A stretch of DNA of 64,000 nucleotides from a virus. Location of the stretch: positions 64,001-128,000 of IMG/VR virus record IMGVR_UViG_3300027793_000055; one strand, given 5' to 3'. Under the pieces are notes generated by a model. It was not told the DNA's origin and did no database searches. It saw only the letters and a list, made by a program, of their open reading frames with translations. Position numbers and translations under genes: made by a program. Of this stretch, positions 1 to 64,000 are shown piece by piece; position 1 is the first letter of the stretch; each line of letters starts with the position of its first letter.

Positions 1-729
1 ACCCCATTTTGTTGACAAGGCAGACACTAGTGCTGATTCGTTAGCCGGAACAGATGGATATACAACGAAATCATGTATAATACCATCAAAGTATCTATAT
101 GCACTACTCCCTACGAACATTTTTGCTGCCGGAAATCCTCCGCTGGCACTTGTATTTTTTTCTGTATAGCTATTATTATTTAGTGCTATACCAACCTTAC
201 CTGATTTTAATCTGGCACGTAATAATATTTTTGTCGCTAGCGGGATTGGAGTAGATGCACTATTTGGATAGTTATTTGCATCAGCATATGATATACTACC
301 ACTAGTGTACAATAATAACCCAGCCCAACCAGAACTAGTTTGCCATATGCCACCATTTGTATATGCGCCTTCGCCGGCAAAATTAACACCCGTACCCGCA
401 GTCTGTGATAGTGTAGAGTTAACAGTAACAACCGTCGCAACATACCATTCAGTATTGCTGCCACGGAAGTCTCGGTTAGCAATTTCCATAAAATCATTTC
501 TTGCTATATCGGGATCTAAAGTGAATGTAACGCCTGCGGGACTACTACTATGTGTTGGTCGTTTGAAAGAACCAGGTTGTACAATAGAAGATGTTATAGT
601 CCCGGTGCTGGCCCAACTGCTCACCGCTCCATTTGCAGTAGTAATAGTGGCGATATCGCTACTATCATAACGATAAGTATATCCTGTAGGCAATGGAGAT
701 GGCGCACTTACTTGTCTATAAAAAAACAT
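1..729 (-). CDS. Virion decoration/fibre protein with LamG/concanavalin-like domain (3' end runs off the window; absent from ORF track)
   Basis: Hand translation from ATG at 729: MFFYRQVSAPSPLPTGYTYRYDSSDIATITTANGAVSSWASTG...FDGIIHDFVVYPSVPANESALVSALSTKWG, no stop before position 1. Clear paralog of 731..1486 (YIFDASDISSITT...VISWASTG...GSIHEIVVF...KAKWSI). Confidence 0.8.
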   Translation of the reverse strand, partial: MFFYRQVSAPSPLPTGYTYRYDSSDIATITTANGAVSSWASTGTITSSIVQPGSFKRPTHSSSPAGVTFTLDPDIARNDFMEIANRDFRGSNTEWYVATVVTVNSTLSQTAGTGVNFAGEGAYTNGGIWQTSSGWAGLLLYTSGSISYADANNYPNSASTPIPLATKILLRARLKSGKVGIALNNNSYTEKNTSASGGFPAAKMFVGSSAYRYFDGIIHDFVVYPSVPANESALVSALSTKWG

Positions 730-730
730 A

Positions 731-1486
731 TTATATACTCCATTTTGCTTTTAGATAGTCGGTCCACAAAACTCTTCTATCATCTGCAAGATCATCAGAG
801 AATACAACAATTTCGTGAATAGAGCCACTTAGACTTCCGGCTCCAGACCAGTTGCCTGCTATTTCTGTTTTCCAGCCAGACGACAAAAGTGTATTTCCTG
901 CTGCGCGAGAAACAAAAGTTCCACCATTTACTGCGACAGAAACGGAAGTACCAGTTGCCTTGCCTTCTACCAATATTTTAGTATTTAAATTTACCCCTGC
1001 GGCAGAAATGGTTTTGTGAGTACCATCATATACATGTGCTTGTGCAACTCTTGTAGTACCGCTTAGTGCCAAATAAATGCCACCATATTGGGCAAAAGCA
1101 AATATTTGATGATTACTGTAAGCATTAACATCACTTCTTGTAATATTGGCTGGATTTACAATGGCAAACATATGCCAATTTGGAGTTGATAAATTTGGAG
1201 CCGTTGTTCCTAAACGCATATAGTAAGCAATATTACTACCACTAAAGTATCTAATTGAATTACTTGTTGCTTCATATATTGGAGCATTAGTAGTATTTCC
1301 TGCACCCGGTGTTGCACTTGAAGTATTGATACCGGTACTGGCCCAACTGATTACTTTATTTGGCACCCCGTTATGAGTTGTCGTGGTTATAGATGAGATA
1401 TCGGATGCATCAAATATATACCTTGCAGAATCACTTGGACGTTCTGGGCCGGCTAATAGATTTTCTCTATAAAAAAATATACCCAT
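731..1486 (-). CDS. Virion decoration/fibre protein, LamG/concanavalin-like lectin fold
   Basis: DASD...V.SW N-terminus and G.I.EI.VF...YL..KW C-terminus typical of phage LamG-like domains; N-terminal MGIFFYRENLL tag. Confidence 0.65.
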   Translation of the reverse strand: MGIFFYRENLLAGPERPSDSARYIFDASDISSITTTTHNGVPNKVISWASTGINTSSATPGAGNTTNAPIYEATSNSIRYFSGSNIAYYMRLGTTAPNLSTPNWHMFAIVNPANITRSDVNAYSNHQIFAFAQYGGIYLALSGTTRVAQAHVYDGTHKTISAAGVNLNTKILVEGKATGTSVSVAVNGGTFVSRAAGNTLLSSGWKTEIAGNWSGAGSLSGSIHEIVVFSDDLADDRRVLWTDYLKAKWSI

Positions 1487-1532
1487 TTTTATTGCTTTTT
1501 ATTATATAGAATCAACTAATATAATTAGTTTT
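1458..1532 (-). repeat. Copy A of ~75-bp promoter/RBS/N-terminus cassette (copy B at 2673..2745)
   Basis: AAAACTAATTATATTAG..TCTATATAATAA....AATAAA.ATGGGT.T.TTTTTTTATAGA.AAAATCT shared with 2673..2745, ~85% identical by manual alignment. Confidence 0.85.
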
Positions 1533-1615
1533 ATTTTTTGTACTGTTCTTTTACTTCTACATTTTGGATAATAAAAAATGAAAATATACCATAATATTTT
1601 AGCATATTGTTTATT

Positions 1616-2425
1616 TTATAACGTTATAGCTTCTCTATAAACTTCAAACCGGTCAATACGAACTGGGGTAACCGGTTGAGATGAATGATATAATATTCCC
1701 ATATATCCAGCAGTTGCAGAACCTATATTGTCACCAGGATACGATGGATTGTTATACCAAGGAACATATGCACCAACTTTTGTTCTTTGTATATCAACTT
1801 GGTGTATTTGTGACCAAATGTCTGCTCCGCTTCCAGTAAATACGGTTATTCTGTCGGCATCTGGGAGTCCCATAACATCCATTCTTACTCTTGTCCATGT
1901 TGCATCTGGTATTGATAATAAACTTATAGCGTAAGCATTGCTATTATTTGCGGCGTCCAAAGAAGAGTTATAAGTGGAGACATTTTCATCTCTTGCGCAC
2001 CGAAGAACCAATTCTGGATTAGTAGCAGTTGTTGCATTTAACATTATGCGATATCCTTTTAAACGATGTGCAGTGAAGGTAGTAGCCCAAGTTTGAGCTG
2101 ATAATGATGAACTATTTTTAAAACTTATCACCCCTGTTGCATGCCGGCTGGTGCTAGACTGAGAATTATCAATTCGCATCAAGGCTCTCAATGAATATGT
2201 AAAACCATATGGATATCCAAGGGAACTTGTTAATAGTGAATTGTTAATTGGTAATAAACCTCCAATCGCGCTCGTGTTGTTGGCATTGGATTGAAAATTT
2301 CGAAACCATGTTCCAGAAGAAGTTATGGGGTTTGATAGAGTGCTATGTTGCACTGCAGTTCCACTAATACTTGTTGAATAAGCGTTTGCAGTGGTAGATA
2401 TTGTTGTCCAATCAATTTGTGCCAT
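1616..2425 (-). CDS. Putative virion protein, beta-sandwich (concanavalin-like)
   Basis: 269 aa, S/T/N-rich, beta-strand pattern, ends VRIDRFEVYR; lies among structural genes. Confidence 0.45.
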   Translation of the reverse strand: MAQIDWTTISTTANAYSTSISGTAVQHSTLSNPITSSGTWFRNFQSNANNTSAIGGLLPINNSLLTSSLGYPYGFTYSLRALMRIDNSQSSTSRHATGVISFKNSSSLSAQTWATTFTAHRLKGYRIMLNATTATNPELVLRCARDENVSTYNSSLDAANNSNAYAISLLSIPDATWTRVRMDVMGLPDADRITVFTGSGADIWSQIHQVDIQRTKVGAYVPWYNNPSYPGDNIGSATAGYMGILYHSSQPVTPVRIDRFEVYREAITL

Positions 2426-2443
2426 TTTTACTTCCTTTATATA

Positions 2444-2701
2444 TTATATATTTGGCCAGGAGCCAGATTCAAATTCTTCTGCAAGCAACACCGAACCAGT
2501 AAAAGTTGGATAAACCAGAGATGCCGTGTTATAGGTTCCATTCCAAGTTGGTTGTTCAAACGCTTCTAAAATTAAAGCAGATTCTGTAAAAGTTGGATAA
2601 ACTAGCGATGCCGTGTTATAGGTTCCATTCCAAGTTGGTTGTTCAAATTCTTCGCTAAATAATAATTTTAAAAGATTTTGTCTATAAAAAAATAAACCCA
2701 T
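2444..2701 (-). CDS. Small virion-associated protein with FFYR tag and 29-aa tandem repeats
   Basis: MGLFFYRQNLL then E.FEQPTWNGTYNTASLVYPTFT twice and a partial third copy (EEFESGSWP); good RBS (GAGG). Confidence 0.7.
   Translation of the reverse strand: MGLFFYRQNLLKLLFSEEFEQPTWNGTYNTASLVYPTFTESALILEAFEQPTWNGTYNTASLVYPTFTGSVLLAEEFESGSWPNI
2499..2647. repeat. Tandem direct repeat, 87-bp period
   Basis: 2499..2560 and 2586..2647 are 60/62 identical; both differences are synonymous. Confidence 0.95.
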
Positions 2702-2745
2702 CTTTATTACCTCTTATTATATAGATTGCTAATATAATTAGTTTT
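2673..2745 (-). repeat. Copy B of promoter/RBS/N-terminus cassette
   Basis: Aligns to 1458..1532 with one 2-nt gap. Confidence 0.85.
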
Positions 2746-3253
2746 TAGTTTGTAGATATCCAGCTTGCGCTATCACCCAACTATCTGCCATATCATAATA
2801 GTGATCTTTTATATTTTCACTATTTTTTTTATTTTCAACTTTAAACCAAGTTTGATTTTGGAGCATCCAATCCATTACCTGTTGTTTGGCTGGAGTTCCT
2901 TTTGTTACTTTTATTCCACACAATTTTCTTGCTGTTCCAGAACCAATATACTGTGGTTTTATCCCTAAATGTTCCCATACCATCCACGATAAGGTTCCAT
3001 TGAACTTTGCCAGTGACAATATTGTTTTTGCTGATGAAAAACCAGGACGAAATGCTTGAAGACTTTCTTCAATAAAAACTTCTGTTATTGGATATTTTTT
3101 TCTTAGTTCTAATATGTTTTCTTTTGCTGCTTGAAGTTTATCAAGCATTTCTTCCTGCTTGAACTTCCAGCAAGTATTCAATACAACACGACCAGCGTAA
3201 TCTATAATAGTTACGCCAGTGCAAGTTGTGGATATGTCTAAACCAAGGATCAT
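2738..3253 (-). CDS. ruvC: RuvC-like Holliday junction resolvase
   Basis: ILGLDISTTCTG (first Asp), VFIEES (Glu), DMADSWVIA (Asp pair): RNase H-fold resolvase catalytic layout. Confidence 0.8.
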   Translation of the reverse strand: MILGLDISTTCTGVTIIDYAGRVVLNTCWKFKQEEMLDKLQAAKENILELRKKYPITEVFIEESLQAFRPGFSSAKTILSLAKFNGTLSWMVWEHLGIKPQYIGSGTARKLCGIKVTKGTPAKQQVMDWMLQNQTWFKVENKKNSENIKDHYYDMADSWVIAQAGYLQTKN

Positions 3254-3265
3254 TTAAATATTATA

Positions 3266-4531
3266 TCACGGAATTGAGCCAGATATAGCAAATAATCGTG
3301 CAGCTATTCTATCAATTGCTTGCCTAATCGTTGTTGGATCGGGATCTGTCCAATGAGCGCCGTTTGCTGGTGTATAAGCTATTGTACTAAATGAACCAGT
3401 ATCTGCTCTTATCGTTTGGAAATCAGCTATAGCACCAAGAGATGTTCCAAGTGTTGAAGTTGTTTTATTAAATACAGAATTTGAGTAACTGAGTGTTCCG
3501 CCTATTATAATTCTGGTCGGTAATCCATTAGTATCTACTGTGGTTGAATCTACCATTTGTATTACGCTGGATGGTGATACTGAAGTTATAGCCGTACCGC
3601 CACTACTTGAGGCAATAATAGTAGAATCATTTATACCTAAAGTTCCAGAAATAAGAACTGGAGAATATAGCGTTATACTATCTCTGACTGTAACAAATGC
3701 AGTTGGATTATTTATTGTGAAATTTGAACCAGATGAAGACTGTGTACCTCCCTGAAATTCTGTAAATCCACCACTAACAACTGAAATATTTCTATTAAAA
3801 TCGCTATCAGTTGCTCTAAAATAAGCAGTTGTTGCTTTTGTAAAAGTGTCATTTATTTTACAATTATCTAAAAATAAAGCGCCAACACCACTATGCACCA
3901 AATTTGCAAGAGATATGCCGTATAATCTTATTGAAGAAGCCGGCGCAATTGACTGTGAAACGGTCATTGTTCCGGAGATATTTACTTCTCCACCATTTGT
4001 TCCTTGTGCCGCACAAATAGTGGTGTTAAATTTACCCATCGTCACATTTTCAATATATGTACCAGGGTGTATGACGATTTGATCTCCACCTTGTGTTGAT
4101 GCAGCTGCGATACCAGCAGCAACCGTTCTGTATGGACTCAATAATGTGCCATTACCAGTAATATCATTACCGCTGCCAGTTGAGACGTGCCATTCTCTTG
4201 CATACACATTTGAAGAAGCAGAAGCAGCATTTGTTGCGAAACTTGCTGTTCCAGCCAAGTTACCACTAAAAGAGCCAGTTATACTTGTTGCTTGTAAGCT
4301 AGTTAATCCGGTTACAGAACTGGCTAATGAAACAGTAACATCACCACTGGTTCCGCCACCAGTTAAATTAGTGCCAGCTGTAACAGAAGTTATATCTCCT
4401 GTTCCACCACCGCCACCACTTACTGTACCAGCAACCCAACTAGTACCATCATAAACTAGTGCATTACCACTAACAGGAGGTACGGCTGGAACTGGTATAG
4501 AATTTTTTGTAAAGCCGTCATTAAAACTCAT
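3266..4531 (-). CDS. Tailspike/fibre with right-handed parallel beta-helix (pectin-lyase-like), possible depolymerase
   Basis: WHVSTGSGNDITGNGTLLSPYRTVAAGIAAA...GDQIVIHPGTYIENV cap followed by ~22-aa beta-helix rungs; N-terminal ALVYDGTSWV.GGGGG fibre linker. Confidence 0.7.
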   Translation of the reverse strand: MSFNDGFTKNSIPVPAVPPVSGNALVYDGTSWVAGTVSGGGGGTGDITSVTAGTNLTGGGTSGDVTVSLASSVTGLTSLQATSITGSFSGNLAGTASFATNAASASSNVYAREWHVSTGSGNDITGNGTLLSPYRTVAAGIAAASTQGGDQIVIHPGTYIENVTMGKFNTTICAAQGTNGGEVNISGTMTVSQSIAPASSIRLYGISLANLVHSGVGALFLDNCKINDTFTKATTAYFRATDSDFNRNISVVSGGFTEFQGGTQSSSGSNFTINNPTAFVTVRDSITLYSPVLISGTLGINDSTIIASSSGGTAITSVSPSSVIQMVDSTTVDTNGLPTRIIIGGTLSYSNSVFNKTTSTLGTSLGAIADFQTIRADTGSFSTIAYTPANGAHWTDPDPTTIRQAIDRIAARLFAISGSIP

Positions 4532-4532
4532 T

Positions 4533-4928
4533 TCAACCTACTCCTGATGAACCAGACCAATTGTTTGGCAATTCTGTGGCTGGAATATTTGTCAATCCTG
4601 CTACGATTGAGGCACTTAATGTGGTACCATTATTACTCATTAAAAATACTTTTGATACTCTTAGATCACAGGCAAAACTCTCACCACGATCTAGTAGGAA
4701 AAAGTTAGTACCATTTATACCGTTTTCACTAAAACCAACTCTTAAACTGCCGGTAGTAGCACTTACATTTTTAACAATTATGCTTTTTGTTACCAATGGA
4801 AAATCAACTTCCAAAGGTGTACTGCCGCTAGCTGGTGCAATTAAAGATGAACTGGCCCAAGGTATTCCAGAAGCTTGGTATGAACCAACATTTGAAAGAC
4901 CTGCTTTTACGTGATTATAGGTTGACAT
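4533..4928 (-). CDS. Small virion structural protein
   Basis: 131 aa, S/G/T-rich beta protein (GLSNVGSYQASGIPW); preceded by ACTAATTA motif and GGAG RBS. Confidence 0.45.
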   Translation of the reverse strand: MSTYNHVKAGLSNVGSYQASGIPWASSSLIAPASGSTPLEVDFPLVTKSIIVKNVSATTGSLRVGFSENGINGTNFFLLDRGESFACDLRVSKVFLMSNNGTTLSASIVAGLTNIPATELPNNWSGSSGVG

Positions 4929-5031
4929 TAATAATACTCCGGATTAAATCAATAACCTAATTAGTGTTTATTTAATATAAAACTCATTTATTTGATTGAA
5001 AAAGAGCAAATTACTTCTACACCTAAATCTA

Positions 5032-7554
5032 TCACTGGTTATTTTTTAGATCTGCCACTTCTGCACTTAGCATATCAATTTTTGCTTTTAGAGTATTTAC
5101 TTCGGATGATAATTGTTTAATGCAATTAATCATAACATATGTTAAAGCGTGAGAATTAAAATTATATAATTCTGTATCTTCAGTATCTTCTGGATTGAGT
5201 TTGGTCTTGTAAACAGAAATACTCTCGGGAAGAATATCTTTTATGTCTTGCGCTATTAAGCCTACATTATTTTTAATATCTGGATTAAATCCACCCTTTC
5301 CATTATAATCGTAAGTAACTGGATTAATCTGAACTAGAGTTTCTAAGCCTTTTGTATAGTTTTGAACATTTTCTTTGATTCTTATATCGGATGAAATTGT
5401 CCAAGTATTTGTTGAAGGCTTTGCAGCACTATCAGTACTTAGCTGAAGCTGAAAACTAGGTGCGGTTGTTCCTATACCAATTCTCCCATCACCACGTACA
5501 CTTAGAGGTGTAGTTGAGACAACACCGGTGCTTCTTGTGATATATTGAAAATCAATTCTGCCGGTGCTTAAACTAGTTGCCGCAGGAGCAATAGCCATAG
5601 CAAAAGTGCTATCTTGACTAAAAAGAACTCTGCCAGCATTTGTAGTACCACCAGATGATTTAAATTCAGCTGCATATTCGGTTGTCGAACTCGCACCAGC
5701 AAAATTAACTTCTAAGCGTGCTCCGGGTGTGGTAGTACCAATACCAACATTTGTTCCCCCAACAAAAAGTGTTGAACCACCACTATTCCTGAAGTCGGCC
5801 AAAGTATGACCTGTGCTAGCACCGGAATCAACTATCAATCTTGCGGCAAGAGGAGAACTTTCAATAGTATTTGTACCATCAATCAATAAACCACTATTAT
5901 TTATGTGCAATCTTTTGCTTGGTGCAGTGGTACCAATACCAACTTTTCCATTATTATCAATTCTTACTCTATCGGAACCACTGGTAACAAATGATATCTG
6001 ATCAATTGATGGACTATACATACCGGTTTCTGAATCAGCAAAAAAACCATATGTTGGTGATGCAGCTGTACCAGCTGACCATTTTATCGTAGGACCACCA
6101 ACAATACCACTAGTTACTCCGAATGTATCAAATAGGGCACGTCTTGTGCCGGCAACGGTCAAACCAATATAAGTGCCAGTGGCATCATAGAAAAATCCTG
6201 TCTGCGTATCATCTAACCAAGTATAGGCTGGTCGTCCTTCGCTACCGGTCGGTACCGCTTGCACTTGGTTGCCCACCGCATTCTGGTTCAGACTGAGAAT
6301 ACTTTCTCCATCAGTAGCGAAAATGAGGTTTTTTGCATTTCGCCACATACCTGAACCGGTAGCAGCAGTAAAACTATATGCCGGTGCGGCTGCTGAACCA
6401 TTAGTACCACGATGAGGCAGAAGAGCAAATACTGCAGTTGTATCTATATGTAAACGGCCGGAACCACTAGTAACAAGAGTGATGGTATCAGCATCAGTAG
6501 ATGTTAAGCCGGTATTTGTGTTATTCACAAAACTATATAATGGAGCCTGAAGCTGATTAAGAGCAGTTTCTGCACTACGTATATATGGTGCTCGACGAGA
6601 TCCGCCAGCCAACTCTACGCCTTGTAATACATCTAAGAAAGTAGCACTACCTGTTACAGTTAGTGAACCGGTTACATTTAAATTACCTGATACAAGAGTG
6701 TTGCCATTAACATGTAATAGAGAAGTTGGACTACTAGTACCTATACCAACATTACCGGTAGAAGTAATTCTTATTCTTTCTGACCCACTTGTTAATAGCG
6801 CAATGTCGCTAGATGTTGCTTCATTTGAAATACTTAAATGGTTGTTTACCGAACTAGTATAACCTATATAACCTAAATTGGCACTTGGGCCTCGAAAACT
6901 CAGATAATTATTTCCGATAGAGCCGGTACTTTGAATTTTTACTATTTCTCCGCTTCCTTTAACATGCAATGGGTTCACGGGTTCATCGGCGTTTAGTCCA
7001 ATACCAACTCTTCCGTTACCTCGGATCTTCAGCGGTGTCGACTCGGTAGCACCGGTACTTCTTGTGATATACTGAAAGTCTAGTCCTCCGTCGATACCAT
7101 TTGTCAATTGAGATATCATCGCTACGCCATATGTATTAAGTTCTGTACTGATAACCAAGCGGCCGGCGTTACTTCTTAGACTGTTTGCAATAATTTCAAC
7201 AGCAGTACTATTTGCATTAAGCTGACCACCATTTACTTCTAAAAGAGCCGTAGGAGTGGTACGTATTCCTACTCTGCCATCATTAGTTAAAATAAATGGA
7301 GTGCTATCTGGGTTTTCTGAGTCTTCTACACGAAAAGACTCGCCTGTTCCACGCTGTGTGATTCGTAGAGCTGTGCTAGAAGATGAAACATCAATTACCG
7401 ATGGTCCAGAAGCACTGATTGCGGAGGCTGTTAAATTTGTAAACTGTGCCGTTGTACCTGACACATTTGATAAGAAAGTAGTACTACCTGTTACAGCTAG
7501 TGAACTTGTAACATTTAAATTACCTGATACTAATGTAGTTTGCAGTGTAGCCAT
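5032..7554 (-). CDS. Tail fibre with C-terminal intramolecular chaperone (peptidase S74)
   Basis: Repeated GNVGIGTT.P..L.V and AP.YSF..D..TG.Y modules; SSDIRIKEN autocleavage motif, NPVTYDY, GLIAQD, C-terminal coiled coil. Confidence 0.9.
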   Translation of the reverse strand: MATLQTTLVSGNLNVTSSLAVTGSTTFLSNVSGTTAQFTNLTASAISASGPSVIDVSSSSTALRITQRGTGESFRVEDSENPDSTPFILTNDGRVGIRTTPTALLEVNGGQLNANSTAVEIIANSLRSNAGRLVISTELNTYGVAMISQLTNGIDGGLDFQYITRSTGATESTPLKIRGNGRVGIGLNADEPVNPLHVKGSGEIVKIQSTGSIGNNYLSFRGPSANLGYIGYTSSVNNHLSISNEATSSDIALLTSGSERIRITSTGNVGIGTSSPTSLLHVNGNTLVSGNLNVTGSLTVTGSATFLDVLQGVELAGGSRRAPYIRSAETALNQLQAPLYSFVNNTNTGLTSTDADTITLVTSGSGRLHIDTTAVFALLPHRGTNGSAAAPAYSFTAATGSGMWRNAKNLIFATDGESILSLNQNAVGNQVQAVPTGSEGRPAYTWLDDTQTGFFYDATGTYIGLTVAGTRRALFDTFGVTSGIVGGPTIKWSAGTAASPTYGFFADSETGMYSPSIDQISFVTSGSDRVRIDNNGKVGIGTTAPSKRLHINNSGLLIDGTNTIESSPLAARLIVDSGASTGHTLADFRNSGGSTLFVGGTNVGIGTTTPGARLEVNFAGASSTTEYAAEFKSSGGTTNAGRVLFSQDSTFAMAIAPAATSLSTGRIDFQYITRSTGVVSTTPLSVRGDGRIGIGTTAPSFQLQLSTDSAAKPSTNTWTISSDIRIKENVQNYTKGLETLVQINPVTYDYNGKGGFNPDIKNNVGLIAQDIKDILPESISVYKTKLNPEDTEDTELYNFNSHALTYVMINCIKQLSSEVNTLKAKIDMLSAEVADLKNNQ

Positions 7555-8636
7555 TATTTTTTACCTCGGGTAGTTTTCTTTTTATTTTTAAGTAGTTCTA
7601 TTTCTACACTTTGTTTTTCTACTTTTTCACTTAATTCTTTTACGGCACTTACAAGAATGCTTACCATTTTTGGATAGTTAATACCTTCACCTATTACGAA
7701 TTCTGGATATACTTCTCTTACTTCTTCTGAAATAAATCCATACTCCCTTCTACCATCGTCAACACGTGTATATGATACAGGATTTAGTTTTGAAATTGTT
7801 GTTAATTCATCATCTAGACTTACTATGTTTGTTTTTATTCTTCTTGTTGAAAGTTCTGATATTGAACCAGTTACAGTTAAATTACCAGATATAATTTGGC
7901 TTCCTATAAATGTATTAGAACCGGTTGTAGCAAAAACTTCTTTATTTAATTCTACCGGTACACCATTCGTACCACCAACCCAAATATGATTTGCAGTTAT
8001 ATTTGGTAGAATATAATGATGACCCGGACCTTTTACAACACCAGAGCCATTTGTACCTATTTTTTCAACATAGCCAAGAGGTTGTACTAATGCACTGCCA
8101 GTAGGTCTTATATTTGTATATCCGCCACCAACTGCAACATAAACAGCTTCACCGGATGCAAACCCATTCGTATTAACTTCATTAATAAAACCTTCTAGGA
8201 TTGCAATTCCTTCTGTATCAGCAGGTATATCTTCAAAAGCTACACAAGCTGCTGGCATTCTTGCAGGATTATTTGCATCAGCACGAAGTATACCAGCAAT
8301 ATTTCCCGAAGTACCACTTGATGTTATATAACAAGGTGTGCCTCTTAAGATTGTTGTTACTTCACGATTTTTTACTCTTATAATTAAATCGTTTGCAACC
8401 GGATCTTGGAAAGTTAATGTTCCCAATCCATTTGTTACCATTACCTGCCCAGCATCACCATCGGCTGTTGGATATAATATACCACCAGCAAAAAGATTAG
8501 ATGCAGAAACAATGGTGGACTGCAACCTACTTCCAGAAATTTCAGAACCAGATACAGAACCGGTTAGTGTTATTAATGAACCACTAATTTGTACTATATT
8601 GTTCTGATTTATTTTTATATTCTTTTGGTAGGCCAC
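7554..8636 (-). CDS. Fibre protein with capsid-cement (DUF2190-like) domain and C-terminal S74 chaperone
   Basis: GTPCYI...ADA...MPAACVA.EDI....G.A...G.I...T..F..GE.VYV...G cement-like domain; STRRIKTNI...LNPVSY...GFISEEV...INYPKMV S74 domain; GTG start with GAGG RBS. Confidence 0.7.
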   Translation of the reverse strand: MAYQKNIKINQNNIVQISGSLITLTGSVSGSEISGSRLQSTIVSASNLFAGGILYPTADGDAGQVMVTNGLGTLTFQDPVANDLIIRVKNREVTTILRGTPCYITSSGTSGNIAGILRADANNPARMPAACVAFEDIPADTEGIAILEGFINEVNTNGFASGEAVYVAVGGGYTNIRPTGSALVQPLGYVEKIGTNGSGVVKGPGHHYILPNITANHIWVGGTNGVPVELNKEVFATTGSNTFIGSQIISGNLTVTGSISELSTRRIKTNIVSLDDELTTISKLNPVSYTRVDDGRREYGFISEEVREVYPEFVIGEGINYPKMVSILVSAVKELSEKVEKQSVEIELLKNKKKTTRGKK

Positions 8637-8667
8637 AGTTCACCCTCTTGTTTAATTTAAGTAATTA

Positions 8668-10008
8668 TCAGATTATATTCCAATTGTTACCGGTACCAGC
8701 AACAATTGTGATTGACTGATATGGACCATTAAGACCAAAGCTAGCTTCACCATCAATAGTACCAGAAACGATATTGACACTATTTTCTGTACCATCACTC
8801 TTTTTGAGTATTAGTACACGGCCGGCTTGTGGCGTACTTGGTATTGCAACGTTAAAAGTGCCAGCTGTAGCATTAGCAAGAATAACATTATCACTAGCTA
8901 CAACAGTATAAGCACCGGTTACTTCTGTTACACCAAATCTTACACTACCACTTAAGAAAGAACCAACACTAGAAGTGATTGTATCTACTGTTATATTGGC
9001 AGCCAAATCAAGAGAAGCGGTTGGACCTGATCCGTTAGTTACTATAATATTTGGATCACTGCTTGATACCTGCGAGACACCTAAACTACCAGTTACAGCA
9101 ATCGTAATTGAACCAGAACCTTTTGTAATTCCGATATTTGAACCAGCAACCAAATCACCAAGTTGTAATGTACTACCGGATCCGATTAATAGTTGACCGC
9201 TAGTAACACCGCTAGCATTAATTCCTGTACCACCATTTGCTAATGGTACAATACCAGTTAAATTAGCTGCTGGCAGATTTGTTAAGCCAGCACCAGAGCC
9301 AGTAAACGATGAAGCACTTACTGAGCCGGTAACATCCAAATTACCTGATATAACTGTACTACCAGATACTTTTAGACCCGGATAGATAAGAATCTTATCT
9401 TCTGGTAAGCCCGTATATCTTACATATGCTGCGTCTGGATTTGATGAAAGACTTGCTGTTCCATAAATAAGGACATTGCCACTAAATTCTGCAGCACTTG
9501 CACTTAATACGGCAAATGAACCGGTTGATGAAGAGAGGTTTGTAAGACCGGTTAATGTTGTTAAATCACTAGTAATTGAACTTGATAGTCTTACTGTTAC
9601 GGCACCATTTACATCTGGAGCACTAGCCGAGATATTTGGACCTGCAACAACTGATTTGACTAAACCAGTTAGACCAGCAGCGGAACCACTAAAGCCTACT
9701 GAACTACTGACTAGTCCAAATATATTAACAGAACCAGAGAAGGTATGCGAATCATTTAGATTATCACCAAATTGTGTTGAACCACTAGTGAAAACAGTTG
9801 ATGCTGATGTAATTGTATTTACAACTAAATTGGCAGCAGTTAATGTGCCACCAACTGTTACATTACCATTTGTGAATACTGAACCAGTTACAATTACTTG
9901 TGATGAACTAACACTTAAGCTAGCACCACTACCCGTCAATTGTACAGCGGTACCACTTACTTGTACTTGGTTTCCCGCTAATACTTTAACATTTGCTACA
10001 TTAGCCAT
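8668..10008 (-). CDS. Tail/head fibre protein, S/G/T-rich
   Basis: ~12 [ST]GS motifs, LANGGTG fibre motif; C-terminal domain (LNGPYQSIT) shared with 10028..10528. Confidence 0.7.
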   Translation of the reverse strand: MANVANVKVLAGNQVQVSGTAVQLTGSGASLSVSSSQVIVTGSVFTNGNVTVGGTLTAANLVVNTITSASTVFTSGSTQFGDNLNDSHTFSGSVNIFGLVSSSVGFSGSAAGLTGLVKSVVAGPNISASAPDVNGAVTVRLSSSITSDLTTLTGLTNLSSSTGSFAVLSASAAEFSGNVLIYGTASLSSNPDAAYVRYTGLPEDKILIYPGLKVSGSTVISGNLDVTGSVSASSFTGSGAGLTNLPAANLTGIVPLANGGTGINASGVTSGQLLIGSGSTLQLGDLVAGSNIGITKGSGSITIAVTGSLGVSQVSSSDPNIIVTNGSGPTASLDLAANITVDTITSSVGSFLSGSVRFGVTEVTGAYTVVASDNVILANATAGTFNVAIPSTPQAGRVLILKKSDGTENSVNIVSGTIDGEASFGLNGPYQSITIVAGTGNNWNII

Positions 10009-10027
10009 TTTATAAAACTCCTATAGT

Positions 10028-10528
10028 TTAGAATACATACCAATCTGTTCCATCGTGGACTAATGTAATTGATTGATAAGGTCCATTTAATTCAAATGAT
10101 GAAGCACCATTAACTAAATTTGGTGAACTTGGCAGTACAATTACAGAACCACTAACTGCATCGGCTTTAATAACATAGTATTCTCCGGAGTTAGCTATGG
10201 AAGCACTTGGTAAAGTAATAGAGATCGACGAACTATCACTATTTTTAGCGAATACTGCTCTTTCTGTCGTCAACAAAGATACAGAAGAACTAACAATTAA
10301 TTTTGTTAGATCTGAAGATGGTAAGCCTATATAATTTGAAGAAGAAATACTAGAAGCTGTTAATTGGGTTACAGTCAGTGTATCGAATATTGAACCGGTT
10401 ATATAATCTAGTATCTGTTCTGCTGTGGCTCTTTGAGTTGTCAAACTACCGCTATCGACAATCGGAAACAGATCATCAGAGGTTACTTGAGATGCTGCAG
10501 GTAGTTGAGATATTTTGACATTTGCCAT
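10028..10528 (-). CDS. Short fibre/adaptor protein
   Basis: MANVKISQLP...DDLFPIV..G..T.RAT N-terminal fibre-attachment motif; C-terminus LNGPYQSITLV...W as in 8668..10008. Confidence 0.6.
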   Translation of the reverse strand: MANVKISQLPAASQVTSDDLFPIVDSGSLTTQRATAEQILDYITGSIFDTLTVTQLTASSISSSNYIGLPSSDLTKLIVSSSVSLLTTERAVFAKNSDSSSISITLPSASIANSGEYYVIKADAVSGSVIVLPSSPNLVNGASSFELNGPYQSITLVHDGTDWYVF

Positions 10529-10591
10529 TATTTTTCCTCTTTTATATATAGTTTATAAATACCTTTCGGTAATAAATATATATCTCCACTA

Positions 10592-10858
10592 TCAAGGTGG
10601 TGGTGCTGTACTTGTACAACTCTCAATAATAAGGGCATCATTATTCTCAGCTAATAAAACGTCTGAATTTTCAGCTAAAATAAAACAGCTTTCCTCAATT
10701 ACAGTTTGCTGCGGTACTCTTAAGAAATCAAACAGTGCTGCATTTCCATCAGTATCTGTAGAATTATATGATATAGAGCCAGAATTAACAAAAAATCTTA
10801 CTTTTGGGTAAGCTTTTATTTTATTATATATTATGTCTCCGTCATTAAACTTTTTCAT
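10592..10858 (-). CDS. Hypothetical virion protein
   Basis: 88-aa ORF with upstream ATATTTA motif; C-terminal ILAENSDVLLAENNDALIIE repeat. Confidence 0.5.
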   Translation of the reverse strand: MKKFNDGDIIYNKIKAYPKVRFFVNSGSISYNSTDTDGNAALFDFLRVPQQTVIEESCFILAENSDVLLAENNDALIIESCTSTAPPP

Positions 10859-10886
10859 TAATTACATCACCATTATTTAAATATCT

Positions 10887-11864
10887 CTACATATTTAATT
10901 TCAGCTTAAATGCTATGCTATCTATTTCTCTCTTTCTTACCGGAGTAGCTAATTTGGCTATACCTATTAGCTGTCCCATCTCATCATAGATTCCTATTTT
11001 TGAAATAAATGTTGTTTTTTCAAAAGGCGGTTCAATTTCATTATAATTTACTTGTACAATATTTTTGATAGAATTATCTGAGTTTTCCAGAAATTGTGTA
11101 GAGCCAGTTACTTTTAAATATTGTTGTCCATACTCAACATATGTTGGATTATTTGAATGGTTAAACTCGCCTTTTTCAGCATGCGCAAACATAGTTATTG
11201 TTGGTATTTCTTCAATACCATCAAAAGAAAAATCAAAAGAAGAAGAAGGTACAATGTTATCACCTTCTGAACCGGTTGTCAGAAAATAGAACCATTTTGG
11301 AGCATAGGTTGTTACTGGTTCGAATATATTAAAATTATCGACATATGAATTATCTAATTCCCAAGAACCGGTTAATAATGCAAAACCTTCTGAATATAAT
11401 ACAACACCGGCAACACTTCCAGTATTTGGACCATAAACTTCTACTAATTCACCATTTCTTTTTATATCTTGTAGTTCTGCTATAAGAGTACCGGTAACAT
11501 ACCACTTGCAGCTTATTGAACCTTTTTTAATGCTCTTGCCATAAAAAATAGATGGTATACTGATTAATCTACATTCTTGTGTTCTTTTATTACCAAGAGG
11601 ACTATTAAAAGCATAATGTGGGCTTAGGTATTTATAATAATCAAATGTATTTTTTAAAGCCAACAGATGACTTTTCGGATAGCTAGATACCGGCTCACCA
11701 GATAAAAAATGTTCCGAACTTAATGTAGCAGTTAGTTGATAATTCGAACCGGTGATTATATCACCGTATTGAAAATCAGTATTATAACTATCTGTATCTG
11801 TTGTTTTAAAGGAAGAGAGGCTTCCTTCTTTTGTTATGAAAGGATAAACACTTGAAGTTAACAT
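10887..11864 (-). CDS. Baseplate/tail-collar protein (DUF3751-like C-terminus)
   Basis: TFISKIGIYDEMGQLIGIAKLATPVRK; HAEKGEFNHSNNPTY shared with 11976..12998. Confidence 0.6.
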   Translation of the reverse strand: MLTSSVYPFITKEGSLSSFKTTDTDSYNTDFQYGDIITGSNYQLTATLSSEHFLSGEPVSSYPKSHLLALKNTFDYYKYLSPHYAFNSPLGNKRTQECRLISIPSIFYGKSIKKGSISCKWYVTGTLIAELQDIKRNGELVEVYGPNTGSVAGVVLYSEGFALLTGSWELDNSYVDNFNIFEPVTTYAPKWFYFLTTGSEGDNIVPSSSFDFSFDGIEEIPTITMFAHAEKGEFNHSNNPTYVEYGQQYLKVTGSTQFLENSDNSIKNIVQVNYNEIEPPFEKTTFISKIGIYDEMGQLIGIAKLATPVRKREIDSIAFKLKLNM

Positions 11865-11913
11865 ATTGATTCTTTAACTAGTCTAAAACAAGCGTTTCTT
11901 CAAAATTGTTAAT

Positions 11914-11943
11914 ATAATAAAACAAGCCTCGAAAGGCTTGTTT
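11914..11943 (-). terminator. Rho-independent terminator
   Basis: Minus strand AAACAAGCCT-TTCG-AGGCTTGTTT (10-bp stem, UUCG loop) then TATTAT, 33 nt after the stop of 11976..12998. Confidence 0.8.
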
Positions 11944-11975
11944 ATTATTAGATAAATTCTTCCTATATACAAAAA

Positions 11976-12998
11976 TCAGAAATCTAAACGGCATCTAATA
12001 ATCATCTCATTACTAGAATCTTTCTTTAATGGTTCACTTAATTTAGCTACAGCTAATAACTCATTTGCTGAACTATAAAGACCAACAGTTGTGATATAAC
12101 TTACAGGAGCATCAGTTGAGGTTTCTTTAACTCTTATCTGACTCTCTGATAAGTAAGTTGGATTTGAACTGTAGTTAAATTCGTTATGATTTACACGACA
12201 GAAATAGATTGTTGAATTTAATTCTGTTGTATTATTAAACTGACAGCTGTGCCAGCGTCTTCTTAGTGAATCACATACATCTGGAATAGATGATGTTTGC
12301 ATGGTAGCTGCAGCATTATTAGAACCACTAAAAGTTGTGAATACTGATGCTGTTAATACTGCAACGCCGGCTTGATAAAATATTAATCCAGCTTTTGTAG
12401 AACCACCATTTGTATAAAGTATGCCATATTCACCAGCTGGTGAATTTACACGATAATCATTCTGAGCGCCATCATCAGCAATTGAAGATGTTGTAGAGAA
12501 TCTTGAAGCAGCATTTGTATCTGCTCCAGTACCTAATTTAATCTGAAATGAACCTTTTTTAACTTCATCTTTTGTAAGAAGTCTTGAAAAGTTAATAAAA
12601 ACAACTTCTCTCATTTTATCTGTAGCTGTATTTATTAAATTGCCATCTTCATCAAAACGTAAAATCGAGCCAGTTAAATCATGACCAACCAACACTTGAG
12701 CCATTTGATTATATGTTTGAGTCTTTTTTGATAGATCTGTTACACCGCTTGCACTTAAAGAGGAGTCTGGTGCTAAACCAACACTTAAGTCAAAAATGTG
12801 ATTAGCAGAAGAACTTAGTACAGGATAATCATACACACTTTGAAATCTACCGTGTGAATAGTTTTTGATATTCTTTTCAACGCCAGATTCAACATATGTG
12901 CCAGAAACAATCGTACCTGTTATTGGTATTGCCTCATGAAGTAGAGTCCTTGTAGAAACAACATCATCATTTGTTAAATTTTTATATATTGTAGCCAT
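11976..12998 (-). CDS. Baseplate/tail-collar protein (DUF3751-like C-terminus), paralog of 10887..11864
   Basis: RVNHNEFNYSSNPTY and YITTVGLYSSANELLAVAKLSEPLKK. Confidence 0.6.
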   Translation of the reverse strand: MATIYKNLTNDDVVSTRTLLHEAIPITGTIVSGTYVESGVEKNIKNYSHGRFQSVYDYPVLSSSANHIFDLSVGLAPDSSLSASGVTDLSKKTQTYNQMAQVLVGHDLTGSILRFDEDGNLINTATDKMREVVFINFSRLLTKDEVKKGSFQIKLGTGADTNAASRFSTTSSIADDGAQNDYRVNSPAGEYGILYTNGGSTKAGLIFYQAGVAVLTASVFTTFSGSNNAAATMQTSSIPDVCDSLRRRWHSCQFNNTTELNSTIYFCRVNHNEFNYSSNPTYLSESQIRVKETSTDAPVSYITTVGLYSSANELLAVAKLSEPLKKDSSNEMIIRCRLDF

Positions 12999-13013
12999 TA
13001 TTCTTCCTCTTTA

Positions 13014-13913
13014 TCAGATTTTTTTGATATATCTAACTGGTATATCTAATTTATAACCAGTTGTAGCACCGACTACTCTTATGTTGGTATCAATTATATT
13101 ATAGCTACCAGAGACAGTGCCGATCTCTTCAAATAAGAAGGTACTTGTTTGTAGTTCTAGTGTAGCAGCTAATTTTAGTTTTAGACTTGTTCCTCTTGGA
13201 CCACGAATTGGAGTTGCAACACCGGCATCATTTGGTTGTGCTGTTGGTAATTGTTCGATTTCATTTGGATTTTTTTGGATTGATAGCAGGTAAGTCGCTA
13301 TTTGATCATCATCTATATAGGAACGATTCATCTCTGCACCGGACTGATCAAACAAAGAGCCTAATCGATTATCCATCTCGACCATATAAATAGTTTCAAC
13401 CAAATCTGGAGGGAGTGGCTGTGTAGCAGAAATCTTTGGTGTATCTAATCCTTGATCAACAACAATAAGGTTCTGCTTTGTTGATTGTTTCTCATTAGTA
13501 AAAAATATACCAGGATCTTTAGCAAGTGCAGCAAAATCTAATTCTGTTCTACTATCTACCGCAACAGCAAAATATCCTTGACCGTTAAAACTTTTTGTAT
13601 TTGAACCCAATTCATTTAGTTTTATAACCGGTAAAAACAGCAAATCAGTTTGATTTATGCTTATCAGGTGCGATTTAAGTGCAGAGGCATTATCAGTAAA
13701 AGCCTCTAGAATAGGAGTTTGCAAAATATCTAAATCATAATATGCACTACCACTTGGATTATTTTTATCATATAAAGAATAATCTATTTCATCATCACCT
13801 AAAGCAAATTTAGTAATTTTAAAACTACCATCACCTTTTGCAAGTCTGTAACGTCCTGTATCAGTAAGGACTGCATCTAATATTATATCGCCTGAATTAT
13901 CAAGAAAAGCCAT
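13014..13913 (-). CDS. Baseplate/tail-collar protein
   Basis: DAVLTDTGRYRLAKG..FKITKFALGDDEIDY resembles the tail-collar N-terminal motif LT..G...LA.....I..FA.GD. Confidence 0.55.
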   Translation of the reverse strand: MAFLDNSGDIILDAVLTDTGRYRLAKGDGSFKITKFALGDDEIDYSLYDKNNPSGSAYYDLDILQTPILEAFTDNASALKSHLISINQTDLLFLPVIKLNELGSNTKSFNGQGYFAVAVDSRTELDFAALAKDPGIFFTNEKQSTKQNLIVVDQGLDTPKISATQPLPPDLVETIYMVEMDNRLGSLFDQSGAEMNRSYIDDDQIATYLLSIQKNPNEIEQLPTAQPNDAGVATPIRGPRGTSLKLKLAATLELQTSTFLFEEIGTVSGSYNIIDTNIRVVGATTGYKLDIPVRYIKKI

Positions 13914-13960
13914 CTGTTTTGCTCCTATAATCTTTTATAAGTATATTGCTTGTTTTATTT

Positions 13961-16228
13961 TTACTTGCAAATAGCAGGATTTGGTAAAGTTTTATGTTTA
14001 AATTTAAAATCAATTTCTATGATTTTGCCAGTTGTTTTTGATCTAATTTTTAATCTATAGTTTTTATTCCAAACTTTCTCTTCTGTTAATCCTAAAACCA
14101 CATCTTCTTTAACTAATTCTGCTGATTCTTTTATTGAACCGTCTTCATTGTAGTATCTACTTTCCTGTTCATTAACAATTGTTTGTAGTGCGTTTGGAAT
14201 TATATGTAAAAACCGTTTTACAGACTTAAACGGAGTCTTGTCATCTGATTTTTTTAAATCAACAGTCTTTATAAGTGGATAGATTGTTCCTTCCTGGTTT
14301 GTTACTACTACTTCATAAATTGGTGATGGATTAGAAATATTACCATGAATATCTACTGTTCTAAACATATAATAATAATTTGTATTTGGTTCTATGTGAT
14401 CCAAATAGGTTGAGTGATTTGTTTTTAGAGTTGAACATATTTCTCTGCTTATATTATCTGTTACATTTTGTACTGTTGTTGAAGCTGTTACAAAAGTATC
14501 CCTAAACTGAATATATGAGGTTGGATGAAAATCCAGTCTAAATATTTGAAAATATAATGGCCTATCATCGCCATCGAACATCAGCTGATCCTGTATGGAA
14601 GTCAACTTTTGACTTAGTATATTATTTTCAAATATTGCCCTATCTTGCGGTTGTATCAACACAGGTACAGCTCTAAATTCACTTATTGAAGAATTAAGTT
14701 GAATAAATATTTTATTATCTATACCAATCAATCCATCTATTTGTACTTCTGGAGGTGGTGGTGGATGGTCAAAAACAGCCATATTATCAGAAACGCTTTG
14801 TTTCTTAAAAAATACAGGATAGTAGTTAAAAGCTTCGAAGCCTAAATTAAGCATAGCCTGAACTAAAGTAGATAGAAATTCGTTATCAACAATTGTATCT
14901 GAAGTTTCGGTAGAAATGTCTATTATTTGTTTGCCATATTTTGGGTTGAGTTTGACCATTTCTTGAAAAATTAAAAACCATTGTTCATTTGTCAAAGAAT
15001 TTATCAAGGCAGTATTTAAATTCTGTTCTAGTGAAAAATAAAAATCATTAAATGAATAAATATAATTTTTACCAAACTTAACTTGCGTATCATATAAAGT
15101 ATATTCACTTCTTTCGCTTATGTTTGGTAAATAAAAAGATTGTACTAATCCTTCTTGTGAATCTTTATTTATCTCTGTCATAAACATTTCTGTATAAAAT
15201 GACTGCCCTCCAAAAAATTGTTCTGGTGTTAATTTAGCATTTTCAACTACTTGAGACAGTCTAGCCATCAAAATGGCCATTTTAATTGAACGAGATATGG
15301 AAGAAGATTGATTTTTAGCTATTGCAGCTGCTGCTCTTGAAAGATTATTATTTGTCTGCTGCGATTGTGGAGGTATTTCTCCCAAACGAAAAATGGAATT
15401 AATATCATAATTTCTGATTAATTGGTTTATCTGTGTTTGAAATTGTGCATAATTGTCAAACTTTTTTCCTAAAACAGTTTCTGTGTTGGTCTGAGTTCCT
15501 ATAGAAACTGTTCCTTCTTGTTCAGAAATAATATCGGATGTAATTTTTAGCTCTATGTCCTCAAAATAGTTTTTACTATAAGCAACAAACTCGCTACAAA
15601 AATCATCAGTAAAATCTGTACCTTCTAGTATAGCTGCAAATGAACCAATAGCAGGTTTTTGAAAATCTAGTTTTATACTAAATGGCAATGTATTACTATT
15701 TTTATTTACATCATCAATTCTTACTAATAATTTTTTACTAATATATATTTCCTGTTGTAAAGTAGCTATATCAGAAAATTCTGTGGTACCATTATTTAAT
15801 GATTTGGCATACTTTTCGGCATAATTGTCAAAATATTCTAATAAATTTCCACTATTCGTAGCTTTAATTTGTATATTATCTTTTACTGTGATTATATCAT
15901 TATACAAAGCACTTTCATTGTTTAAATCATCACCATAAATATATAAATTAGGTAAACCAGATTCGGCAATCCTTATATTTTCTTTTGTTATATCTTCATA
16001 AAAATCTGTATAAAAATTATAATCACTATTAATATTATATGTTAGCTCTTCTATTTGTGTCGAAGATATTACATCTTCGTCTACTTTTATTGATACTTCT
16101 CGCGTATTAGAAGTGTCATAATTATTTAATATATCTGTAACAATATTTTTAAGAATAGCTATAGCTATTCTGCCAGAGTTATTTCCGACTGTCTCAATTG
16201 GATTACTAAAATCTATTATAATTCCCAT
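13961..16228 (-). CDS. Large virion protein with C-terminal FN3-like segment
   Basis: 755 aa, acidic; IEPNTNYYYMFRTVDIHGNISNPS is FN3-like; structural module context. Confidence 0.5.
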   Translation of the reverse strand: MGIIIDFSNPIETVGNNSGRIAIAILKNIVTDILNNYDTSNTREVSIKVDEDVISSTQIEELTYNINSDYNFYTDFYEDITKENIRIAESGLPNLYIYGDDLNNESALYNDIITVKDNIQIKATNSGNLLEYFDNYAEKYAKSLNNGTTEFSDIATLQQEIYISKKLLVRIDDVNKNSNTLPFSIKLDFQKPAIGSFAAILEGTDFTDDFCSEFVAYSKNYFEDIELKITSDIISEQEGTVSIGTQTNTETVLGKKFDNYAQFQTQINQLIRNYDINSIFRLGEIPPQSQQTNNNLSRAAAAIAKNQSSSISRSIKMAILMARLSQVVENAKLTPEQFFGGQSFYTEMFMTEINKDSQEGLVQSFYLPNISERSEYTLYDTQVKFGKNYIYSFNDFYFSLEQNLNTALINSLTNEQWFLIFQEMVKLNPKYGKQIIDISTETSDTIVDNEFLSTLVQAMLNLGFEAFNYYPVFFKKQSVSDNMAVFDHPPPPPEVQIDGLIGIDNKIFIQLNSSISEFRAVPVLIQPQDRAIFENNILSQKLTSIQDQLMFDGDDRPLYFQIFRLDFHPTSYIQFRDTFVTASTTVQNVTDNISREICSTLKTNHSTYLDHIEPNTNYYYMFRTVDIHGNISNPSPIYEVVVTNQEGTIYPLIKTVDLKKSDDKTPFKSVKRFLHIIPNALQTIVNEQESRYYNEDGSIKESAELVKEDVVLGLTEEKVWNKNYRLKIRSKTTGKIIEIDFKFKHKTLPNPAICK

Positions 16229-16233
16229 TTTGT

Positions 16234-19200
16234 TTACCCATTAAATTTATTATTACGCGAAAATAGAGCCAAACTACCAGCAACAGCTACAGTCTGATTT
16301 ACCATTATCGGCATACCAGTTGTTAATTGTGGTGGTAAAATAATTGGTGGGCGAGGAAGTTTTGGTACCAAATCACCCGGACTGATATTTGGAGGACGTA
16401 TGGTGATATTGTCATTATCTATTATTCTTGCCTCTGTTAAAGACAGACTTCTAAATACGCCACTTATCTGTATACCATGTGGAGCAAGAAAGCTATATTT
16501 TGTTGTTTCATATGAGTCATTTCTTAATACATTTCTACCATTTATTGAATAGCTTACTTCTGGTTCTTGTTCATTATTGAAATATTTTTGGATTTCAAAG
16601 TTACAACGATTTTCATATCTTTGTTTACTTATAGAAGTAATAGAATTGGGGCTTGGATTAATTTCAGTAGCACTTATTAAAAAACATTCATTAATAAAAG
16701 TATTTGTTAATGCTTGATTGTGTTTATAAGATATATCACTAAAATCATATGGCTGCATCTTGCAAAAAAGAAATTGACCTGTTGTTTCTGGTAACGATAA
16801 AATTATAGATCTATTAACATTTGCCCATCTTGGTTCTTGTACTTTAAATGTTTTTGTTTCTTGATCAAATTCAAAACCGGTTAGGCACATAACGGTATTA
16901 ATTAATTCATATTTAAGACGAACTTCTGCATCAGACAATGATATGCCTGTTTGTTCTGTCTTATTCTTAATTAAAGATTTAATATGATTTGGAATTACAG
17001 TTAGATTTCTTGTAGAAGTTTTAGTATTTTTAATCAAATTTATTACATCGGTACCACCTAATATTGTGGCTGAAGTGGGTGTAATTTTTTCAAAAATATT
17101 ATCATCGTTCGATGTATCAAATATAATTTCTAGCTGTTTTGGTGATTTATCTACTGTTGGTGAAATTAATGTAGAAAATAAAGTATTTAGTACTTTTTTG
17201 TCATTAATAGTAAAATTCCTACTTCTATCAGAAACAGCTTCTCTAAATGGATTTACTATTCTACTATCTACAGATGTTTGCAGTTCTCTTACGGCACCTA
17301 AATTAATATTTTGATTACTCAAAGGCTCTGAAAATATTTCTACTTCTAGATCTGCCAAATCTGTAAGAATTTTACCAAGTTTATTAAATACAACTTCGTT
17401 TTGTTCATTTAGATTTCTAGTAGATGTATTCTTGCTATTTATATCATATTTTTTAGAAATAAGATCTGTCTTTATAACATCGTACAGGAAAGAACCCTCT
17501 GAATTAATACCACTTGTGTCTCTTCTTGTATGATCTAGATATTCTAAAAGATATTCACTTTCAAAATTTATATTTGAACTAAAGTTCTTTTGTATTTTTA
17601 AAGTTTTAGCTGCAGCAGTTACTCTTTGTTGTGTAGCAAATGCATCACCCTTTTCATTTAAACTGTTATTAACTACTGATGTTGATTCGATTGAATCTTG
17701 CAAAGCCTTTATTACTATATCATATGTATCTAAAATATACGATATAGTTGTTGGAGTTCCTTGTATTGGATTGGCCCATTTAGTTAATATACTTGATAAT
17801 GGTTCTGGAGATATCGTTGTTTGATCGCTACTAGTAGCTGTTGTTAAATTAAATATTTTTTGTAAAGTTTGTAATAATGTCCTAAAACTCTGAGCAGTTG
17901 GTACCTGAACGTTATTGAACGCACCGTTTCTAAAACGATTTGTAGTTTCGTTAAAATTGCCCGGTAATATACTATTATTGTAATATTCTACTATTGCTGA
18001 TTTTTCAATTTCTAGATTTGTTTTTATATTTTTTATTGGAGTTACCAAATCTTCCTTGATCTCTAATTCCAATCTGTATTCATATGAACCTTGTTTAAGC
18101 TGTTCTGTGTGGAAGAGCGAAAGCATTATTAATTGTTCTATATTTTGGCCGGCTCTAATATTACCAGGTAAAAAAATGTTTTTTATAGCTGCCTCAATTT
18201 GTTGTCTTTCTAGAAGTTGACATACTATTTTTTCTGTTGTTTTATTTGGTGTAAGTGACTCATCAATATCAATTCTTTTTGCAAATAAAGTAACTGCTTC
18301 AATTGACATATATTTATAATATTGTTCAATTAGATCTGCAGATCTAGTATTTGCACTTTTTGATAATACCAACCCTATAATTGAGTTTTTTATAAACATC
18401 TTTTTAAGATCAATAAAGAAATTTATAGTTGCGTTACCTAAAGCATCAATTGATGTATGTGCCTCAGATATAAAAGAGTTATCGTAATCACTAAATTGAT
18501 TTCTAATAGCTGTTTCTACGTTATCTAATTCTTCAGAATCGGGTACAACAATTGTATTAAGAAAATTCTTGACCGCTCTTAGTTGTCTTAGATCTTGAAT
18601 CTTATAATTTTCTACTTCTCTAACAAAAAGATCAACAGAATTAGCTGTTTCTGTTTGTCCGGATCTGAAAACAGTCTGGCCATTACGATTAATTAAATGA
18701 ACCGGACCCGGCCATAATTGCTCTGCTTCGTCAACATAAACAGTTGATGTTTGTTCAACCAAACCATTACTGATAACAGATTCTACAAATATCTCTCCAA
18801 CCTGAATTGCAAATGCACCTTGTTGTTCTACTTGTCCTATCAAGGAACTTAAATCATATGTTGTGCCAACTAGAAAACTAAGATGCTCGGTATTTTCTTC
18901 TGCAATCCTTTCAAAATCAATATCGATATAAATATTGTAAATATTATTACCATTATTATCTACTATTCTTTCTGCTTTACCATTTTTAACCAGTTCTTGT
19001 AGTTTATTTTTTGCACCGGGACCAGCTAAATCGAACAGATTTATTTCTTTATATTCTATCTCTGAAAAATTAGAGATAATATTTTCATTTCGCAAAATAC
19101 GTTTATATTGAGAAAATTGATCTGCATTACTAAAAAATCCCCGCTCTTTGGTACTATCAAAGGCCAATTTTAATCTCTCTGTTGCTTTTGGATTTGTACT

Positions 19201-19401
19201 TTGAATTACAAATATTTTTAAATATTGTAAAGCAGTACTGTCTTCTAACCATGAAGATACATCATCATTAGAGAATGATTGTCTGAATAATAACTGTATA
19301 TTCGCTAGTAATTTATCTTCTTCTGTTGATTGTAAAATAATTCTAGAAATATTAACATTTGGCAAAAGACTGCCGGCTATATCTTCATTAGTTACAATCA
19401 T
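16234..19401 (-). CDS. Large hypothetical virion (baseplate-region) protein
   Basis: Long ORF; start moved to ATG at 19401 (GGAG RBS, abuts the upstream stop). Confidence 0.55.
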   Translation of the reverse strand: MIVTNEDIAGSLLPNVNISRIILQSTEEDKLLANIQLLFRQSFSNDDVSSWLEDSTALQYLKIFVIQSTNPKATERLKLAFDSTKERGFFSNADQFSQYKRILRNENIISNFSEIEYKEINLFDLAGPGAKNKLQELVKNGKAERIVDNNGNNIYNIYIDIDFERIAEENTEHLSFLVGTTYDLSSLIGQVEQQGAFAIQVGEIFVESVISNGLVEQTSTVYVDEAEQLWPGPVHLINRNGQTVFRSGQTETANSVDLFVREVENYKIQDLRQLRAVKNFLNTIVVPDSEELDNVETAIRNQFSDYDNSFISEAHTSIDALGNATINFFIDLKKMFIKNSIIGLVLSKSANTRSADLIEQYYKYMSIEAVTLFAKRIDIDESLTPNKTTEKIVCQLLERQQIEAAIKNIFLPGNIRAGQNIEQLIMLSLFHTEQLKQGSYEYRLELEIKEDLVTPIKNIKTNLEIEKSAIVEYYNNSILPGNFNETTNRFRNGAFNNVQVPTAQSFRTLLQTLQKIFNLTTATSSDQTTISPEPLSSILTKWANPIQGTPTTISYILDTYDIVIKALQDSIESTSVVNNSLNEKGDAFATQQRVTAAAKTLKIQKNFSSNINFESEYLLEYLDHTRRDTSGINSEGSFLYDVIKTDLISKKYDINSKNTSTRNLNEQNEVVFNKLGKILTDLADLEVEIFSEPLSNQNINLGAVRELQTSVDSRIVNPFREAVSDRSRNFTINDKKVLNTLFSTLISPTVDKSPKQLEIIFDTSNDDNIFEKITPTSATILGGTDVINLIKNTKTSTRNLTVIPNHIKSLIKNKTEQTGISLSDAEVRLKYELINTVMCLTGFEFDQETKTFKVQEPRWANVNRSIILSLPETTGQFLFCKMQPYDFSDISYKHNQALTNTFINECFLISATEINPSPNSITSISKQRYENRCNFEIQKYFNNEQEPEVSYSINGRNVLRNDSYETTKYSFLAPHGIQISGVFRSLSLTEARIIDNDNITIRPPNISPGDLVPKLPRPPIILPPQLTTGMPIMVNQTVAVAGSLALFSRNNKFNG

Positions 19402-19402
19402 A

Positions 19403-20446
19403 TCAACACTTCTCCAGTAGATCTTCAGCTTTAACGTCACTAGTAATTCTAGGATCAGTTAGGCTTCCATATAATTCTTCGCATTCTAAATCAATTTGAT
19501 TTGTTGCTACCAACTTCTTCTTTTCTGCATCTGATAGATCTTTGCATAATACTCTTGAATCAATTTCTCTATCTGCCTGAATATTAAAATAATATTCAGC
19601 CATTTCTAATCTTTCTGGCTTATATTCCGGTGATTTATCCTGTTCGTCTAAAAGAATATTATTAACTATATTTTGTGTTTTTTTATTAAAATATAATTGT
19701 TTTAAAGACTCGCCACTTATACTATCATCTTCAATTATTTCAAACAATTCAATATCAAAATTCTCTTGATTAAATTGTGCATTTAATTCTTGTAGATCAA
19801 GTAAAATATAATCTTCTCTAACTTGTATAAAAGAATCATCTACGAATCTTGAGGATAAGTTATTTAGATCACTTGTTGGTTGCAATCCAACATCAGAAAC
19901 TGTATCCAATACATCACCAGGTACATAATTTTGTACAGTTGATTTCTTGGCTGATTCTATGATATAATCACTGTCTTCTAAGATTAATCTAGTTCTTTTT
20001 GCGGTAATTAGCGTACCGGCTTCATTAGTAACTACTTGTGATATTTTTCCTCTTAAACAATTAATACTCCAAGCGGGAGCATTTCTATTTCCATAGTCTG
20101 AATTAGCTAAAGGCTGGGACATTATTTTCTGAGTAATAACATCGGGAATATATATGTCGGTAAAACTGCCTTTTTTCTTGGATCTAAACTGTTCAACAGC
20201 TTTTTTAAGATCAGTTTCGGGGCTGATAAAGGTATATTGAGTATGTATTCTTGGAGACTCTTTGATACGATTTTGTATATCTTTCTGGGCTTCTTCCGGA
20301 AGATTTGCATATTCTATATCATACACAATATCATCATCAAAGAATTGATAATAAGCCGGCTTAAATATACCTTTAGCTAAAAGCTGTTTGCCATATTGAG
20401 TCAGCTGTATATCTAATACTTCTTCTTTTCTATTGAAAAAGGTCAT
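19403..20446 (-). CDS. Baseplate/tail-collar protein, N-terminus related to 13014..13913
   Basis: DIQLTQYGKQLLAKG.FKPAYYQFFDDDIVYD. Confidence 0.5.
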   Translation of the reverse strand: MTFFNRKEEVLDIQLTQYGKQLLAKGIFKPAYYQFFDDDIVYDIEYANLPEEAQKDIQNRIKESPRIHTQYTFISPETDLKKAVEQFRSKKKGSFTDIYIPDVITQKIMSQPLANSDYGNRNAPAWSINCLRGKISQVVTNEAGTLITAKRTRLILEDSDYIIESAKKSTVQNYVPGDVLDTVSDVGLQPTSDLNNLSSRFVDDSFIQVREDYILLDLQELNAQFNQENFDIELFEIIEDDSISGESLKQLYFNKKTQNIVNNILLDEQDKSPEYKPERLEMAEYYFNIQADREIDSRVLCKDLSDAEKKKLVATNQIDLECEELYGSLTDPRITSDVKAEDLLEKC

Positions 20447-20456
20447 ACTTTAATTA

Positions 20457-23400
20457 TTATAACCTTGTTCTTTTTCCACGGGTTTTATTTTGTTTATTCA
20501 TAAATCCAGAAGCTAGCTGTCGCTTTGGATCTTTTGCTGTTGTTGAAGTAACTTTTCCTTGATCTAGGAAATCCGGATTATTACCTATGGCAAACCTATT
20601 AGTATCAATACCGGTACCTATGATAGTATTATCGATACTTCCTGTTGCTGTTGGTTTCTCACCATATTCATATGTAACATCAACTTTTGCTAATTCAACT
20701 AGCGAGAAATAGTCATATGGCCAGTTATAGTTATATTTTGGTGTTTGTGCTTCTTGGCTGTTTGCAAAGTTAAATTTAAACCGAACGTCATCTTGGGTGT
20801 CTTCTGTAACTGCAAAGTAATTCCACTCAGCCTTCTTCTTAACCTTGAAAATCATCCAGCGCATATTTGGTGGTAATTTAAAGTTTTCACCAAAAAGTTC
20901 ATTTTCGCCAACGTCATGACTAAAGGTGATTTGTTCTTTTTCTGCTGTTGTAGCGATTTTAGGCATCACACCTTGCCAAATATCAGCAAGATCTTGTTGA
21001 TCTAGATCGTGTGCAAATTCAAACATATACATAACAAATGGATCAATTCCTTCACGATTATCGCGAATCGTTCTGGTTAATGGATTCTTATAATAAGTCA
21101 AGAAATCAAAATTTGGTGGTATAACATATTGTTTCATCAAACGTATCATTCTTGAAATAGAAGTCTCTTTAGGTAGCGTGTTTAGTTCTAGTTGTGTTTT
21201 CTGTGATTCGAAAACAAATGGGTTAACAGAGAAGAAATGATATCCATCAACAAAAGTTGTAACACCTTCAATTGGTCTATCAACAAATGGTATAGCAACA
21301 ATTGCTTCTGATATTGTCTTTTTCTCTGCCAATTGGCCAATCTTTTTAGATTCTGCTTTAAACCCAACCTGTTTAAGTAGTGAACCGGTTGCTGATGTAT
21401 TTATACGATTAGATCTAAAATCAGTATTTAGAGGGAAACTTTCTGCTAGTTCAAGAGTAATACCTTGTGAACCAGTTGGAATTTTTCCATATCCACTCCA
21501 CATACCTCTTCCGTATCCATCAGCTACCCAATAAGAACCGGTGCGTTGTATAAATTGTTGTTCACTAAAATCTAATACCGGTGTTTCTAATTTTGGTGAA
21601 ATAACCCAAAATTGATTTGCTGTATCTGTAGTACCGCGAATACTAGTAGCTTTTCCATCTGGTGTGCTATCTGCCAAAGGATTAATTCCCAAACCAAATA
21701 GGTTAATACAGTCTTGCATAGACATTTTGTTTCTATATGCTGCCGATCCTGTTCCTATTGCTCCACTTATTGCTGGAAAGAATTCGACCAAATTAATATC
21801 TTTTTGAAAATCGGCAAAAGAGGAATCTCTATAAGAGGTTCTAGAAGCACTCAACTCAAAACGTAATATTGCTTCACCTTCAAAATATGGAGGCGTAAAT
21901 GGTGCATATGCAGGATCATTATGTACTACATAATTATCTTCTACAGTACGTTCATTAGATTGTTTGCTTACCGGCCAACCAAAATATCTACCATTCATTG
22001 TTTTTTCAATACTATTTGATCCAGTAATATGATGTTGTGATCTATATGATTCGATCATTACTAAATCAGAAGATTTTTTCATTTTAAGATCAAAGTAGTA
22101 TTTTTTACCAATTTCAAATTTCCAGTCCTTCATTTCACTACTCTTGAAAGAGATCATTGATGAATCACGAAGGAAAAATGTTGGTATTTCTGCTAAGAAA
22201 TTACTCATAGCAAGACTATAAGATGGATCAATTATTTTATCATCTTTTAGATATGCAAATGGTACAGAATTTTTTTGATAAAAACCAATATTGATAAATT
22301 GAGAATTAATTGTAGTAAATCCAGATGATCCAGAAGTAAATAAAGGTTGCCTATAACGATCTGGCTGATGATTACAGTCAAATTTAATATTTAATATAGA
22401 ATTAGAAATATATTTTGAATATAAATCCTCTAATTGTACCTGCAATGAACCGGTCAATGTAATATCGACACTGTTAGAATATATAAAAGAAGACGTAACA
22501 ACATCTGGCTTTTCTAGAAATTCTTGTGGAAATATTAATGATTCGAATGGAATACGAGAATTAATTCTATTCTCAGATATATAAGATGCATCAAAGATAT
22601 ATGGATCTAATCTATTTGTGGCAGATGTTTGAGAACCAGTCAGGCTAATAAGATTACAATTTTTAGATAAAATAGAACACTTATCGAATATATTAAGCTC
22701 TTTAACAGTTAATATGGTAGTTTTTGAACCAGTTATATCTGTAAAATTAATATTTTGAATATCTAGTAAACTAGCAGTTATGATCGGGAAGTCTACAGAA
22801 ATACCGCTTTTTATTGTATTAAAAAGGATACCTGGAGAAAAAAGATATGGCATTACTACATTTTTCGACCAGTAACTTCCGGAATCATCTGTATTGTAAA
22901 TCAATACATCGTTTGCATCTCCAGCGCCGGTACTGGCAGATTGTACCGTTCTGATAAAGGAAAAATATCCACCACCAACATTAGTATCTAAAAAGTCATT
23001 AAATAAGTTAGCCAACTGTAATGTTCTTTCTTGAGGATAGAAGCCATTATATGGTAGCAGTTTTTTAATACCAGAAAGAGTAAACGTTATTTTATCTAAT
23101 TTGGTTACATTAGCATTCTCTTGTTGTAATTCATAAGCATTAGAAATTTCTTCACCCAATACATAAGACTTTATATAACCCTGATCAGAAGAAGAATTTG
23201 CAGCAATTGCAGTTCTATAACTTATACCAGACCCATCATTTTCTAAAAATGCCCTGTTTATTGCTCTAAAATTACCGCCACTATCCTTGACATAATATGG
23301 CATATGGGATGAAATTCTGAATTCTGGTAATATAGAATATTCTTTGCCAATATTTCTAATGTCATCAGAATAATCTTCATAAGAATCAAACCATGGTTTT

Positions 23401-25829
23401 TTATCACCAAATGATTCAGTGGCATATCTCAAGCCAGAATCAAGAGTTGATATCAATGTGCCAGATGGCTTAGAGTCGAAAATATTATTTAATTCATTTT
23501 CGAAATTTCTACTTCGATTTGAAACGCTTTCAAAACCTCCCAAGAAAGCCAAATATTTAGGTTGTGGTACCGGTAAACTCTGAGTCATCGATGAATAGCT
23601 GGGATATGTTGATGGAAATTTATATTTATCGGATAGGCTTAGATCTTTTAATTCCTGTATATACTGCAATAAAACGCTATGTGGAGTGACACGTGTTAAT
23701 TGTTTTTGTACTCCATCAGAAAAAGTTGGGTATTTTGAATCATTGAAATTGATAAAATCAACTGAGCAGCTGGAGAAATAATCTAGCATTACTTCGCGAT
23801 TTAATTCACCACTATTAGCATTAGTTGTTATACGTGTCGCAATAGCTAAATCACCGATAGCAGTACCCGGATCTTGTACAAATTCTCCCTCCATCGTTAA
23901 TCGATTAGTGCCATAAATATCTGTTATTTGTGGTGAATTATCAAAAGAATGTATAGAGTTATTTGATTTAAAAGTGTTTTCTGCAAAACTATTAGTAACG
24001 TTCCACTGTCTACCTGCGTATGTAGCATATCCAGGCAATTCTATATAAGGAGATTGGGTCGCAAGCTCAGTAGTTGTTGGACGATCAATTTGAAAATTTA
24101 AAGAATTTCGTGATACATAAATACTTCTCATTCTATCTAATAATTTATCTCTCCAGAATGCTCTCTGTGTTCCAAGCTGTCTGTCATAACCATCTCTTGT
24201 GAAACCGCTTTGTGTTAAGATATAGGCTGTTCTAGCACGTGTTTCTGCTAGGTATGTATTAACCTCTTTTGGATAAAGAGTCTCTGAAAAGGCGTAGCTA
24301 TGTAATTTAATGACTGGATTGTCTGGATTATTTAATCTATTTGGATCAGAATAATATTTTTTGAGTAAGTCATAGGTTTGCTGACTGCCTTCTTTTATAT
24401 TTAAAGCAGCTAATAATTCTTGATTAGCAAATGTACCTAAATTATTTGTATGAGAAAATTTAAATACATATTTCTCGGTACTACCTTTTAATTCTAAAAC
24501 CTGTTTAAGTGGCTTGTGTTTGATAGTAACCGGTGGATCTATATAGCCAAATACACTATCACTTCTTTTTGACTGTGTTTGTACATTATTAATAACTTTA
24601 GATTTACTGCCTTCAATAGAAACTATATTATTATTTCTTAATTTTCTAGAAACAGGATGTTCTCCTGTACGAATTTGTTTCCAAACTGGATATTGATAGG
24701 CACTATTGGCAATCTCACTAAAAGAAGCAGATAAACCTGGAGAAGAATAAGTAATTGTATTACTCTGTAAATTAATACTCTTCCTACCTTTTATAAGGCT
24801 TCTGATTCCAACATTATCAACTGAAAATTGTTTATTTGTTCCACTTACAACTAAACTAGCACTATTGAAAACTAGTTCTGATGGATTAAAAGGCTTTTGA
24901 TATTGTAAAATACTACCAGAATCGATAACAGAATCAGCAATCCATTTATATCTTAAATCTGTTGATGGTATTGCGTGTTGAACCCAGAAATTGTCATAAT
25001 CCGAAGCTGTTACAAACGTAGTTCCACTCAACTCAACACTTTTTATTGTATTTCTATTAATAGCATGTACAGTAACACCTTCTAAACTACCACTATTGAA
25101 CTGTGCAGCATGCTGTGTTAATTGACTATAAAAAGGCTGTCTAACTTTTATATTTCTTGTAACTAGTGAGTTATTTGGTGAATATTGTTCACTTTCTCTA
25201 TCTAATGCGCCTCTTGAACTTTCTTTACGATCACCGGGAGCACTAAATCTTTCTACAAAAACAGTTTTATTAATATTACCTGTTATTTCTGGTAAAGAAT
25301 AATCTTCAACGCCTTCGATAAATTTTGTTGTTAAAACTCCCGAAGCAGTTAAATTGTTTTGAACAAGACTCTGATTTAGCTCTCTACCAGATGTTTGTAC
25401 AACTTGATAGTTGTGTGAAAAATTACCAAGTCTACGATTTTCATTTTTAATATTTTTTATATTAAGTGGTGATTTTGAAACTGTATCTCTTGTTAAAAGG
25501 GCTTTTGGTGCTTTTGGATCAAAATAATCTGGTCCGTAAACTCGGACTTTTCCTGTTGAACCACTTACTAAAAAGGCTTCTGGTCTATTGGAGGCATCAT
25601 CGGTACCATTGTTAATATGAATATGTCTGTGTTGGTTTCCACCGACCCATTGTTCGGTAAATGGACCCTGCATCGGTGCATCCTGAAGTCCACCATATTC
25701 ATCCTGATGCTGATTTACAATTTCTAAATTACTGCCGACAGCTGCTGTCAATTCAACATTATAGCCAGTATTAACAGATGAACTTACTATTTGGAAAGGC
25801 AGCTTTCCTCGGCGGTTAAAATCAGACAT
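20457..25829 (-). CDS. Very large baseplate-associated protein (1790 aa)
   Basis: Long ORF between collar and wedge genes; ~14 [ST]GS motifs; no enzymatic motif recognised. Confidence 0.55.
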   Translation of the reverse strand: MSDFNRRGKLPFQIVSSSVNTGYNVELTAAVGSNLEIVNQHQDEYGGLQDAPMQGPFTEQWVGGNQHRHIHINNGTDDASNRPEAFLVSGSTGKVRVYGPDYFDPKAPKALLTRDTVSKSPLNIKNIKNENRRLGNFSHNYQVVQTSGRELNQSLVQNNLTASGVLTTKFIEGVEDYSLPEITGNINKTVFVERFSAPGDRKESSRGALDRESEQYSPNNSLVTRNIKVRQPFYSQLTQHAAQFNSGSLEGVTVHAINRNTIKSVELSGTTFVTASDYDNFWVQHAIPSTDLRYKWIADSVIDSGSILQYQKPFNPSELVFNSASLVVSGTNKQFSVDNVGIRSLIKGRKSINLQSNTITYSSPGLSASFSEIANSAYQYPVWKQIRTGEHPVSRKLRNNNIVSIEGSKSKVINNVQTQSKRSDSVFGYIDPPVTIKHKPLKQVLELKGSTEKYVFKFSHTNNLGTFANQELLAALNIKEGSQQTYDLLKKYYSDPNRLNNPDNPVIKLHSYAFSETLYPKEVNTYLAETRARTAYILTQSGFTRDGYDRQLGTQRAFWRDKLLDRMRSIYVSRNSLNFQIDRPTTTELATQSPYIELPGYATYAGRQWNVTNSFAENTFKSNNSIHSFDNSPQITDIYGTNRLTMEGEFVQDPGTAIGDLAIATRITTNANSGELNREVMLDYFSSCSVDFINFNDSKYPTFSDGVQKQLTRVTPHSVLLQYIQELKDLSLSDKYKFPSTYPSYSSMTQSLPVPQPKYLAFLGGFESVSNRSRNFENELNNIFDSKPSGTLISTLDSGLRYATESFGDKKPWFDSYEDYSDDIRNIGKEYSILPEFRISSHMPYYVKDSGGNFRAINRAFLENDGSGISYRTAIAANSSSDQGYIKSYVLGEEISNAYELQQENANVTKLDKITFTLSGIKKLLPYNGFYPQERTLQLANLFNDFLDTNVGGGYFSFIRTVQSASTGAGDANDVLIYNTDDSGSYWSKNVVMPYLFSPGILFNTIKSGISVDFPIITASLLDIQNINFTDITGSKTTILTVKELNIFDKCSILSKNCNLISLTGSQTSATNRLDPYIFDASYISENRINSRIPFESLIFPQEFLEKPDVVTSSFIYSNSVDITLTGSLQVQLEDLYSKYISNSILNIKFDCNHQPDRYRQPLFTSGSSGFTTINSQFINIGFYQKNSVPFAYLKDDKIIDPSYSLAMSNFLAEIPTFFLRDSSMISFKSSEMKDWKFEIGKKYYFDLKMKKSSDLVMIESYRSQHHITGSNSIEKTMNGRYFGWPVSKQSNERTVEDNYVVHNDPAYAPFTPPYFEGEAILRFELSASRTSYRDSSFADFQKDINLVEFFPAISGAIGTGSAAYRNKMSMQDCINLFGLGINPLADSTPDGKATSIRGTTDTANQFWVISPKLETPVLDFSEQQFIQRTGSYWVADGYGRGMWSGYGKIPTGSQGITLELAESFPLNTDFRSNRINTSATGSLLKQVGFKAESKKIGQLAEKKTISEAIVAIPFVDRPIEGVTTFVDGYHFFSVNPFVFESQKTQLELNTLPKETSISRMIRLMKQYVIPPNFDFLTYYKNPLTRTIRDNREGIDPFVMYMFEFAHDLDQQDLADIWQGVMPKIATTAEKEQITFSHDVGENELFGENFKLPPNMRWMIFKVKKKAEWNYFAVTEDTQDDVRFKFNFANSQEAQTPKYNYNWPYDYFSLVELAKVDVTYEYGEKPTATGSIDNTIIGTGIDTNRFAIGNNPDFLDQGKVTSTTAKDPKRQLASGFMNKQNKTRGKRTRL

Positions 25830-25840
25830 TCAGGAACCTC

Positions 25841-28800
25841 TTATTTATCATTACAGTCTTTTTTATCGACAATCGATGGAATATCAATTTCTAAATATTC
25901 TCCAGAACCAAATTTTGTTATTTGTTTAACAACTTCTTGTTCTTTTGGATTTTTATTTATTATCACAATCGCATCTGTATTTAAATCATAAACTGTAGTA
26001 AATTTACGATCATAGGTCGATTTTAAGACATTAAATATTTGTTCTCTATCTTGTCTATTATCTATATCTCTTTCTTTCCACCAGAGACAGTTTGTATCTT
26101 CTTCAAGTGGTATTGGTGCGTGACCAAATTTCCAGTTATACTTTAGCTCGTTTATTGTACGAATTGCAGCAATTGGATCTTTCTTTCTGAATTCCAACGT
26201 TGGCAATTTGTGTCTATACTTGTTTCTTTCTAGAATATGGCTTTCTACTATGTTTGAAGCAATAGTAGTTGTACCCATCGAAGCTGGTATTATTTCTTGA
26301 ATTATCTTTCCTACTGACCAATCTATCCATTTATAAAATTCAACAAACTTCTCAAAGTCAGGTGTATTATCTACTTTTTCAAAGAACATTCTTCTTAAAA
26401 AAGATAGATCGCGATATTCCATTTCATATCTATCGGCCGGCTTACCAAGTAGATTATTAAATTGTTTTATTGTACCAATCCAACGTAACATCTCTTCAGA
26501 GATATTTTGATACATACTTTTTTCAATTGAAAGAAAATGGTTAACCGGCACCATATCTCTTACATATGTAATATCATCTTGTTGTAAAATACTGATCAGA
26601 TCATCGTTATTTAGGATCTCTGGTTGTCTTCTTTTTGCATTTGCTACATATTCATAAGCAACAACTTTATCATTATTTCTAAGGAAGAAGTCTCCTCTTC
26701 CTGGGTATAATCTTCTTGATATATCAGAAACAATTTCATATCTTGAAAGTTGATCAATTGAGCCAGAAGATAAATCTATAACATCAAAACCAGCGTCATT
26801 TAAACCAAGTGTGGGAGTACCGGCACCATTATCAGAAACTTCAATGCTATCAAATCTCCAATGTAACACAAGTGTTTCTGATTGTGGTATTGTTTGATCT
26901 TTTAGTTGCGTTATAAGAGCATTTTCAACATTTTGTACAAACGATTCTGGACCAGCATCAGTTATATCTAATGCGTGAGAAATTAATACTTCTTCTGGTA
27001 TATAATTTAACCAATATCTTACTGTACCAATCTGTAGATCAGAGAGTTGCTGTTTATTATCGCTACCAACTATTACAGAGCCTGTAAAATTTTGGTGATG
27101 TGAGCCAACGTACAATCTTTTATTTGCAGTAAAATATGCTTCTGCAATTGTCTTATCGATACTAGCTGAGACTATAAAACTCTCTTTTAGTATATCCAAT
27201 TCAGTATTAAAACCACTAAATTCTAGAATATAATCTCCGTTATCGGCACCTATAACAACACCATCAAAAGGATATTTTTCATTTTTTATTCTAATAGCAA
27301 AAAGCCACTTTTGATCAGTGTAAACATCTTTAAAGAGCGATGACGTTAATTGTACGCCAAAACAGGAAGATGAAAGTAGGAAGTATGAATCCTTTGATTC
27401 TCTTTCTGGTCTTACTCCAAAGATTTGAATACTAGCAGAATCATTTGTAGCCCATGTATTATAATCAACAGTTGATTGTGGCTGATGCATACCAAATACA
27501 GAACTACTTAAAAAGTTTGTTTCAAAATATTGATCTTCATTTATATCATATTTTCTTGGAAATATTGTTTCTATCTCGATTGTATTTCCAAAATATTTTG
27601 AATCAATATCACCAACTATGTATGCTAAACTATTTGGCTCACCAGATTGCGTAACTTGGTAAACAGTTCCTTCAAATCTATCTGGATTATTAAAATCTAC
27701 AAATTTTCTTTTTTGAGAAGTATATTCATATCTATCTTCGAAAGTAAAAGATTGATCATCGGCATATAAGTTAATCTTAATTAACTCAGTATCGATACCG
27801 AAGCATCTCAAGAGATTGCGAATAGATTTCTCTGTACCTTTTGAACGATAAATATATAAAATATTGTTATATATGTTTTGATAAATTGAATTTTTTATAT
27901 GATATATTTTTTCATCATATACATCTTGTTCATTTCTCGACAAGACAGTTTCTAGGATTGTCGAATCTGAAAATAATTCTACGGTACTTAATCCACGTGA
28001 TTCTACCAATCTTTTTGAAAATGGAAGAGGATTTTGTTTTCTAAAGTCCTCATCTTTCAAAGTTGGTAAACTTTGAATATGATAGAACATTTCATCTAGA
28101 TATTCTGATATGATCTGGGTTATTTCTAGTAGACCTTCACCCTTTTCTTGATCCTCTTCTAGAATCCAGCTAGCAAATGAATTATAGATTGATGAATTAT
28201 TCATCTGATCATATGAAATCGTTTTTTGTTGAAGTGTTTGTATTAAGATTAATACTTCGGGATGATTAGGATATAATATTGGATCGGCCGGTTCTTCTTG
28301 AGTGAATCCAGATTCTATTAAAGCAGAACCGGTTTCACGGCTTCCAACAGAATAACCAAACCAAGTACCATTAGAAATTCTACCAGAATAATCAATTACA
28401 TTTGCATCATATGCAGAGAATTGTTGATTATTAAATATTCCTTCATTAAACTTGTAGTAAACACCTAAATCTGTATTAGCATCATCGGTATTTGTACCAC
28501 CATATACTTCTGTAAAATAGAATCTAAAAATATCCTTATCTGTTCTTTTTGATTTCCAGTAACGAAACTCATCTAAAGAAGCAGATAATTTACCATATCC
28601 TAAACCTGCACTACCGGTATCATGTACCAGTGAACCAATTGTAGCCATCATTGGTCCCTGCACTTGTGAAACTGTTGTACCAGATAGTTCTTGTGAGAGT
28701 AATTCTCCGTCTTGGAAAAGTTGAAATGCAATAGTAGAATTGTCATTTTTTGCAGTTATAGCAATATGGTGCCAATTCGAATCAGTTATATTATTAGCTG

Positions 28801-29545
28801 CTAATAATACATCGTTTGCTCCATTTGTACCGGATACAAATGTGACATAAAAATTATTTTCTTCACCAATATTTCCTGGGTGGGTTTCAATGGTGAATCT
28901 TGCATAATCAGAAGAAGTAAAAGAAGCGCTATTCCATAAATCAAATATTACTTGTTTAGCAGAACCGGATAGATCTTCTTTTTTTATATAGAATTCTACT
29001 GTTACACCATCTTCACCGTTCAAACTAAGATTACTGGCTCTTTTAAAGTCCTCATTATAATAGTTTGATTTTCCAAATAGATTTTTGGCAGTGTCTGTCT
29101 GACTATAAGTATTTGGACCACCTTTGATTAATATATATTCAGGCTTATCAGTAATAGAATAGCCATTACTTGTACTGGTGATGGTACCGTAATCAAAGCC
29201 AAATTTTATAAAACCAGTGTTTCTTGGATATAAATTATTAAAAGTATAGTTTGTTAATAATGAACTACTATTAAACCACTCTGTCTTTTCGTTTCTAGAA
29301 CCATCATATGGAAAACTTTTATAAATTAATTTTATTGAATCTGCATAATATTTTTCTGCAGAACCAAACTTTGCAAAGTTTTCAGGTTCTGAAAAATCAA
29401 TATCTGGTATGAATCTGTCTTTTTCTATTCTTGCGGACTCTACTAATTTTACTGATTCTACCTCTTGACCGATAGTCTCGGGATCAGTTAATGGGAGTAT
29501 TTTTCCAGATTTTTTACCAAATAGATCTTTAATCGACATTATCAT
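25841..29545 (-). CDS. Baseplate wedge protein (gp7/gpI-like) with LamG domain
   Basis: TVEFYIK...WHHIAIT...LFQDGEL...SASLDEFRYW...LGVYYKFNEG LamG domain; IYRSKGTEKSIRNLLRCFG wedge motif. Confidence 0.7.
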   Translation of the reverse strand: MIMSIKDLFGKKSGKILPLTDPETIGQEVESVKLVESARIEKDRFIPDIDFSEPENFAKFGSAEKYYADSIKLIYKSFPYDGSRNEKTEWFNSSSLLTNYTFNNLYPRNTGFIKFGFDYGTITSTSNGYSITDKPEYILIKGGPNTYSQTDTAKNLFGKSNYYNEDFKRASNLSLNGEDGVTVEFYIKKEDLSGSAKQVIFDLWNSASFTSSDYARFTIETHPGNIGEENNFYVTFVSGTNGANDVLLAANNITDSNWHHIAITAKNDNSTIAFQLFQDGELLSQELSGTTVSQVQGPMMATIGSLVHDTGSAGLGYGKLSASLDEFRYWKSKRTDKDIFRFYFTEVYGGTNTDDANTDLGVYYKFNEGIFNNQQFSAYDANVIDYSGRISNGTWFGYSVGSRETGSALIESGFTQEEPADPILYPNHPEVLILIQTLQQKTISYDQMNNSSIYNSFASWILEEDQEKGEGLLEITQIISEYLDEMFYHIQSLPTLKDEDFRKQNPLPFSKRLVESRGLSTVELFSDSTILETVLSRNEQDVYDEKIYHIKNSIYQNIYNNILYIYRSKGTEKSIRNLLRCFGIDTELIKINLYADDQSFTFEDRYEYTSQKRKFVDFNNPDRFEGTVYQVTQSGEPNSLAYIVGDIDSKYFGNTIEIETIFPRKYDINEDQYFETNFLSSSVFGMHQPQSTVDYNTWATNDSASIQIFGVRPERESKDSYFLLSSSCFGVQLTSSLFKDVYTDQKWLFAIRIKNEKYPFDGVVIGADNGDYILEFSGFNTELDILKESFIVSASIDKTIAEAYFTANKRLYVGSHHQNFTGSVIVGSDNKQQLSDLQIGTVRYWLNYIPEEVLISHALDITDAGPESFVQNVENALITQLKDQTIPQSETLVLHWRFDSIEVSDNGAGTPTLGLNDAGFDVIDLSSGSIDQLSRYEIVSDISRRLYPGRGDFFLRNNDKVVAYEYVANAKRRQPEILNNDDLISILQQDDITYVRDMVPVNHFLSIEKSMYQNISEEMLRWIGTIKQFNNLLGKPADRYEMEYRDLSFLRRMFFEKVDNTPDFEKFVEFYKWIDWSVGKIIQEIIPASMGTTTIASNIVESHILERNKYRHKLPTLEFRKKDPIAAIRTINELKYNWKFGHAPIPLEEDTNCLWWKERDIDNRQDREQIFNVLKSTYDRKFTTVYDLNTDAIVIINKNPKEQEVVKQITKFGSGEYLEIDIPSIVDKKDCNDK

Positions 29546-40520: not shown

Positions 40521-41744
40521 TTACTCAATTAAACCTAAACTTCTTGCAGCATTTTCATCAAATTCGTAATGCCACAACTCTTTAAAAGACCATCCGGTCC
40601 AAATAAAACCAAATCTCTGTGAATTGCTTGCTAACCATTTAGCAACTAAACCAAAGTCACCATTTTTTGTTTTTTCAAAACTCTGTGAATTTTGATCAAC
40701 TCTCTGTAAAGAATTAAAACTAGAACTGTCAGTAAATTGCTTAAACAACAAATTTCCTTCTCTGCCGGTTGAAAAGTCAATAGCCTTTCCAGCTGGATGT
40801 TTTGAATTACCTCTATCTGGATTTCCAACTTGTGGAAATGGTTGACCTTTTCTTAGCCAGTCTTGATACATACACCTTTGTAAATCTATATTTCTATAAC
40901 CACTGGTAAAACCTAAAGTTTGACCGGTTTCTTTTTTATATGCATCTATCATAGCTTCAACAGCTTTTATATATTTCTTTGGAAATAATATAAAAGCACT
41001 ACCTGGTATTATAACCATTTCTGTTGTTTCATATCCATTTGGTGGAGGTGGACCACCGGTTGTTATTGGCCATATACCGGGTTGCCGATTCGCTTTTTTT
41101 AAATCTATACAAGCATTTTGTTCAGAAGCAGGAAAAGACTGTTGCTGGATACTTGGTATTGGATTTAAACCAGAAGGTGGTTTTGTACTATCTGTTAAAT
41201 TATTTTGTTGTGAAGTAATCTGTGAAGCTTTTTTGTCTTTCTTTTTTCCTGCTGTCTCTGATCCTTTTCTGGATATACCATAATAAGTTGGTCTTGTTCG
41301 AAACAGACGATTTTCATAATCAACAAATATCTTATCACCTTTACTTGGAGGATCTAATTTATCAGATACTGAAATAAATATTTCAAAAAGAGGCATTAAT
41401 GTTTCTGATGGTATTTCTTCGCCATTATCAAAATTAATACCCTGATCTGGATGTGGACAGTTATCTTGTTCTATTATTTGCGCTCTTACTGCTATCAATT
41501 TATCAATATTCTGCATTTGTGAACTTTGATATTCAGCAGGAAATGGAGGATAAATATAATAGCCGTTTTCTAAAGCAATACCAACCAAAGGACCAGAAAT
41601 GTTCTTTGAAACATCTGGTCTAATATGTTCATCTTTTTTTAATCTTTCGAGTTCAGAGTCGGTCGGATTTGCTCTTCTTATTCTTGGCCAAGCATTATTT
41701 TGACCAAAAGGCTCATCCTCTGGATTCAGAATTCTATTCGACAT
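40521..41744 (-). CDS. Tail-associated peptidoglycan hydrolase: OB-fold-like N-terminus plus M15 (VanY-like) Zn peptidase
   Basis: PSKGDKIFVDY (gp5 OB-like); TSGYRN..LQ, SKHPAGKAIDF, WL..N..RFGF, ELWHYEF. Confidence 0.8.
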   Translation of the reverse strand: MSNRILNPEDEPFGQNNAWPRIRRANPTDSELERLKKDEHIRPDVSKNISGPLVGIALENGYYIYPPFPAEYQSSQMQNIDKLIAVRAQIIEQDNCPHPDQGINFDNGEEIPSETLMPLFEIFISVSDKLDPPSKGDKIFVDYENRLFRTRPTYYGISRKGSETAGKKKDKKASQITSQQNNLTDSTKPPSGLNPIPSIQQQSFPASEQNACIDLKKANRQPGIWPITTGGPPPPNGYETTEMVIIPGSAFILFPKKYIKAVEAMIDAYKKETGQTLGFTSGYRNIDLQRCMYQDWLRKGQPFPQVGNPDRGNSKHPAGKAIDFSTGREGNLLFKQFTDSSSFNSLQRVDQNSQSFEKTKNGDFGLVAKWLASNSQRFGFIWTGWSFKELWHYEFDENAARSLGLIE

Positions 41745-41794
41745 AATCTAGAAACCTCTAGAATAAATATCTAGAATTGAAATAATTTAGATAT

Positions 41795-42097
41795 CTATTC
41801 TTCTTTACCGGTAGCTTCTATTTCATCATACATACTATTTTTCTCATTTTCATTTAAATCTCCATATTCACTTTTAATGGATTTTTTTAGTATGTCTGTT
41901 ATTTTTACTAATTGCTCATTTGAACGCTGTAGAGTTTCAAGATATTTGGCAGCAGTCAAGCCAACTTCTCTATGACGTTCTTGACTGCCACCAATATAAA
42001 CAGCTATATCTCTTAAGAGACTATCAGCTTTTTTACGATCTTCTCTTATATTATCAATAGCTTCTTCAAGATACTTTTCGATCTGTTTATTATTCAT
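41795..42097 (-). CDS. Hypothetical helical protein
   Basis: 100 aa, 4-nt overlap with the sigma-factor gene. Confidence 0.6.
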   Translation of the reverse strand: MNNKQIEKYLEEAIDNIREDRKKADSLLRDIAVYIGGSQERHREVGLTAAKYLETLQRSNEQLVKITDILKKSIKSEYGDLNENEKNSMYDEIEATGKEE

Positions 42098-42858
42098 AAT
42101 ATATCATTTTCCCAATCAAGTTTAAAATCTCTATATTTATCTCTTAATCGATTTAAACTTGAAGCTATTTGTTTGGTATTTAGATTCGTTATCTCTCTTA
42201 TATACAGATAGATTGCTTTTTTATTGAAAATTTCAATACGATCAGGATTCTCCAATAAAATTTTAACAGCTTGTAAAACTTTATCATCGTTCTGTTTTAA
42301 TTCTTCTGAATCCCATTCTTTCATCTCGCTCCAAAGAGCGCCCCAAAATTCTTCTCCCTCTCTATCTGAATCATATGTGTTATGAACCAATAGGTTATCT
42401 TCTTCGCTCTCTTTTTTGATATCTTCGAAATATACTTCGTGTTTTGCTTGATGAGAATTCTTTTTGACTTTATGAATAAACCAATTTTTGGTTATGACTG
42501 AAAAGTAACTAAATGCCTTAGAGCCTTTTAATGGGTCAAATTTATCCAATATGGTTGTTAACCAAACCTTGCACTCGCTCTTTAGGTCTTCAATATTTGG
42601 TAAACTAGTGAACTTATAAGTAAAAACTATTTTATCTACCAACTCATTAAAAACAGGGCCGATATAAGCAACATAAAGTTCTTGTCTTTTTTTTGGATCT
42701 CGTACTTGAGCATATTGTACGATTGCATCTTCATGAACTTTTGAAAAATATATTTTTCCTTGTGTTGTTCTTACTTGAGTTGTTTTATTAAAGGTTACGT
42801 TTGTTTGGTTTGAATTCAAACTGTTTTGGCTCTGGCTCTTCTTCGGACGTGGCATCAA
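42094..42858 (-). CDS. Phage RNA polymerase sigma factor (gp55-like late sigma candidate)
   Basis: YF..VHEDAIVQY...EDLKSEC...LDKFDPLKGSKAFSYFSVITKNWFI resembles sigma region 2. Confidence 0.75.
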   Translation of the reverse strand: MMPRPKKSQSQNSLNSNQTNVTFNKTTQVRTTQGKIYFSKVHEDAIVQYAQVRDPKKRQELYVAYIGPVFNELVDKIVFTYKFTSLPNIEDLKSECKVWLTTILDKFDPLKGSKAFSYFSVITKNWFIHKVKKNSHQAKHEVYFEDIKKESEEDNLLVHNTYDSDREGEEFWGALWSEMKEWDSEELKQNDDKVLQAVKILLENPDRIEIFNKKAIYLYIREITNLNTKQIASSLNRLRDKYRDFKLDWENDIL

Positions 42859-43138
42859 TTTCTCCAGCTACAACCATATAATCCTGTTTTAGATCAGAAT
42901 AGGCTTGTGTTATAAATTTTGTATGTTGAACTAGTGATTCAAGAGTGGGATCACCATAAAACATTTCAAGTTCATTAATTTTTGTTAAATGCTCTGTAAA
43001 ATCAGATATTTGTGAATCAAATATTTGAAATGTTTCTTGTATAAGAACAATACGTTTTACTAATCTAAAAGCATACCAACCAAATAATACATTAATACCA
43101 ATTGATATAGCCAGTAAAATTAGTAAAACAATTGTCAT
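42788..43138 (-). CDS. Membrane-anchored coiled-coil protein
   Basis: N-terminal hydrophobic helix (IVLLILLAISIGINVLFGWYAF) followed by a coiled coil. Confidence 0.6.
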   Translation of the reverse strand: MTIVLLILLAISIGINVLFGWYAFRLVKRIVLIQETFQIFDSQISDFTEHLTKINELEMFYGDPTLESLVQHTKFITQAYSDLKQDYMVVAGEIDATSEEEPEPKQFEFKPNKRNL

Positions 43139-43383
43139 TTATTATAGTCCTGCCTCTTGATATTTTTCATATCTTCCTTAAGACTTTCCTTATTTTCTTC
43201 AATAAATGTTCGAACTAATTGCCCACTATTATTTTTTTGAGCAACCGTTATTGAAGAACTTAATACCTTCTTAAGTGAATCTATTGTTCCACACTTTTCA
43301 CAATCTGTTAAGCGAGTGGACATATCATGAAAAGTATCGAACTGCTGTTCACAGCTTTTACATTTATATGTATAAACTGGCAT
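43135..43383 (-). CDS. FmdB-family zinc-ribbon protein
   Basis: MPVYTYKCKSCEQQFDTFH.M....DCEKCG. Confidence 0.85.
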   Translation of the reverse strand: MPVYTYKCKSCEQQFDTFHDMSTRLTDCEKCGTIDSLKKVLSSSITVAQKNNSGQLVRTFIEENKESLKEDMKNIKRQDYNK

Positions 43384-43562
43384 CAGTCTACTTCGTGTTC
43401 AACTTGGTTAACAGAGAAAGCTGGTGGATTTTTAACAAAAAGATTACCATCAACACTTTCCCATTCTAATTCTTCTAATACTGGAACTATATCGCTTTGT
43501 TCTAGTAGACTCTTTTGTAGAGCCATCATTAATGAGCCCATAGCTTGTTTTGATAATTTCAT
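43383..43562 (-). CDS. Small hypothetical protein (59 aa, below ORF-track cutoff)
   Basis: MKLSKQAMGSLMMALQKSLLEQSDIVPVLEELEWESVDGNLFVKNPP...; GGAG RBS; TGATG coupling to the zinc-ribbon gene. Confidence 0.75.
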   Translation of the reverse strand: MKLSKQAMGSLMMALQKSLLEQSDIVPVLEELEWESVDGNLFVKNPPAFSVNQVEHEVD

Positions 43563-43583
43563 TTCTTTACTCCAATTAATGTT

Positions 43584-44696
43584 TCAAATATCTTTATTGA
43601 TATTTTTGACTGTCTCTATTATATGCTGAATCTGTGCTTTTTGTAAAGAAGGATAACTAGGAAGAACCACAGAATAATTATTTACTAAATTGCCATTCTG
43701 ATTTGTTCTGTTCGTAGTTATTTTATTTTTTAAGAATTCTTGCTTCTCATGAGTATAAAACATAGGTCTTATGTCTATTCCGTTTTTATTAAAATAACCA
43801 AGAGCTTTATTGTAAGTAATTCCATTTGTAAATCTTAGACCAAACATCCAGCAGGAGTGTTCTGTGTTGGTTTCTTGTACTTGAACTTGTACAAAATCTA
43901 AATCTTTAAAAGAATTTGTATATGTATTGTATAAATCTATTTTTAGATTTAATATTTCATCTAGACTTTCTAGTTGACCTAATAAAAACGCCGCTTGTAC
44001 ATTTGTCAAGCGATAGTTTTGAGCTATTTTATCATGCTTAAATCTTTGGTTTGTATTACCTTGATTAATAAAAGATTTTAGATATTCTAGAATTTGTTTA
44101 TCATTGATTATGACTGCTCCACCTTCACCACAGGTAATAGTTTTATTACCAAAGAACGAAACAGCAGAAGCAAAAGTTTGTGTACCGGAAAATTTACCAT
44201 TATATTTTCCAAACAGTCCTTCACAATTATCCTCAACAACTAATAGTTCTGGATATTTCTCTTTTATCAAATCAATATTTATTATATTTCCAAGATTATG
44301 TACACACAATAAAGCTGTTGTATGTAAGTCTGATTTGTCTAAAAGTTCAAATAATTCATTTAAATCATAGTTCCAGGAATCAATATTACAATCTACAGAT
44401 ACTAAAGAGAATTTTTCTTCATATAAAAAAGTATTCCAAGCTGCAACATAAGAATTGTTTGGTACTATTAGTGTTTTAATATTTGGATATTTAATCTGAA
44501 TGGCTTTAGAGACGCAATGCATACCGGTAGTACCATTACTTACTAAAAACAGATTTTCTGTTTTCAATACTTCCTTAAGTTTATCTGTTGCTCTCTGTAT
44601 GAACTCGCCTTGCGAAGATATCCATCCGGATTCTATAGCCTCATATGCATATTTTTTTGTTTTTTCATTAATAAATGGATCGTATACTTTTATCAT
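43584..44696 (-). CDS. perA: GDP-perosamine synthase-like PLP aminotransferase (DegT/DnrJ/EryC1/StrS)
   Basis: SGWISSQGEFI, VSNGTTGMH, VVEDNCE, SFFGNKTITCGEGG (PLP lysine motif closely matching perosamine synthases), NYRLTNVQAA, LPSYP. Confidence 0.85.
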   Translation of the reverse strand: MIKVYDPFINEKTKKYAYEAIESGWISSQGEFIQRATDKLKEVLKTENLFLVSNGTTGMHCVSKAIQIKYPNIKTLIVPNNSYVAAWNTFLYEEKFSLVSVDCNIDSWNYDLNELFELLDKSDLHTTALLCVHNLGNIINIDLIKEKYPELLVVEDNCEGLFGKYNGKFSGTQTFASAVSFFGNKTITCGEGGAVIINDKQILEYLKSFINQGNTNQRFKHDKIAQNYRLTNVQAAFLLGQLESLDEILNLKIDLYNTYTNSFKDLDFVQVQVQETNTEHSCWMFGLRFTNGITYNKALGYFNKNGIDIRPMFYTHEKQEFLKNKITTNRTNQNGNLVNNYSVVLPSYPSLQKAQIQHIIETVKNINKDI

Positions 44697-44751
44697 ATTT
44701 TGATATATCAGTTATAGTATTTTTAAAATATAATACTATGTTTTAATTTCC

Positions 44752-45060
44752 TTAGTATGTTTTGTGCTTTCTTTGTATATTTTTACCGTCATCTAATTCT
44801 TTACCTGCAGCAGCTTCGGTAATCATTAGAATTACTTTTTGATCAATCTCGTCAATCAACTGGTTTCTTTGAACATTAAGATCTGTTGCTCTTTTCAAAC
44901 AGTCCCAAAGACGTTTAGCGCCCTCTTCATTCGAAAAGTATTCTGTCTTATATTGTTCAAAATCCATTTTACGAATTTTATATATTTCTTCTTGATTATT
45001 CCACATTTTTGTATCTATAGTAAATAATTTATCAATTAAACTTCCTAGTGTATCCGCCAT
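44752..45060 (-). CDS. DUF4254-like protein
   Basis: DTLGSLIDKLFTIDTKMWNNQE...ATDLNVQRNQLIDEID matches the DUF4254 pattern as recalled. Confidence 0.65.
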   Translation of the reverse strand: MADTLGSLIDKLFTIDTKMWNNQEEIYKIRKMDFEQYKTEYFSNEEGAKRLWDCLKRATDLNVQRNQLIDEIDQKVILMITEAAAGKELDDGKNIQRKHKTY

Positions 45061-45069
45061 ATTAAACTC

Positions 45070-45702
45070 CTATTTAATTTTTTTACAAGGCATTCCAACA
45101 TATGTGCCAGATTCTAAAAGATCTTTCACTACTACCGCTCCAGCACCAATTATTACATTACTAGCAATTTTTTTATTTTCGATTATAATACAATTTGTAC
45201 CGAGATAGGCTAAATTTTGTATATTTACATTTCCAGATATATTACAACCTGGCGAGCAGGTAACAAAATCTTCGATTCTAGAATCGTGACCAAGAGTACA
45301 ATTTAAATTAATATGTACAAAATTACCAATTACAATATTTGTAGTAACAGATACATGAGAACATAATATATTTCCAAAACCTAACTTAACAAATCGCTCA
45401 TCTAATACAACAGATTTATGTATAAGATTTGGAAAAGAAATATTATTTTTATTTTTTAACTTAGAATAAATTTTTTGTTTTATATTTGGACTTCCAACTG
45501 CTATAAAACACTCGATATCTTCATTAATATTAAAAAAATCTTTCTCTGAAATTACAGATCTGCCATTAATTTGGGTGCCTAAGTCTTCAGAAGAATCTTC
45601 TGCTACAAAAACAACATCTGCCAAGCTACCAAAGTTTTCATAAATTATGAACTCTACTTCTTTAGCAAAACCTTTTGTACCAAATATATATTTTTTTTTC
45701 AT
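45070..45702 (-). CDS. perB: Sugar N/O-acetyltransferase, NeuD/PglD/PerB family (hexapeptide repeat)
   Basis: IFGTKGFAKEV N-domain, FIAVGSP..K, LIH, left-handed beta-helix with GHD (NCTLGHDSRI), GAGAVVVKD...YVGMP; ATGA overlap with GT9. Confidence 0.85.
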   Translation of the reverse strand: MKKKYIFGTKGFAKEVEFIIYENFGSLADVVFVAEDSSEDLGTQINGRSVISEKDFFNINEDIECFIAVGSPNIKQKIYSKLKNKNNISFPNLIHKSVVLDERFVKLGFGNILCSHVSVTTNIVIGNFVHINLNCTLGHDSRIEDFVTCSPGCNISGNVNIQNLAYLGTNCIIIENKKIASNVIIGAGAVVVKDLLESGTYVGMPCKKIK

Positions 45703-46586
45703 ATACAATTTTTTAAACTTTCTTTGAATTGATCAATTGTTGTAACAATGGTTTTATTTTGCATATGCTTCCACTCAAAACTACTCCAATGTAAGCCATG
45801 TGTTACCTCAATTCTAGGCTTAGATATATCGCAAAAGTCAGAATGTGTTAAACAGCTTAATCCAGAACAACAGCCGATAAACATATCGACCAAATTGTAC
45901 AACTCTGCATTAGACATAAAAGAACCATTATAAAAATGGATATCTATTCCATATTTTTTTGCTAATGAATCAAAATATTCTGGCTTATTTTTTCCACTAA
46001 AAATAATACTATATCCTCTATCTTCAGCAAAATCACACAAAATTTTTATATAATTTAAATTAAATGGAGATTGATTAGAGAAATTTTCATATTCTAATAA
46101 AATAAACTTATTTTTATCATTATTAATACTTTTAACAAAGTGTTGTGCTTCTAGTTTTTCTTCTTGAGTTAAAAATATATTTGGAATAAAGTCACAAGCA
46201 AAATTTGTAATTCCGGATGTTTTATATTTTATGATATTCAATAAATTATCTTCTTGTCTTGAAAGTTCGATTCTGTTCTTGAGAGAATAATAATATGGAG
46301 CTACAAACTTGACTATATCATATTTTGAAAATAACTCTTTCTCATTCTGTTCGATAAAAAAGGTCATATTTACATAACTATGCAAATCATCGCCTGTGTG
46401 TATATTTTCATATATTAATATATTATCAATATTTTTATTATTTTTTAATATATGTACATATTTTTTACTGGTCAGCCAAGTTATTTGACAATCTGGTTCT
46501 ACTATTTTGTGATGTTTTACAATTGGTGTACAATTTAAAATATCACCACCTGCTCCACAATTAATAATTAAAATTTTGTTTCCCAT
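45699..46586 (-). CDS. Glycosyltransferase, GT9 (WaaF/RfaF-like)
   Basis: KILIINCGAGGDILNCTPIVK....P.CQITWLT; DMFIGCCSGLSCL (equivalent to G.DSG..H). Confidence 0.7.
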   Translation of the reverse strand: MGNKILIINCGAGGDILNCTPIVKHHKIVEPDCQITWLTSKKYVHILKNNKNIDNILIYENIHTGDDLHSYVNMTFFIEQNEKELFSKYDIVKFVAPYYYSLKNRIELSRQEDNLLNIIKYKTSGITNFACDFIPNIFLTQEEKLEAQHFVKSINNDKNKFILLEYENFSNQSPFNLNYIKILCDFAEDRGYSIIFSGKNKPEYFDSLAKKYGIDIHFYNGSFMSNAELYNLVDMFIGCCSGLSCLTHSDFCDISKPRIEVTHGLHWSSFEWKHMQNKTIVTTIDQFKESLKNCI

Positions 46587-46587
46587 A

Positions 46588-47565
46588 TTATTTTAATGAA
46601 GTTTTATCGTGCTCAAACATCATTTTTGCTAGCTGTTTAAAACCTACTTTACGTTTCCAGCCTAATTCCTGTTCTGCTCTTTTTGGATCTGCCAAAAGGA
46701 AAGCAACATCGTGTGGCCTAAAAAGTGTTTCAGTTGAAACCATTTGTTTTTCTGGATCAAGGCCGGCAAGAGTAAAGATTTCTTCTACGAATTCTTTAAC
46801 GGTGTGTGTTTCACCGGTACCAATAACATAATCTCTTGGCTCACTATTTTGAAGCATTAACCACATAGCTTCTACATAATCGCCGGCAAAACCCCAATCA
46901 CGTTTTGTATCAATACGACCTAATTCTAGTTTATCTTGTTTACCAGCTAAAATATTAGCCGCAGCTTTTGTAATTTTACGAGTTACGAAATGCTCTCCAC
47001 GTCTTGGTGATTCGTGATTAAAGAGAATACCAGAACAAGCAAACATATCATATGATTTACGATATGTAGCAGTTAGGTTGTGTGCAAAAACTTTAGCACA
47101 AGCATATGGTGAAATTGGAGAAAATACAGTATCTTCATTTTGTGGTCCAGGCATATCACCAAACATTTCTGATGTTGACGCTTGATAAAAGCGGATACTT
47201 TTATCGATACATCGAATTGTTTCCAAGATATTCATTGGACCTACAGCATCAATATGTACTGTACTCATCGGTGAACGGTAAGACTCTCCAACGTGTGATT
47301 GTGCGGCAAGATTATAGATTTCATTTGGTTTATGTTTATCGATTAATCTCCACATCGCAGAGGCATCAGTAATGTCTCCAGTTTCAATCAAAAAATCTGG
47401 ATTTGCTAAATTGTGTTGTATACCGGCTAATTTTGCTGTGTCATTCGATGCAGTATATCTTAGCAAGCCTACTACTTTATAATTTTTTGAAAGAAGTAGA
47501 TCGGCAAGATACGAACCATCTTGTCCATTTACTCCAGTTATTAATGCTACTTTTTGTTTTGTCAT
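46588..47565 (-). CDS. gmd: GDP-mannose 4,6-dehydratase
   Basis: ALITGVNGQDGSYLA, YNLAAQSHV, FYQASTSEMFG, SPYACAK, GILFNHESPRRGEHFVTRKIT, RDWGFAGDYVEAMW; start set at ATG 47565. Confidence 0.97.
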   Translation of the reverse strand: MTKQKVALITGVNGQDGSYLADLLLSKNYKVVGLLRYTASNDTAKLAGIQHNLANPDFLIETGDITDASAMWRLIDKHKPNEIYNLAAQSHVGESYRSPMSTVHIDAVGPMNILETIRCIDKSIRFYQASTSEMFGDMPGPQNEDTVFSPISPYACAKVFAHNLTATYRKSYDMFACSGILFNHESPRRGEHFVTRKITKAAANILAGKQDKLELGRIDTKRDWGFAGDYVEAMWLMLQNSEPRDYVIGTGETHTVKEFVEEIFTLAGLDPEKQMVSTETLFRPHDVAFLLADPKRAEQELGWKRKVGFKQLAKMMFEHDKTSLK

Positions 47566-47573
47566 TTTATTCC

Positions 47574-48746
47574 TCAATTCAATAAAACATTGACCAAATC
47601 TTGGGTTATTTTTTGTGGATTGCAATACTCTTGCAAAAATTTACGTGATTCTATACCGGTTCGTTTTAATTGTTCAGGGTTCTCTTTCCACAAATTATAT
47701 GCTTTCCTAAGCTGGTTTCGTAAATCATCTAAATCTGTTTCAACCAATTTCATTTCTACTGATGAGTAATCCTTAGTAAAAGCACCGGTACAGGTCATAA
47801 ACCTGGAATTTATAAAGAAATTATCCGGATGAATAAAATCTATATGGCCACCTTTATCTGGTGTCATCACAGGTAATTCTCGGCCTATAGCTTCAGCAAT
47901 TGTTAATCCAAAACCCTCGCCTCTTGTCGGCAAACAAAATAAATTAGAATTATCTATTATTATGTCAATTTCCTGTTTTGATAAAAGACCGGTTACTACA
48001 TTAATTTTGCATTTCATTGGATCTAGATAATGACTTATTGAATTTTTATAATTTTTAACTTCTGATAATATGTGATTTCTGTCTTCTTCGAACTTACCAG
48101 TCGCTGGTCCAAAGCCATATGTCTTTATTGTTAATAGAGCATCTTCTTGATGATAAAACTCACTACAATAAGCTTTTATCAGTAAATCAAAACCTTTTCT
48201 TGGTGTCCACTGAGACATAGATAGAATATTAAATACTTTTTTCTGTTCTTTTCTGATTGGTTCAGAAAAATCAATCAAATATGGAATCTTATACGTAGGG
48301 AGTCCCGTTTGTGACTCAAAAACTTGCTTATTCCAATCGCAAGGTACAATAATTTGGTGAAAATATTTTTTATAATTTTCTAACCAAAATGCCGGTACCC
48401 TATCTGTTTCCCAAACAACCATATTGGTATTTTTTTTAGAATTTTGGAAAATGGGATCAAATTTTAAATGATCAATTATTAAATTTGGTGTTAAAAACCA
48501 AGCAACATCATAATCTTTTTTACAAAACTCTACCATTTCATCACTATTTTTTAATTCATATTTTTCAATTAATTGTATTTCTGATTTGGACAGTTTGGCT
48601 TGTTCAAAATTCCAAGTATAAAGACCTAATTCAAAAGCACCCGGATTCATTTGTAAAAACGAATCTAAACATTTTAAATAACTTCTAGCTGCAACAGAAT
48701 ATCCAGACGGTCCTCTGAATGTGGAGACAAACAATAATCTTTTCAC
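47574..48746 (-). CDS. Glycosyltransferase GT4 (GT-B)
   Basis: GPSGYSVAAR, WETD, LSMSQWTPRKGFDLLIKAY, PTRGEGFGLTIAEA (E-x7-E). Confidence 0.9.
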   Translation of the reverse strand: MKRLLFVSTFRGPSGYSVAARSYLKCLDSFLQMNPGAFELGLYTWNFEQAKLSKSEIQLIEKYELKNSDEMVEFCKKDYDVAWFLTPNLIIDHLKFDPIFQNSKKNTNMVVWETDRVPAFWLENYKKYFHQIIVPCDWNKQVFESQTGLPTYKIPYLIDFSEPIRKEQKKVFNILSMSQWTPRKGFDLLIKAYCSEFYHQEDALLTIKTYGFGPATGKFEEDRNHILSEVKNYKNSISHYLDPMKCKINVVTGLLSKQEIDIIIDNSNLFCLPTRGEGFGLTIAEAIGRELPVMTPDKGGHIDFIHPDNFFINSRFMTCTGAFTKDYSSVEMKLVETDLDDLRNQLRKAYNLWKENPEQLKRTGIESRKFLQEYCNPQKITQDLVNVLLN

Positions 48747-50008
48747 AGTAAATCACCAATAATCATTTCTTTATTTTCGGTATTATTTTCTAATGAGCCG
48801 CCCCAAACACTTTCAGCAAATTGCCTGAAAACGACTTCTTCGGTGAAAGTCTTCAATACATGTTCTTGTAACTTTTTCGCCTGTGAAAGATTTGGTGCAT
48901 AGTTCTTAACCAATTCTCTCATAGCTTCCCTAACAGAACTATGTTTAACATATGCCCACTTAGAATCAGCCTGAATTACTCCATCCCAAACTGCTTCTTT
49001 CTGTACTTCCTTTAGCTCAAAATCGATTTTAACACAGTGTGAGCGCATTTTAATCTTGCCGGTATCCTTTTCTTTCTTCGGGGCTTTCAGAAAGTCAGTC
49101 TGTCCACTCCAAAATGGTGCGGCGACGGGCAATCCTGCTGATGCAGCCTCAAACATAGGAATACCAAAACCTTCACCGTGCGTTGTACTTACAAAAGCCT
49201 TAATTTTTGGATGCTGATAAAGACCAGCCATTTCTTCATCAGTCATATTACCGTGAAGAAGATGGATTTTACATTTTCTATCTTGAGGTAAGGTAGATAG
49301 TAGATTTTTCATTCTAACTTCTGTTAGAGTTTTATCCATAATATTATTTTTAACTGAATTTGCCTTAACTACTAGTCCAACTTCTTCATCTTTAAATTCT
49401 TCAACAAAAGCACGAATTGTTGCTTCTATATTCTTTCTTGGTCCCCATTGAGCCACTGTCAAGAAATTAAAATCATTAGGTAGTTCTAATTCTGGTACAA
49501 CTGGTACCAAATTTTTAACTGGAAACCCAACTACATCTATTGGCTTAGTATTACGGAATTCAAACTGTTCTTTTGTAGACTGATTTACAGCCTGATAAGC
49601 TGTATTATTAAACACATCTCTAGAATGTTCTGATATAACAATAAACTTATCCATTAGTATGGATTTTTCAATCCATTTTGGAGAAACTTTTGTTGTTTCA
49701 ATACCAGCAGTATAGCCAATATTAACTGGCGCTATTTTTTCAAATTCATTTGGTATAGAAATCTGTATTGATACATCAAACTGTTCCTTATTCTGGATTC
49801 TTTTTTGTGATTCTAGAATAATTGGCATCAGCAATTTTACTTCTTCTGATGTTTCTAGAAGATTTCCTGTTCTTCCCCAATTTGTTGGCAAGATAGTAAT
49901 ATCAAAATGATCTGGGAACCTTGCTAATGAATGAATAGCCAAACGAGCCATTTCTCCATAACCACTTCTACTTAATACTGGTCCTCTAACAATTACTTTC
50001 TTTTTCAT
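48743..50008 (-). CDS. Glycosyltransferase GT4 (GT-B)
   Basis: GPVLSRSGYG, AGIET, FLTVAQWGPRKN, TTHGEGFGIPMFEA; start at ATG 50008 with GGAG RBS. Confidence 0.9.
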   Translation of the reverse strand: MKKKVIVRGPVLSRSGYGEMARLAIHSLARFPDHFDITILPTNWGRTGNLLETSEEVKLLMPIILESQKRIQNKEQFDVSIQISIPNEFEKIAPVNIGYTAGIETTKVSPKWIEKSILMDKFIVISEHSRDVFNNTAYQAVNQSTKEQFEFRNTKPIDVVGFPVKNLVPVVPELELPNDFNFLTVAQWGPRKNIEATIRAFVEEFKDEEVGLVVKANSVKNNIMDKTLTEVRMKNLLSTLPQDRKCKIHLLHGNMTDEEMAGLYQHPKIKAFVSTTHGEGFGIPMFEAASAGLPVAAPFWSGQTDFLKAPKKEKDTGKIKMRSHCVKIDFELKEVQKEAVWDGVIQADSKWAYVKHSSVREAMRELVKNYAPNLSQAKKLQEHVLKTFTEEVVFRQFAESVWGGSLENNTENKEMIIGDLL

Positions 50009-50019
50009 CTGTTCTCCGA

Positions 50020-51261
50020 TCAAAATGTTTTAAGTGTCCAACGATTATATTTTCTATTTTCCCACACACCGGGCTTGATTGCATCTTGAATTAATACATC
50101 CCATTGTGGTAATAAAATATCTGGATTATAATTGTCCAAAAGATGTTGTCGGCCTTTTCTGCCCAACTCTTCTCTTTGTTCTTTAGACATATTGTATAAT
50201 TTTACCAAAGCATCAACAAAGTCTTCTTTTGAAATTCGATCTTCGTAGATGTAAGGAACTTGTTGTGAGCCTATCACAGCTTTTGATGCCGGTTTAATAC
50301 CAACTCCAAAATATTCCTGCCCATTAAATACTTGCTCTTGTAAGCCTCCGGTCATATTAGCAATTACAGGTGTTTCACAAGCAAGCGATTCCATACAACT
50401 CAAACCAAAACCTTCTGCATCAGATATACAAACTGTTACGTCAGCGGCATTATACATAGCTACCATTTCTTGTGGTGGTGATCTGTTTTTAGAAAATTTT
50501 ACTTCTCCATTGGTTAGACCAAGTTCAACTATTATTGCCTCAAGATCTTGACCGTGACCATCTTTAGGATCGGTATGCATCAATAAACAAGCTTTATCTT
50601 TACCGACAATATCTAAAAAGTCTTTAAACCACCAAACTACTGAACCAGACATTTTTCTTCTTGCATTTCGCGAATTCCAAAATACAAGGAATTTATTATT
50701 AAAATGCTGTTTACGAATATTATCTATGTTTTGCTGTGGCAATTTACTAAACAAATTCATATCTACGCTATGTGGTAGATAGACTGATTTAACACTTGGT
50801 GCTACTGTCTTGACAATATCATCTGTTAATTTAGATATTGTAACTATTATATCAGTTGAATCATAGAAAGGCTTGTTAAATTTTGGATATGGATAATTAT
50901 CCCAAACGTGATAATAGATTAAAGGAACCTTGTCACGAATCTCGTCTTCCATATCCCAGAGCCATTCATAGAATCGCGGATCTGTCATAAACCAGATAGC
51001 ATCGGGTCTATGATCTCTGAGAATAGCACGAATAACATCTGGATTTCCGTATCCATCAACAGGAATTACTAAGAGATCATCACCATAAACATCAAATTTT
51101 TGTGGTCTATAGTCGTGATGTTTTACAGCACCTCCCAAGCAAATAAACTCATACTTACCTGTTTTATGAAGGTAGTCAATCATATATTTCGTTTGTGTGC
51201 CGACGCCAGAACTAGACAAAGGATGATCACTTATGATCAATAATTTTGTTTTTTTATTCAT
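50020..51261 (-). CDS. Glycosyltransferase GT4 (GT-B)
   Basis: ISDHPLSSSGVGTQ, VWDNYPYP, NSRNARRK, SDAEGFGLSCMESLACETPVIA..TGGL.EQ. Confidence 0.9.
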   Translation of the reverse strand: MNKKTKLLIISDHPLSSSGVGTQTKYMIDYLHKTGKYEFICLGGAVKHHDYRPQKFDVYGDDLLVIPVDGYGNPDVIRAILRDHRPDAIWFMTDPRFYEWLWDMEDEIRDKVPLIYYHVWDNYPYPKFNKPFYDSTDIIVTISKLTDDIVKTVAPSVKSVYLPHSVDMNLFSKLPQQNIDNIRKQHFNNKFLVFWNSRNARRKMSGSVVWWFKDFLDIVGKDKACLLMHTDPKDGHGQDLEAIIVELGLTNGEVKFSKNRSPPQEMVAMYNAADVTVCISDAEGFGLSCMESLACETPVIANMTGGLQEQVFNGQEYFGVGIKPASKAVIGSQQVPYIYEDRISKEDFVDALVKLYNMSKEQREELGRKGRQHLLDNYNPDILLPQWDVLIQDAIKPGVWENRKYNRWTLKTF

Positions 51262-51276
51262 TTATTTTCCTTTTGT

Positions 51277-52092
51277 TTATGGACAGTAAATTGTTTTGTG
51301 AAATTCACATTTTGTACAAGATAGTTTATTTTTAATAAACTTCTGTTTTTCAACGTTTTTAACACAGGTATCCAGTATTTTAAGAGCATTATCTACTTTT
51401 TTTGGTCCACTTGTTACGCGAAAGATTTCTACTTTATCTTTTTTGGCTGTTCTCTTTAGTAGACCAAAATACGTCTCAACATTCTTTGGATCAAGCTTGT
51501 GTTTCTGACAGAAAAAGTGCTTATAGTATGTTAGCTGGTAAGTTGTTTCTTTTTCTGTTTTCTTTTCAATGTCCCAACCCCAGCTACAAGTCTTCCAGTC
51601 AATAATGTGATACTTTCCATCCGGAGTTTTTAGGACTGAATCTATAAAACCATAGAAATCAAAATTAGGATTTCCTTCGATATTCTGCCTTATTTCTTCT
51701 TCAGCTGAGACTACTTCGTATTCACCAAAAACATTTTTAACTTCTGGTAAAATAAGTTCAACCAACTCGTCTCCCTGCTTTTTCATTTCTTCTATCAAAT
51801 CAGCAGAAACAGTTATACCATTTTCTTTTAATTTAGTAATTTCTTCTAGAAATCGATTTTGGAAGTATTTTTTCTTATCAATTTCTTCGCTATCATCTTT
51901 TAGAAGGCCAAGTTGGGATCTCTTTTTTTCCAAAAGAAGTGACTGTTCTACAGTATCATGTACTGCTGTACCAAATACACTAAATTCATTTCCTTGAAAT
52001 AAGCGAACCTTATCAACACGTGTAATTTTGTATTTAAATGGACAAAATACCCAATCCTTCCAAGCAGAATAGGAAATATAATCTAAACTCAT
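51277..52092 (-). CDS. PD-(D/E)XK exonuclease, Cas4/RecB/AddB-like with predicted Fe-S staple
   Basis: ISYS..K....CP, FGTAVH, GFIDSV...IIDWKT, YQLTYY, C-terminal CTKCEF...YCP (1+3 Cys). Confidence 0.85.
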   Translation of the reverse strand: MSLDYISYSAWKDWVFCPFKYKITRVDKVRLFQGNEFSVFGTAVHDTVEQSLLLEKKRSQLGLLKDDSEEIDKKKYFQNRFLEEITKLKENGITVSADLIEEMKKQGDELVELILPEVKNVFGEYEVVSAEEEIRQNIEGNPNFDFYGFIDSVLKTPDGKYHIIDWKTCSWGWDIEKKTEKETTYQLTYYKHFFCQKHKLDPKNVETYFGLLKRTAKKDKVEIFRVTSGPKKVDNALKILDTCVKNVEKQKFIKNKLSCTKCEFHKTIYCP

Positions 52093-52112
52093 TTTAAACC
52101 TCTGTTAAGTGA

Positions 52113-52152
52113 GGTGATCCTTGCGGAAAACCAGTAGGACCAGTCTAGCACA
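52113..52152 (-). promoter_or_regulatory. Extended -10 promoter plus GNRA-capped leader hairpin
   Basis: TGTGC-TAGACT (52152..52142), then GGT-tt-TCC-GCAA-GGA-tc-ACC (52132..52113); GC-rich island in an AT-rich spacer. Confidence 0.5.
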
Positions 52153-52165
52153 GGCCCCGGCAAAA

Positions 52166-52828
52166 TTAAACAACCTTTTGCACGAACATAGCAAGCTTTG
52201 AGGCTAGTTGTGGACAAACTCTATTGATCTCTTCGTCACCTTCCAGAAAATATTTTTCAAATCCATTGGCGAAATATTCTCTGAGTGATGTTGCTGCATA
52301 AGGTGATAAGAATACCCCACGTACCAAACTACCAAGTTTGTCATAGCCGATAGTTTGAAAAAGATATTTGTCGAATGATTCTTCATATTCCGGGTTTAAG
52401 TAACTTTCCTTTTTAAATTGATCATATCCATATGCTGTTAAAATTTCGTACATTTTAATGCGCTTAGAAATAAATTCCTGTTTGATAGAATGATCATCAT
52501 ATACATCATTATAGTATTGCTCTTCACAACCGTGAGCCAATTCATGAATGAGATTTTTTAAAAATTGCTCTGGGCTGTTCTGCTTGTTAGTTATATATAT
52601 CATTCTATCGTTATACACGGCTTCTATTTGTCTTTTTTTAAGAAAAGGAAAATCGCCAATACAAATAGAATCTGCCACACTCAGTATTGAATATGGCAGA
52701 TTCTTTATTGTTTGTATAACATTGTTAATTTCAAAATTACCAGTAAAACTATTTTTAACAAGTATTACAGTTTCTCCTATTCGATACTCACCAATCGGAT
52801 TATTATTTTTAATAATAGGAAACACCAT
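52166..52828 (-). CDS. Putative zincin metallopeptidase-like protein
   Basis: LIHELAHG (HExxH) and distal SPYA..S.REYFANGF. Confidence 0.55.
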   Translation of the reverse strand: MVFPIIKNNNPIGEYRIGETVILVKNSFTGNFEINNVIQTIKNLPYSILSVADSICIGDFPFLKKRQIEAVYNDRMIYITNKQNSPEQFLKNLIHELAHGCEEQYYNDVYDDHSIKQEFISKRIKMYEILTAYGYDQFKKESYLNPEYEESFDKYLFQTIGYDKLGSLVRGVFLSPYAATSLREYFANGFEKYFLEGDEEINRVCPQLASKLAMFVQKVV

Positions 52829-52840
52829 AAATATAATTAA

Positions 52841-53122
52841 TCAAGTTGGTGAATTTTGTTCTATACTGCTTTCCTGTTGTTTAGCACTAAAATTCTCTAT
52901 ATCTACCAAAGCCTGTTGATATCCTCTTAGGAAATTTTCTTCAGCTACTAGCATTAGAAATTCTGGAAATTCTTCTGCTAGGACACTTACTACCATCTCT
53001 ACTGTTACTTCGCCATTTTCTGGTTCTAACTTAGAGCCAACATAATTAACAAACATTTCTTTCAATGGTCCTTCTGGAAGGACCACTTTTTTGGCTGTTT
53101 CATTTTCTAGTATATCTGTCAT
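52841..53122 (-). CDS. Hypothetical protein
   Basis: Acidic ORF with GAGG RBS before ATG 53122. Confidence 0.65.
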   Translation of the reverse strand: MTDILENETAKKVVLPEGPLKEMFVNYVGSKLEPENGEVTVEMVVSVLAEEFPEFLMLVAEENFLRGYQQALVDIENFSAKQQESSIEQNSPT

Positions 53123-53130
53123 TTTAAACC

Positions 53131-54450
53131 TCAAAGTACTTTTGCTGCCAAACTTGCGACAGCACTACGTTCACCCTTTTGCAGACTGACGTGGCCAGCT
53201 AAAGATGCTGTTTTAAACTTTTCTACAGCATATGCAAGTCCATTGCTTGTATCATTAACATATATGTTATCAATCTGTTCAATATCACCAGTTAATACAA
53301 TCTTTGTACCTTCACCAACACGAGTAACAATTGTTTTCAACTCGTGAGCAGTAAGATTTTGTGCCTCATCGATAATCATAAAAGCTTTTGCAATTGAACG
53401 ACCACGAATATAGGTAAGGGCTTCAATCTCGATAACACCTCTTGTCATATAATCTTGCAACGTTGCTTTATCATTCCCGAGAAGGAACTGCAAGTTATCC
53501 TGAATTGGTATCAACCAAGGCATCATCTTCTCTTCGAGAGTACCCGGCAGGAAGCCTATATCGCGTCCTAATGGCTGAACTGGTCTTGAGACTATCAGAC
53601 GAGTATACGTCTGCTTTTCAAGCAACTGAGCCAATCCTGCTGCGACTGCTGATAGAGTCTTGCCGGAACCAGCCTTACCAACCAATGTAACAATTGGTAC
53701 ACTTGGATCCATTAATAAGTCAAAAGCAAAACTCTGTTCACGATTTCTGGATTCAACACCAAATACAGCTTTGTTTCTACCTTTAAAGTCTGGTACCTTT
53801 TTCAAGGGCAATTCTTTTCCTAAGAATCTAGCTAGAGCGGTTTTATTAGCATTTTTATTTGATATAAGTGTAATAAACTGATTTGGAAATAGCTTATCAG
53901 CTTGTTTTTCTTCCAAAGTCAATCCTTCACCGCTATATAGTCTCTCAATAAACTCATCATCAACAACCAATTCACATATACCACTGTACAATTCACTTGA
54001 ATCAGAAATAACCTGACTGGCTTCATATGACTCGCTTTGCAAACCAATTGCATCGCAAATAACACGCATATTAACATCACGTGAAACAACGACGACCTTT
54101 TTATCTAAATGTGCTTTAGATACAGCGTATGCAGTTGCAATAATTACATGATCTGGTACCGATAAATCTAGATCTTTTGGAAAATGTGATGCATCAAGGG
54201 CAGCAGATTTTAAAACTCCTTTACCTTTCTGAATTCTAACTCCTTCTTGAAGGGAACCAGACTCTCTTAGTGTATCAAGAATTTTAATAGAGTTACGCGC
54301 ATTTTGGCCTACTGAATCTTGTCTGTTTTTATGTTTATCGACTTCTTCTAGTACTTTTAGAGGGAGTACGATATCGTCTTTTCCAAAAGAAAAGATAGAA
54401 TTGGCACTTGTTAAGAGAACACTTGTATCTAGAACATATATTTTTTTCAT
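53131..54450 (-). CDS. phoH: PIN-domain PhoH-family ATPase (PhoH2/YlaK type)
   Basis: YVLDTSVLL PIN N-terminus; GKAGSGKT, SRPVQPLGRDIGFLPG, YIRGRS, IIDEAQN, GDIEQID. Confidence 0.95.
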   Translation of the reverse strand: MKKIYVLDTSVLLTSANSIFSFGKDDIVLPLKVLEEVDKHKNRQDSVGQNARNSIKILDTLRESGSLQEGVRIQKGKGVLKSAALDASHFPKDLDLSVPDHVIIATAYAVSKAHLDKKVVVVSRDVNMRVICDAIGLQSESYEASQVISDSSELYSGICELVVDDEFIERLYSGEGLTLEEKQADKLFPNQFITLISNKNANKTALARFLGKELPLKKVPDFKGRNKAVFGVESRNREQSFAFDLLMDPSVPIVTLVGKAGSGKTLSAVAAGLAQLLEKQTYTRLIVSRPVQPLGRDIGFLPGTLEEKMMPWLIPIQDNLQFLLGNDKATLQDYMTRGVIEIEALTYIRGRSIAKAFMIIDEAQNLTAHELKTIVTRVGEGTKIVLTGDIEQIDNIYVNDTSNGLAYAVEKFKTASLAGHVSLQKGERSAVASLAAKVL

Positions 54451-54485
54451 ATTGTACCTTTAGGTTTTCGAACACTAGTTATTTT

Positions 54486-55280
54486 ATGGTCACTAAACAC
54501 ATCTTAAAACTAGCTGTTCTTTTATTGTCTGTTTTATCATTAAACTGTACTTCACATACAAATTGTCTTGGTTTAGGTGATATTAAAGACTCAATAATAA
54601 ATATTACTCATACTCATAATAAGACAGTACTTCCTTACGATTCTTTTGTTAAGTTGATTAAAAACGTTTCAGATAAGAATGGAAATATTTTATTTTCTTC
54701 AGTTGCTTCAGGAGTCATACTTTCACATGGTAGTAACCATACAAAAATTTTAACTGCGCGACACTTCTGTGTTGGTTTAGAGAGTAAAGTAGATACAATT
54801 CCAGAAGAACTATTTCCCATAAAAGATGATACAACCATTATTGATGTAAAAAATGAAATACATAACATGTTGTTTTATGCATTTGATGATAAACACGATA
54901 TATGTGTTGTATTGACAAAAAAAATAGAGCAACCGGCAACTATAATATCACCGGTTGCTCCACTAAGAGGAGAAAAAGTTTTTAATATAGCTGCACCGCT
55001 TGGCATCTCAGATGGAAAAGCGGTGCTTTTATTTGAAGGATATTATGCTGGCGATTTTTATTCACCGCTAATTCGTTCAAACTCTTCCCTATATTCCATA
55101 CCCACAAAGAGCGGTAGTTCCGGTTCTGCAATCTTCAATGAACACGGAGAATTAATAGGTATTACCTATGCTGGTGTAAGTGAATTTGAAAATATCTGTA
55201 TTGCAGTACCCTGGAAAGATCTTAAAAGATTTATAGAATTTATAGAATCAGCACCGATACCTGATCTAGATATTGAATAA
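54486..55280 (+). CDS. Trypsin-like serine protease with signal/lipoprotein-like peptide
   Basis: MVTKHILKLAVLLLSVLSLNC; TARHFC (His), DICVV (Asp), KSGSSGSAIFN (Ser); ACTAGTTA motif 5 nt upstream of ATG 54486. Confidence 0.85.
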   Translation: MVTKHILKLAVLLLSVLSLNCTSHTNCLGLGDIKDSIINITHTHNKTVLPYDSFVKLIKNVSDKNGNILFSSVASGVILSHGSNHTKILTARHFCVGLESKVDTIPEELFPIKDDTTIIDVKNEIHNMLFYAFDDKHDICVVLTKKIEQPATIISPVAPLRGEKVFNIAAPLGISDGKAVLLFEGYYAGDFYSPLIRSNSSLYSIPTKSGSSGSAIFNEHGELIGITYAGVSEFENICIAVPWKDLKRFIEFIESAPIPDLDIE

Positions 55281-55351
55281 GCTGCTTATTGGATTTGCGC
55301 CAATCTCTGAGCATTACAAGTGCTCTGCATCGCTATCTATGCTTAAGCAGC
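55280..55351 (-). tRNA. Atypical tRNA-Thr(UGU)-like cloverleaf
   Basis: GCTGCTT-AA-GCAT-AGATAGCG-ATGC-A-GAGCA-CT[TGT]AA-TGCTC-AGAG-ATTGG-CGCAAAT-CCAAT-AAGCAGC-T: all 21 stem pairs are Watson-Crick, canonical arm lengths, 72 nt; non-canonical A8, D loop without GG, T loop CGCAAAT; no CCA. Confidence 0.75.
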
Positions 55352-55374
55352 ATACTTCTATCTAGTAGATATAA

Positions 55375-55908
55375 TTAAAAACCTACAATTTGTTTAGTCG
55401 CTTCATATAAAAAAATATTTGCTGCTTGACTTGTATTTAAACAAAAACCAATTCCTGGCATATTAATAAAGATTTTTTGACTATTATTTAATATATCTGC
55501 TGGAATTCCAATTTGTTCGTGACCAACAACAATACAGATCTTTTTAAAATCTGTTAGATCATTCTTGAAATTATATTTATGAATTGAAACAGCTTCTGGG
55601 TCCAATTCTGCGCTAATAACTTTAATGTGGTTATTTTTACAATATTGTAGAAATTCATGAGGATTACTAAACTGATTAATTGGTACATAATCTTGTAACG
55701 TACCGGATCGTGTTGCGAGTGTTTTTCTTTTTGGTACTGACCCAATAACATTCACGGCTGCAGCACCAAAACAAGCCGCACTACGTAATACAAATGCTAC
55801 ATTAACTTCTTCTTTAAAATTAACAGTACAAACTTCGATTGGTAATCGAGTTGAAATATTTTGTTTATTATTATAGCGTTCACGACGTGTTTGATTACGG
55901 TTTGTCAT
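55375..55908 (-). CDS. SpoU/TrmH-family (SPOUT) RNA 2'-O-methyltransferase
   Basis: NVAFVLRSAACFG (motif 1), VVGHEQIGIP (motif 2), IFINMPGIGFCLNTSQAANIFLYE (motif 3). Confidence 0.9.
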   Translation of the reverse strand: MTNRNQTRRERYNNKQNISTRLPIEVCTVNFKEEVNVAFVLRSAACFGAAAVNVIGSVPKRKTLATRSGTLQDYVPINQFSNPHEFLQYCKNNHIKVISAELDPEAVSIHKYNFKNDLTDFKKICIVVGHEQIGIPADILNNSQKIFINMPGIGFCLNTSQAANIFLYEATKQIVGF

Positions 55909-55941
55909 AAGATAGTTATAATCTAATAAAAGTCAATTAAA

Positions 55942-56015
55942 TGGTTGGGGAACTAGGATTCGAACCTAGATAAACGGAATCAAAATCCGTTGTCCTGCCG
56001 TTAGACGATTCCCCA
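55942..56015 (-). tRNA. trnQ: tRNA-Gln(UUG)
   Basis: TGGGGAA...ACGGA-TT[TTG]AT-TCCGT...CTAGGTTCGAATCCTAG-TTCCCCA-A-CCA; U1-A72. Confidence 0.95.
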
Positions 56016-56018
56016 TAA

Positions 56019-56049
56019 GTACAAAACCCACATAAAGTGGGTTTTGTAC
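56019..56049. terminator. 13-bp perfect hairpin directly upstream of tRNA-Gln (terminator or processing signal)
   Basis: GTACAAAACCCAC-ATAAA-GTGGGTTTTGTAC. Confidence 0.6.
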
Positions 56050-56069
56050 AATTTTAAATTTTATTTAAA

Positions 56070-56315
56070 TCAACGAGCGCGATAAACAGTAACCTGATGA
56101 CGGGTATTACGATTTAGTTCGGTACGATTAGTTGGGCGTAGAGTACCTTCAGAAATTAGATCACGGAAGGCTTTGGTAACAAATCCACCACGTTCTGATC
56201 CTTCAAAATGAAGGCGCATTACATTTACAACATCAGCAGCAGATACAGTACCATTCTCTAGAACACGTGAACGAATTTCGGACTTGAGATAGGTAAGAGC
56301 GCGATTTGATGACAT
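56070..56315 (-). CDS. Small basic winged-helix-like protein
   Basis: 81 aa, TVSAADV...FVTKAFRDLISEG.L.P wHTH-like pattern; AAGGA RBS. Confidence 0.55.
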   Translation of the reverse strand: MSSNRALTYLKSEIRSRVLENGTVSAADVVNVMRLHFEGSERGGFVTKAFRDLISEGTLRPTNRTELNRNTRHQVTVYRAR

Positions 56316-56361
56316 ATTTATTTCCTTAGTAAATAACTTTTTTAGAGAAAGTTTAAACTCT

Positions 56362-56447
56362 TGGTGGGAAGTGAGAGATTCGAACTCCCTAAAGCAATGC
56401 CGTCAGATTTACAGTCTGATGTAACTCGCCATCGTTACCGACTTCCC
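56362..56447 (-). tRNA. trnY: tRNA-Tyr(GUA)
   Basis: GGGAAGT...TCAGA-CT[GTA]AA-TCTGA, long variable arm, GGGAGTTCGAATCTCTC-ACTTCCC-A-CCA; unusual C8/C14. Confidence 0.95.
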
Positions 56448-56451
56448 AAAT

Positions 56452-56904
56452 TTATTTATTTCTACCAGCGTAAGTATCAGTTTGACTATGACAATTTGGA
56501 CAAAGTATTCTTAAGTTTTCTAATCTATTATCAGAATTGTTGCCATTAACATGATCAAGTTGAAGAACAATCTTTTTTCCATTCCAAGTGTCTTGTAGAC
56601 CACATTCAGAACATTTATTTACAATTAATTTTTCTCTTATTAATCGTTTTTTTAATTTACAAGTTTGATATGTGGAATTTTCTACTAATATATCTTTTAA
56701 AGATTGAGATTTACTCCAACTATGTGACTTTCCTTTTAAGTGGCCTTGTCCAGTAAAATGCGAAGTATCTAAATTAAATTGTTTTATTTTTCTTTGCAAA
56801 ATTCTATAATTTCCACCTATTGGCTTAAGATCTAATTTTTTTAATACTTGTGCATATGAAAAACTCTCTTTAACTATTTCTTGTAATTTATCTTTTTCAT
56901 TCAT
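56452..56904 (-). CDS. HNH endonuclease (free-standing homing endonuclease candidate)
   Basis: CSECG..WNG..IVLQLDHVNGNNSDNRLENLRILCPNCHSQT; true ATG at 56904 (the ORF-track extension overlaps tRNA-Leu). Confidence 0.9.
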   Translation of the reverse strand: MNEKDKLQEIVKESFSYAQVLKKLDLKPIGGNYRILQRKIKQFNLDTSHFTGQGHLKGKSHSWSKSQSLKDILVENSTYQTCKLKKRLIREKLIVNKCSECGLQDTWNGKKIVLQLDHVNGNNSDNRLENLRILCPNCHSQTDTYAGRNK

Positions 56905-56907
56905 TTT

Positions 56908-56985
56908 TGGTGGGTACGGTGGGATTCGAACCCACACTGTATTGATTTTAAGTCAACTGTCTCCTACCGGTTGGACTACATACCC
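56908..56985 (-). tRNA. trnL: tRNA-Leu(UAA), short variable loop
   Basis: GGGTATG...GTTGA-CT[TAA]AA-TCAAT-ACAGT-GTGGGTTCGAATCCCAC-CGTACCC-A-CCA. Confidence 0.93.
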
Positions 56986-56991
56986 CTGGTT

Positions 56992-57234
56992 TTAATGAAT
57001 CGTTTTTAGTCCGTCTAGCTCCTCTTGCAGCTGCCGCACCATCATACCAAGATCTTCAGCTTCTGTCAAGAGGTCGTCATTTTCTTTTTTAAGGTTTAAG
57101 TTTTCTGTTTTAATTTTAACAAATTCAGTCGAAATTTTTAAGTAATTAACAAGAAGATATTTTAAAGTATCTTCAATTTCAGGCATTTGTTTGATAAAGC
57201 TAACAATTTGATCAGTTTTTTCTTTTGTAATCAT
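56992..57234 (-). CDS. Hypothetical coiled-coil protein
   Basis: 80 aa, heptad pattern, between two tRNA-Leu genes. Confidence 0.65.
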   Translation of the reverse strand: MITKEKTDQIVSFIKQMPEIEDTLKYLLVNYLKISTEFVKIKTENLNLKKENDDLLTEAEDLGMMVRQLQEELDGLKTIH

Positions 57235-57240
57235 AATTTA

Positions 57241-57327
57241 TGGTGCCGGAAGAGGGGGTCGAACCCTCATGCTATTGCTAGCAGCAGATTTTGAGTCTGC
57301 CGTGTCTGCCAGTTCCACCATCCCGGC
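57241..57327 (-). tRNA. trnL: tRNA-Leu(CAA)
   Basis: GCCGGGA-TG-GTGGAACTGGCAGACAC-G-GCAGA-CT[CAA]AA-TCTGC, long variable arm, GAGGGTTCGACCCCCTC-TTCCGGC-A-CCA. Confidence 0.97.
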
Positions 57328-57336
57328 GTATGCCCC

Positions 57337-57365
57337 ATCTTAGCACGGGGCAGGCGATCTGTCAA
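57337..57365 (-). promoter_or_regulatory. Sigma70-type promoter for tRNA-Leu(CAA)
   Basis: TTGACA-N17-TAAGAT with extended -10 (GTGC); -10 ends 9 nt before tRNA G1. Confidence 0.85.
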
Positions 57366-57371
57366 GAGCAG

Positions 57372-57569
57372 TCAGTCTTCATCACTATCAAATTCTTGCC
57401 ACTCATCTGTTGCTCGGCGATTAAAGCCATATTCTACCCAATCATTAAGCAATTTAAACCACTCATGAGCATTGCGATTATGAAATGTACCTGAATGTAC
57501 ATTCTCTTCAAATTCTACTAGGTCTTCTTGAATCATTTCTAGGAATGTTTCAACATCAATCTTCTTCAT
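57372..57569 (-). CDS. Hypothetical acidic protein
   Basis: 65 aa, ATGA-coupled in the operon. Confidence 0.65.
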   Translation of the reverse strand: MKKIDVETFLEMIQEDLVEFEENVHSGTFHNRNAHEWFKLLNDWVEYGFNRRATDEWQEFDSDED

Positions 57570-57889
57570 TTAACTACCGACCATCCTTGTTTTTTTAGGG
57601 TTTCTAACTGTTCATTTAACCATTTATCATTTGGTTCTTTTGAACGTAAAATAAGTTTTTTATTTTCTTGTGAAATAGGAAAAGCTATATGCATCAAGCC
57701 AGATAAGCCGGCTAATGATACTGTTTTAACACGAAAAATAATTCCACTATCTAATATTTCCATACCATGTTGTGGTACAAATGCTGCTTCCATATATTTA
57801 CGGAGTTTAATACGCTTTTGTCCAACGTGTGTATCGTTAATTATTTCAATTAAAAATTCTAGTTGAGTTTTGTTTGACATAATTTTCAC
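57566..57889 (-). CDS. Hypothetical protein
   Basis: 107 aa, 4-nt overlaps at both ends. Confidence 0.65.
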   Translation of the reverse strand: MKIMSNKTQLEFLIEIINDTHVGQKRIKLRKYMEAAFVPQHGMEILDSGIIFRVKTVSLAGLSGLMHIAFPISQENKKLILRSKEPNDKWLNEQLETLKKQGWSVVK

Positions 57890-58152
57890 CAGGTATCATA
57901 TTCTGTTACATCAAATTCTTTATTTGTATACGTATGTATAACTTTTGTTACTGTTCCTATTGAAGTTGGAATAAAAATATATCTTATTCCACCACCTATA
58001 GCGCCATAATATGCATATTTACCGCCACAAGTTAAATCATACCACTCATCAAAAGTCATAGTATTTTTTTGTTCTTCTATAACTTCTTGATCAATTTTTT
58101 TTAACCACTTATTAATCTTTTCTTGTTGCTCGCTGGTTAATTCAAATTTCAT
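57886..58152 (-). CDS. Hypothetical phage protein
   Basis: 88 aa, YYGAIGGGIRYIFIPTSIG; coupled to neighbours. Confidence 0.7.
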   Translation of the reverse strand: MKFELTSEQQEKINKWLKKIDQEVIEEQKNTMTFDEWYDLTCGGKYAYYGAIGGGIRYIFIPTSIGTVTKVIHTYTNKEFDVTEYDTW

Positions 58153-58574
58153 ATTGATTGCTCTGGACAGGAAAGTATTTCTATTCCTCTTTTCTTGAGA
58201 AGATCTAAACCCTTTTCACTGCGATATGGTAGACAATAAATTACTTTTTTAATATTAGAATTAATTATTAATCTAGCGCAAACAGGACAAGGAGCGTGAG
58301 TTATATATATCTTCCTAGGTCTTGGATCATTATAGTTCATTTTTGCTATGGCATTAACTTCTGCATGAATGAAATTTGAACAGCCAGGTTCTAAACTATC
58401 TGGCTTATTATCTCCACCTTTTTCATCGCCATTATAACCAATAGCTAAAACGGTTTCATTATCTTCCGTGACAATAACAGCGCCCACTTTTAATCGTGGG
58501 TCATTTGAGCGGGTTGCGATATCATTTGCAAGTCGCATCCAGATATCATCCCAAGATAGTTTAAATTTACGCAT
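58149..58574 (-). CDS. dCMP deaminase (cytidine/deoxycytidylate deaminase family)
   Basis: WDDIWMRLA...KVGAVIV...GYNG...IHAEVNAI...THAPCPVCARLII; start taken at ATG 58574. Confidence 0.92.
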   Translation of the reverse strand: MRKFKLSWDDIWMRLANDIATRSNDPRLKVGAVIVTEDNETVLAIGYNGDEKGGDNKPDSLEPGCSNFIHAEVNAIAKMNYNDPRPRKIYITHAPCPVCARLIINSNIKKVIYCLPYRSEKGLDLLKKRGIEILSCPEQSI

Positions 58575-58857
58575 CGCCTTTTTTCTGCTGAACCGAACCA
58601 AGTTCTTGGCTTATTAATGACAAGAGATATTTTTCTGCACTGCTCTTTGTCATTTCTATAGCTTCATTATCGACATTTTCATTTCTTAATTTAAACTCAA
58701 AATAACCAGTTACAGTCAATAATGATGAATAAACTAACAATACTGATTGTGGATCTTCATCGTGCAAATTATAATACACAGCTTCAGTAATATCAGAAAT
58801 ACATTTTTGTATTCTTTCTGATAATTCAAATATCTTTTCGTATTCGTCGTCTTTCAA
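58567..58857 (-). CDS. Hypothetical protein
   Basis: 96 aa acidic ORF, TTG start overlapping the upstream stop. Confidence 0.6.
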   Translation of the reverse strand: MKDDEYEKIFELSERIQKCISDITEAVYYNLHDEDPQSVLLVYSSLLTVTGYFEFKLRNENVDNEAIEMTKSSAEKYLLSLISQELGSVQQKKGDA

Positions 58858-59006
58858 GACTTGCCTCTAAATTTCTTTTTATAACAAATATCACACAAAC
58901 ATTCACCTTTACAGGTTGTATGTTGAAACTCATTTAAACAAGTATCACACATACGGTGCGGCAGCTTAAGAAATTTACGTAGTAATTTTGAAATAAAATG
59001 TGGCAT
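58854..59006 (-). CDS. Small Cys-rich (zinc-finger-like) protein, 50 aa, not in ORF track
   Basis: MPHFISKLLRKFLKLPHRMCDTCLNEFQHTTCKGECLCDICYKKKFRGKS; two CxxC; TTGA overlap with the next gene. Confidence 0.6.
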   Translation of the reverse strand: MPHFISKLLRKFLKLPHRMCDTCLNEFQHTTCKGECLCDICYKKKFRGKS

Positions 59007-59039
59007 AAGAAATATGATCTGAACTCGATAATGCTAATT

Positions 59040-59116
59040 TGGTGCCCTGTGAGGAATTCGAATCCCCGACCTTACCGGTAGAAACGGTTTGCTCTGTCCA
59101 ACTGAGCTAACAGGGC
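59040..59116 (-). tRNA. trnR: tRNA-Arg(UCU)
   Basis: GCCCTGT-TA-GCTCAGTTGGACAGAGC-A-AACCG-TT[TCT]AC-CGGTA...ACAGGGC-A-CCA; A20 Arg identity element; A27.A43 mismatch. Confidence 0.95.
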
Positions 59117-59122
59117 ATACTT

Positions 59123-59260
59123 TTATTTTCCTAGCAAACGATAAATATCTACAAAACCAACACATTGACCAACTGTCAGACAAACAATTAGTAGGGCCCC
59201 TAGGCCACCAAATTGTCTAAAGAATTCTCTAACGGCACCAGCCCAAGTATCAGGTTGCAT
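59123..59260 (-). CDS. Small membrane protein, 45 aa, not in ORF track
   Basis: MQPDTWAGAVREFFRQFGGLGALLIVCLTVGQCVGFVDIYRLLGK; one hydrophobic helix; overlaps the upstream ORF end. Confidence 0.55.
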   Translation of the reverse strand: MQPDTWAGAVREFFRQFGGLGALLIVCLTVGQCVGFVDIYRLLGK

Positions 59261-59576
59261 TTTGTTTTTCTTTCTCTAGATAGAATTTTTCTACTTTTAC
59301 TCTATGTTGATGTAATAATACAATTAAACGGTTTAAATCGTCCTCTTTGATTGTTGCAATATCCCAATGACCAAATTTGCATTCATAACCAAAGAGGTAT
59401 TTTACGGCTGTTACAAAGCGTTTAAACAAGCCTCTGTACTGGTTTAACTGAATTGAGATATAAAGTTCCGGTGGAAGATCTCTATCCCAAGCATTTTCAG
59501 AAGTAACACGAAAAATGTGTTGTTCACTTTGACAATCACAATCAAAATGATGATTTTCGAAAGTATTGTTATTCAT
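59250..59576 (-). CDS. Hypothetical phage protein
   Basis: 108 aa; FDCDCQSEQH...KYLFGY..KFGHWD. Confidence 0.7.
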   Translation of the reverse strand: MNNNTFENHHFDCDCQSEQHIFRVTSENAWDRDLPPELYISIQLNQYRGLFKRFVTAVKYLFGYECKFGHWDIATIKEDDLNRLIVLLHQHRVKVEKFYLEKEKQNAT

Positions 59577-59592
59577 ATTATTTATATATATT

Positions 59593-59669
59593 TGGTACTC
59601 CCGGTTGGATTTGAACCAACGACTTTCGCCTTATAAGAGCGACACTCTAACCAACTGAGTTACGGGAGC
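59593..59669 (-). tRNA. trnI: tRNA-Ile(UAU)
   Basis: GCTCCCG-TA-ACTCAGTTGGTTAGAGT-G-TCGCT-CT[TAT]AA-GGCGA-AAGTC-GTTGGTTCAAATCCAAC-CGGGAGT-A-CCA. Confidence 0.95.
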
Positions 59670-59706
59670 ACATCCACCAAACCGTCTGGGGCCGATCTGG
59701 TGAACC

Positions 59707-59735
59707 ATCTTAACACGATCTGGGGAGCGCGTCAA
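59707..59735 (-). promoter_or_regulatory. Sigma70-type promoter for tRNA-Ile
   Basis: TTGACG-N17-TAAGAT with extended -10 (GTGT); same architecture as 57337..57365. Confidence 0.85.
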
Positions 59736-59980
59736 GCAGTAGGCGTTTGTTTTTTATTTTTTTTAGATTTCTGCTCAACAACAATTTCTTCTGGCTTTCG
59801 TGATTTAACTACAAATTTACCAGTCGATGGTAGAAATTTTACTTTTGCTTTTAGTCCATCTTTGCTATCAGTAAGCAAATTTTTTCTTACAGAATCCGCT
59901 GTTTCAAAACTGTCACAGACTTTTTCGACTTTCCACGGTTGACCTTGTTTTTGTTCAACCACTTCTTTAAGATCGTTCAT
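59732..59980 (-). CDS. Hypothetical basic protein
   Basis: MNDLKEVVEQKQGQPWKVEK...KFVVKSRKPE; ATG at 59980 with GGAG RBS. Confidence 0.65.
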   Translation of the reverse strand: MNDLKEVVEQKQGQPWKVEKVCDSFETADSVRKNLLTDSKDGLKAKVKFLPSTGKFVVKSRKPEEIVVEQKSKKNKKQTPTA

Positions 59981-60056
59981 ATTGTGCTCCAAAATATTTA
60001 ACGGAATTACAGAGATTCAAAATCGTAATTTCAATTCTTCTGAACTATTTACTGTT

Positions 60057-60710
60057 ATGAAGATGTATAACAGAACTTGTCTTGTTTGTAAATGTAATTT
60101 TCTTAGAAATTCAAGCGATGAAGCTAGCAGAAGAAATAAAAATATGATTTTGGAATTTTGTTCTAAAAACTGTTATAAGCAGTATCAACAAAATTTAAAA
60201 ACCAAAGTCAACTGTCGCAATTGTAATACTAGTTTTTTTAAAAAACAAAATCAAATTTTAAAAACAAAAAATAATTTTTGTTCCAAATCATGCGCGGCGA
60301 CTTTCAATAATAAGAATAAAGTCTTTGGTATTCGACGCTCTAAATTAGAAATGTATATAGAAGAACAATTAAGAAATGATTTTCCATCTTTAAAATTTGT
60401 TTTTAATTCAAAAGAATTGATACAATCAGAATTAGATATTTTTATACCTGAATTAAAATTAGCTTTTGAATTAAATGGAATATTTCATTATGAACCAATT
60501 TATGGTAATTCAAAACTTGATAAAATTCAAAATAACGATAAACAAAAAATTATCGCCTGTTTTGAACAAGGAATAGAACTTTGTATAATTGATACTTCAT
60601 CTTGTAAGTATTTAAATAATAACAATAAAATTAAATATTATAAAATTGTTAAGGACTTGGTCATTCAAAATATTGAACGTGCAGAAAAAACCAACGTGCA
60701 GGTGCCTTAA
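60057..60710 (+). CDS. Zinc-finger plus Vsr/EDxHD-like (DUF559-type) endonuclease; free-standing homing endonuclease candidate
   Basis: Two CxxC...FCSKxC repeats, then ELDIFIPELKLAFELNGIFHY...NDKQK...C...GIEL; antisense to the surrounding operon. Confidence 0.75.
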   Translation: MKMYNRTCLVCKCNFLRNSSDEASRRNKNMILEFCSKNCYKQYQQNLKTKVNCRNCNTSFFKKQNQILKTKNNFCSKSCAATFNNKNKVFGIRRSKLEMYIEEQLRNDFPSLKFVFNSKELIQSELDIFIPELKLAFELNGIFHYEPIYGNSKLDKIQNNDKQKIIACFEQGIELCIIDTSSCKYLNNNNKIKYYKIVKDLVIQNIERAEKTNVQVP

Positions 60711-60720
60711 TTTTTTTCCT

Positions 60721-60805
60721 CGGGCAGAGTGAGATTCGAACTCACGATACCTCTCGGTATGCCGGGTTAGTAATCCGGTGCCGTAAGCCACTTGGCTATC
60801 TGCCC
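60721..60805 (-). tRNA. trnS: tRNA-Ser with ACU anticodon
   Basis: GGGCAGA-TA-GCC-AAGTGGCTTAC-GGC-A-CCGGA-TT[ACT]AA-CCCGG-C-ATACCGAGAGGTAT-C-GTGAGTTCGAATCTCAC-TCTGCCC-G; long variable arm and G73 indicate Ser; A31.C39 mismatch; no CCA. Confidence 0.85.
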
Positions 60806-60848
60806 ACTTTAAGTATCATAAACCAAACTTGAAGGTTTGTAAAGAGGT

Positions 60849-61445
60849 TTATCGTTGTGTCTTATTGCCTTGTGCTGCTGCACGGCGGCGAGTAATTTCG
60901 CTATCTTCTGGACTGATTACGGTTGATTTTGGTTGTTGTCTTTTTGCTCTTCCAATTGCAGTTTGTTTTGCTGCTTGAACTTTAATTCTTTCTTCTTCGT
61001 CTTCATCAGAGTCTTCTTCAGAGTCTTCTTCACCAGCTTCTTTTTTTTGTAGATCTAATCTTGCTTGTGTAATTTCTTCTGGCTCTTCTACTTTCTGTTC
61101 TAGGAAAGCTTTAAACCCGGAAATATTTTCCTTATCTAGACCTATTTTAAATAAAAGATTTTCTATGTAATCGTGCACATGTGTATTTGATATTTTTCTT
61201 CCTGCAATTACATCTTCTTCCGGCGTACCAGTTACAAGACCAGAAGATCTATTTAATTGTGTTCCAAAGTTTTCTATTTCTTGTATTTGAGAAATAATTT
61301 TTGCTTCAGGAGTGTTTGGTTCTGGTTGGAACTCGGTTACAAAATATTTTAAAACATCAACAGCATCTTGATGAATTGTTGATTCGCTTCTTTCTTGCAA
61401 CATATTTTTTTTAAATTCTTGTAATAGTTTTTTCATGTCATTCAT
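60849..61445 (-). CDS. Acidic/basic putative internal head protein
   Basis: N-terminal MKKLLQEF...MLQE; E/D tract and basic tail. Confidence 0.45.
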   Translation of the reverse strand: MNDMKKLLQEFKKNMLQERSESTIHQDAVDVLKYFVTEFQPEPNTPEAKIISQIQEIENFGTQLNRSSGLVTGTPEEDVIAGRKISNTHVHDYIENLLFKIGLDKENISGFKAFLEQKVEEPEEITQARLDLQKKEAGEEDSEEDSDEDEEERIKVQAAKQTAIGRAKRQQPKSTVISPEDSEITRRRAAAQGNKTQR

Positions 61446-61446
61446 T

Positions 61447-62397
61447 TTAAACACCACCTGCACCGGGAGGAGCACTTTTTGCTCTATCTGTTGGTGCCTT
61501 ATTTGGATAAGCTGAACCGGCCGGCTGTTTTCCTTTTGTTAACAAGCGAACCTTCCAACCTTTGCCTTTCTTTTCCATTTCTTTCTGAAAATTGCTTTTT
61601 TCTTCAGCAACAGTTTCTGGTTTTGCTGCCATCTCTTTTGCGTCTTTTTGAGCTTTTCTAGCAGCTTTTTGAAATTCAATTGCAGATAATTTTTTATATT
61701 TTGCTGAATTAATTATCTCTGGATTATCCGAGTCTTTTGCCATTTTCTCTTGAGCCTCTGCAGCCTTTCTTTCAGAATCAGCATCTCTGATCATATTATT
61801 GGCATTACTAACTGCTTGTTGTGCAACAGCTTTTGGATCCTCTTCTTCAAAAAGTTTATGAAGTTCACTTAAAACAATATTTTTTATATATTGTCTATCT
61901 TCTTCCAATAAACCATCATTAATTTCTAACGATTCCGATTTCTTACCCCATTCTTCACCTTTACCAGATGAATCACAATCACTTGGTTTTGGTCTACACG
62001 CAGGATATTTGGCTCTTTTTTCACCTTCTTGTCTACCACATGTTTTACAAGTTTTTTTACCTGTTTCTTTATCTGTTCGACAAGTATTACAATCTACCCA
62101 GCCTTTGCTTTTTCCTTTTCCACCTTGACGTGAAAACCATCCGCTCAAACTACTTTCTTTTTCTTTTTTAAAATCTGGCTTCTTCTTTTTCTTCTCTAAG
62201 AAAAATTCTAATTCTTCTGAAATTATATTTAATATTTCTTCTGTTAATTGTTCTTCTGATAAGCCTTTCCAGATTTTACCTTGGCGACATTTTACAACAG
62301 CACCAGAAGCATAAGCAGATGGCCATACATCATATTTACGTTTTGCAATACGTGTACAGCGGTCGCCTTTCTTCTTCTTCTCAAAAATAATTTTCAT
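61447..62397 (-). CDS. Basic multi-module protein (DUF5872-like), putative internal head protein
   Basis: KYDVWPSAYASGAVVKC and L.GWF...WVDC..CGR...YPACRP modules separated by L/I-x-E(E) linkers; ACTATTTA motif upstream. Confidence 0.5.
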   Translation of the reverse strand: MKIIFEKKKKGDRCTRIAKRKYDVWPSAYASGAVVKCRQGKIWKGLSEEQLTEEILNIISEELEFFLEKKKKKPDFKKEKESSLSGWFSRQGGKGKSKGWVDCNTCRTDKETGKKTCKTCGRQEGEKRAKYPACRPKPSDCDSSGKGEEWGKKSESLEINDGLLEEDRQYIKNIVLSELHKLFEEEDPKAVAQQAVSNANNMIRDADSERKAAEAQEKMAKDSDNPEIINSAKYKKLSAIEFQKAARKAQKDAKEMAAKPETVAEEKSNFQKEMEKKGKGWKVRLLTKGKQPAGSAYPNKAPTDRAKSAPPGAGGV

Positions 62398-62440
62398 AAA
62401 AATAAATAGTGCGTAACACGGTTAATACCACATTACGCAC
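62398..62440 (-). terminator. Strand-specific 14-bp hairpin plus U-rich tail
   Basis: Minus strand GTGCGTAATGTGGT-ATTA-ACCGTGTTACGCAC (three G.U pairs that form only on this strand), then TATTTATTTTT. Confidence 0.65.
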
Positions 62441-62448
62441 CACATTAA

Positions 62449-62655
62449 TCAATCTTGTTTGTTTTCTTGTTCGGCTTTTGCTGCAGCTTCATTTAATGAT
62501 TTAATTACAAATTCTTGAAGTTGTTCCTCAGTTAATTCTTCTACTGTTACTCCGTAACTTTTAGCAATTGCAGCCTCTGCTTCGTCATCTACTTCAAAGT
62601 CTAGAGTAACTGTACCATCACCATTTTCTTTAATACTATCAACTTTAATTTTCAT
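62449..62655 (-). CDS. Small acidic hypothetical protein
   Basis: 68 aa, MKIKVDSIKENGDGTVTLDFE; ATGA-type coupling. Confidence 0.7.
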   Translation of the reverse strand: MKIKVDSIKENGDGTVTLDFEVDDEAEAAIAKSYGVTVEELTEEQLQEFVIKSLNEAAAKAEQENKQD

Positions 62656-63035
62656 TTTACTCTCCCAAAGTCATCTTCGTATCTGATAATATCATCTTCT
62701 CCAAAATAGGTACCGGTCTGAACTTCAATAAATTTAAGTGGTACTGTGCCAATATTTTCAATACGGTGTTTGGTACCAAACGGTATTTTTACTTTATCAC
62801 CAGCCTTCATTGTGAATTTCATTACACCAAGTGTCATTAATCCTGTGCCTTCTGTTATTGTCCATATTTCTTCGCGTTTCTCATGTGATTGCAGACTTAA
62901 GCGTTTTTCTGGATTAACTTCAATTATTTTAACTTTGCAGTTATCGTCTTCATGAAGAATTTTATAATTTCCCCACGGTCTTACTGATGGATCGTTTTGT
63001 TTTTTACGTATTGCTGATATTAGTTTTTTAATCAT
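62652..63035 (-). CDS. Stand-alone mannose-6-phosphate isomerase type II cupin (ManC C-terminal domain)
   Basis: RPWGNY..L...KVK.I.V.P..RLSLQSH..R.E.W...IPFGTKHRIEN...FIEVQTGTYFGEDDIIRYEDDFGR; true ATG at 63035 (the ORF-track extension overlaps tRNA-Ala). Confidence 0.9.
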   Translation of the reverse strand: MIKKLISAIRKKQNDPSVRPWGNYKILHEDDNCKVKIIEVNPEKRLSLQSHEKREEIWTITEGTGLMTLGVMKFTMKAGDKVKIPFGTKHRIENIGTVPLKFIEVQTGTYFGEDDIIRYEDDFGRVK

Positions 63036-63044
63036 AGGTTTATT

Positions 63045-63121
63045 TGGTGGACCCGGAGACAAATCGAAGTCTCGATTCAAGCGTGCAAGGCTAGCGTTAT
63101 CGCCACTTTAACTACAAGCCC
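63045..63121 (-). tRNA. trnA: tRNA-Ala(UGC) with atypical T arm
   Basis: GGGCTTG-TA-GTTA-AAGTGGCGA-TAAC-G-CTAGC-CT[TGC]AC-GCTTG-AATC-GAGAC-TTCGATTT-GTCTC-CGGGTCC-A-CCA; G3.U70 and A73 Ala identity elements; 8-nt T loop, C53-G61. Confidence 0.85.
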
Positions 63122-63142
63122 ATATTCCTTTATTTAACTAGT

Positions 63143-63514
63143 TTACTTTTCTGAATCATTAAAATAATTTTCTGTTTCATATTGTCTTAAATACGTATTA
63201 AAACTCTCTAAATTCATACCTAAAAATCTAGCAGCTTCTGTTTTTGTACGTGTTGCAGATATAGCAAATTTAAGCATAGCATCTCTTACTATATTAGTAA
63301 TAGCTGACCACAGTGGAATTCCATATATATGGCCTCCTGAAGCTCTTGCAGAGAGTTCTAACTTAACTGCTATTACTTCTTCTAAAGAAAGTTTATTTAG
63401 AAAGATCTGACATTGCTCATTAATTCTTGATTCACTTTCTAATCTGGATATTACAGAGTAATACTTTCTGGTACCATATGGTTTCTTTTTTCTTTGGTAT
63501 GGTACTGTCTTCAT
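63143..63514 (-). CDS. Fis-like HTH-containing protein
   Basis: C-terminal ATRTKTEAARFLGMNLESFNTYLRQY. Confidence 0.6.
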   Translation of the reverse strand: MKTVPYQRKKKPYGTRKYYSVISRLESESRINEQCQIFLNKLSLEEVIAVKLELSARASGGHIYGIPLWSAITNIVRDAMLKFAISATRTKTEAARFLGMNLESFNTYLRQYETENYFNDSEK

Positions 63515-63786
63515 TTCTCGTCCTTACTGACACCTAGGATAGCATAGCCGGCTATATCTTGCCAAGGGCTTTCTCCAAAAGAATCTTTCTTGGTAGCGAT
63601 CCTGAATAACTTATCGATAAGTCTAGTAATAGCTAGTAGATCTGTATACTGTTCTGGTTGTACACCATTTGGATATAGGATCTTAATAATCTCAGCACTT
63701 TTTTCAAAAGAAGATCCATAAGCTTTATTTTTTTCTTCTACTAAAGATCCAATACTGGTACCAATTTCTAGAAAAGATCTGCTCAT
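63511..63786 (-). CDS. DUF1599 / nucleotide-modification-associated domain (Nmad1-like) protein
   Basis: LVEEKNKAYGSSF...RLIDKLFRI...ESPWQDIAGYAILG. Confidence 0.7.
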   Translation of the reverse strand: MSRSFLEIGTSIGSLVEEKNKAYGSSFEKSAEIIKILYPNGVQPEQYTDLLAITRLIDKLFRIATKKDSFGESPWQDIAGYAILGVSKDEK

Positions 63787-63805
63787 ACTATTTTCTTTCT
63801 TATAA

Positions 63806-63985
63806 GATCTATATTTTATTAATATAAGATCTTATTATTTATATTTTATTTTTTAAGATCTGGTAGATCTACTATAATCAGATCTTTTTGGATCTGTTAA
63901 GTGGTTGTGACGTCAAATGTGTGATCTGCACAGATCAGATCCGGATCTTCTGAACAAAGATCCGATCTTGTGCTACATTCTGATC
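63806..63985. promoter_or_regulatory. GATC-dense control region with divergent sigma70-like promoters; candidate origin
   Basis: 13 GATC in 180 bp; leftward TTAACA-N18-TATAGT (63900..63871); rightward TGAACA-N17-TACATT with TGTGC extension (63951..63979); palindromes ATAAGATCTTAT and AGATCCGGATCT. Confidence 0.6.
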
Positions 63986-64000
63986 GTTCAGTTTAAACTA

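What the first reader, a model, noticed from the sequence alone, without database searches (positions are those of the whole stretch)
43584..51261. Phage-encoded GDP-N-acetylperosamine pathway plus four glycosyltransferases next to the virion module
Seen: eight tightly packed, co-oriented genes (GT4, GT4, GT4, Gmd, GT9, acetyltransferase, DUF4254, PLP aminotransferase) immediately upstream of the sigma factor and baseplate/fibre genes. Established: Gmd makes GDP-4-keto-6-deoxymannose, perosamine synthase (SFFGNK motif) aminates it and PerB-type hexapeptide acetyltransferases give GDP-N-acetylperosamine, as in E. coli O157 and Caulobacter. No Wzx/Wzy/ABC exporter or undecaprenyl-phosphate priming transferase is recognisable, which argues against O-antigen export. 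Inference: the phage builds an oligosaccharide on a cytoplasmic acceptor, most plausibly its own virion proteins (precedent: glycosylated mycobacteriophage virions, giant-virus fibrils), alternatively DNA or host LPS core via the GT9.
Basis: partly seen in the sequence, partly recalled or inferred. Interest (0 to 1): 0.85.

Follow-up and report, generated by a model that had tools for sequence, protein, structure and literature searches.

The report
Swappable perosamine sugar cassette in phage
An uncultured 188-kb T4-like water phage carries eight membrane-free enzymes that should turn the host's GDP-mannose into N-acetyl-perosamine and attach it with four transferases. The block is a swappable cassette in a sugar-gene island found across much of its lineage, but whether it coats the virus particle or the host surface is still unknown.

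Summary
Eight co-oriented, nearly abutting genes at 43584-51261 (minus strand) encode three GT4 transferases, Gmd, a GT9-fold transferase, a NeuD/PglD/VioB/PerB-family N-acetyltransferase, a 102-aa DUF4254-like protein and a perosamine-synthase-like aminotransferase. They lie between an exonuclease/PhoH block and the late-sigma and baseplate genes of a complete 187,750-bp T4-like phage.

The GDP-N-acetylperosamine reading is the simplest one and is supported by homology and context, not by assay. The genome has no ManC, priming transferase, GT2 or flippase-like membrane protein, and no ThyA-type base hydroxylase.

New here:
- The block sits in a glycan island at a fixed slot upstream of the sigma gene, found in most relatives sampled.
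- The nearest relatives (flanks 72-90% identical in protein) have swapped GT9-AcT-s102-Per for other cassettes, with breaks at gene boundaries.
- The 102-aa protein belongs to an almost purely viral family (236 clusters). It abuts Per-type aminotransferases and is sometimes fused to GNAT acetyltransferases.

The acceptor is unresolved: virion proteins about 40%, host envelope lipid (lipid A-core type) about 33%. GT9 and GT4 are also the LPS-core enzyme families, so the lack of an exporter does not exclude the host surface.

This scan has already reported similar swappable phage glycan islands on other DNA.

The parts
50020..51261 (-). GT4a, a soluble GT-B glycosyltransferase and a conserved left-hand part of the island
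   Evidence: PF00534 at 5.6e-15, PF20706 at 35 bits, phrog_2170 at 3e-26. It is 87-90% identical in the nearest relatives L111 and L112. No hydrophobic segment.
48743..50023 (-). GT4b glycosyltransferase, also a conserved left-hand part
   Evidence: PF00534 at 5.2e-7, phrog_2170 at 5.6e-19. It is 76-77% identical in L111 and L112. Nucleotide homology with L111 runs down to 48782.
47574..48746 (-). GT4c glycosyltransferase, a paralogue of GT4b that fills variable slot A
   Evidence: PF00534 at 2.1e-10. It clusters with GT4b. It has no nucleotide counterpart in L111 or L112.
46588..47565 (-). Gmd, GDP-mannose 4,6-dehydratase. The ORF finder extends it to a TTG at 47625, but the ATG at 47565 is the likely start.
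   Evidence: PF16363 at 1.6e-119. TIGR01472 scores 396 bits against a cut-off of 415. PDB 1n7g matches at 2.7e-99, with the glycine-rich N-terminal stretch and the SPYAxxK stretch aligned to identical residues. Start. It is the only SDR in the genome.
45699..46586 (-). GT9-fold glycosyltransferase, first gene of swappable cassette B
   Evidence: Heptosyltransferase I N-terminus at 4.9e-6. The A3 profile hits PDB 3tov at 3.8e-7. The AF2 model has pLDDT 92, and Foldseek ranks 3tov, WaaC and WaaF first, then TibC. Only 25 homologues were found, all from metagenomes.
45070..45708 (-). Left-handed beta-helix sugar N-acetyltransferase of the NeuD/PglD/VioB/PerB family
   Evidence: TIGR03570 scores 167.5 bits against a cut-off of 160.8. 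PDB matches: 4m9c at 4e-28, VioB, PglD, and PerB (4ea7) at 1.6e-17.
44752..45060 (-). s102, a 102-aa helical-hairpin protein from a virus-specific DUF4254-like family. Probably an accessory to the amination and N-acylation steps.
   Evidence: See alignment A2. Members are 44-78% identical to the window protein across viral loci, with a nearly invariant C-terminal HKTY. It lies next to Per. GNAT-s102 fusions exist.
43584..44696 (-). Per-like PLP aminotransferase, a candidate GDP-perosamine synthase and the last gene of cassette B
   Evidence: PF01041 at 1.8e-59. Best NCBIfam match is the LegC family (a GDP-sugar aminotransferase), below its cut-off. PDB: 7b0m at 1e-36, Caulobacter perosamine synthase 3bn1/3dr4 at 3e-35, next class at 1e-24. 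The SFFGNK lysine aligns with Per. JGI names the homologues 'perosamine synthetase'.
51277..52092 (-). Left flank: DEDD-type exonuclease, part of the conserved backbone
   Evidence: phrog_69 at 8e-21. It is 83-87% identical in L111 and L112.
43383..43562 (-). Right flank: a conserved 59-aa ORF that fills the apparent gap after Per and overlaps the next gene (TGATG)
   Evidence: Read from the sequence. Nucleotide homology with L111 and L112 resumes at 43569-43583. Small ORFs occupy the same position in L111, L112 and L001.
42094..42858 (-). Right flank: gp55-like late sigma factor, the anchor of the island's fixed slot
   Evidence: phrog_234 at 7e-8. A profile of it finds 393 IMG/VR contigs.

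Best explanation
The block is a phage-encoded, membrane-free glycosylation cassette.

Supported by homology and context:
- Gmd dehydrates host GDP-mannose to GDP-4-keto-6-deoxymannose. The phage has no ManC of its own.
- The Per-like aminotransferase makes GDP-perosamine.
- The beta-helix acetyltransferase makes GDP-N-acetylperosamine.

Inferred:
- The 102-aa helical hairpin (s102) is an accessory subunit of the amination and N-acylation steps.
- The GT9-fold enzyme, which travels in the same swappable sub-cassette, transfers this sugar.
- The three GT4 enzymes add further sugars from host nucleotide sugars.

Assembly happens in the cytoplasm, on an acceptor that needs no phage-encoded lipid primer, flippase or polymerase. 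I judge the phage's own virion proteins the most likely acceptor, only narrowly ahead of host envelope lipid. Swapping of cassettes between close relatives would change the glycan made, and so the surface sugar the lineage presents.
For: - Enzyme identities.
- Gmd is the only SDR in the genome, and no other route from its product is encoded.
- No ManC, Bac_transf or GT2. The only GT4 genes are these three. No Wzx/Wzy-like multi-pass protein in 255 ORFs. All eight proteins lack transmembrane segments.
- No ThyA homologue. Every DNA-glycosylation route found in the papers searched needs one (bioRxiv 10.1101/2025.06.16.659550).
- The island abuts the late sigma and baseplate genes with no intergenic break.
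- Of 80 related sigma loci, 57 carry Gmd/SDR genes and 30 carry DegT genes just upstream of the sigma gene.
- Cassette replacement at gene boundaries in relatives whose flank proteins are mostly 72-90% identical.
- Clade-specific sugar clusters of this design glycosylate virions in giant viruses, and two-GT sets do so in actinophages (general knowledge; Freeman 2023, as cited in PMC12619734).
- TibC, a protein-glycosylating GT9, is among the fold matches.
- s102 is linked to Per and to acyltransferases, and GNAT-s102 fusions exist.
Against: - No assay and no cultured relative exists. s102 is found in no cultured phage.
- Aminotransferase specificity rests on about 30% identity to Per plus context. 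Its best NCBIfam match (LegC) is below the cut-off.
- The acetyltransferase is closer to WeeI, VioB and PglD than to PerB.
- Nothing marks a virion acceptor. There are no mucin-like Ser/Thr runs. The fibre-like proteins are only moderately Ser/Thr-rich.
- Expression timing could not be assigned.
- GT9 plus GT4 is the classic LPS-core enzyme set.
- Bacterial DUF4254 genes sit beside GT9 genes in 6 of 6 loci examined. That fits a lipid acceptor at least as well as a protein one.
Confidence: 0.4

Rival explanations
1. Host envelope remodelling. The soluble GT9-fold and GT4 enzymes work at the cytoplasmic face of the inner membrane on host lipid A-core, or on a host undecaprenyl-linked intermediate. 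The altered glycolipid is exported by the host's own MsbA/Lpt or Wzx/WaaL machinery. This changes the infected cell's surface, for example to block superinfection or to stop progeny sticking to debris.
For: - GT9 (WaaC/WaaF) and GT4 (WaaG) are the LPS-core families. The fold matches are WaaC and WaaF.
- This route needs no primer, flippase or polymerase, which fits.
- Bona fide bacterial DUF4254 genes lie next to a Pfam GT9 gene in 6 of 6 loci.
- This is the standard reading of 'cell wall synthesis and modification' genes in large cyanomyoviruses (PMC12801897).
- Cassette hypervariability resembles that of O-antigen loci.
Against: - No lytic phage has been shown to do this.
- Proven phage O-antigen modifiers (Gtr, Oac) are membrane proteins of temperate phages, and none are encoded here.
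- A Per homologue and one unknown protein family of these viral islands also occur on a contig binned as a giant-virus MAG (L071). Giant-virus hosts have no LPS.
- The host of this phage is unknown, so even the presence of LPS is unproven.
Confidence: 0.33
2. DNA hypermodification. The transferases glycosylate modified bases in phage DNA to resist restriction.
For: Phage glycosyltransferases commonly modify DNA (Pyle 2024, as cited in PMC12619734; bioRxiv 10.1101/2025.06.16.659550). All three GT4 proteins also match the Pfam 'GT4-conflict' family, two of them above its cut-off.
Against: - No thymidylate-synthase-family hydroxymethylase or hydroxylase in a complete genome. The routes to 5hmC, 5hmU and 5hoC described in the papers I searched all use one.
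- A GDP-aminosugar pathway with four transferases is not known for any DNA modification.
- The genome assembled as one contig from ordinary metagenome reads.
Confidence: 0.04
3. Same architecture, different chemistry (independent of the acceptor question). The aminotransferase or acyltransferase makes a sugar other than N-acetyl-D-perosamine. Examples are a different C4 configuration, a different acyl group, or a non-GDP substrate.
For: - No equivalog model is passed by the aminotransferase.
- Its best PDB match is an unnamed 'sugar aminotransferase', 7b0m.
- The acetyltransferase is nearer to UDP/dTDP-sugar enzymes (WeeI, VioB, PglD) than to PerB.
- In other viral loci the same Per/s102 pair is combined with GNAT enzymes, FkbM methyltransferases or a second SDR.
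Against: - Gmd is adjacent and is the only dehydratase in the genome.
- The two best named relatives, Per and LegC, both use GDP-sugars.
- PLP-lysine motif identical to that of Caulobacter Per.
Confidence: 0.2

Closest known systems
GDP-N-acetyl-D-perosamine pathway of Caulobacter crescentus (Gmd, Per, PerB) and E. coli O157 (Gmd, Per, WbdR)
   Same: The same three enzyme families in the same logical order. The aminotransferase's second-best solved relative is Caulobacter Per (3bn1, 2.6e-35), with an identical SFFGNK lysine motif. PerB is among the acetyltransferase matches.
   Different: - Only about 30% identity to Per.
- The acetyltransferase is closer to WeeI, VioB and PglD.
- It is encoded by a lytic-type T4-like phage.
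- There is no ManB/ManC, Wzx/Wzy or ABC transporter.
- It has an extra viral 102-aa partner protein that those bacterial pathways are not known to include.
Glycan gene clusters of giant viruses (Mimivirus R141/L136/L142 plus glycosyltransferases; clade-specific clusters in Megavirinae; chlorovirus GMD)
   Same: A virus-encoded dehydratase, PLP aminotransferase and N-acetyltransferase with several soluble transferases. Content differs between close clades. There the acceptor is the virion. (From general knowledge.) One Per homologue lies on a contig binned as a giant-virus MAG (L071).
   Different: The host here is bacterial. The chemistry is GDP-mannose-based rather than UDP-based. Glycosylation of this phage's particle has not been observed.
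Actinobacteriophage virion glycosylation (Freeman et al. 2023, cited in PMC12619734)
   Same: Phage glycosyltransferase genes placed beside structural genes. The acceptor is a cytoplasmic protein, and no exporter is involved.
   Different: Those phages encode only transferases and use host sugars. They glycosylate the C-termini of capsid and tail-tube proteins. No sequence relationship to them was tested or found here.
'LPS / cell wall synthesis and modification' gene sets of large T4-like cyanomyoviruses (P-SSM2, S-SCSM1, S-SCSM2R; PMC12801897); Synechococcus phages S-SKS1 and ACG-2014f
   Same: Large aquatic T4-like phages with Gmd, other SDRs, DegT aminotransferases and many transferases. 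Function is unproven. ACG-2014f has Gmd about 2 kb from a DegT gene.
   Different: The cyanophage aminotransferase is only 23% identical. No s102 homologue was found in any cultured phage.
LPS inner-core assembly enzymes (WaaC/WaaF, GT9; WaaG, GT4), and the bacterial DUF4254-GT9 gene pair
   Same: The same two transferase families, the same soluble or peripheral enzymes, and no dedicated exporter. DUF4254 genes abut GT9 genes in 6 of 6 bacterial loci.
   Different: The phage GT9-like protein does not reach Pfam PF01075. s102 covers only positions 4-62 of the 144-position DUF4254 model. The donor here is presumably a GDP-sugar, not ADP-heptose.
TibC/AAH autotransporter heptosyltransferases (GT9 enzymes that glycosylate proteins)
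   Same: GT9 fold acting on a protein in the cytoplasm. TibC appears among the fold matches (rank 14).
   Different: The match is much weaker than to WaaC or 3tov. The iron-binding dodecamer features were not examined.

Membership tests
GDP-mannose 4,6-dehydratase (Gmd) | Extended SDR with an N-terminal glycine-rich NADP motif, a catalytic Tyr-xxx-Lys, and full-length similarity to characterised Gmd | tested here: met
   PF16363 at 399.7 bits (cut-off 27). The eleven PDB matches with E at or below 1e-60 are all Gmd or an unnamed entry (2.7e-99 to 3e-86). The glycine-rich N-terminal stretch and the SPYAxxK stretch align to identical residues. TIGR01472 scores 396 bits, just under its cut-off of 415.
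GDP-perosamine synthase (Per/RfbE) | Fold-type I DegT aminotransferase with the PLP lysine (not the His of ColD-type dehydratases) | tested here: met
   PF01041 at 1.8e-59. SFFGNK aligns with the same motif of Caulobacter Per. The lysine is invariant in 18 homologues.
GDP-perosamine synthase (Per/RfbE) | Acts on GDP-4-keto-6-deoxy-D-mannose to give the D-perosamine configuration | not testable with these tools
   Indirect only. Gmd lies three genes upstream in the same cluster and is the only dehydratase. The best named relatives, Per and LegC, use GDP-sugars. JGI's automatic name for the homologues is 'perosamine synthetase'.
PerB-type perosamine N-acetyltransferase | NeuD/PglD-type left-handed beta-helix with an N-terminal nucleotide-sugar-binding domain | tested here: met
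   TIGR03570 at 167.5 bits (cut-off 160.8). PglD_N domain at 1.1e-5.
PerB-type perosamine N-acetyltransferase | Closest to PerB rather than to UDP/dTDP-sugar acetyltransferases | tested here: not met
   PDB order is WeeI 4m9c (4e-28), VioB (4e-21), PglD (1e-19), then PerB (1.6e-17). It is filed under the wider family only.
Glycosyltransferase family 9 | Sequence membership (Pfam PF01075) | tested here: not met
   No Pfam match at E 0.01. There are only N-terminal matches to heptosyltransferase models, far below their cut-offs.
Glycosyltransferase family 9 | GT-B fold closest to solved GT9 enzymes | tested here: met
   The profile hits 3tov at 3.8e-7. Foldseek ranks 3tov (4.7e-14), WaaC and WaaF first.
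Glycosyltransferase family 4 | Pfam Glycos_transf_1 C-terminal domain above its cut-off | tested here: met
   55.7, 29.8 and 40.9 bits against a cut-off of 26.4.
DUF4254 (PF14063) | Score above the curated cut-off over the 144-position model | tested here: not met
   17.7 bits against a cut-off of 27, covering positions 4-62 only. 25 of 33 homologues give sub-threshold or weak hits, best 1.6e-6. It is treated as a distant, shortened viral relative.
Wzx/Wzy- or ABC-dependent O-antigen/capsule pathway | Priming phosphoglycosyl transferase, flippase or ABC exporter, and polymerase or ligase | tested here: not met
   No Bac_transf. There is no multi-pass membrane protein other than an 844-aa protein outside the window.
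Phage DNA glycosylation systems | ThyA-family dNMP hydroxymethylase or hydroxylase that provides the acceptor hydroxyl | tested here: not met
   PF00303 is absent from a genome rated 100% complete.
Virion glycosylation systems (actinophage or giant-virus type) | Glycan demonstrably attached to capsid, tail or fibril proteins | not testable with these tools
   Only position is known: the block lies next to the late sigma and baseplate genes. No mucin-like acceptor tracts were found.

The most novel reading that the evidence does not exclude
The 102-aa DUF4254-like hairpin (s102) is an obligatory, virus-specific subunit of a widespread viral amino-sugar module made of an N-acyltransferase, s102 and a Per-type aminotransferase. 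It is present in at least 193 IMG/VR contigs, ranging from 188-kb T4-like phages to a 636-kb megaphage. The module feeds a cassette-swapping system that sugar-coats the virions of a large aquatic phage lineage, which would amount to glycan-based surface variation in bacteriophages.
Probability: 0.25. Interest if true: 0.75.

Novelty: new member of a known kind. Interest (0 to 1): 0.45.

Why it matters
Sugar-gene islands are common in large aquatic phages, and none has an established target. This example is unusually clean in four ways:
- The genome is complete.
- The enzymes are few, all soluble, and have a predictable product.
- Near-isogenic relatives differ only by a 3-kb cassette.
- There is a conserved, uncharacterised viral partner protein.

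That makes the open question of what these islands glycosylate testable by reconstitution and by comparing relatives. If virions are the target, glycan variation would be a new dimension of phage surface diversity. It would bear on host recognition, grazing and aggregation in natural waters. If the host envelope is the target, this would be the first lytic-phage LPS-remodelling system that works without membrane proteins.

Tried and rejected
Synteny rests on IMG/VR loci.
- Megablast of the block against cultured phages found no match. A single-protein IMG/VR scan also found nothing, so profile queries were needed.
- s102: no solved or BFVD structure resembles the hairpin. Weak hits to the N-formyltransferase C-terminal dimerisation domain (10 of 33 members, best 6e-4) are noted but not relied on.
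- The unknown island families c4_235 and c9_280 gave no significant profile match to the GT9-like family. c3_299 gave only 59% probability.
- Timing: the sigma-70-type scan is not enriched (63 found against 68 expected). The T4 late motif TATAAATA is not enriched (10 against 13.6). A candidate lineage motif, AACTATTTA, precedes genes elsewhere in the genome but not in the block. Expression class is therefore undetermined.
- Ser/Thr-rich acceptor search: no mucin-like tracts.
- Host assignment: not achieved. MAG labels of s102-bearing contigs (Bacteroidales, Saccharimonadia, Woesearchaeota) look like mis-binned phage contigs.
- PDB entry 7b0m could not be traced to a paper.

Full report
WHAT IS THERE. 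The window is bases 64001-128000 of a single-contig virus record of 187,750 bp (34% GC, CheckV completeness 100%). It has a T4-type gp23 capsid gene (PF07068, 1e-57) and eight tRNA genes in the window. Almost all genes are on one strand: 236 of 255 ORFs.

At 43584-51261 on the minus strand lie eight ORFs with spacings of -4, -4, +8, +1, -10, +9 and +55 nt:
- Three are GT4 glycosyltransferases (Pfam Glycos_transf_1 above its cut-off, phrog_2170).
- One is Gmd (PF16363 at 1.6e-119; best PDB matches are GDP-mannose 4,6-dehydratases, 2.7e-99 and weaker, with the cofactor and catalytic motifs aligned).
- One is a 295-aa protein with only weak sequence matches to heptosyltransferases. Its family profile hits the GT9 structure 3tov. 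Its AlphaFold model (pLDDT 92) is closest to 3tov, WaaC and WaaF.
- One is a left-handed beta-helix acetyltransferase that passes NCBIfam TIGR03570, the NeuD/PglB/VioB family.
- One is a 102-aa protein with a sub-threshold DUF4254 match.
- One is a DegT-family aminotransferase.

The exonuclease and PhoH genes lie upstream. A 59-aa ORF, a zinc-ribbon protein, a gp55-like late sigma factor and the baseplate genes lie downstream. One refinement applies: 'GT9' and 'DUF4254' hold at the level of fold or family, not at Pfam thresholds.

CHEMISTRY. Gmd is the only SDR in the genome. Whatever follows GDP-4-keto-6-deoxymannose must therefore use the two remaining tailoring enzymes.

The aminotransferase keeps the PLP lysine in an SFFGNK motif identical to that of Caulobacter GDP-perosamine synthase. 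That enzyme is its second-best solved relative (2.6e-35). The next enzyme class follows at 1e-24. Its best NCBIfam match is the LegC family, another GDP-sugar 4-aminotransferase, but below the cut-off. Metagenome homologues carry JGI's automatic name 'perosamine synthetase'.

The acetyltransferase belongs to the family that includes PerB, but it is closer to WeeI, VioB and PglD.

GDP-mannose to GDP-4-keto-6-deoxymannose to GDP-perosamine to GDP-N-acetylperosamine is thus the most economical reading. It rests on homology plus context, not on an equivalog-level match. The phage has no NTP_transferase (ManC) gene, so GDP-mannose must come from the host.

WHAT THE GENOME LACKS. The genome has no Bac_transf priming enzyme, no GT2, and no GT4 other than these three. 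A hydropathy scan of all 255 ORFs finds no flippase- or polymerase-like multi-pass protein. All eight proteins of the block lack transmembrane segments. There is no thymidylate-synthase-family gene. The known routes to glycosylated DNA bases (5hmC, 5hmU and the recently described 5hoC) all start with such an enzyme (bioRxiv 10.1101/2025.06.16.659550). DNA is therefore an unlikely acceptor.

THE BLOCK IS A CASSETTE IN A RECURRENT ISLAND. A profile of the late sigma factor finds 393 IMG/VR contigs, several of 185-194 kb. In 57 of the 80 best loci, Gmd/SDR genes lie about 2 kb upstream of the sigma gene. In 30 of them a DegT aminotransferase lies there too. A glycan island thus sits at this slot in most of the relatives sampled.

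The two nearest relatives are L111 and L112, whose flanking proteins are mostly 72-90% identical to the window's. They align at nucleotide level in three stretches:
- from PhoH to the end of GT4b (window 54063-48782);
- across Gmd (47565-46605);
- from just after the Per stop codon onward (43569-41796).

They have no counterpart for GT4c or for GT9-like/AcT/s102/Per. In place of the latter, L111 carries a GT2, an unknown 270-aa protein and a double methyltransferase. L112 leaves that slot empty. It fills the slot between GT4b and Gmd with a GT4-GT2 fusion, another GT4 and two methyltransferases. The N-acetylperosamine branch with its GT9-fold transferase is therefore a 3-kb module exchanged at gene boundaries between close relatives.

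More distant syntenic relatives (L001, L009, L011, L027, L047, L058) keep the ends and vary the middle, with islands from about 7.5 to 15 kb.

THE 102-AA PROTEIN. This is the most conserved element of the module.
- In 80 IMG/VR loci found with the aminotransferase profile (168 contigs in all; Per only 37-49% identical), a homologue 46-78% identical is present in about 70. It usually lies directly upstream of Per and directly downstream of an N-acyltransferase, either GNAT or beta-helix.
- When sampled by s102 itself (193 IMG/VR contigs), 75 of 87 loci have a DegT gene. Of those, 64 are of the Per subfamily.
- An exhaustive profile search finds 236 clusters at 50% identity. Three of them are GNAT-s102 fusions.
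- The nearest ESM Atlas clusters are 81-100% viral.
- In 185,579 prokaryote genomes, only 11 MAG contigs match, and they look like mis-binned phage.
- No cultured phage has it. The only INPHARED hit is a 636-kb uncultured megaphage, where it again abuts Per.
- The AlphaFold model (pLDDT 93) is a long helical hairpin with no informative structural neighbour.
- 25 of 33 members weakly match DUF4254. No functional paper on that family was found.
- In six of six bacterial loci examined, a bona fide DUF4254 gene lies beside a Pfam GT9 gene.

I infer that s102 is a small accessory or scaffolding subunit of the amino-sugar branch. Its exact role is unknown.

THE ACCEPTOR. The first half of that holds. 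The second does not follow. GT9 and GT4 are exactly the families that build the LPS core on lipid A at the cytoplasmic face, and that product is exported by the host's MsbA and Lpt systems without any primer or Wzx.

In favour of virions:
- The island sits at a fixed position beside the late sigma and structural genes.
- Clade-specific sugar clusters of the same design glycosylate the fibrils of giant viruses.
- Virion glycosylation is proven in actinophages.
- A Per homologue lies on a contig binned as a giant-virus MAG (L071).
- A protein-glycosylating GT9 (TibC) is among the fold matches.

In favour of the host envelope:
- The enzyme families.
- The bacterial DUF4254-GT9 pairing.
- The O-antigen-like hypervariability.

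No mucin-like Ser/Thr tracts exist in the virion proteins. Fibre-like proteins in window 1-11000 are 24-28% Ser+Thr against 13.6% for the genome, which is ordinary for fibres. Transcription timing could not be assigned. I put virion proteins at about 40%, host envelope lipid at about 33% and DNA at about 4%. The remainder goes to other acceptors.

COMPARISON AND NOVELTY. Phage sugar islands are known: cyanomyovirus 'cell wall synthesis and modification' genes (PMC12801897) and the glycosyltransferase core genes of aquatic jumbo phages (PMC12619734). This scan has already reported similar swappable islands on other DNA (e1-5862678, e1-3066956, e1-5821699).

A phage GDP-N-acetylperosamine branch was not found described in the library searched. 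In kind, though, this is a new member of a known class. The parts that go beyond it are the nucleotide-level cassette map and the virus-specific s102 family tied to Per-type aminotransferases.

CAVEATS.
- All function is inferred from sequence.
- The locus samples are capped at 80 per scan and are not phylogenetically independent.
- The host is unknown.

Noticed in passing
L102-L107 (bacterial loci: five from the class of Bacteroidales MAG G001, one from a Brevinema MAG): Every bona fide DUF4254 gene examined (6 of 6, about 200 aa) lies immediately beside a Pfam GT9 (heptosyltransferase-family) gene. This is a conserved pair with no functional literature in the library searched.
   Followed up: partly
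P0157, P0158, P0175 (metagenome proteins): These are natural fusions of a GNAT acetyltransferase to the s102 hairpin. In the loci, GNAT is also found fused to a c9_280-family protein (L084 6723-7997) and to an SDR (L056 11495-12919).
   Followed up: partly
window 43383-43562 (-): A 59-aa ORF with its own Shine-Dalgarno sequence fills the apparent 200-bp gap after Per and overlaps the next gene (TGATG). Small ORFs sit at the same position in relatives. It falls just under the 60-aa ORF listing limit.
   Followed up: partly
window 43618-43647 (-): The best sigma-70-like site in the region (TTTACA, 18 nt, TATAAT; 11 of 12) lies inside the last codons of Per. It points at the 59-aa ORF, zinc-ribbon and late-sigma genes.
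   Followed up: no
genome 32219, 35248, 36816, 38236, 39121, 49310, 55006, 61222 (outside the window); window 62403: The motif AACTATTTA(T) lies 6-39 nt upstream of start codons. Several copies follow a GGTGGGTTTTGTTTTT terminator-like tail. They sit mainly in the region that holds the capsid gene, so this is a candidate lineage-specific late promoter. There is none inside the glycan block.
   Followed up: partly
window 54923-54964 (-): A strong 18-bp-stem terminator-like hairpin with a T-run lies upstream of PhoH. It may mark the start of the transcription unit that runs into the glycan block.
   Followed up: no
window 1-11000 (-): A run of fibre-like ORFs (166-840 aa) has 24-28% Ser+Thr against a genome mean of 13.6%. 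None matched PHROGs families in the neighbouring set tested. There are no pure Ser runs.
   Followed up: partly
L002-L080 (IMG/VR loci): Three unknown protein families recur beside the acyltransferase-s102-Per core: c3_299, c4_235 and c9_280, in about 20-33 loci each. They share an N-terminal G-x-G-D motif reminiscent of GT9. Only c3_299 shows a weak profile link to the GT9-like family (59% probability).
   Followed up: partly
genome 24676-27210 (-), outside the window: This 844-aa protein is the only large one in the genome with several hydrophobic segments (seven, at residues 458-681). It was not annotated here.
   Followed up: no
L009, L027, L047, L058, L112: In relatives the GT4b-type gene is 646-676 aa. 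In L112 it is a GT4-GT2 two-domain fusion. The window instead has two separate GT4 paralogues (426 and 390 aa).
   Followed up: partly

What the first reader, a model, noticed from the sequence alone, without database searches (positions are those of the whole stretch)
55280..55351. Hidden tRNA-Thr(UGU)-like RNA with perfect stems but rewritten D and T loops
The spacer between the protease and the SpoU gene folds on the minus strand into an exact cloverleaf (7/4/5/5-bp stems, all Watson-Crick, loop CU-UGU-AA). It keeps ThrRS identity elements G1-C72, C2-G71, G35, U36 and the G19-C56 pair, but has A8 (not U8), A18 (not G18) and T loop CGCAAAU (not UUCRANY). Intact stems with coordinated loss of tertiary-core bases suggest selection, not decay. 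Standard scanners may miss or down-score it. It could be a functional tRNA that evades elbow-recognising host enzymes or defence nucleases, or a tRNA mimic/decoy. It lies directly downstream of, and co-oriented with, the methyltransferase gene.
Basis: partly seen in the sequence, partly recalled or inferred. Interest (0 to 1): 0.72.

Follow-up and report, generated by a model that had tools for sequence, protein, structure and literature searches.

The report
Hidden phage threonine tRNA, rewired elbow
This is very probably a working threonine tRNA gene of a T4-like freshwater phage that gene finders miss because the corner of the molecule is built from a different, matched set of bases, a design shared by dozens of related tRNAs found almost only in viral DNA.

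Summary
Window 55280-55351 (minus strand) folds into a 72-nt cloverleaf with 21 of 21 Watson-Crick pairs, anticodon UGU, A8, D loop AGAUAGCG and T loop CGCAAAU. ARAGORN misses it, and so do filtered Infernal runs. The unfiltered Rfam tRNA model scores it 47.6 bits (threshold 29).

It is neither chance nor decay. I found 50 distinct relatives in IMG/VR. In the 31 aligned UGU members, 98.3% of stem cells pair and 19 of 21 pairs show changes on both sides. Most relatives sit in tRNA arrays, and 32 of 50 encode CCA. 41 of the 46 found without fixing the anticodon read Thr codons. Where canonical Thr tRNAs are present, the odd one always supplies a different anticodon. Three sister phages carry a conventional tRNA-Thr(UGU) in the same slot after the SpoU gene. 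ACA is this phage's commonest Thr codon.

The core is replaced rather than lost. The T loop fits the riboswitch-type consensus (YGNRA)NY, with A18 in place of G18, and G19-C56 is kept.

Evasion of T-loop nucleases is plausible but untested, and only 1 of this phage's 12 tRNAs has the changed corner. A decoy role is not supported.

This scan had already noted A18/G55 elbows on at least 12 other phage genomes. I found no published description.

The parts
55280..55351 (-). tRNA-Thr(UGU) gene with an alternative elbow, 72 nt, no encoded CCA
   Evidence: Sequence. Rfam tRNA model 47.6 bits. Family model R1 89.8 bits, single copy in the genome. 21 of 21 pairs in the cloverleaf scan.
55316..55318 (-). 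Anticodon UGU, within the loop CUUGUAA at 55314-55320
   Evidence: U33, G35, U36, A37 and A38 are invariant in the 31 aligned UGU members, but the search patterns fixed them. The anticodon-free scan gave 41 of 46 Thr anticodons, and 48 of the 50 distinct family members have A37 A38.
55331..55338 (-). D loop AGAUAGCG: A14 G15 N N A18 G19 C20 G21 (A18 instead of G18)
   Evidence: The same loop type turned up in every cloverleaf hit of a scan that did not constrain the D arm.
55293..55299 (-). T loop CGCAAAU: C54 G55 C56 A57 A58 A59 U60. It fits (YGNRA)NY.
   Evidence: All seven distinct hits of a scan that did not constrain the T arm have YGCAW. The consensus comes from bioRxiv 10.1101/2022.12.26.521914.
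55343..55344 (-). A8 A9 connector (A8 instead of the near-universal U8)
   Evidence: A8 is present in 50 of 50 family members, though part of the retrieval fixed it.
55305..55308 (-). 4-nt variable loop AGAG
   Evidence: It is conserved in the family, including hits of the D-arm-only scan.
55375..55908 (-). SpoU/SPOUT methyltransferase gene directly upstream, same orientation (context; probably co-transcribed)
   Evidence: PF00588, E 2.5e-21. Best NCBIfam match is TrmH at 57.8 bits, far below the cut-off of 227.
54408..55280 (+). Convergent trypsin-like serine protease gene; its stop codon shares base 55280 with the tRNA discriminator
   Evidence: PF13365, E 5.3e-9.
55942..63121 (-). Array of eight conventional tRNA genes upstream (Gln, Tyr, Leu x2, Arg, Ile, Ser, Ala); the Thr gene is its last member
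   Evidence: ARAGORN; Rfam.

Best explanation
Window 55280-55351 (minus strand) is a functional elongator tRNA-Thr(UGU) gene. It is the twelfth tRNA of a 188-kb, 34% G+C, T4-like freshwater phage.

Inferred pathway:
- It is transcribed with, or just after, the SpoU mRNA at the end of the tRNA array.
- Host RNase P cuts the 5' end and host enzymes trim the 3' end.
- The host CCA-adding enzyme adds CCA, because none is encoded and the phage has no such enzyme.
- Host ThrRS charges it through the acceptor stem and anticodon.
- It reads ACA, the phage's most used Thr codon, and other ACN codons by wobble.

Its L-shape is held by an alternative but matched elbow. The T loop is of the (YGNRA)NY type known from riboswitch T-loops. 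A18 takes the place of G18 opposite G55, and the outer G19-C56 pair is kept.

This design defines a class of mainly Thr tRNAs that I found almost only in viral DNA. It is also part of a wider A18/G55 population of phage tRNAs.

Shown: the sequence, the selection on the structure, and the genomic and isoacceptor context. Inferred: expression, processing, charging and the 3-D contacts.
For: - **Structure.** The cloverleaf has 21 of 21 Watson-Crick pairs. Rfam tRNA model: 47.6 bits against a threshold of 29.
- **Covariation.** In 31 distinct UGU relatives, 98.3% of 651 stem cells pair. 19 of 21 pairs change on both sides (195 cells). Slid-partner controls pair only 37-45%, and 0 of 500 shuffles reach the observed values.
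- **Closest sister.** Phage L001 differs in the stems by 5 double compensatory changes and 2 changes to wobble pairs, with none broken.
- **The two odd loops co-occur independently of the search pattern.** A D-arm-only scan returned only YGCAW T loops. A scan on the anticodon, variable loop and T loop returned only NGNNAGCG D loops (AGNNAGCG in all but one) among cloverleaf hits.
- **Marks of a real tRNA gene.** 32 of 50 distinct members encode CCA after N73. 53 of 64 copies lie within 500 nt of an ARAGORN-called tRNA.
- **Anticodons.** Without fixing the anticodon: UGU 31, CGU 9, GGU 1, UUU 3, GCC 1, UCC 1. In all 18 loci that also hold canonical Thr tRNAs, the odd tRNA carries an anticodon that they lack.
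- **Same slot, different allele.** Sister phages L002-L004 (SpoU 82% identical) have an ARAGORN-detectable tRNA-Thr(UGU) with encoded CCA in the same place.
- **Demand.** ACA is 47% of Thr codons. The other phage tRNAs also read A- or U-rich codons, and there is no other Thr tRNA.
- **Charging.** Thr identity lies in the acceptor stem and anticodon, not the elbow (PMC9976931).
- **T loop.** It fits (YGNRA)NY, a motif in which an adenosine intercalates.
- **A18/G55 link.** In 399 distinct cloverleafs from the family's loci: GG with U55 202, AG with G55 137, mixed 37.
Against: - There is no direct evidence of expression, processing or charging. Metatranscriptome contigs cover neighbouring genes but not the tRNA, which is uninformative for a small structured RNA.
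- This copy lacks encoded CCA, although 8 of the phage's other 11 tRNAs have it (the second tRNA-Ile(UAU) was not checked), and no phage CCA-adding enzyme was found.
- A8, C54 and G55 remove near-universal contacts and modification sites. Folding and ribosome use therefore rest on an untested structural model.
- The minimum-free-energy z-score is only -1.27.
- Loop invariance in the family is partly built into the search patterns.
Confidence: 0.85

Rival explanations
1. It is a working tRNA whose odd elbow is an anti-defence adaptation. C54-G55 removes the UUC site cut by T-loop-directed nucleases such as CRISPR-associated Schlafen (Cash). It also removes the tRNA's dependence on, or visibility to, TruB, TrmA and ThiI. 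This rival concerns why the core is rewired, not whether the RNA decodes.
For: - CbCash cuts immediately 5' of U55, and single U54 or U55 substitutions abolish cleavage. The authors leave open whether phage tRNAs are targeted (PMC13462974).
- The class was found almost only in viral DNA: 2 hits, both on metagenome-assembled contigs, among 185,579 species genomes, against 40 IMG/VR stretches for a near-identical, slightly broader pattern.
- Some phage loci carry only G55-type tRNAs, for example 21 in L150 and 16 in L130.
Against: - In this phage 11 of 12 tRNAs keep TTC T loops, so a broad T-loop nuclease would still stop translation.
- 24 of 63 family loci likewise have only the one rewired tRNA.
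- No nuclease assay exists on any G55 tRNA.
- The host and its defences are unknown.
Confidence: 0.2
2. It is a tRNA-like decoy or mimic that is not used in translation. It would bind or titrate a tRNA-recognising protein, for example the neighbouring SpoU enzyme, ThrRS or a defence sensor.
For: - It lacks U8, G18, U54 and U55.
- This copy lacks CCA.
- It lies next to a SPOUT methyltransferase gene.
Against: - The anticodon loop is fully standard and conserved.
- 32 of 50 relatives encode CCA.
- The family supplies the missing Thr anticodon next to canonical Thr tRNAs.
- A conventional tRNA-Thr(UGU) replaces it in sister phages.
- SpoU adjacency is limited to close relatives.
Confidence: 0.05
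3. Its main role is in cis: a 3' processing or stabilising signal ('tRNA punctuation'), or a terminator substitute for the SpoU transcript where it meets the convergent protease gene.
For: - It starts 23 nt after the SpoU stop codon and abuts the convergent gene's stop codon.
- No terminator-like site lies between them. The nearest one on this strand is about 320 nt downstream, inside the protease ORF.
Against: - The same RNA class occurs in many unrelated contexts, mostly inside tRNA arrays.
- The anticodon is conserved and CCA is often encoded, neither of which a processing signal needs.
Confidence: 0.03
4. It is a decaying tRNA pseudogene or a chance cloverleaf.
For: - ARAGORN does not call it.
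- Conserved core bases are missing.
- The energy z-score is weak.
Against: - No stem pair is broken here or in the closest relative, despite 15 differences in 72 nt.
- Covariation across 31 sequences is strong.
- The 'defects' are themselves conserved.
- No spurious cloverleaf with 20 or more of 21 pairs exists elsewhere in the genome.
Confidence: 0.02

Closest known systems
Canonical bacterial and phage elongator tRNA-Thr(UGU) (Rfam RF00005), for example the annotated tRNA-Thr of Serratia phage vB_SmaM-Kashira
   Same: - 7/4/5/5 cloverleaf, 7-nt anticodon loop with U33, UGU and A37.
- G1-C72, C2-G71, G53-C61 and G19-C56 are present.
- It sits in a phage tRNA array.
- It scores above the Rfam threshold.
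   Different: - A8 for U8 and A18 for G18.
- C54 G55 for T54 Psi55.
- G21 for A21.
- A 4-nt variable loop AGAG giving G15/G48.
- ARAGORN and filtered Infernal searches do not find it.
T-loops of FMN and cobalamin riboswitches, consensus (YGNRA)NY, with an intercalating adenosine from the receptor (bioRxiv 10.1101/2022.12.26.521914)
   Same: - The 7-nt loop CGCAAAU fits (YGNRA)NY.
- CGNRA and UGNRA both occur in the family, as in riboswitches.
- The partner loop offers an adenosine (A18) where tRNA normally has G18.
   Different: - The context is a tRNA elbow, with G19-C56 kept.
- 10 of the 50 family members have T or C at the fifth position (TGCAT, CGCAC), outside that consensus.
- No structure is available.
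Natural tRNAs without the G18-G19 / T-Psi-C elbow: tRNA-Pyl and type II mitochondrial tRNAs (PMC7609411)
   Same: They are functional tRNAs that lack the standard D-loop/T-loop bases.
   Different: - Those tRNAs have shortened D loops or no D-loop/T-loop contact at all.
- Here the loop sizes are standard (8 and 7 nt), G19-C56 is kept, and a specific replacement set is conserved.
- The carrier is a virus, not an organelle or archaeon.
Phage tRNAs that escape tRNA-targeting defences through anticodon-loop changes (PMC10264068; PMC11555353, cited)
   Same: A phage-encoded tRNA that differs from host-type tRNAs at a site that a nuclease could read.
   Different: - The change is in the elbow, not the anticodon loop.
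- No nuclease has been tested.
- Only one tRNA of this phage carries it.
A18/G55 'rewired elbow' tRNAs noted by this scan in at least 12 other phage genomes (for example e1-5691493, e1-5760610, e1-5858761)
   Same: The same A18/G55 swap. I reproduced it in 399 cloverleafs from the family's loci.
   Different: - Here it is a single tRNA among 11 conventional ones.
- It belongs to a tight Thr-centred subclass that also has A8, U13-A22, the AGAG variable loop and mostly C54.

Membership tests
tRNA (Rfam RF00005) | Cloverleaf with 7/4/5/5-bp stems and a 7-nt anticodon loop carrying U33 | tested here: met
   21 of 21 pairs, loop CUUGUAA.
tRNA (Rfam RF00005) | Covariance-model score above the curated gathering threshold | tested here: met
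   47.6 bits against 29. It is lost by the speed filters in longer searches.
tRNA (Rfam RF00005) | Near-universal core bases U8, G18, G19, T54, Psi55, C56, A58 | tested here: not met
   A8, A18, C54 and G55 replace them. G19, C56, A58 and G53-C61 are present. This is the way in which it is a variant.
tRNA (Rfam RF00005) | Stems maintained by compensatory change among homologues | tested here: met
   98.3% of cells paired, 19 of 21 pairs with changes on both sides, controls 37-45%.
tRNA (Rfam RF00005) | 3' CCA, encoded or added | tested here: inconclusive
   Not encoded here or in L001. Encoded in 32 of 50 relatives. Addition by the host could not be tested.
tRNA (Rfam RF00005) | Expressed, processed and aminoacylated | not testable with these tools
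   RNA contigs do not cover it, which is uninformative.
Threonine acceptor identity (bacterial ThrRS) | Acceptor-stem pairs G1-C72 and C2-G71 plus anticodon G35 and U36. The specific positions are from my own knowledge of the E. coli work. The general rule is in PMC9976931. | tested here: met
   All are present in the window. G1-C72 and C2-G71 are each present in 29 of 31 aligned members. Charging itself was not tested.
(YGNRA)NY T-loop motif | Sequence consensus of the 7-nt loop | tested here: met
   CGCAAAU against the consensus quoted. In the family: 28 CGCAA, 12 TGCAA, 7 TGCAT, 3 CGCAC.
(YGNRA)NY T-loop motif | An adenosine from the partner element intercalates between loop positions 4 and 5 and contacts G at position 2 | not testable with these tools
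   A18 is available and covaries with G55 across 399 cloverleafs. There are no 3-D data.
tRNA-like mimic or decoy (viral TLS, Y-RNA tRNA-like domains) | Lacks a decoding-competent anticodon arm, or is embedded in a larger RNA | tested here: not met
   It is a stand-alone 72-nt unit with a standard anticodon arm. Relatives sit in tRNA arrays and encode CCA.
tRNA pseudogene | Stem-breaking substitutions or truncation, with no conservation of the deviations | tested here: not met

The most novel reading that the evidence does not exclude
The A8/A18/G55 tRNA-Thr belongs to a second, virus-borne design of the tRNA elbow: a riboswitch-type T-loop docked by an adenosine. That design would fold without TruB, TrmA or ThiI modification and resist nucleases that read the universal U54-U55 turn, such as prokaryotic Schlafen/Cash. 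On this reading it is a mobile, 'hardened' tRNA cassette that phages exchange.
Probability: 0.2. Interest if true: 0.85.

Novelty: new variant of a known kind. Interest (0 to 1): 0.66.

Why it matters
- **Annotation.** ARAGORN missed the window's gene and all but one of the relatives tested, and filtered Infernal searches missed the window's gene, so phage tRNA counts and codon-supply analyses probably understate the true repertoire.
- **Structure.** G18-Psi55 and T54-A58 are treated as near-universal. A class of about 50 distinct natural sequences with A18/G55, mostly C54/A58 and A8, maintained by strong covariation, is a natural experiment. It shows that the tRNA elbow can be built with the T-loop type used by riboswitches.
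- **Biology.** These tRNAs cannot receive s4U8, m5U54 or Psi55, and they lack the UUC site of a published T-loop nuclease. That makes them direct test substrates for asking what reads the tRNA elbow in infected cells.
- **Engineering.** The scaffold could also be tried for orthogonal tRNA design.

Tried and rejected
1. **Expression.** One search for sequencing runs and one read-laying run. Three freshwater metatranscriptomes have contigs over 56077-56297 and 55040-55262, and short partial pieces over the tRNA-Gln gene at about 55944-56008, but none over the Thr tRNA. This says nothing either way for a 72-nt structured RNA.
2. **Cultured phages.** Three blastn queries against INPHARED and follow-up of five hits found only canonical tRNAs or chance matches. 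Sensitivity for 72-nt queries is low, so absence is not proven.
3. **Literature.** Seven full-text searches found no description of A18/G55 or A8 phage tRNAs. Subscription journals are not covered.
4. **Folding energy.** The z-score of -1.27 is not informative for tRNAs.
5. **Functional link to SpoU.** The protein is only weakly TrmH-like and its usual target, G18, is absent. I dropped this idea.
6. **attP or integration-site remnant.** Rejected, because this is a T4-like lytic-type phage (Gp23), the gene is full length, and no matching cellular tRNA was found.
7. **Phage CCA-adding enzyme.** None was found.
8. **Not run.** tRNAscan-SE is not available here.

Full report
**1. What is there**

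On the minus strand, 55351 down to 55280, the sequence reads as follows:
- a 7-bp acceptor stem, then A8 A9;
- a 4-bp D stem enclosing the 8-nt loop AGATAGCG, then A26;
- a 5-bp anticodon stem enclosing CTTGTAA;
- the 4-nt variable loop AGAG;
- a 5-bp T stem enclosing CGCAAAT;
- the 3' acceptor strand and the discriminator T.

All 21 pairs are Watson-Crick. The gene starts 23 nt after the stop codon of a SpoU-family methyltransferase gene (55375-55908, minus strand; PF00588). Its last base is also the last base of the stop codon of a convergent trypsin-like protease gene (54408-55280, plus strand). Upstream on the same strand lie eight conventional tRNA genes, 55942-63121.

The window is part of a 187,750-bp IMG/VR virus record. 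The record has 34% G+C, a T4-type Gp23 capsid gene, and near-identical DNA in freshwater metagenomes from at least 15 studies.

**2. Is it more than chance, and do scanners see it?**

ARAGORN does not report it. Rfam's tRNA model did not list it when 9.2 kb or the whole genome was searched with speed filters. When only 171 nt were given, so that the filters were lax, the same model scored it 47.6 bits against a gathering score of 29. The covariance model therefore accepts it. It is the sequence-based pre-filters, and ARAGORN's reliance on the GG and TTC motifs, that lose it.

I also ran a cloverleaf scan of the whole genome on both strands that used only stem pairing, loop lengths and a T at position 33. 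It gave seven hits with 20 or more of 21 pairs: six known class-I tRNAs and this element. The folding-energy z-score of -1.27 is not informative.

**3. Relatives**

Using the SpoU protein as a handle, I fetched five sister loci.
- **L001** has the same odd element in the same place. It differs at 15 of 72 positions. In the stems these are five double compensatory changes and two changes to wobble pairs, with no pair broken. The odd loop cores (AGCG in the D loop, CGCAA in the T loop) are kept.
- **L002-L004** carry, in the same slot, a different tRNA-Thr(UGU) that ARAGORN does detect, with GG in the D loop and encoded CCA.
- **L005** has none.

The slot is therefore a tRNA-Thr(UGU) slot filled by either of two alleles.

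Pattern scans of IMG/VR then showed a whole class.
- A pattern on the D arm alone returned seven distinct sequences, all with YGCAW T loops.
- A pattern on the anticodon, variable loop and T loop returned 16 distinct cloverleaf-compatible sequences, all with NGNNAGCG D loops, AGNNAGCG in all but one.

The two unusual loops therefore go together, whichever one is used for retrieval.

Aligning 31 distinct UGU members needed no gaps. For the cloverleaf, 98.3% of 651 cells pair. 19 of 21 pairs show changes on both sides (195 cells). No shuffle out of 500 reaches these values. Sliding the 3' partners by 1-3 columns drops pairing to 37-45%. Three further sequences (L023, L084, L103) were left out of that alignment because an indel or a divergent 3' part breaks the ungapped register.

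A model built from the alignment scores the window element 89.8 bits and finds a single copy in the genome.

**4. Evidence that it decodes threonine codons**

- With the anticodon left free, 46 distinct cloverleafs were found: UGU 31, CGU 9 and GGU 1 (all Thr), plus UUU 3, GCC 1 and UCC 1.
- Over all scans there are 50 distinct sequences. 32 encode CCA right after position 73, and 53 of 64 copies lie within 500 nt of an ARAGORN-called tRNA.
- In 18 loci, canonical Thr tRNAs lie nearby. In every one the odd tRNA carries an anticodon that the canonical ones lack. Examples are canonical GGU and CGU with odd UGU, or canonical UGU and GGU with odd CGU. Some of these loci are related, so I give counts and no probability.
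- In this phage ACA is the commonest Thr codon (47%). The other 11 tRNAs are Gln-UUG, Lys-UUU, Leu-UAA, Leu-CAA, Arg-UCU, Ile-UAU (two genes), Ala-UGC, Ser-ACU, Asn-GUU and Tyr-GUA. They likewise match its A/T-rich codon use, and there is no other Thr tRNA.
- Thr identity elements lie in the acceptor stem and anticodon, not in the elbow (PMC9976931). G1-C72, C2-G71, G35 and U36 are present.

**5. How the corner is probably built (inference)**

The T loop C54-G55-C56-A57-A58-A59-U60 fits the consensus (YGNRA)NY derived for the T-loops of FMN and cobalamin riboswitches. In those loops UGNRA and CGNRA are both functional, a C-A closing pair works almost as well as U-A, and the base that intercalates between positions 4 and 5 is almost always an adenosine (bioRxiv 10.1101/2022.12.26.521914).

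In this tRNA the D loop offers A18 where tRNAs normally have G18. G19 can still pair with C56, so the flat outer face of the elbow, which RNase P and the ribosome stack on, would be preserved.

Within the family, positions 16 and 60 covary: A-U 40, G-C 5, other 5. This hints at a further D-loop/T-loop pair, but the G-C cases may come from few lineages. The invariant AGAG variable loop, U13-A22 and G10-C25 are compatible with the usual base triples. That last point is my reading and is untested.

**6. The wider phenomenon**

After reaching the above, I consulted the scan's earlier notes.

I checked this on my own material. Among 399 distinct class-I cloverleafs (20 or more of 21 pairs) in the 63 family loci:

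| D-loop motif | U55 | G55 |
|---|---|---|
| GG | 202 | 20 |
| AG, no GG | 17 | 137 |

The G55 set spans some 35 anticodons. The family members themselves contribute about 50 of the 137. A8 occurs in 63 of the 160 G55 sequences, mostly Thr. 34 loci hold several G55 tRNAs, up to 21, and 24 hold only the Thr one.

A strict UGU pattern found only two hits in one genome for each of 185,579 prokaryotic species. Both are on metagenome-assembled contigs, each beside other tRNA genes. One of them, L098, also lies beside RtcB ligase and sigma-factor genes. A near-identical, slightly broader pattern hit 40 stretches in IMG/VR.

**7. Why rewire the elbow?**

This is open. One sibling note led me to PMC13462974. 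There the CRISPR-associated Schlafen nuclease CbCash cuts tRNAs immediately 5' of U55, single U54 or U55 substitutions abolish cleavage, and the authors state that whether phage tRNAs are targeted is unknown. A C54-G55 loop lacks that site.

The same bases also rule out s4U8, m5U54 and Psi55, which is established enzymology of ThiI, TrmA and TruB (my own knowledge). Evasion, or independence from modification, is therefore a reasonable hypothesis.

In this phage, however, 11 of 12 tRNAs are conventional. A broad T-loop nuclease would still stop translation. For this genome I think inheritance or exchange of a pre-existing Thr gene of this class is the more economical account. I put the adaptive reading at about 0.2.

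**8. What remains weak**

- Nothing shows expression or charging (one search is uninformative).
- This copy and L001 lack encoded CCA, unlike 8 of the phage's other 11 tRNAs (the second tRNA-Ile(UAU) was not checked), and the phage has no class II CCA-adding enzyme. It would depend on host 3' trimming and CCA addition. Some T4 tRNAs do the same (my own knowledge).
- Loop conservation is partly fixed by the search patterns.
- tRNAscan-SE could not be run.

**9. Verdict**

The element is very probably a working tRNA-Thr(UGU) (confidence 0.85). It belongs to a conserved class found almost only in viral DNA, with a matched alternative elbow. The decoy reading is not supported, and the evasion reading is untested.

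It is a new variant of a known kind. It is of interest for tRNA structure and for phage annotation. It is not unique to this window, because the scan has met the A18/G55 design on other phage DNA.

Noticed in passing
window 53131-54450 (-): A 439-aa fusion of a PIN nuclease domain (PF13638) and a PhoH ATPase (PF02562), a PhoH2-like RNA helicase/RNase architecture. It lies just beyond the protease gene, near the tRNA cluster.
   Followed up: no
window 54923-54964 (-): An 18-bp hairpin followed by a T run on the strand antisense to the protease ORF. It is the nearest terminator-like site on this strand downstream of the tRNA-Thr gene, and it gives a weak match to Rfam L20_leader (27.4 bits, below threshold).
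   Followed up: no
window 56452-56937 (-): An ORF with a borderline HNH-endonuclease match, just under both Pfam cut-offs (HNH 20.7 bits against 21.4; HNH_3 21.0 against 24.8), between tRNA-Tyr and tRNA-Leu(UAA). Its listed 5' end overlaps the tRNA-Leu gene. It may be a homing endonuclease inside the tRNA array.
   Followed up: no
window 56070-56315 (-): An 81-aa ORF with no Pfam match. Exact contigs cover it in three freshwater metatranscriptomes from three studies (56077-56297). DNA carry-over is not excluded.
   Followed up: partly
L002:3556-3631, L003:3556-3631, L004:1762-1837: The tRNA-Thr(UGU) that occupies the same slot in sister phages has the T loop ATCATAC. That is A54 with U58, a swap of the usual T54-A58 pair. 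It keeps GG in the D loop and an encoded CCA.
   Followed up: partly
L098:1740-7871 (Rariglobus MAG scaffold JAQSWS010000005.1): One of only two hits in prokaryotic genome bins. The odd tRNA sits in a small tRNA cluster between genes matching an RtcB RNA ligase (phrog_1075), a 479-aa 'RNA-binding protein' (phrog_850) and a sigma factor. It may be a prophage or a mis-binned phage contig.
   Followed up: partly
window 60720-60806, 59593-59669; genome C1:160882-160958: The phage encodes tRNA-Ser with anticodon ACU and two tRNA-Ile genes with anticodon UAU. Both anticodons are unusual for bacteria, and other readers of this genome have already noted them.
   Followed up: no
window 55295-55353: In a freshwater DNA run (X9) the assembly breaks into a 59-nt unitig over the tRNA, with about three times the depth of the flanks (36 against 12). 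The tRNA sequence therefore seems to be shared by several co-occurring genomes.
   Followed up: no
L130, L150 (IMG/VR loci): All 16 and 21 class-I cloverleafs detected in these two loci have G55 and none has U55, so their phages may carry entirely rewired tRNA sets.
   Followed up: partly
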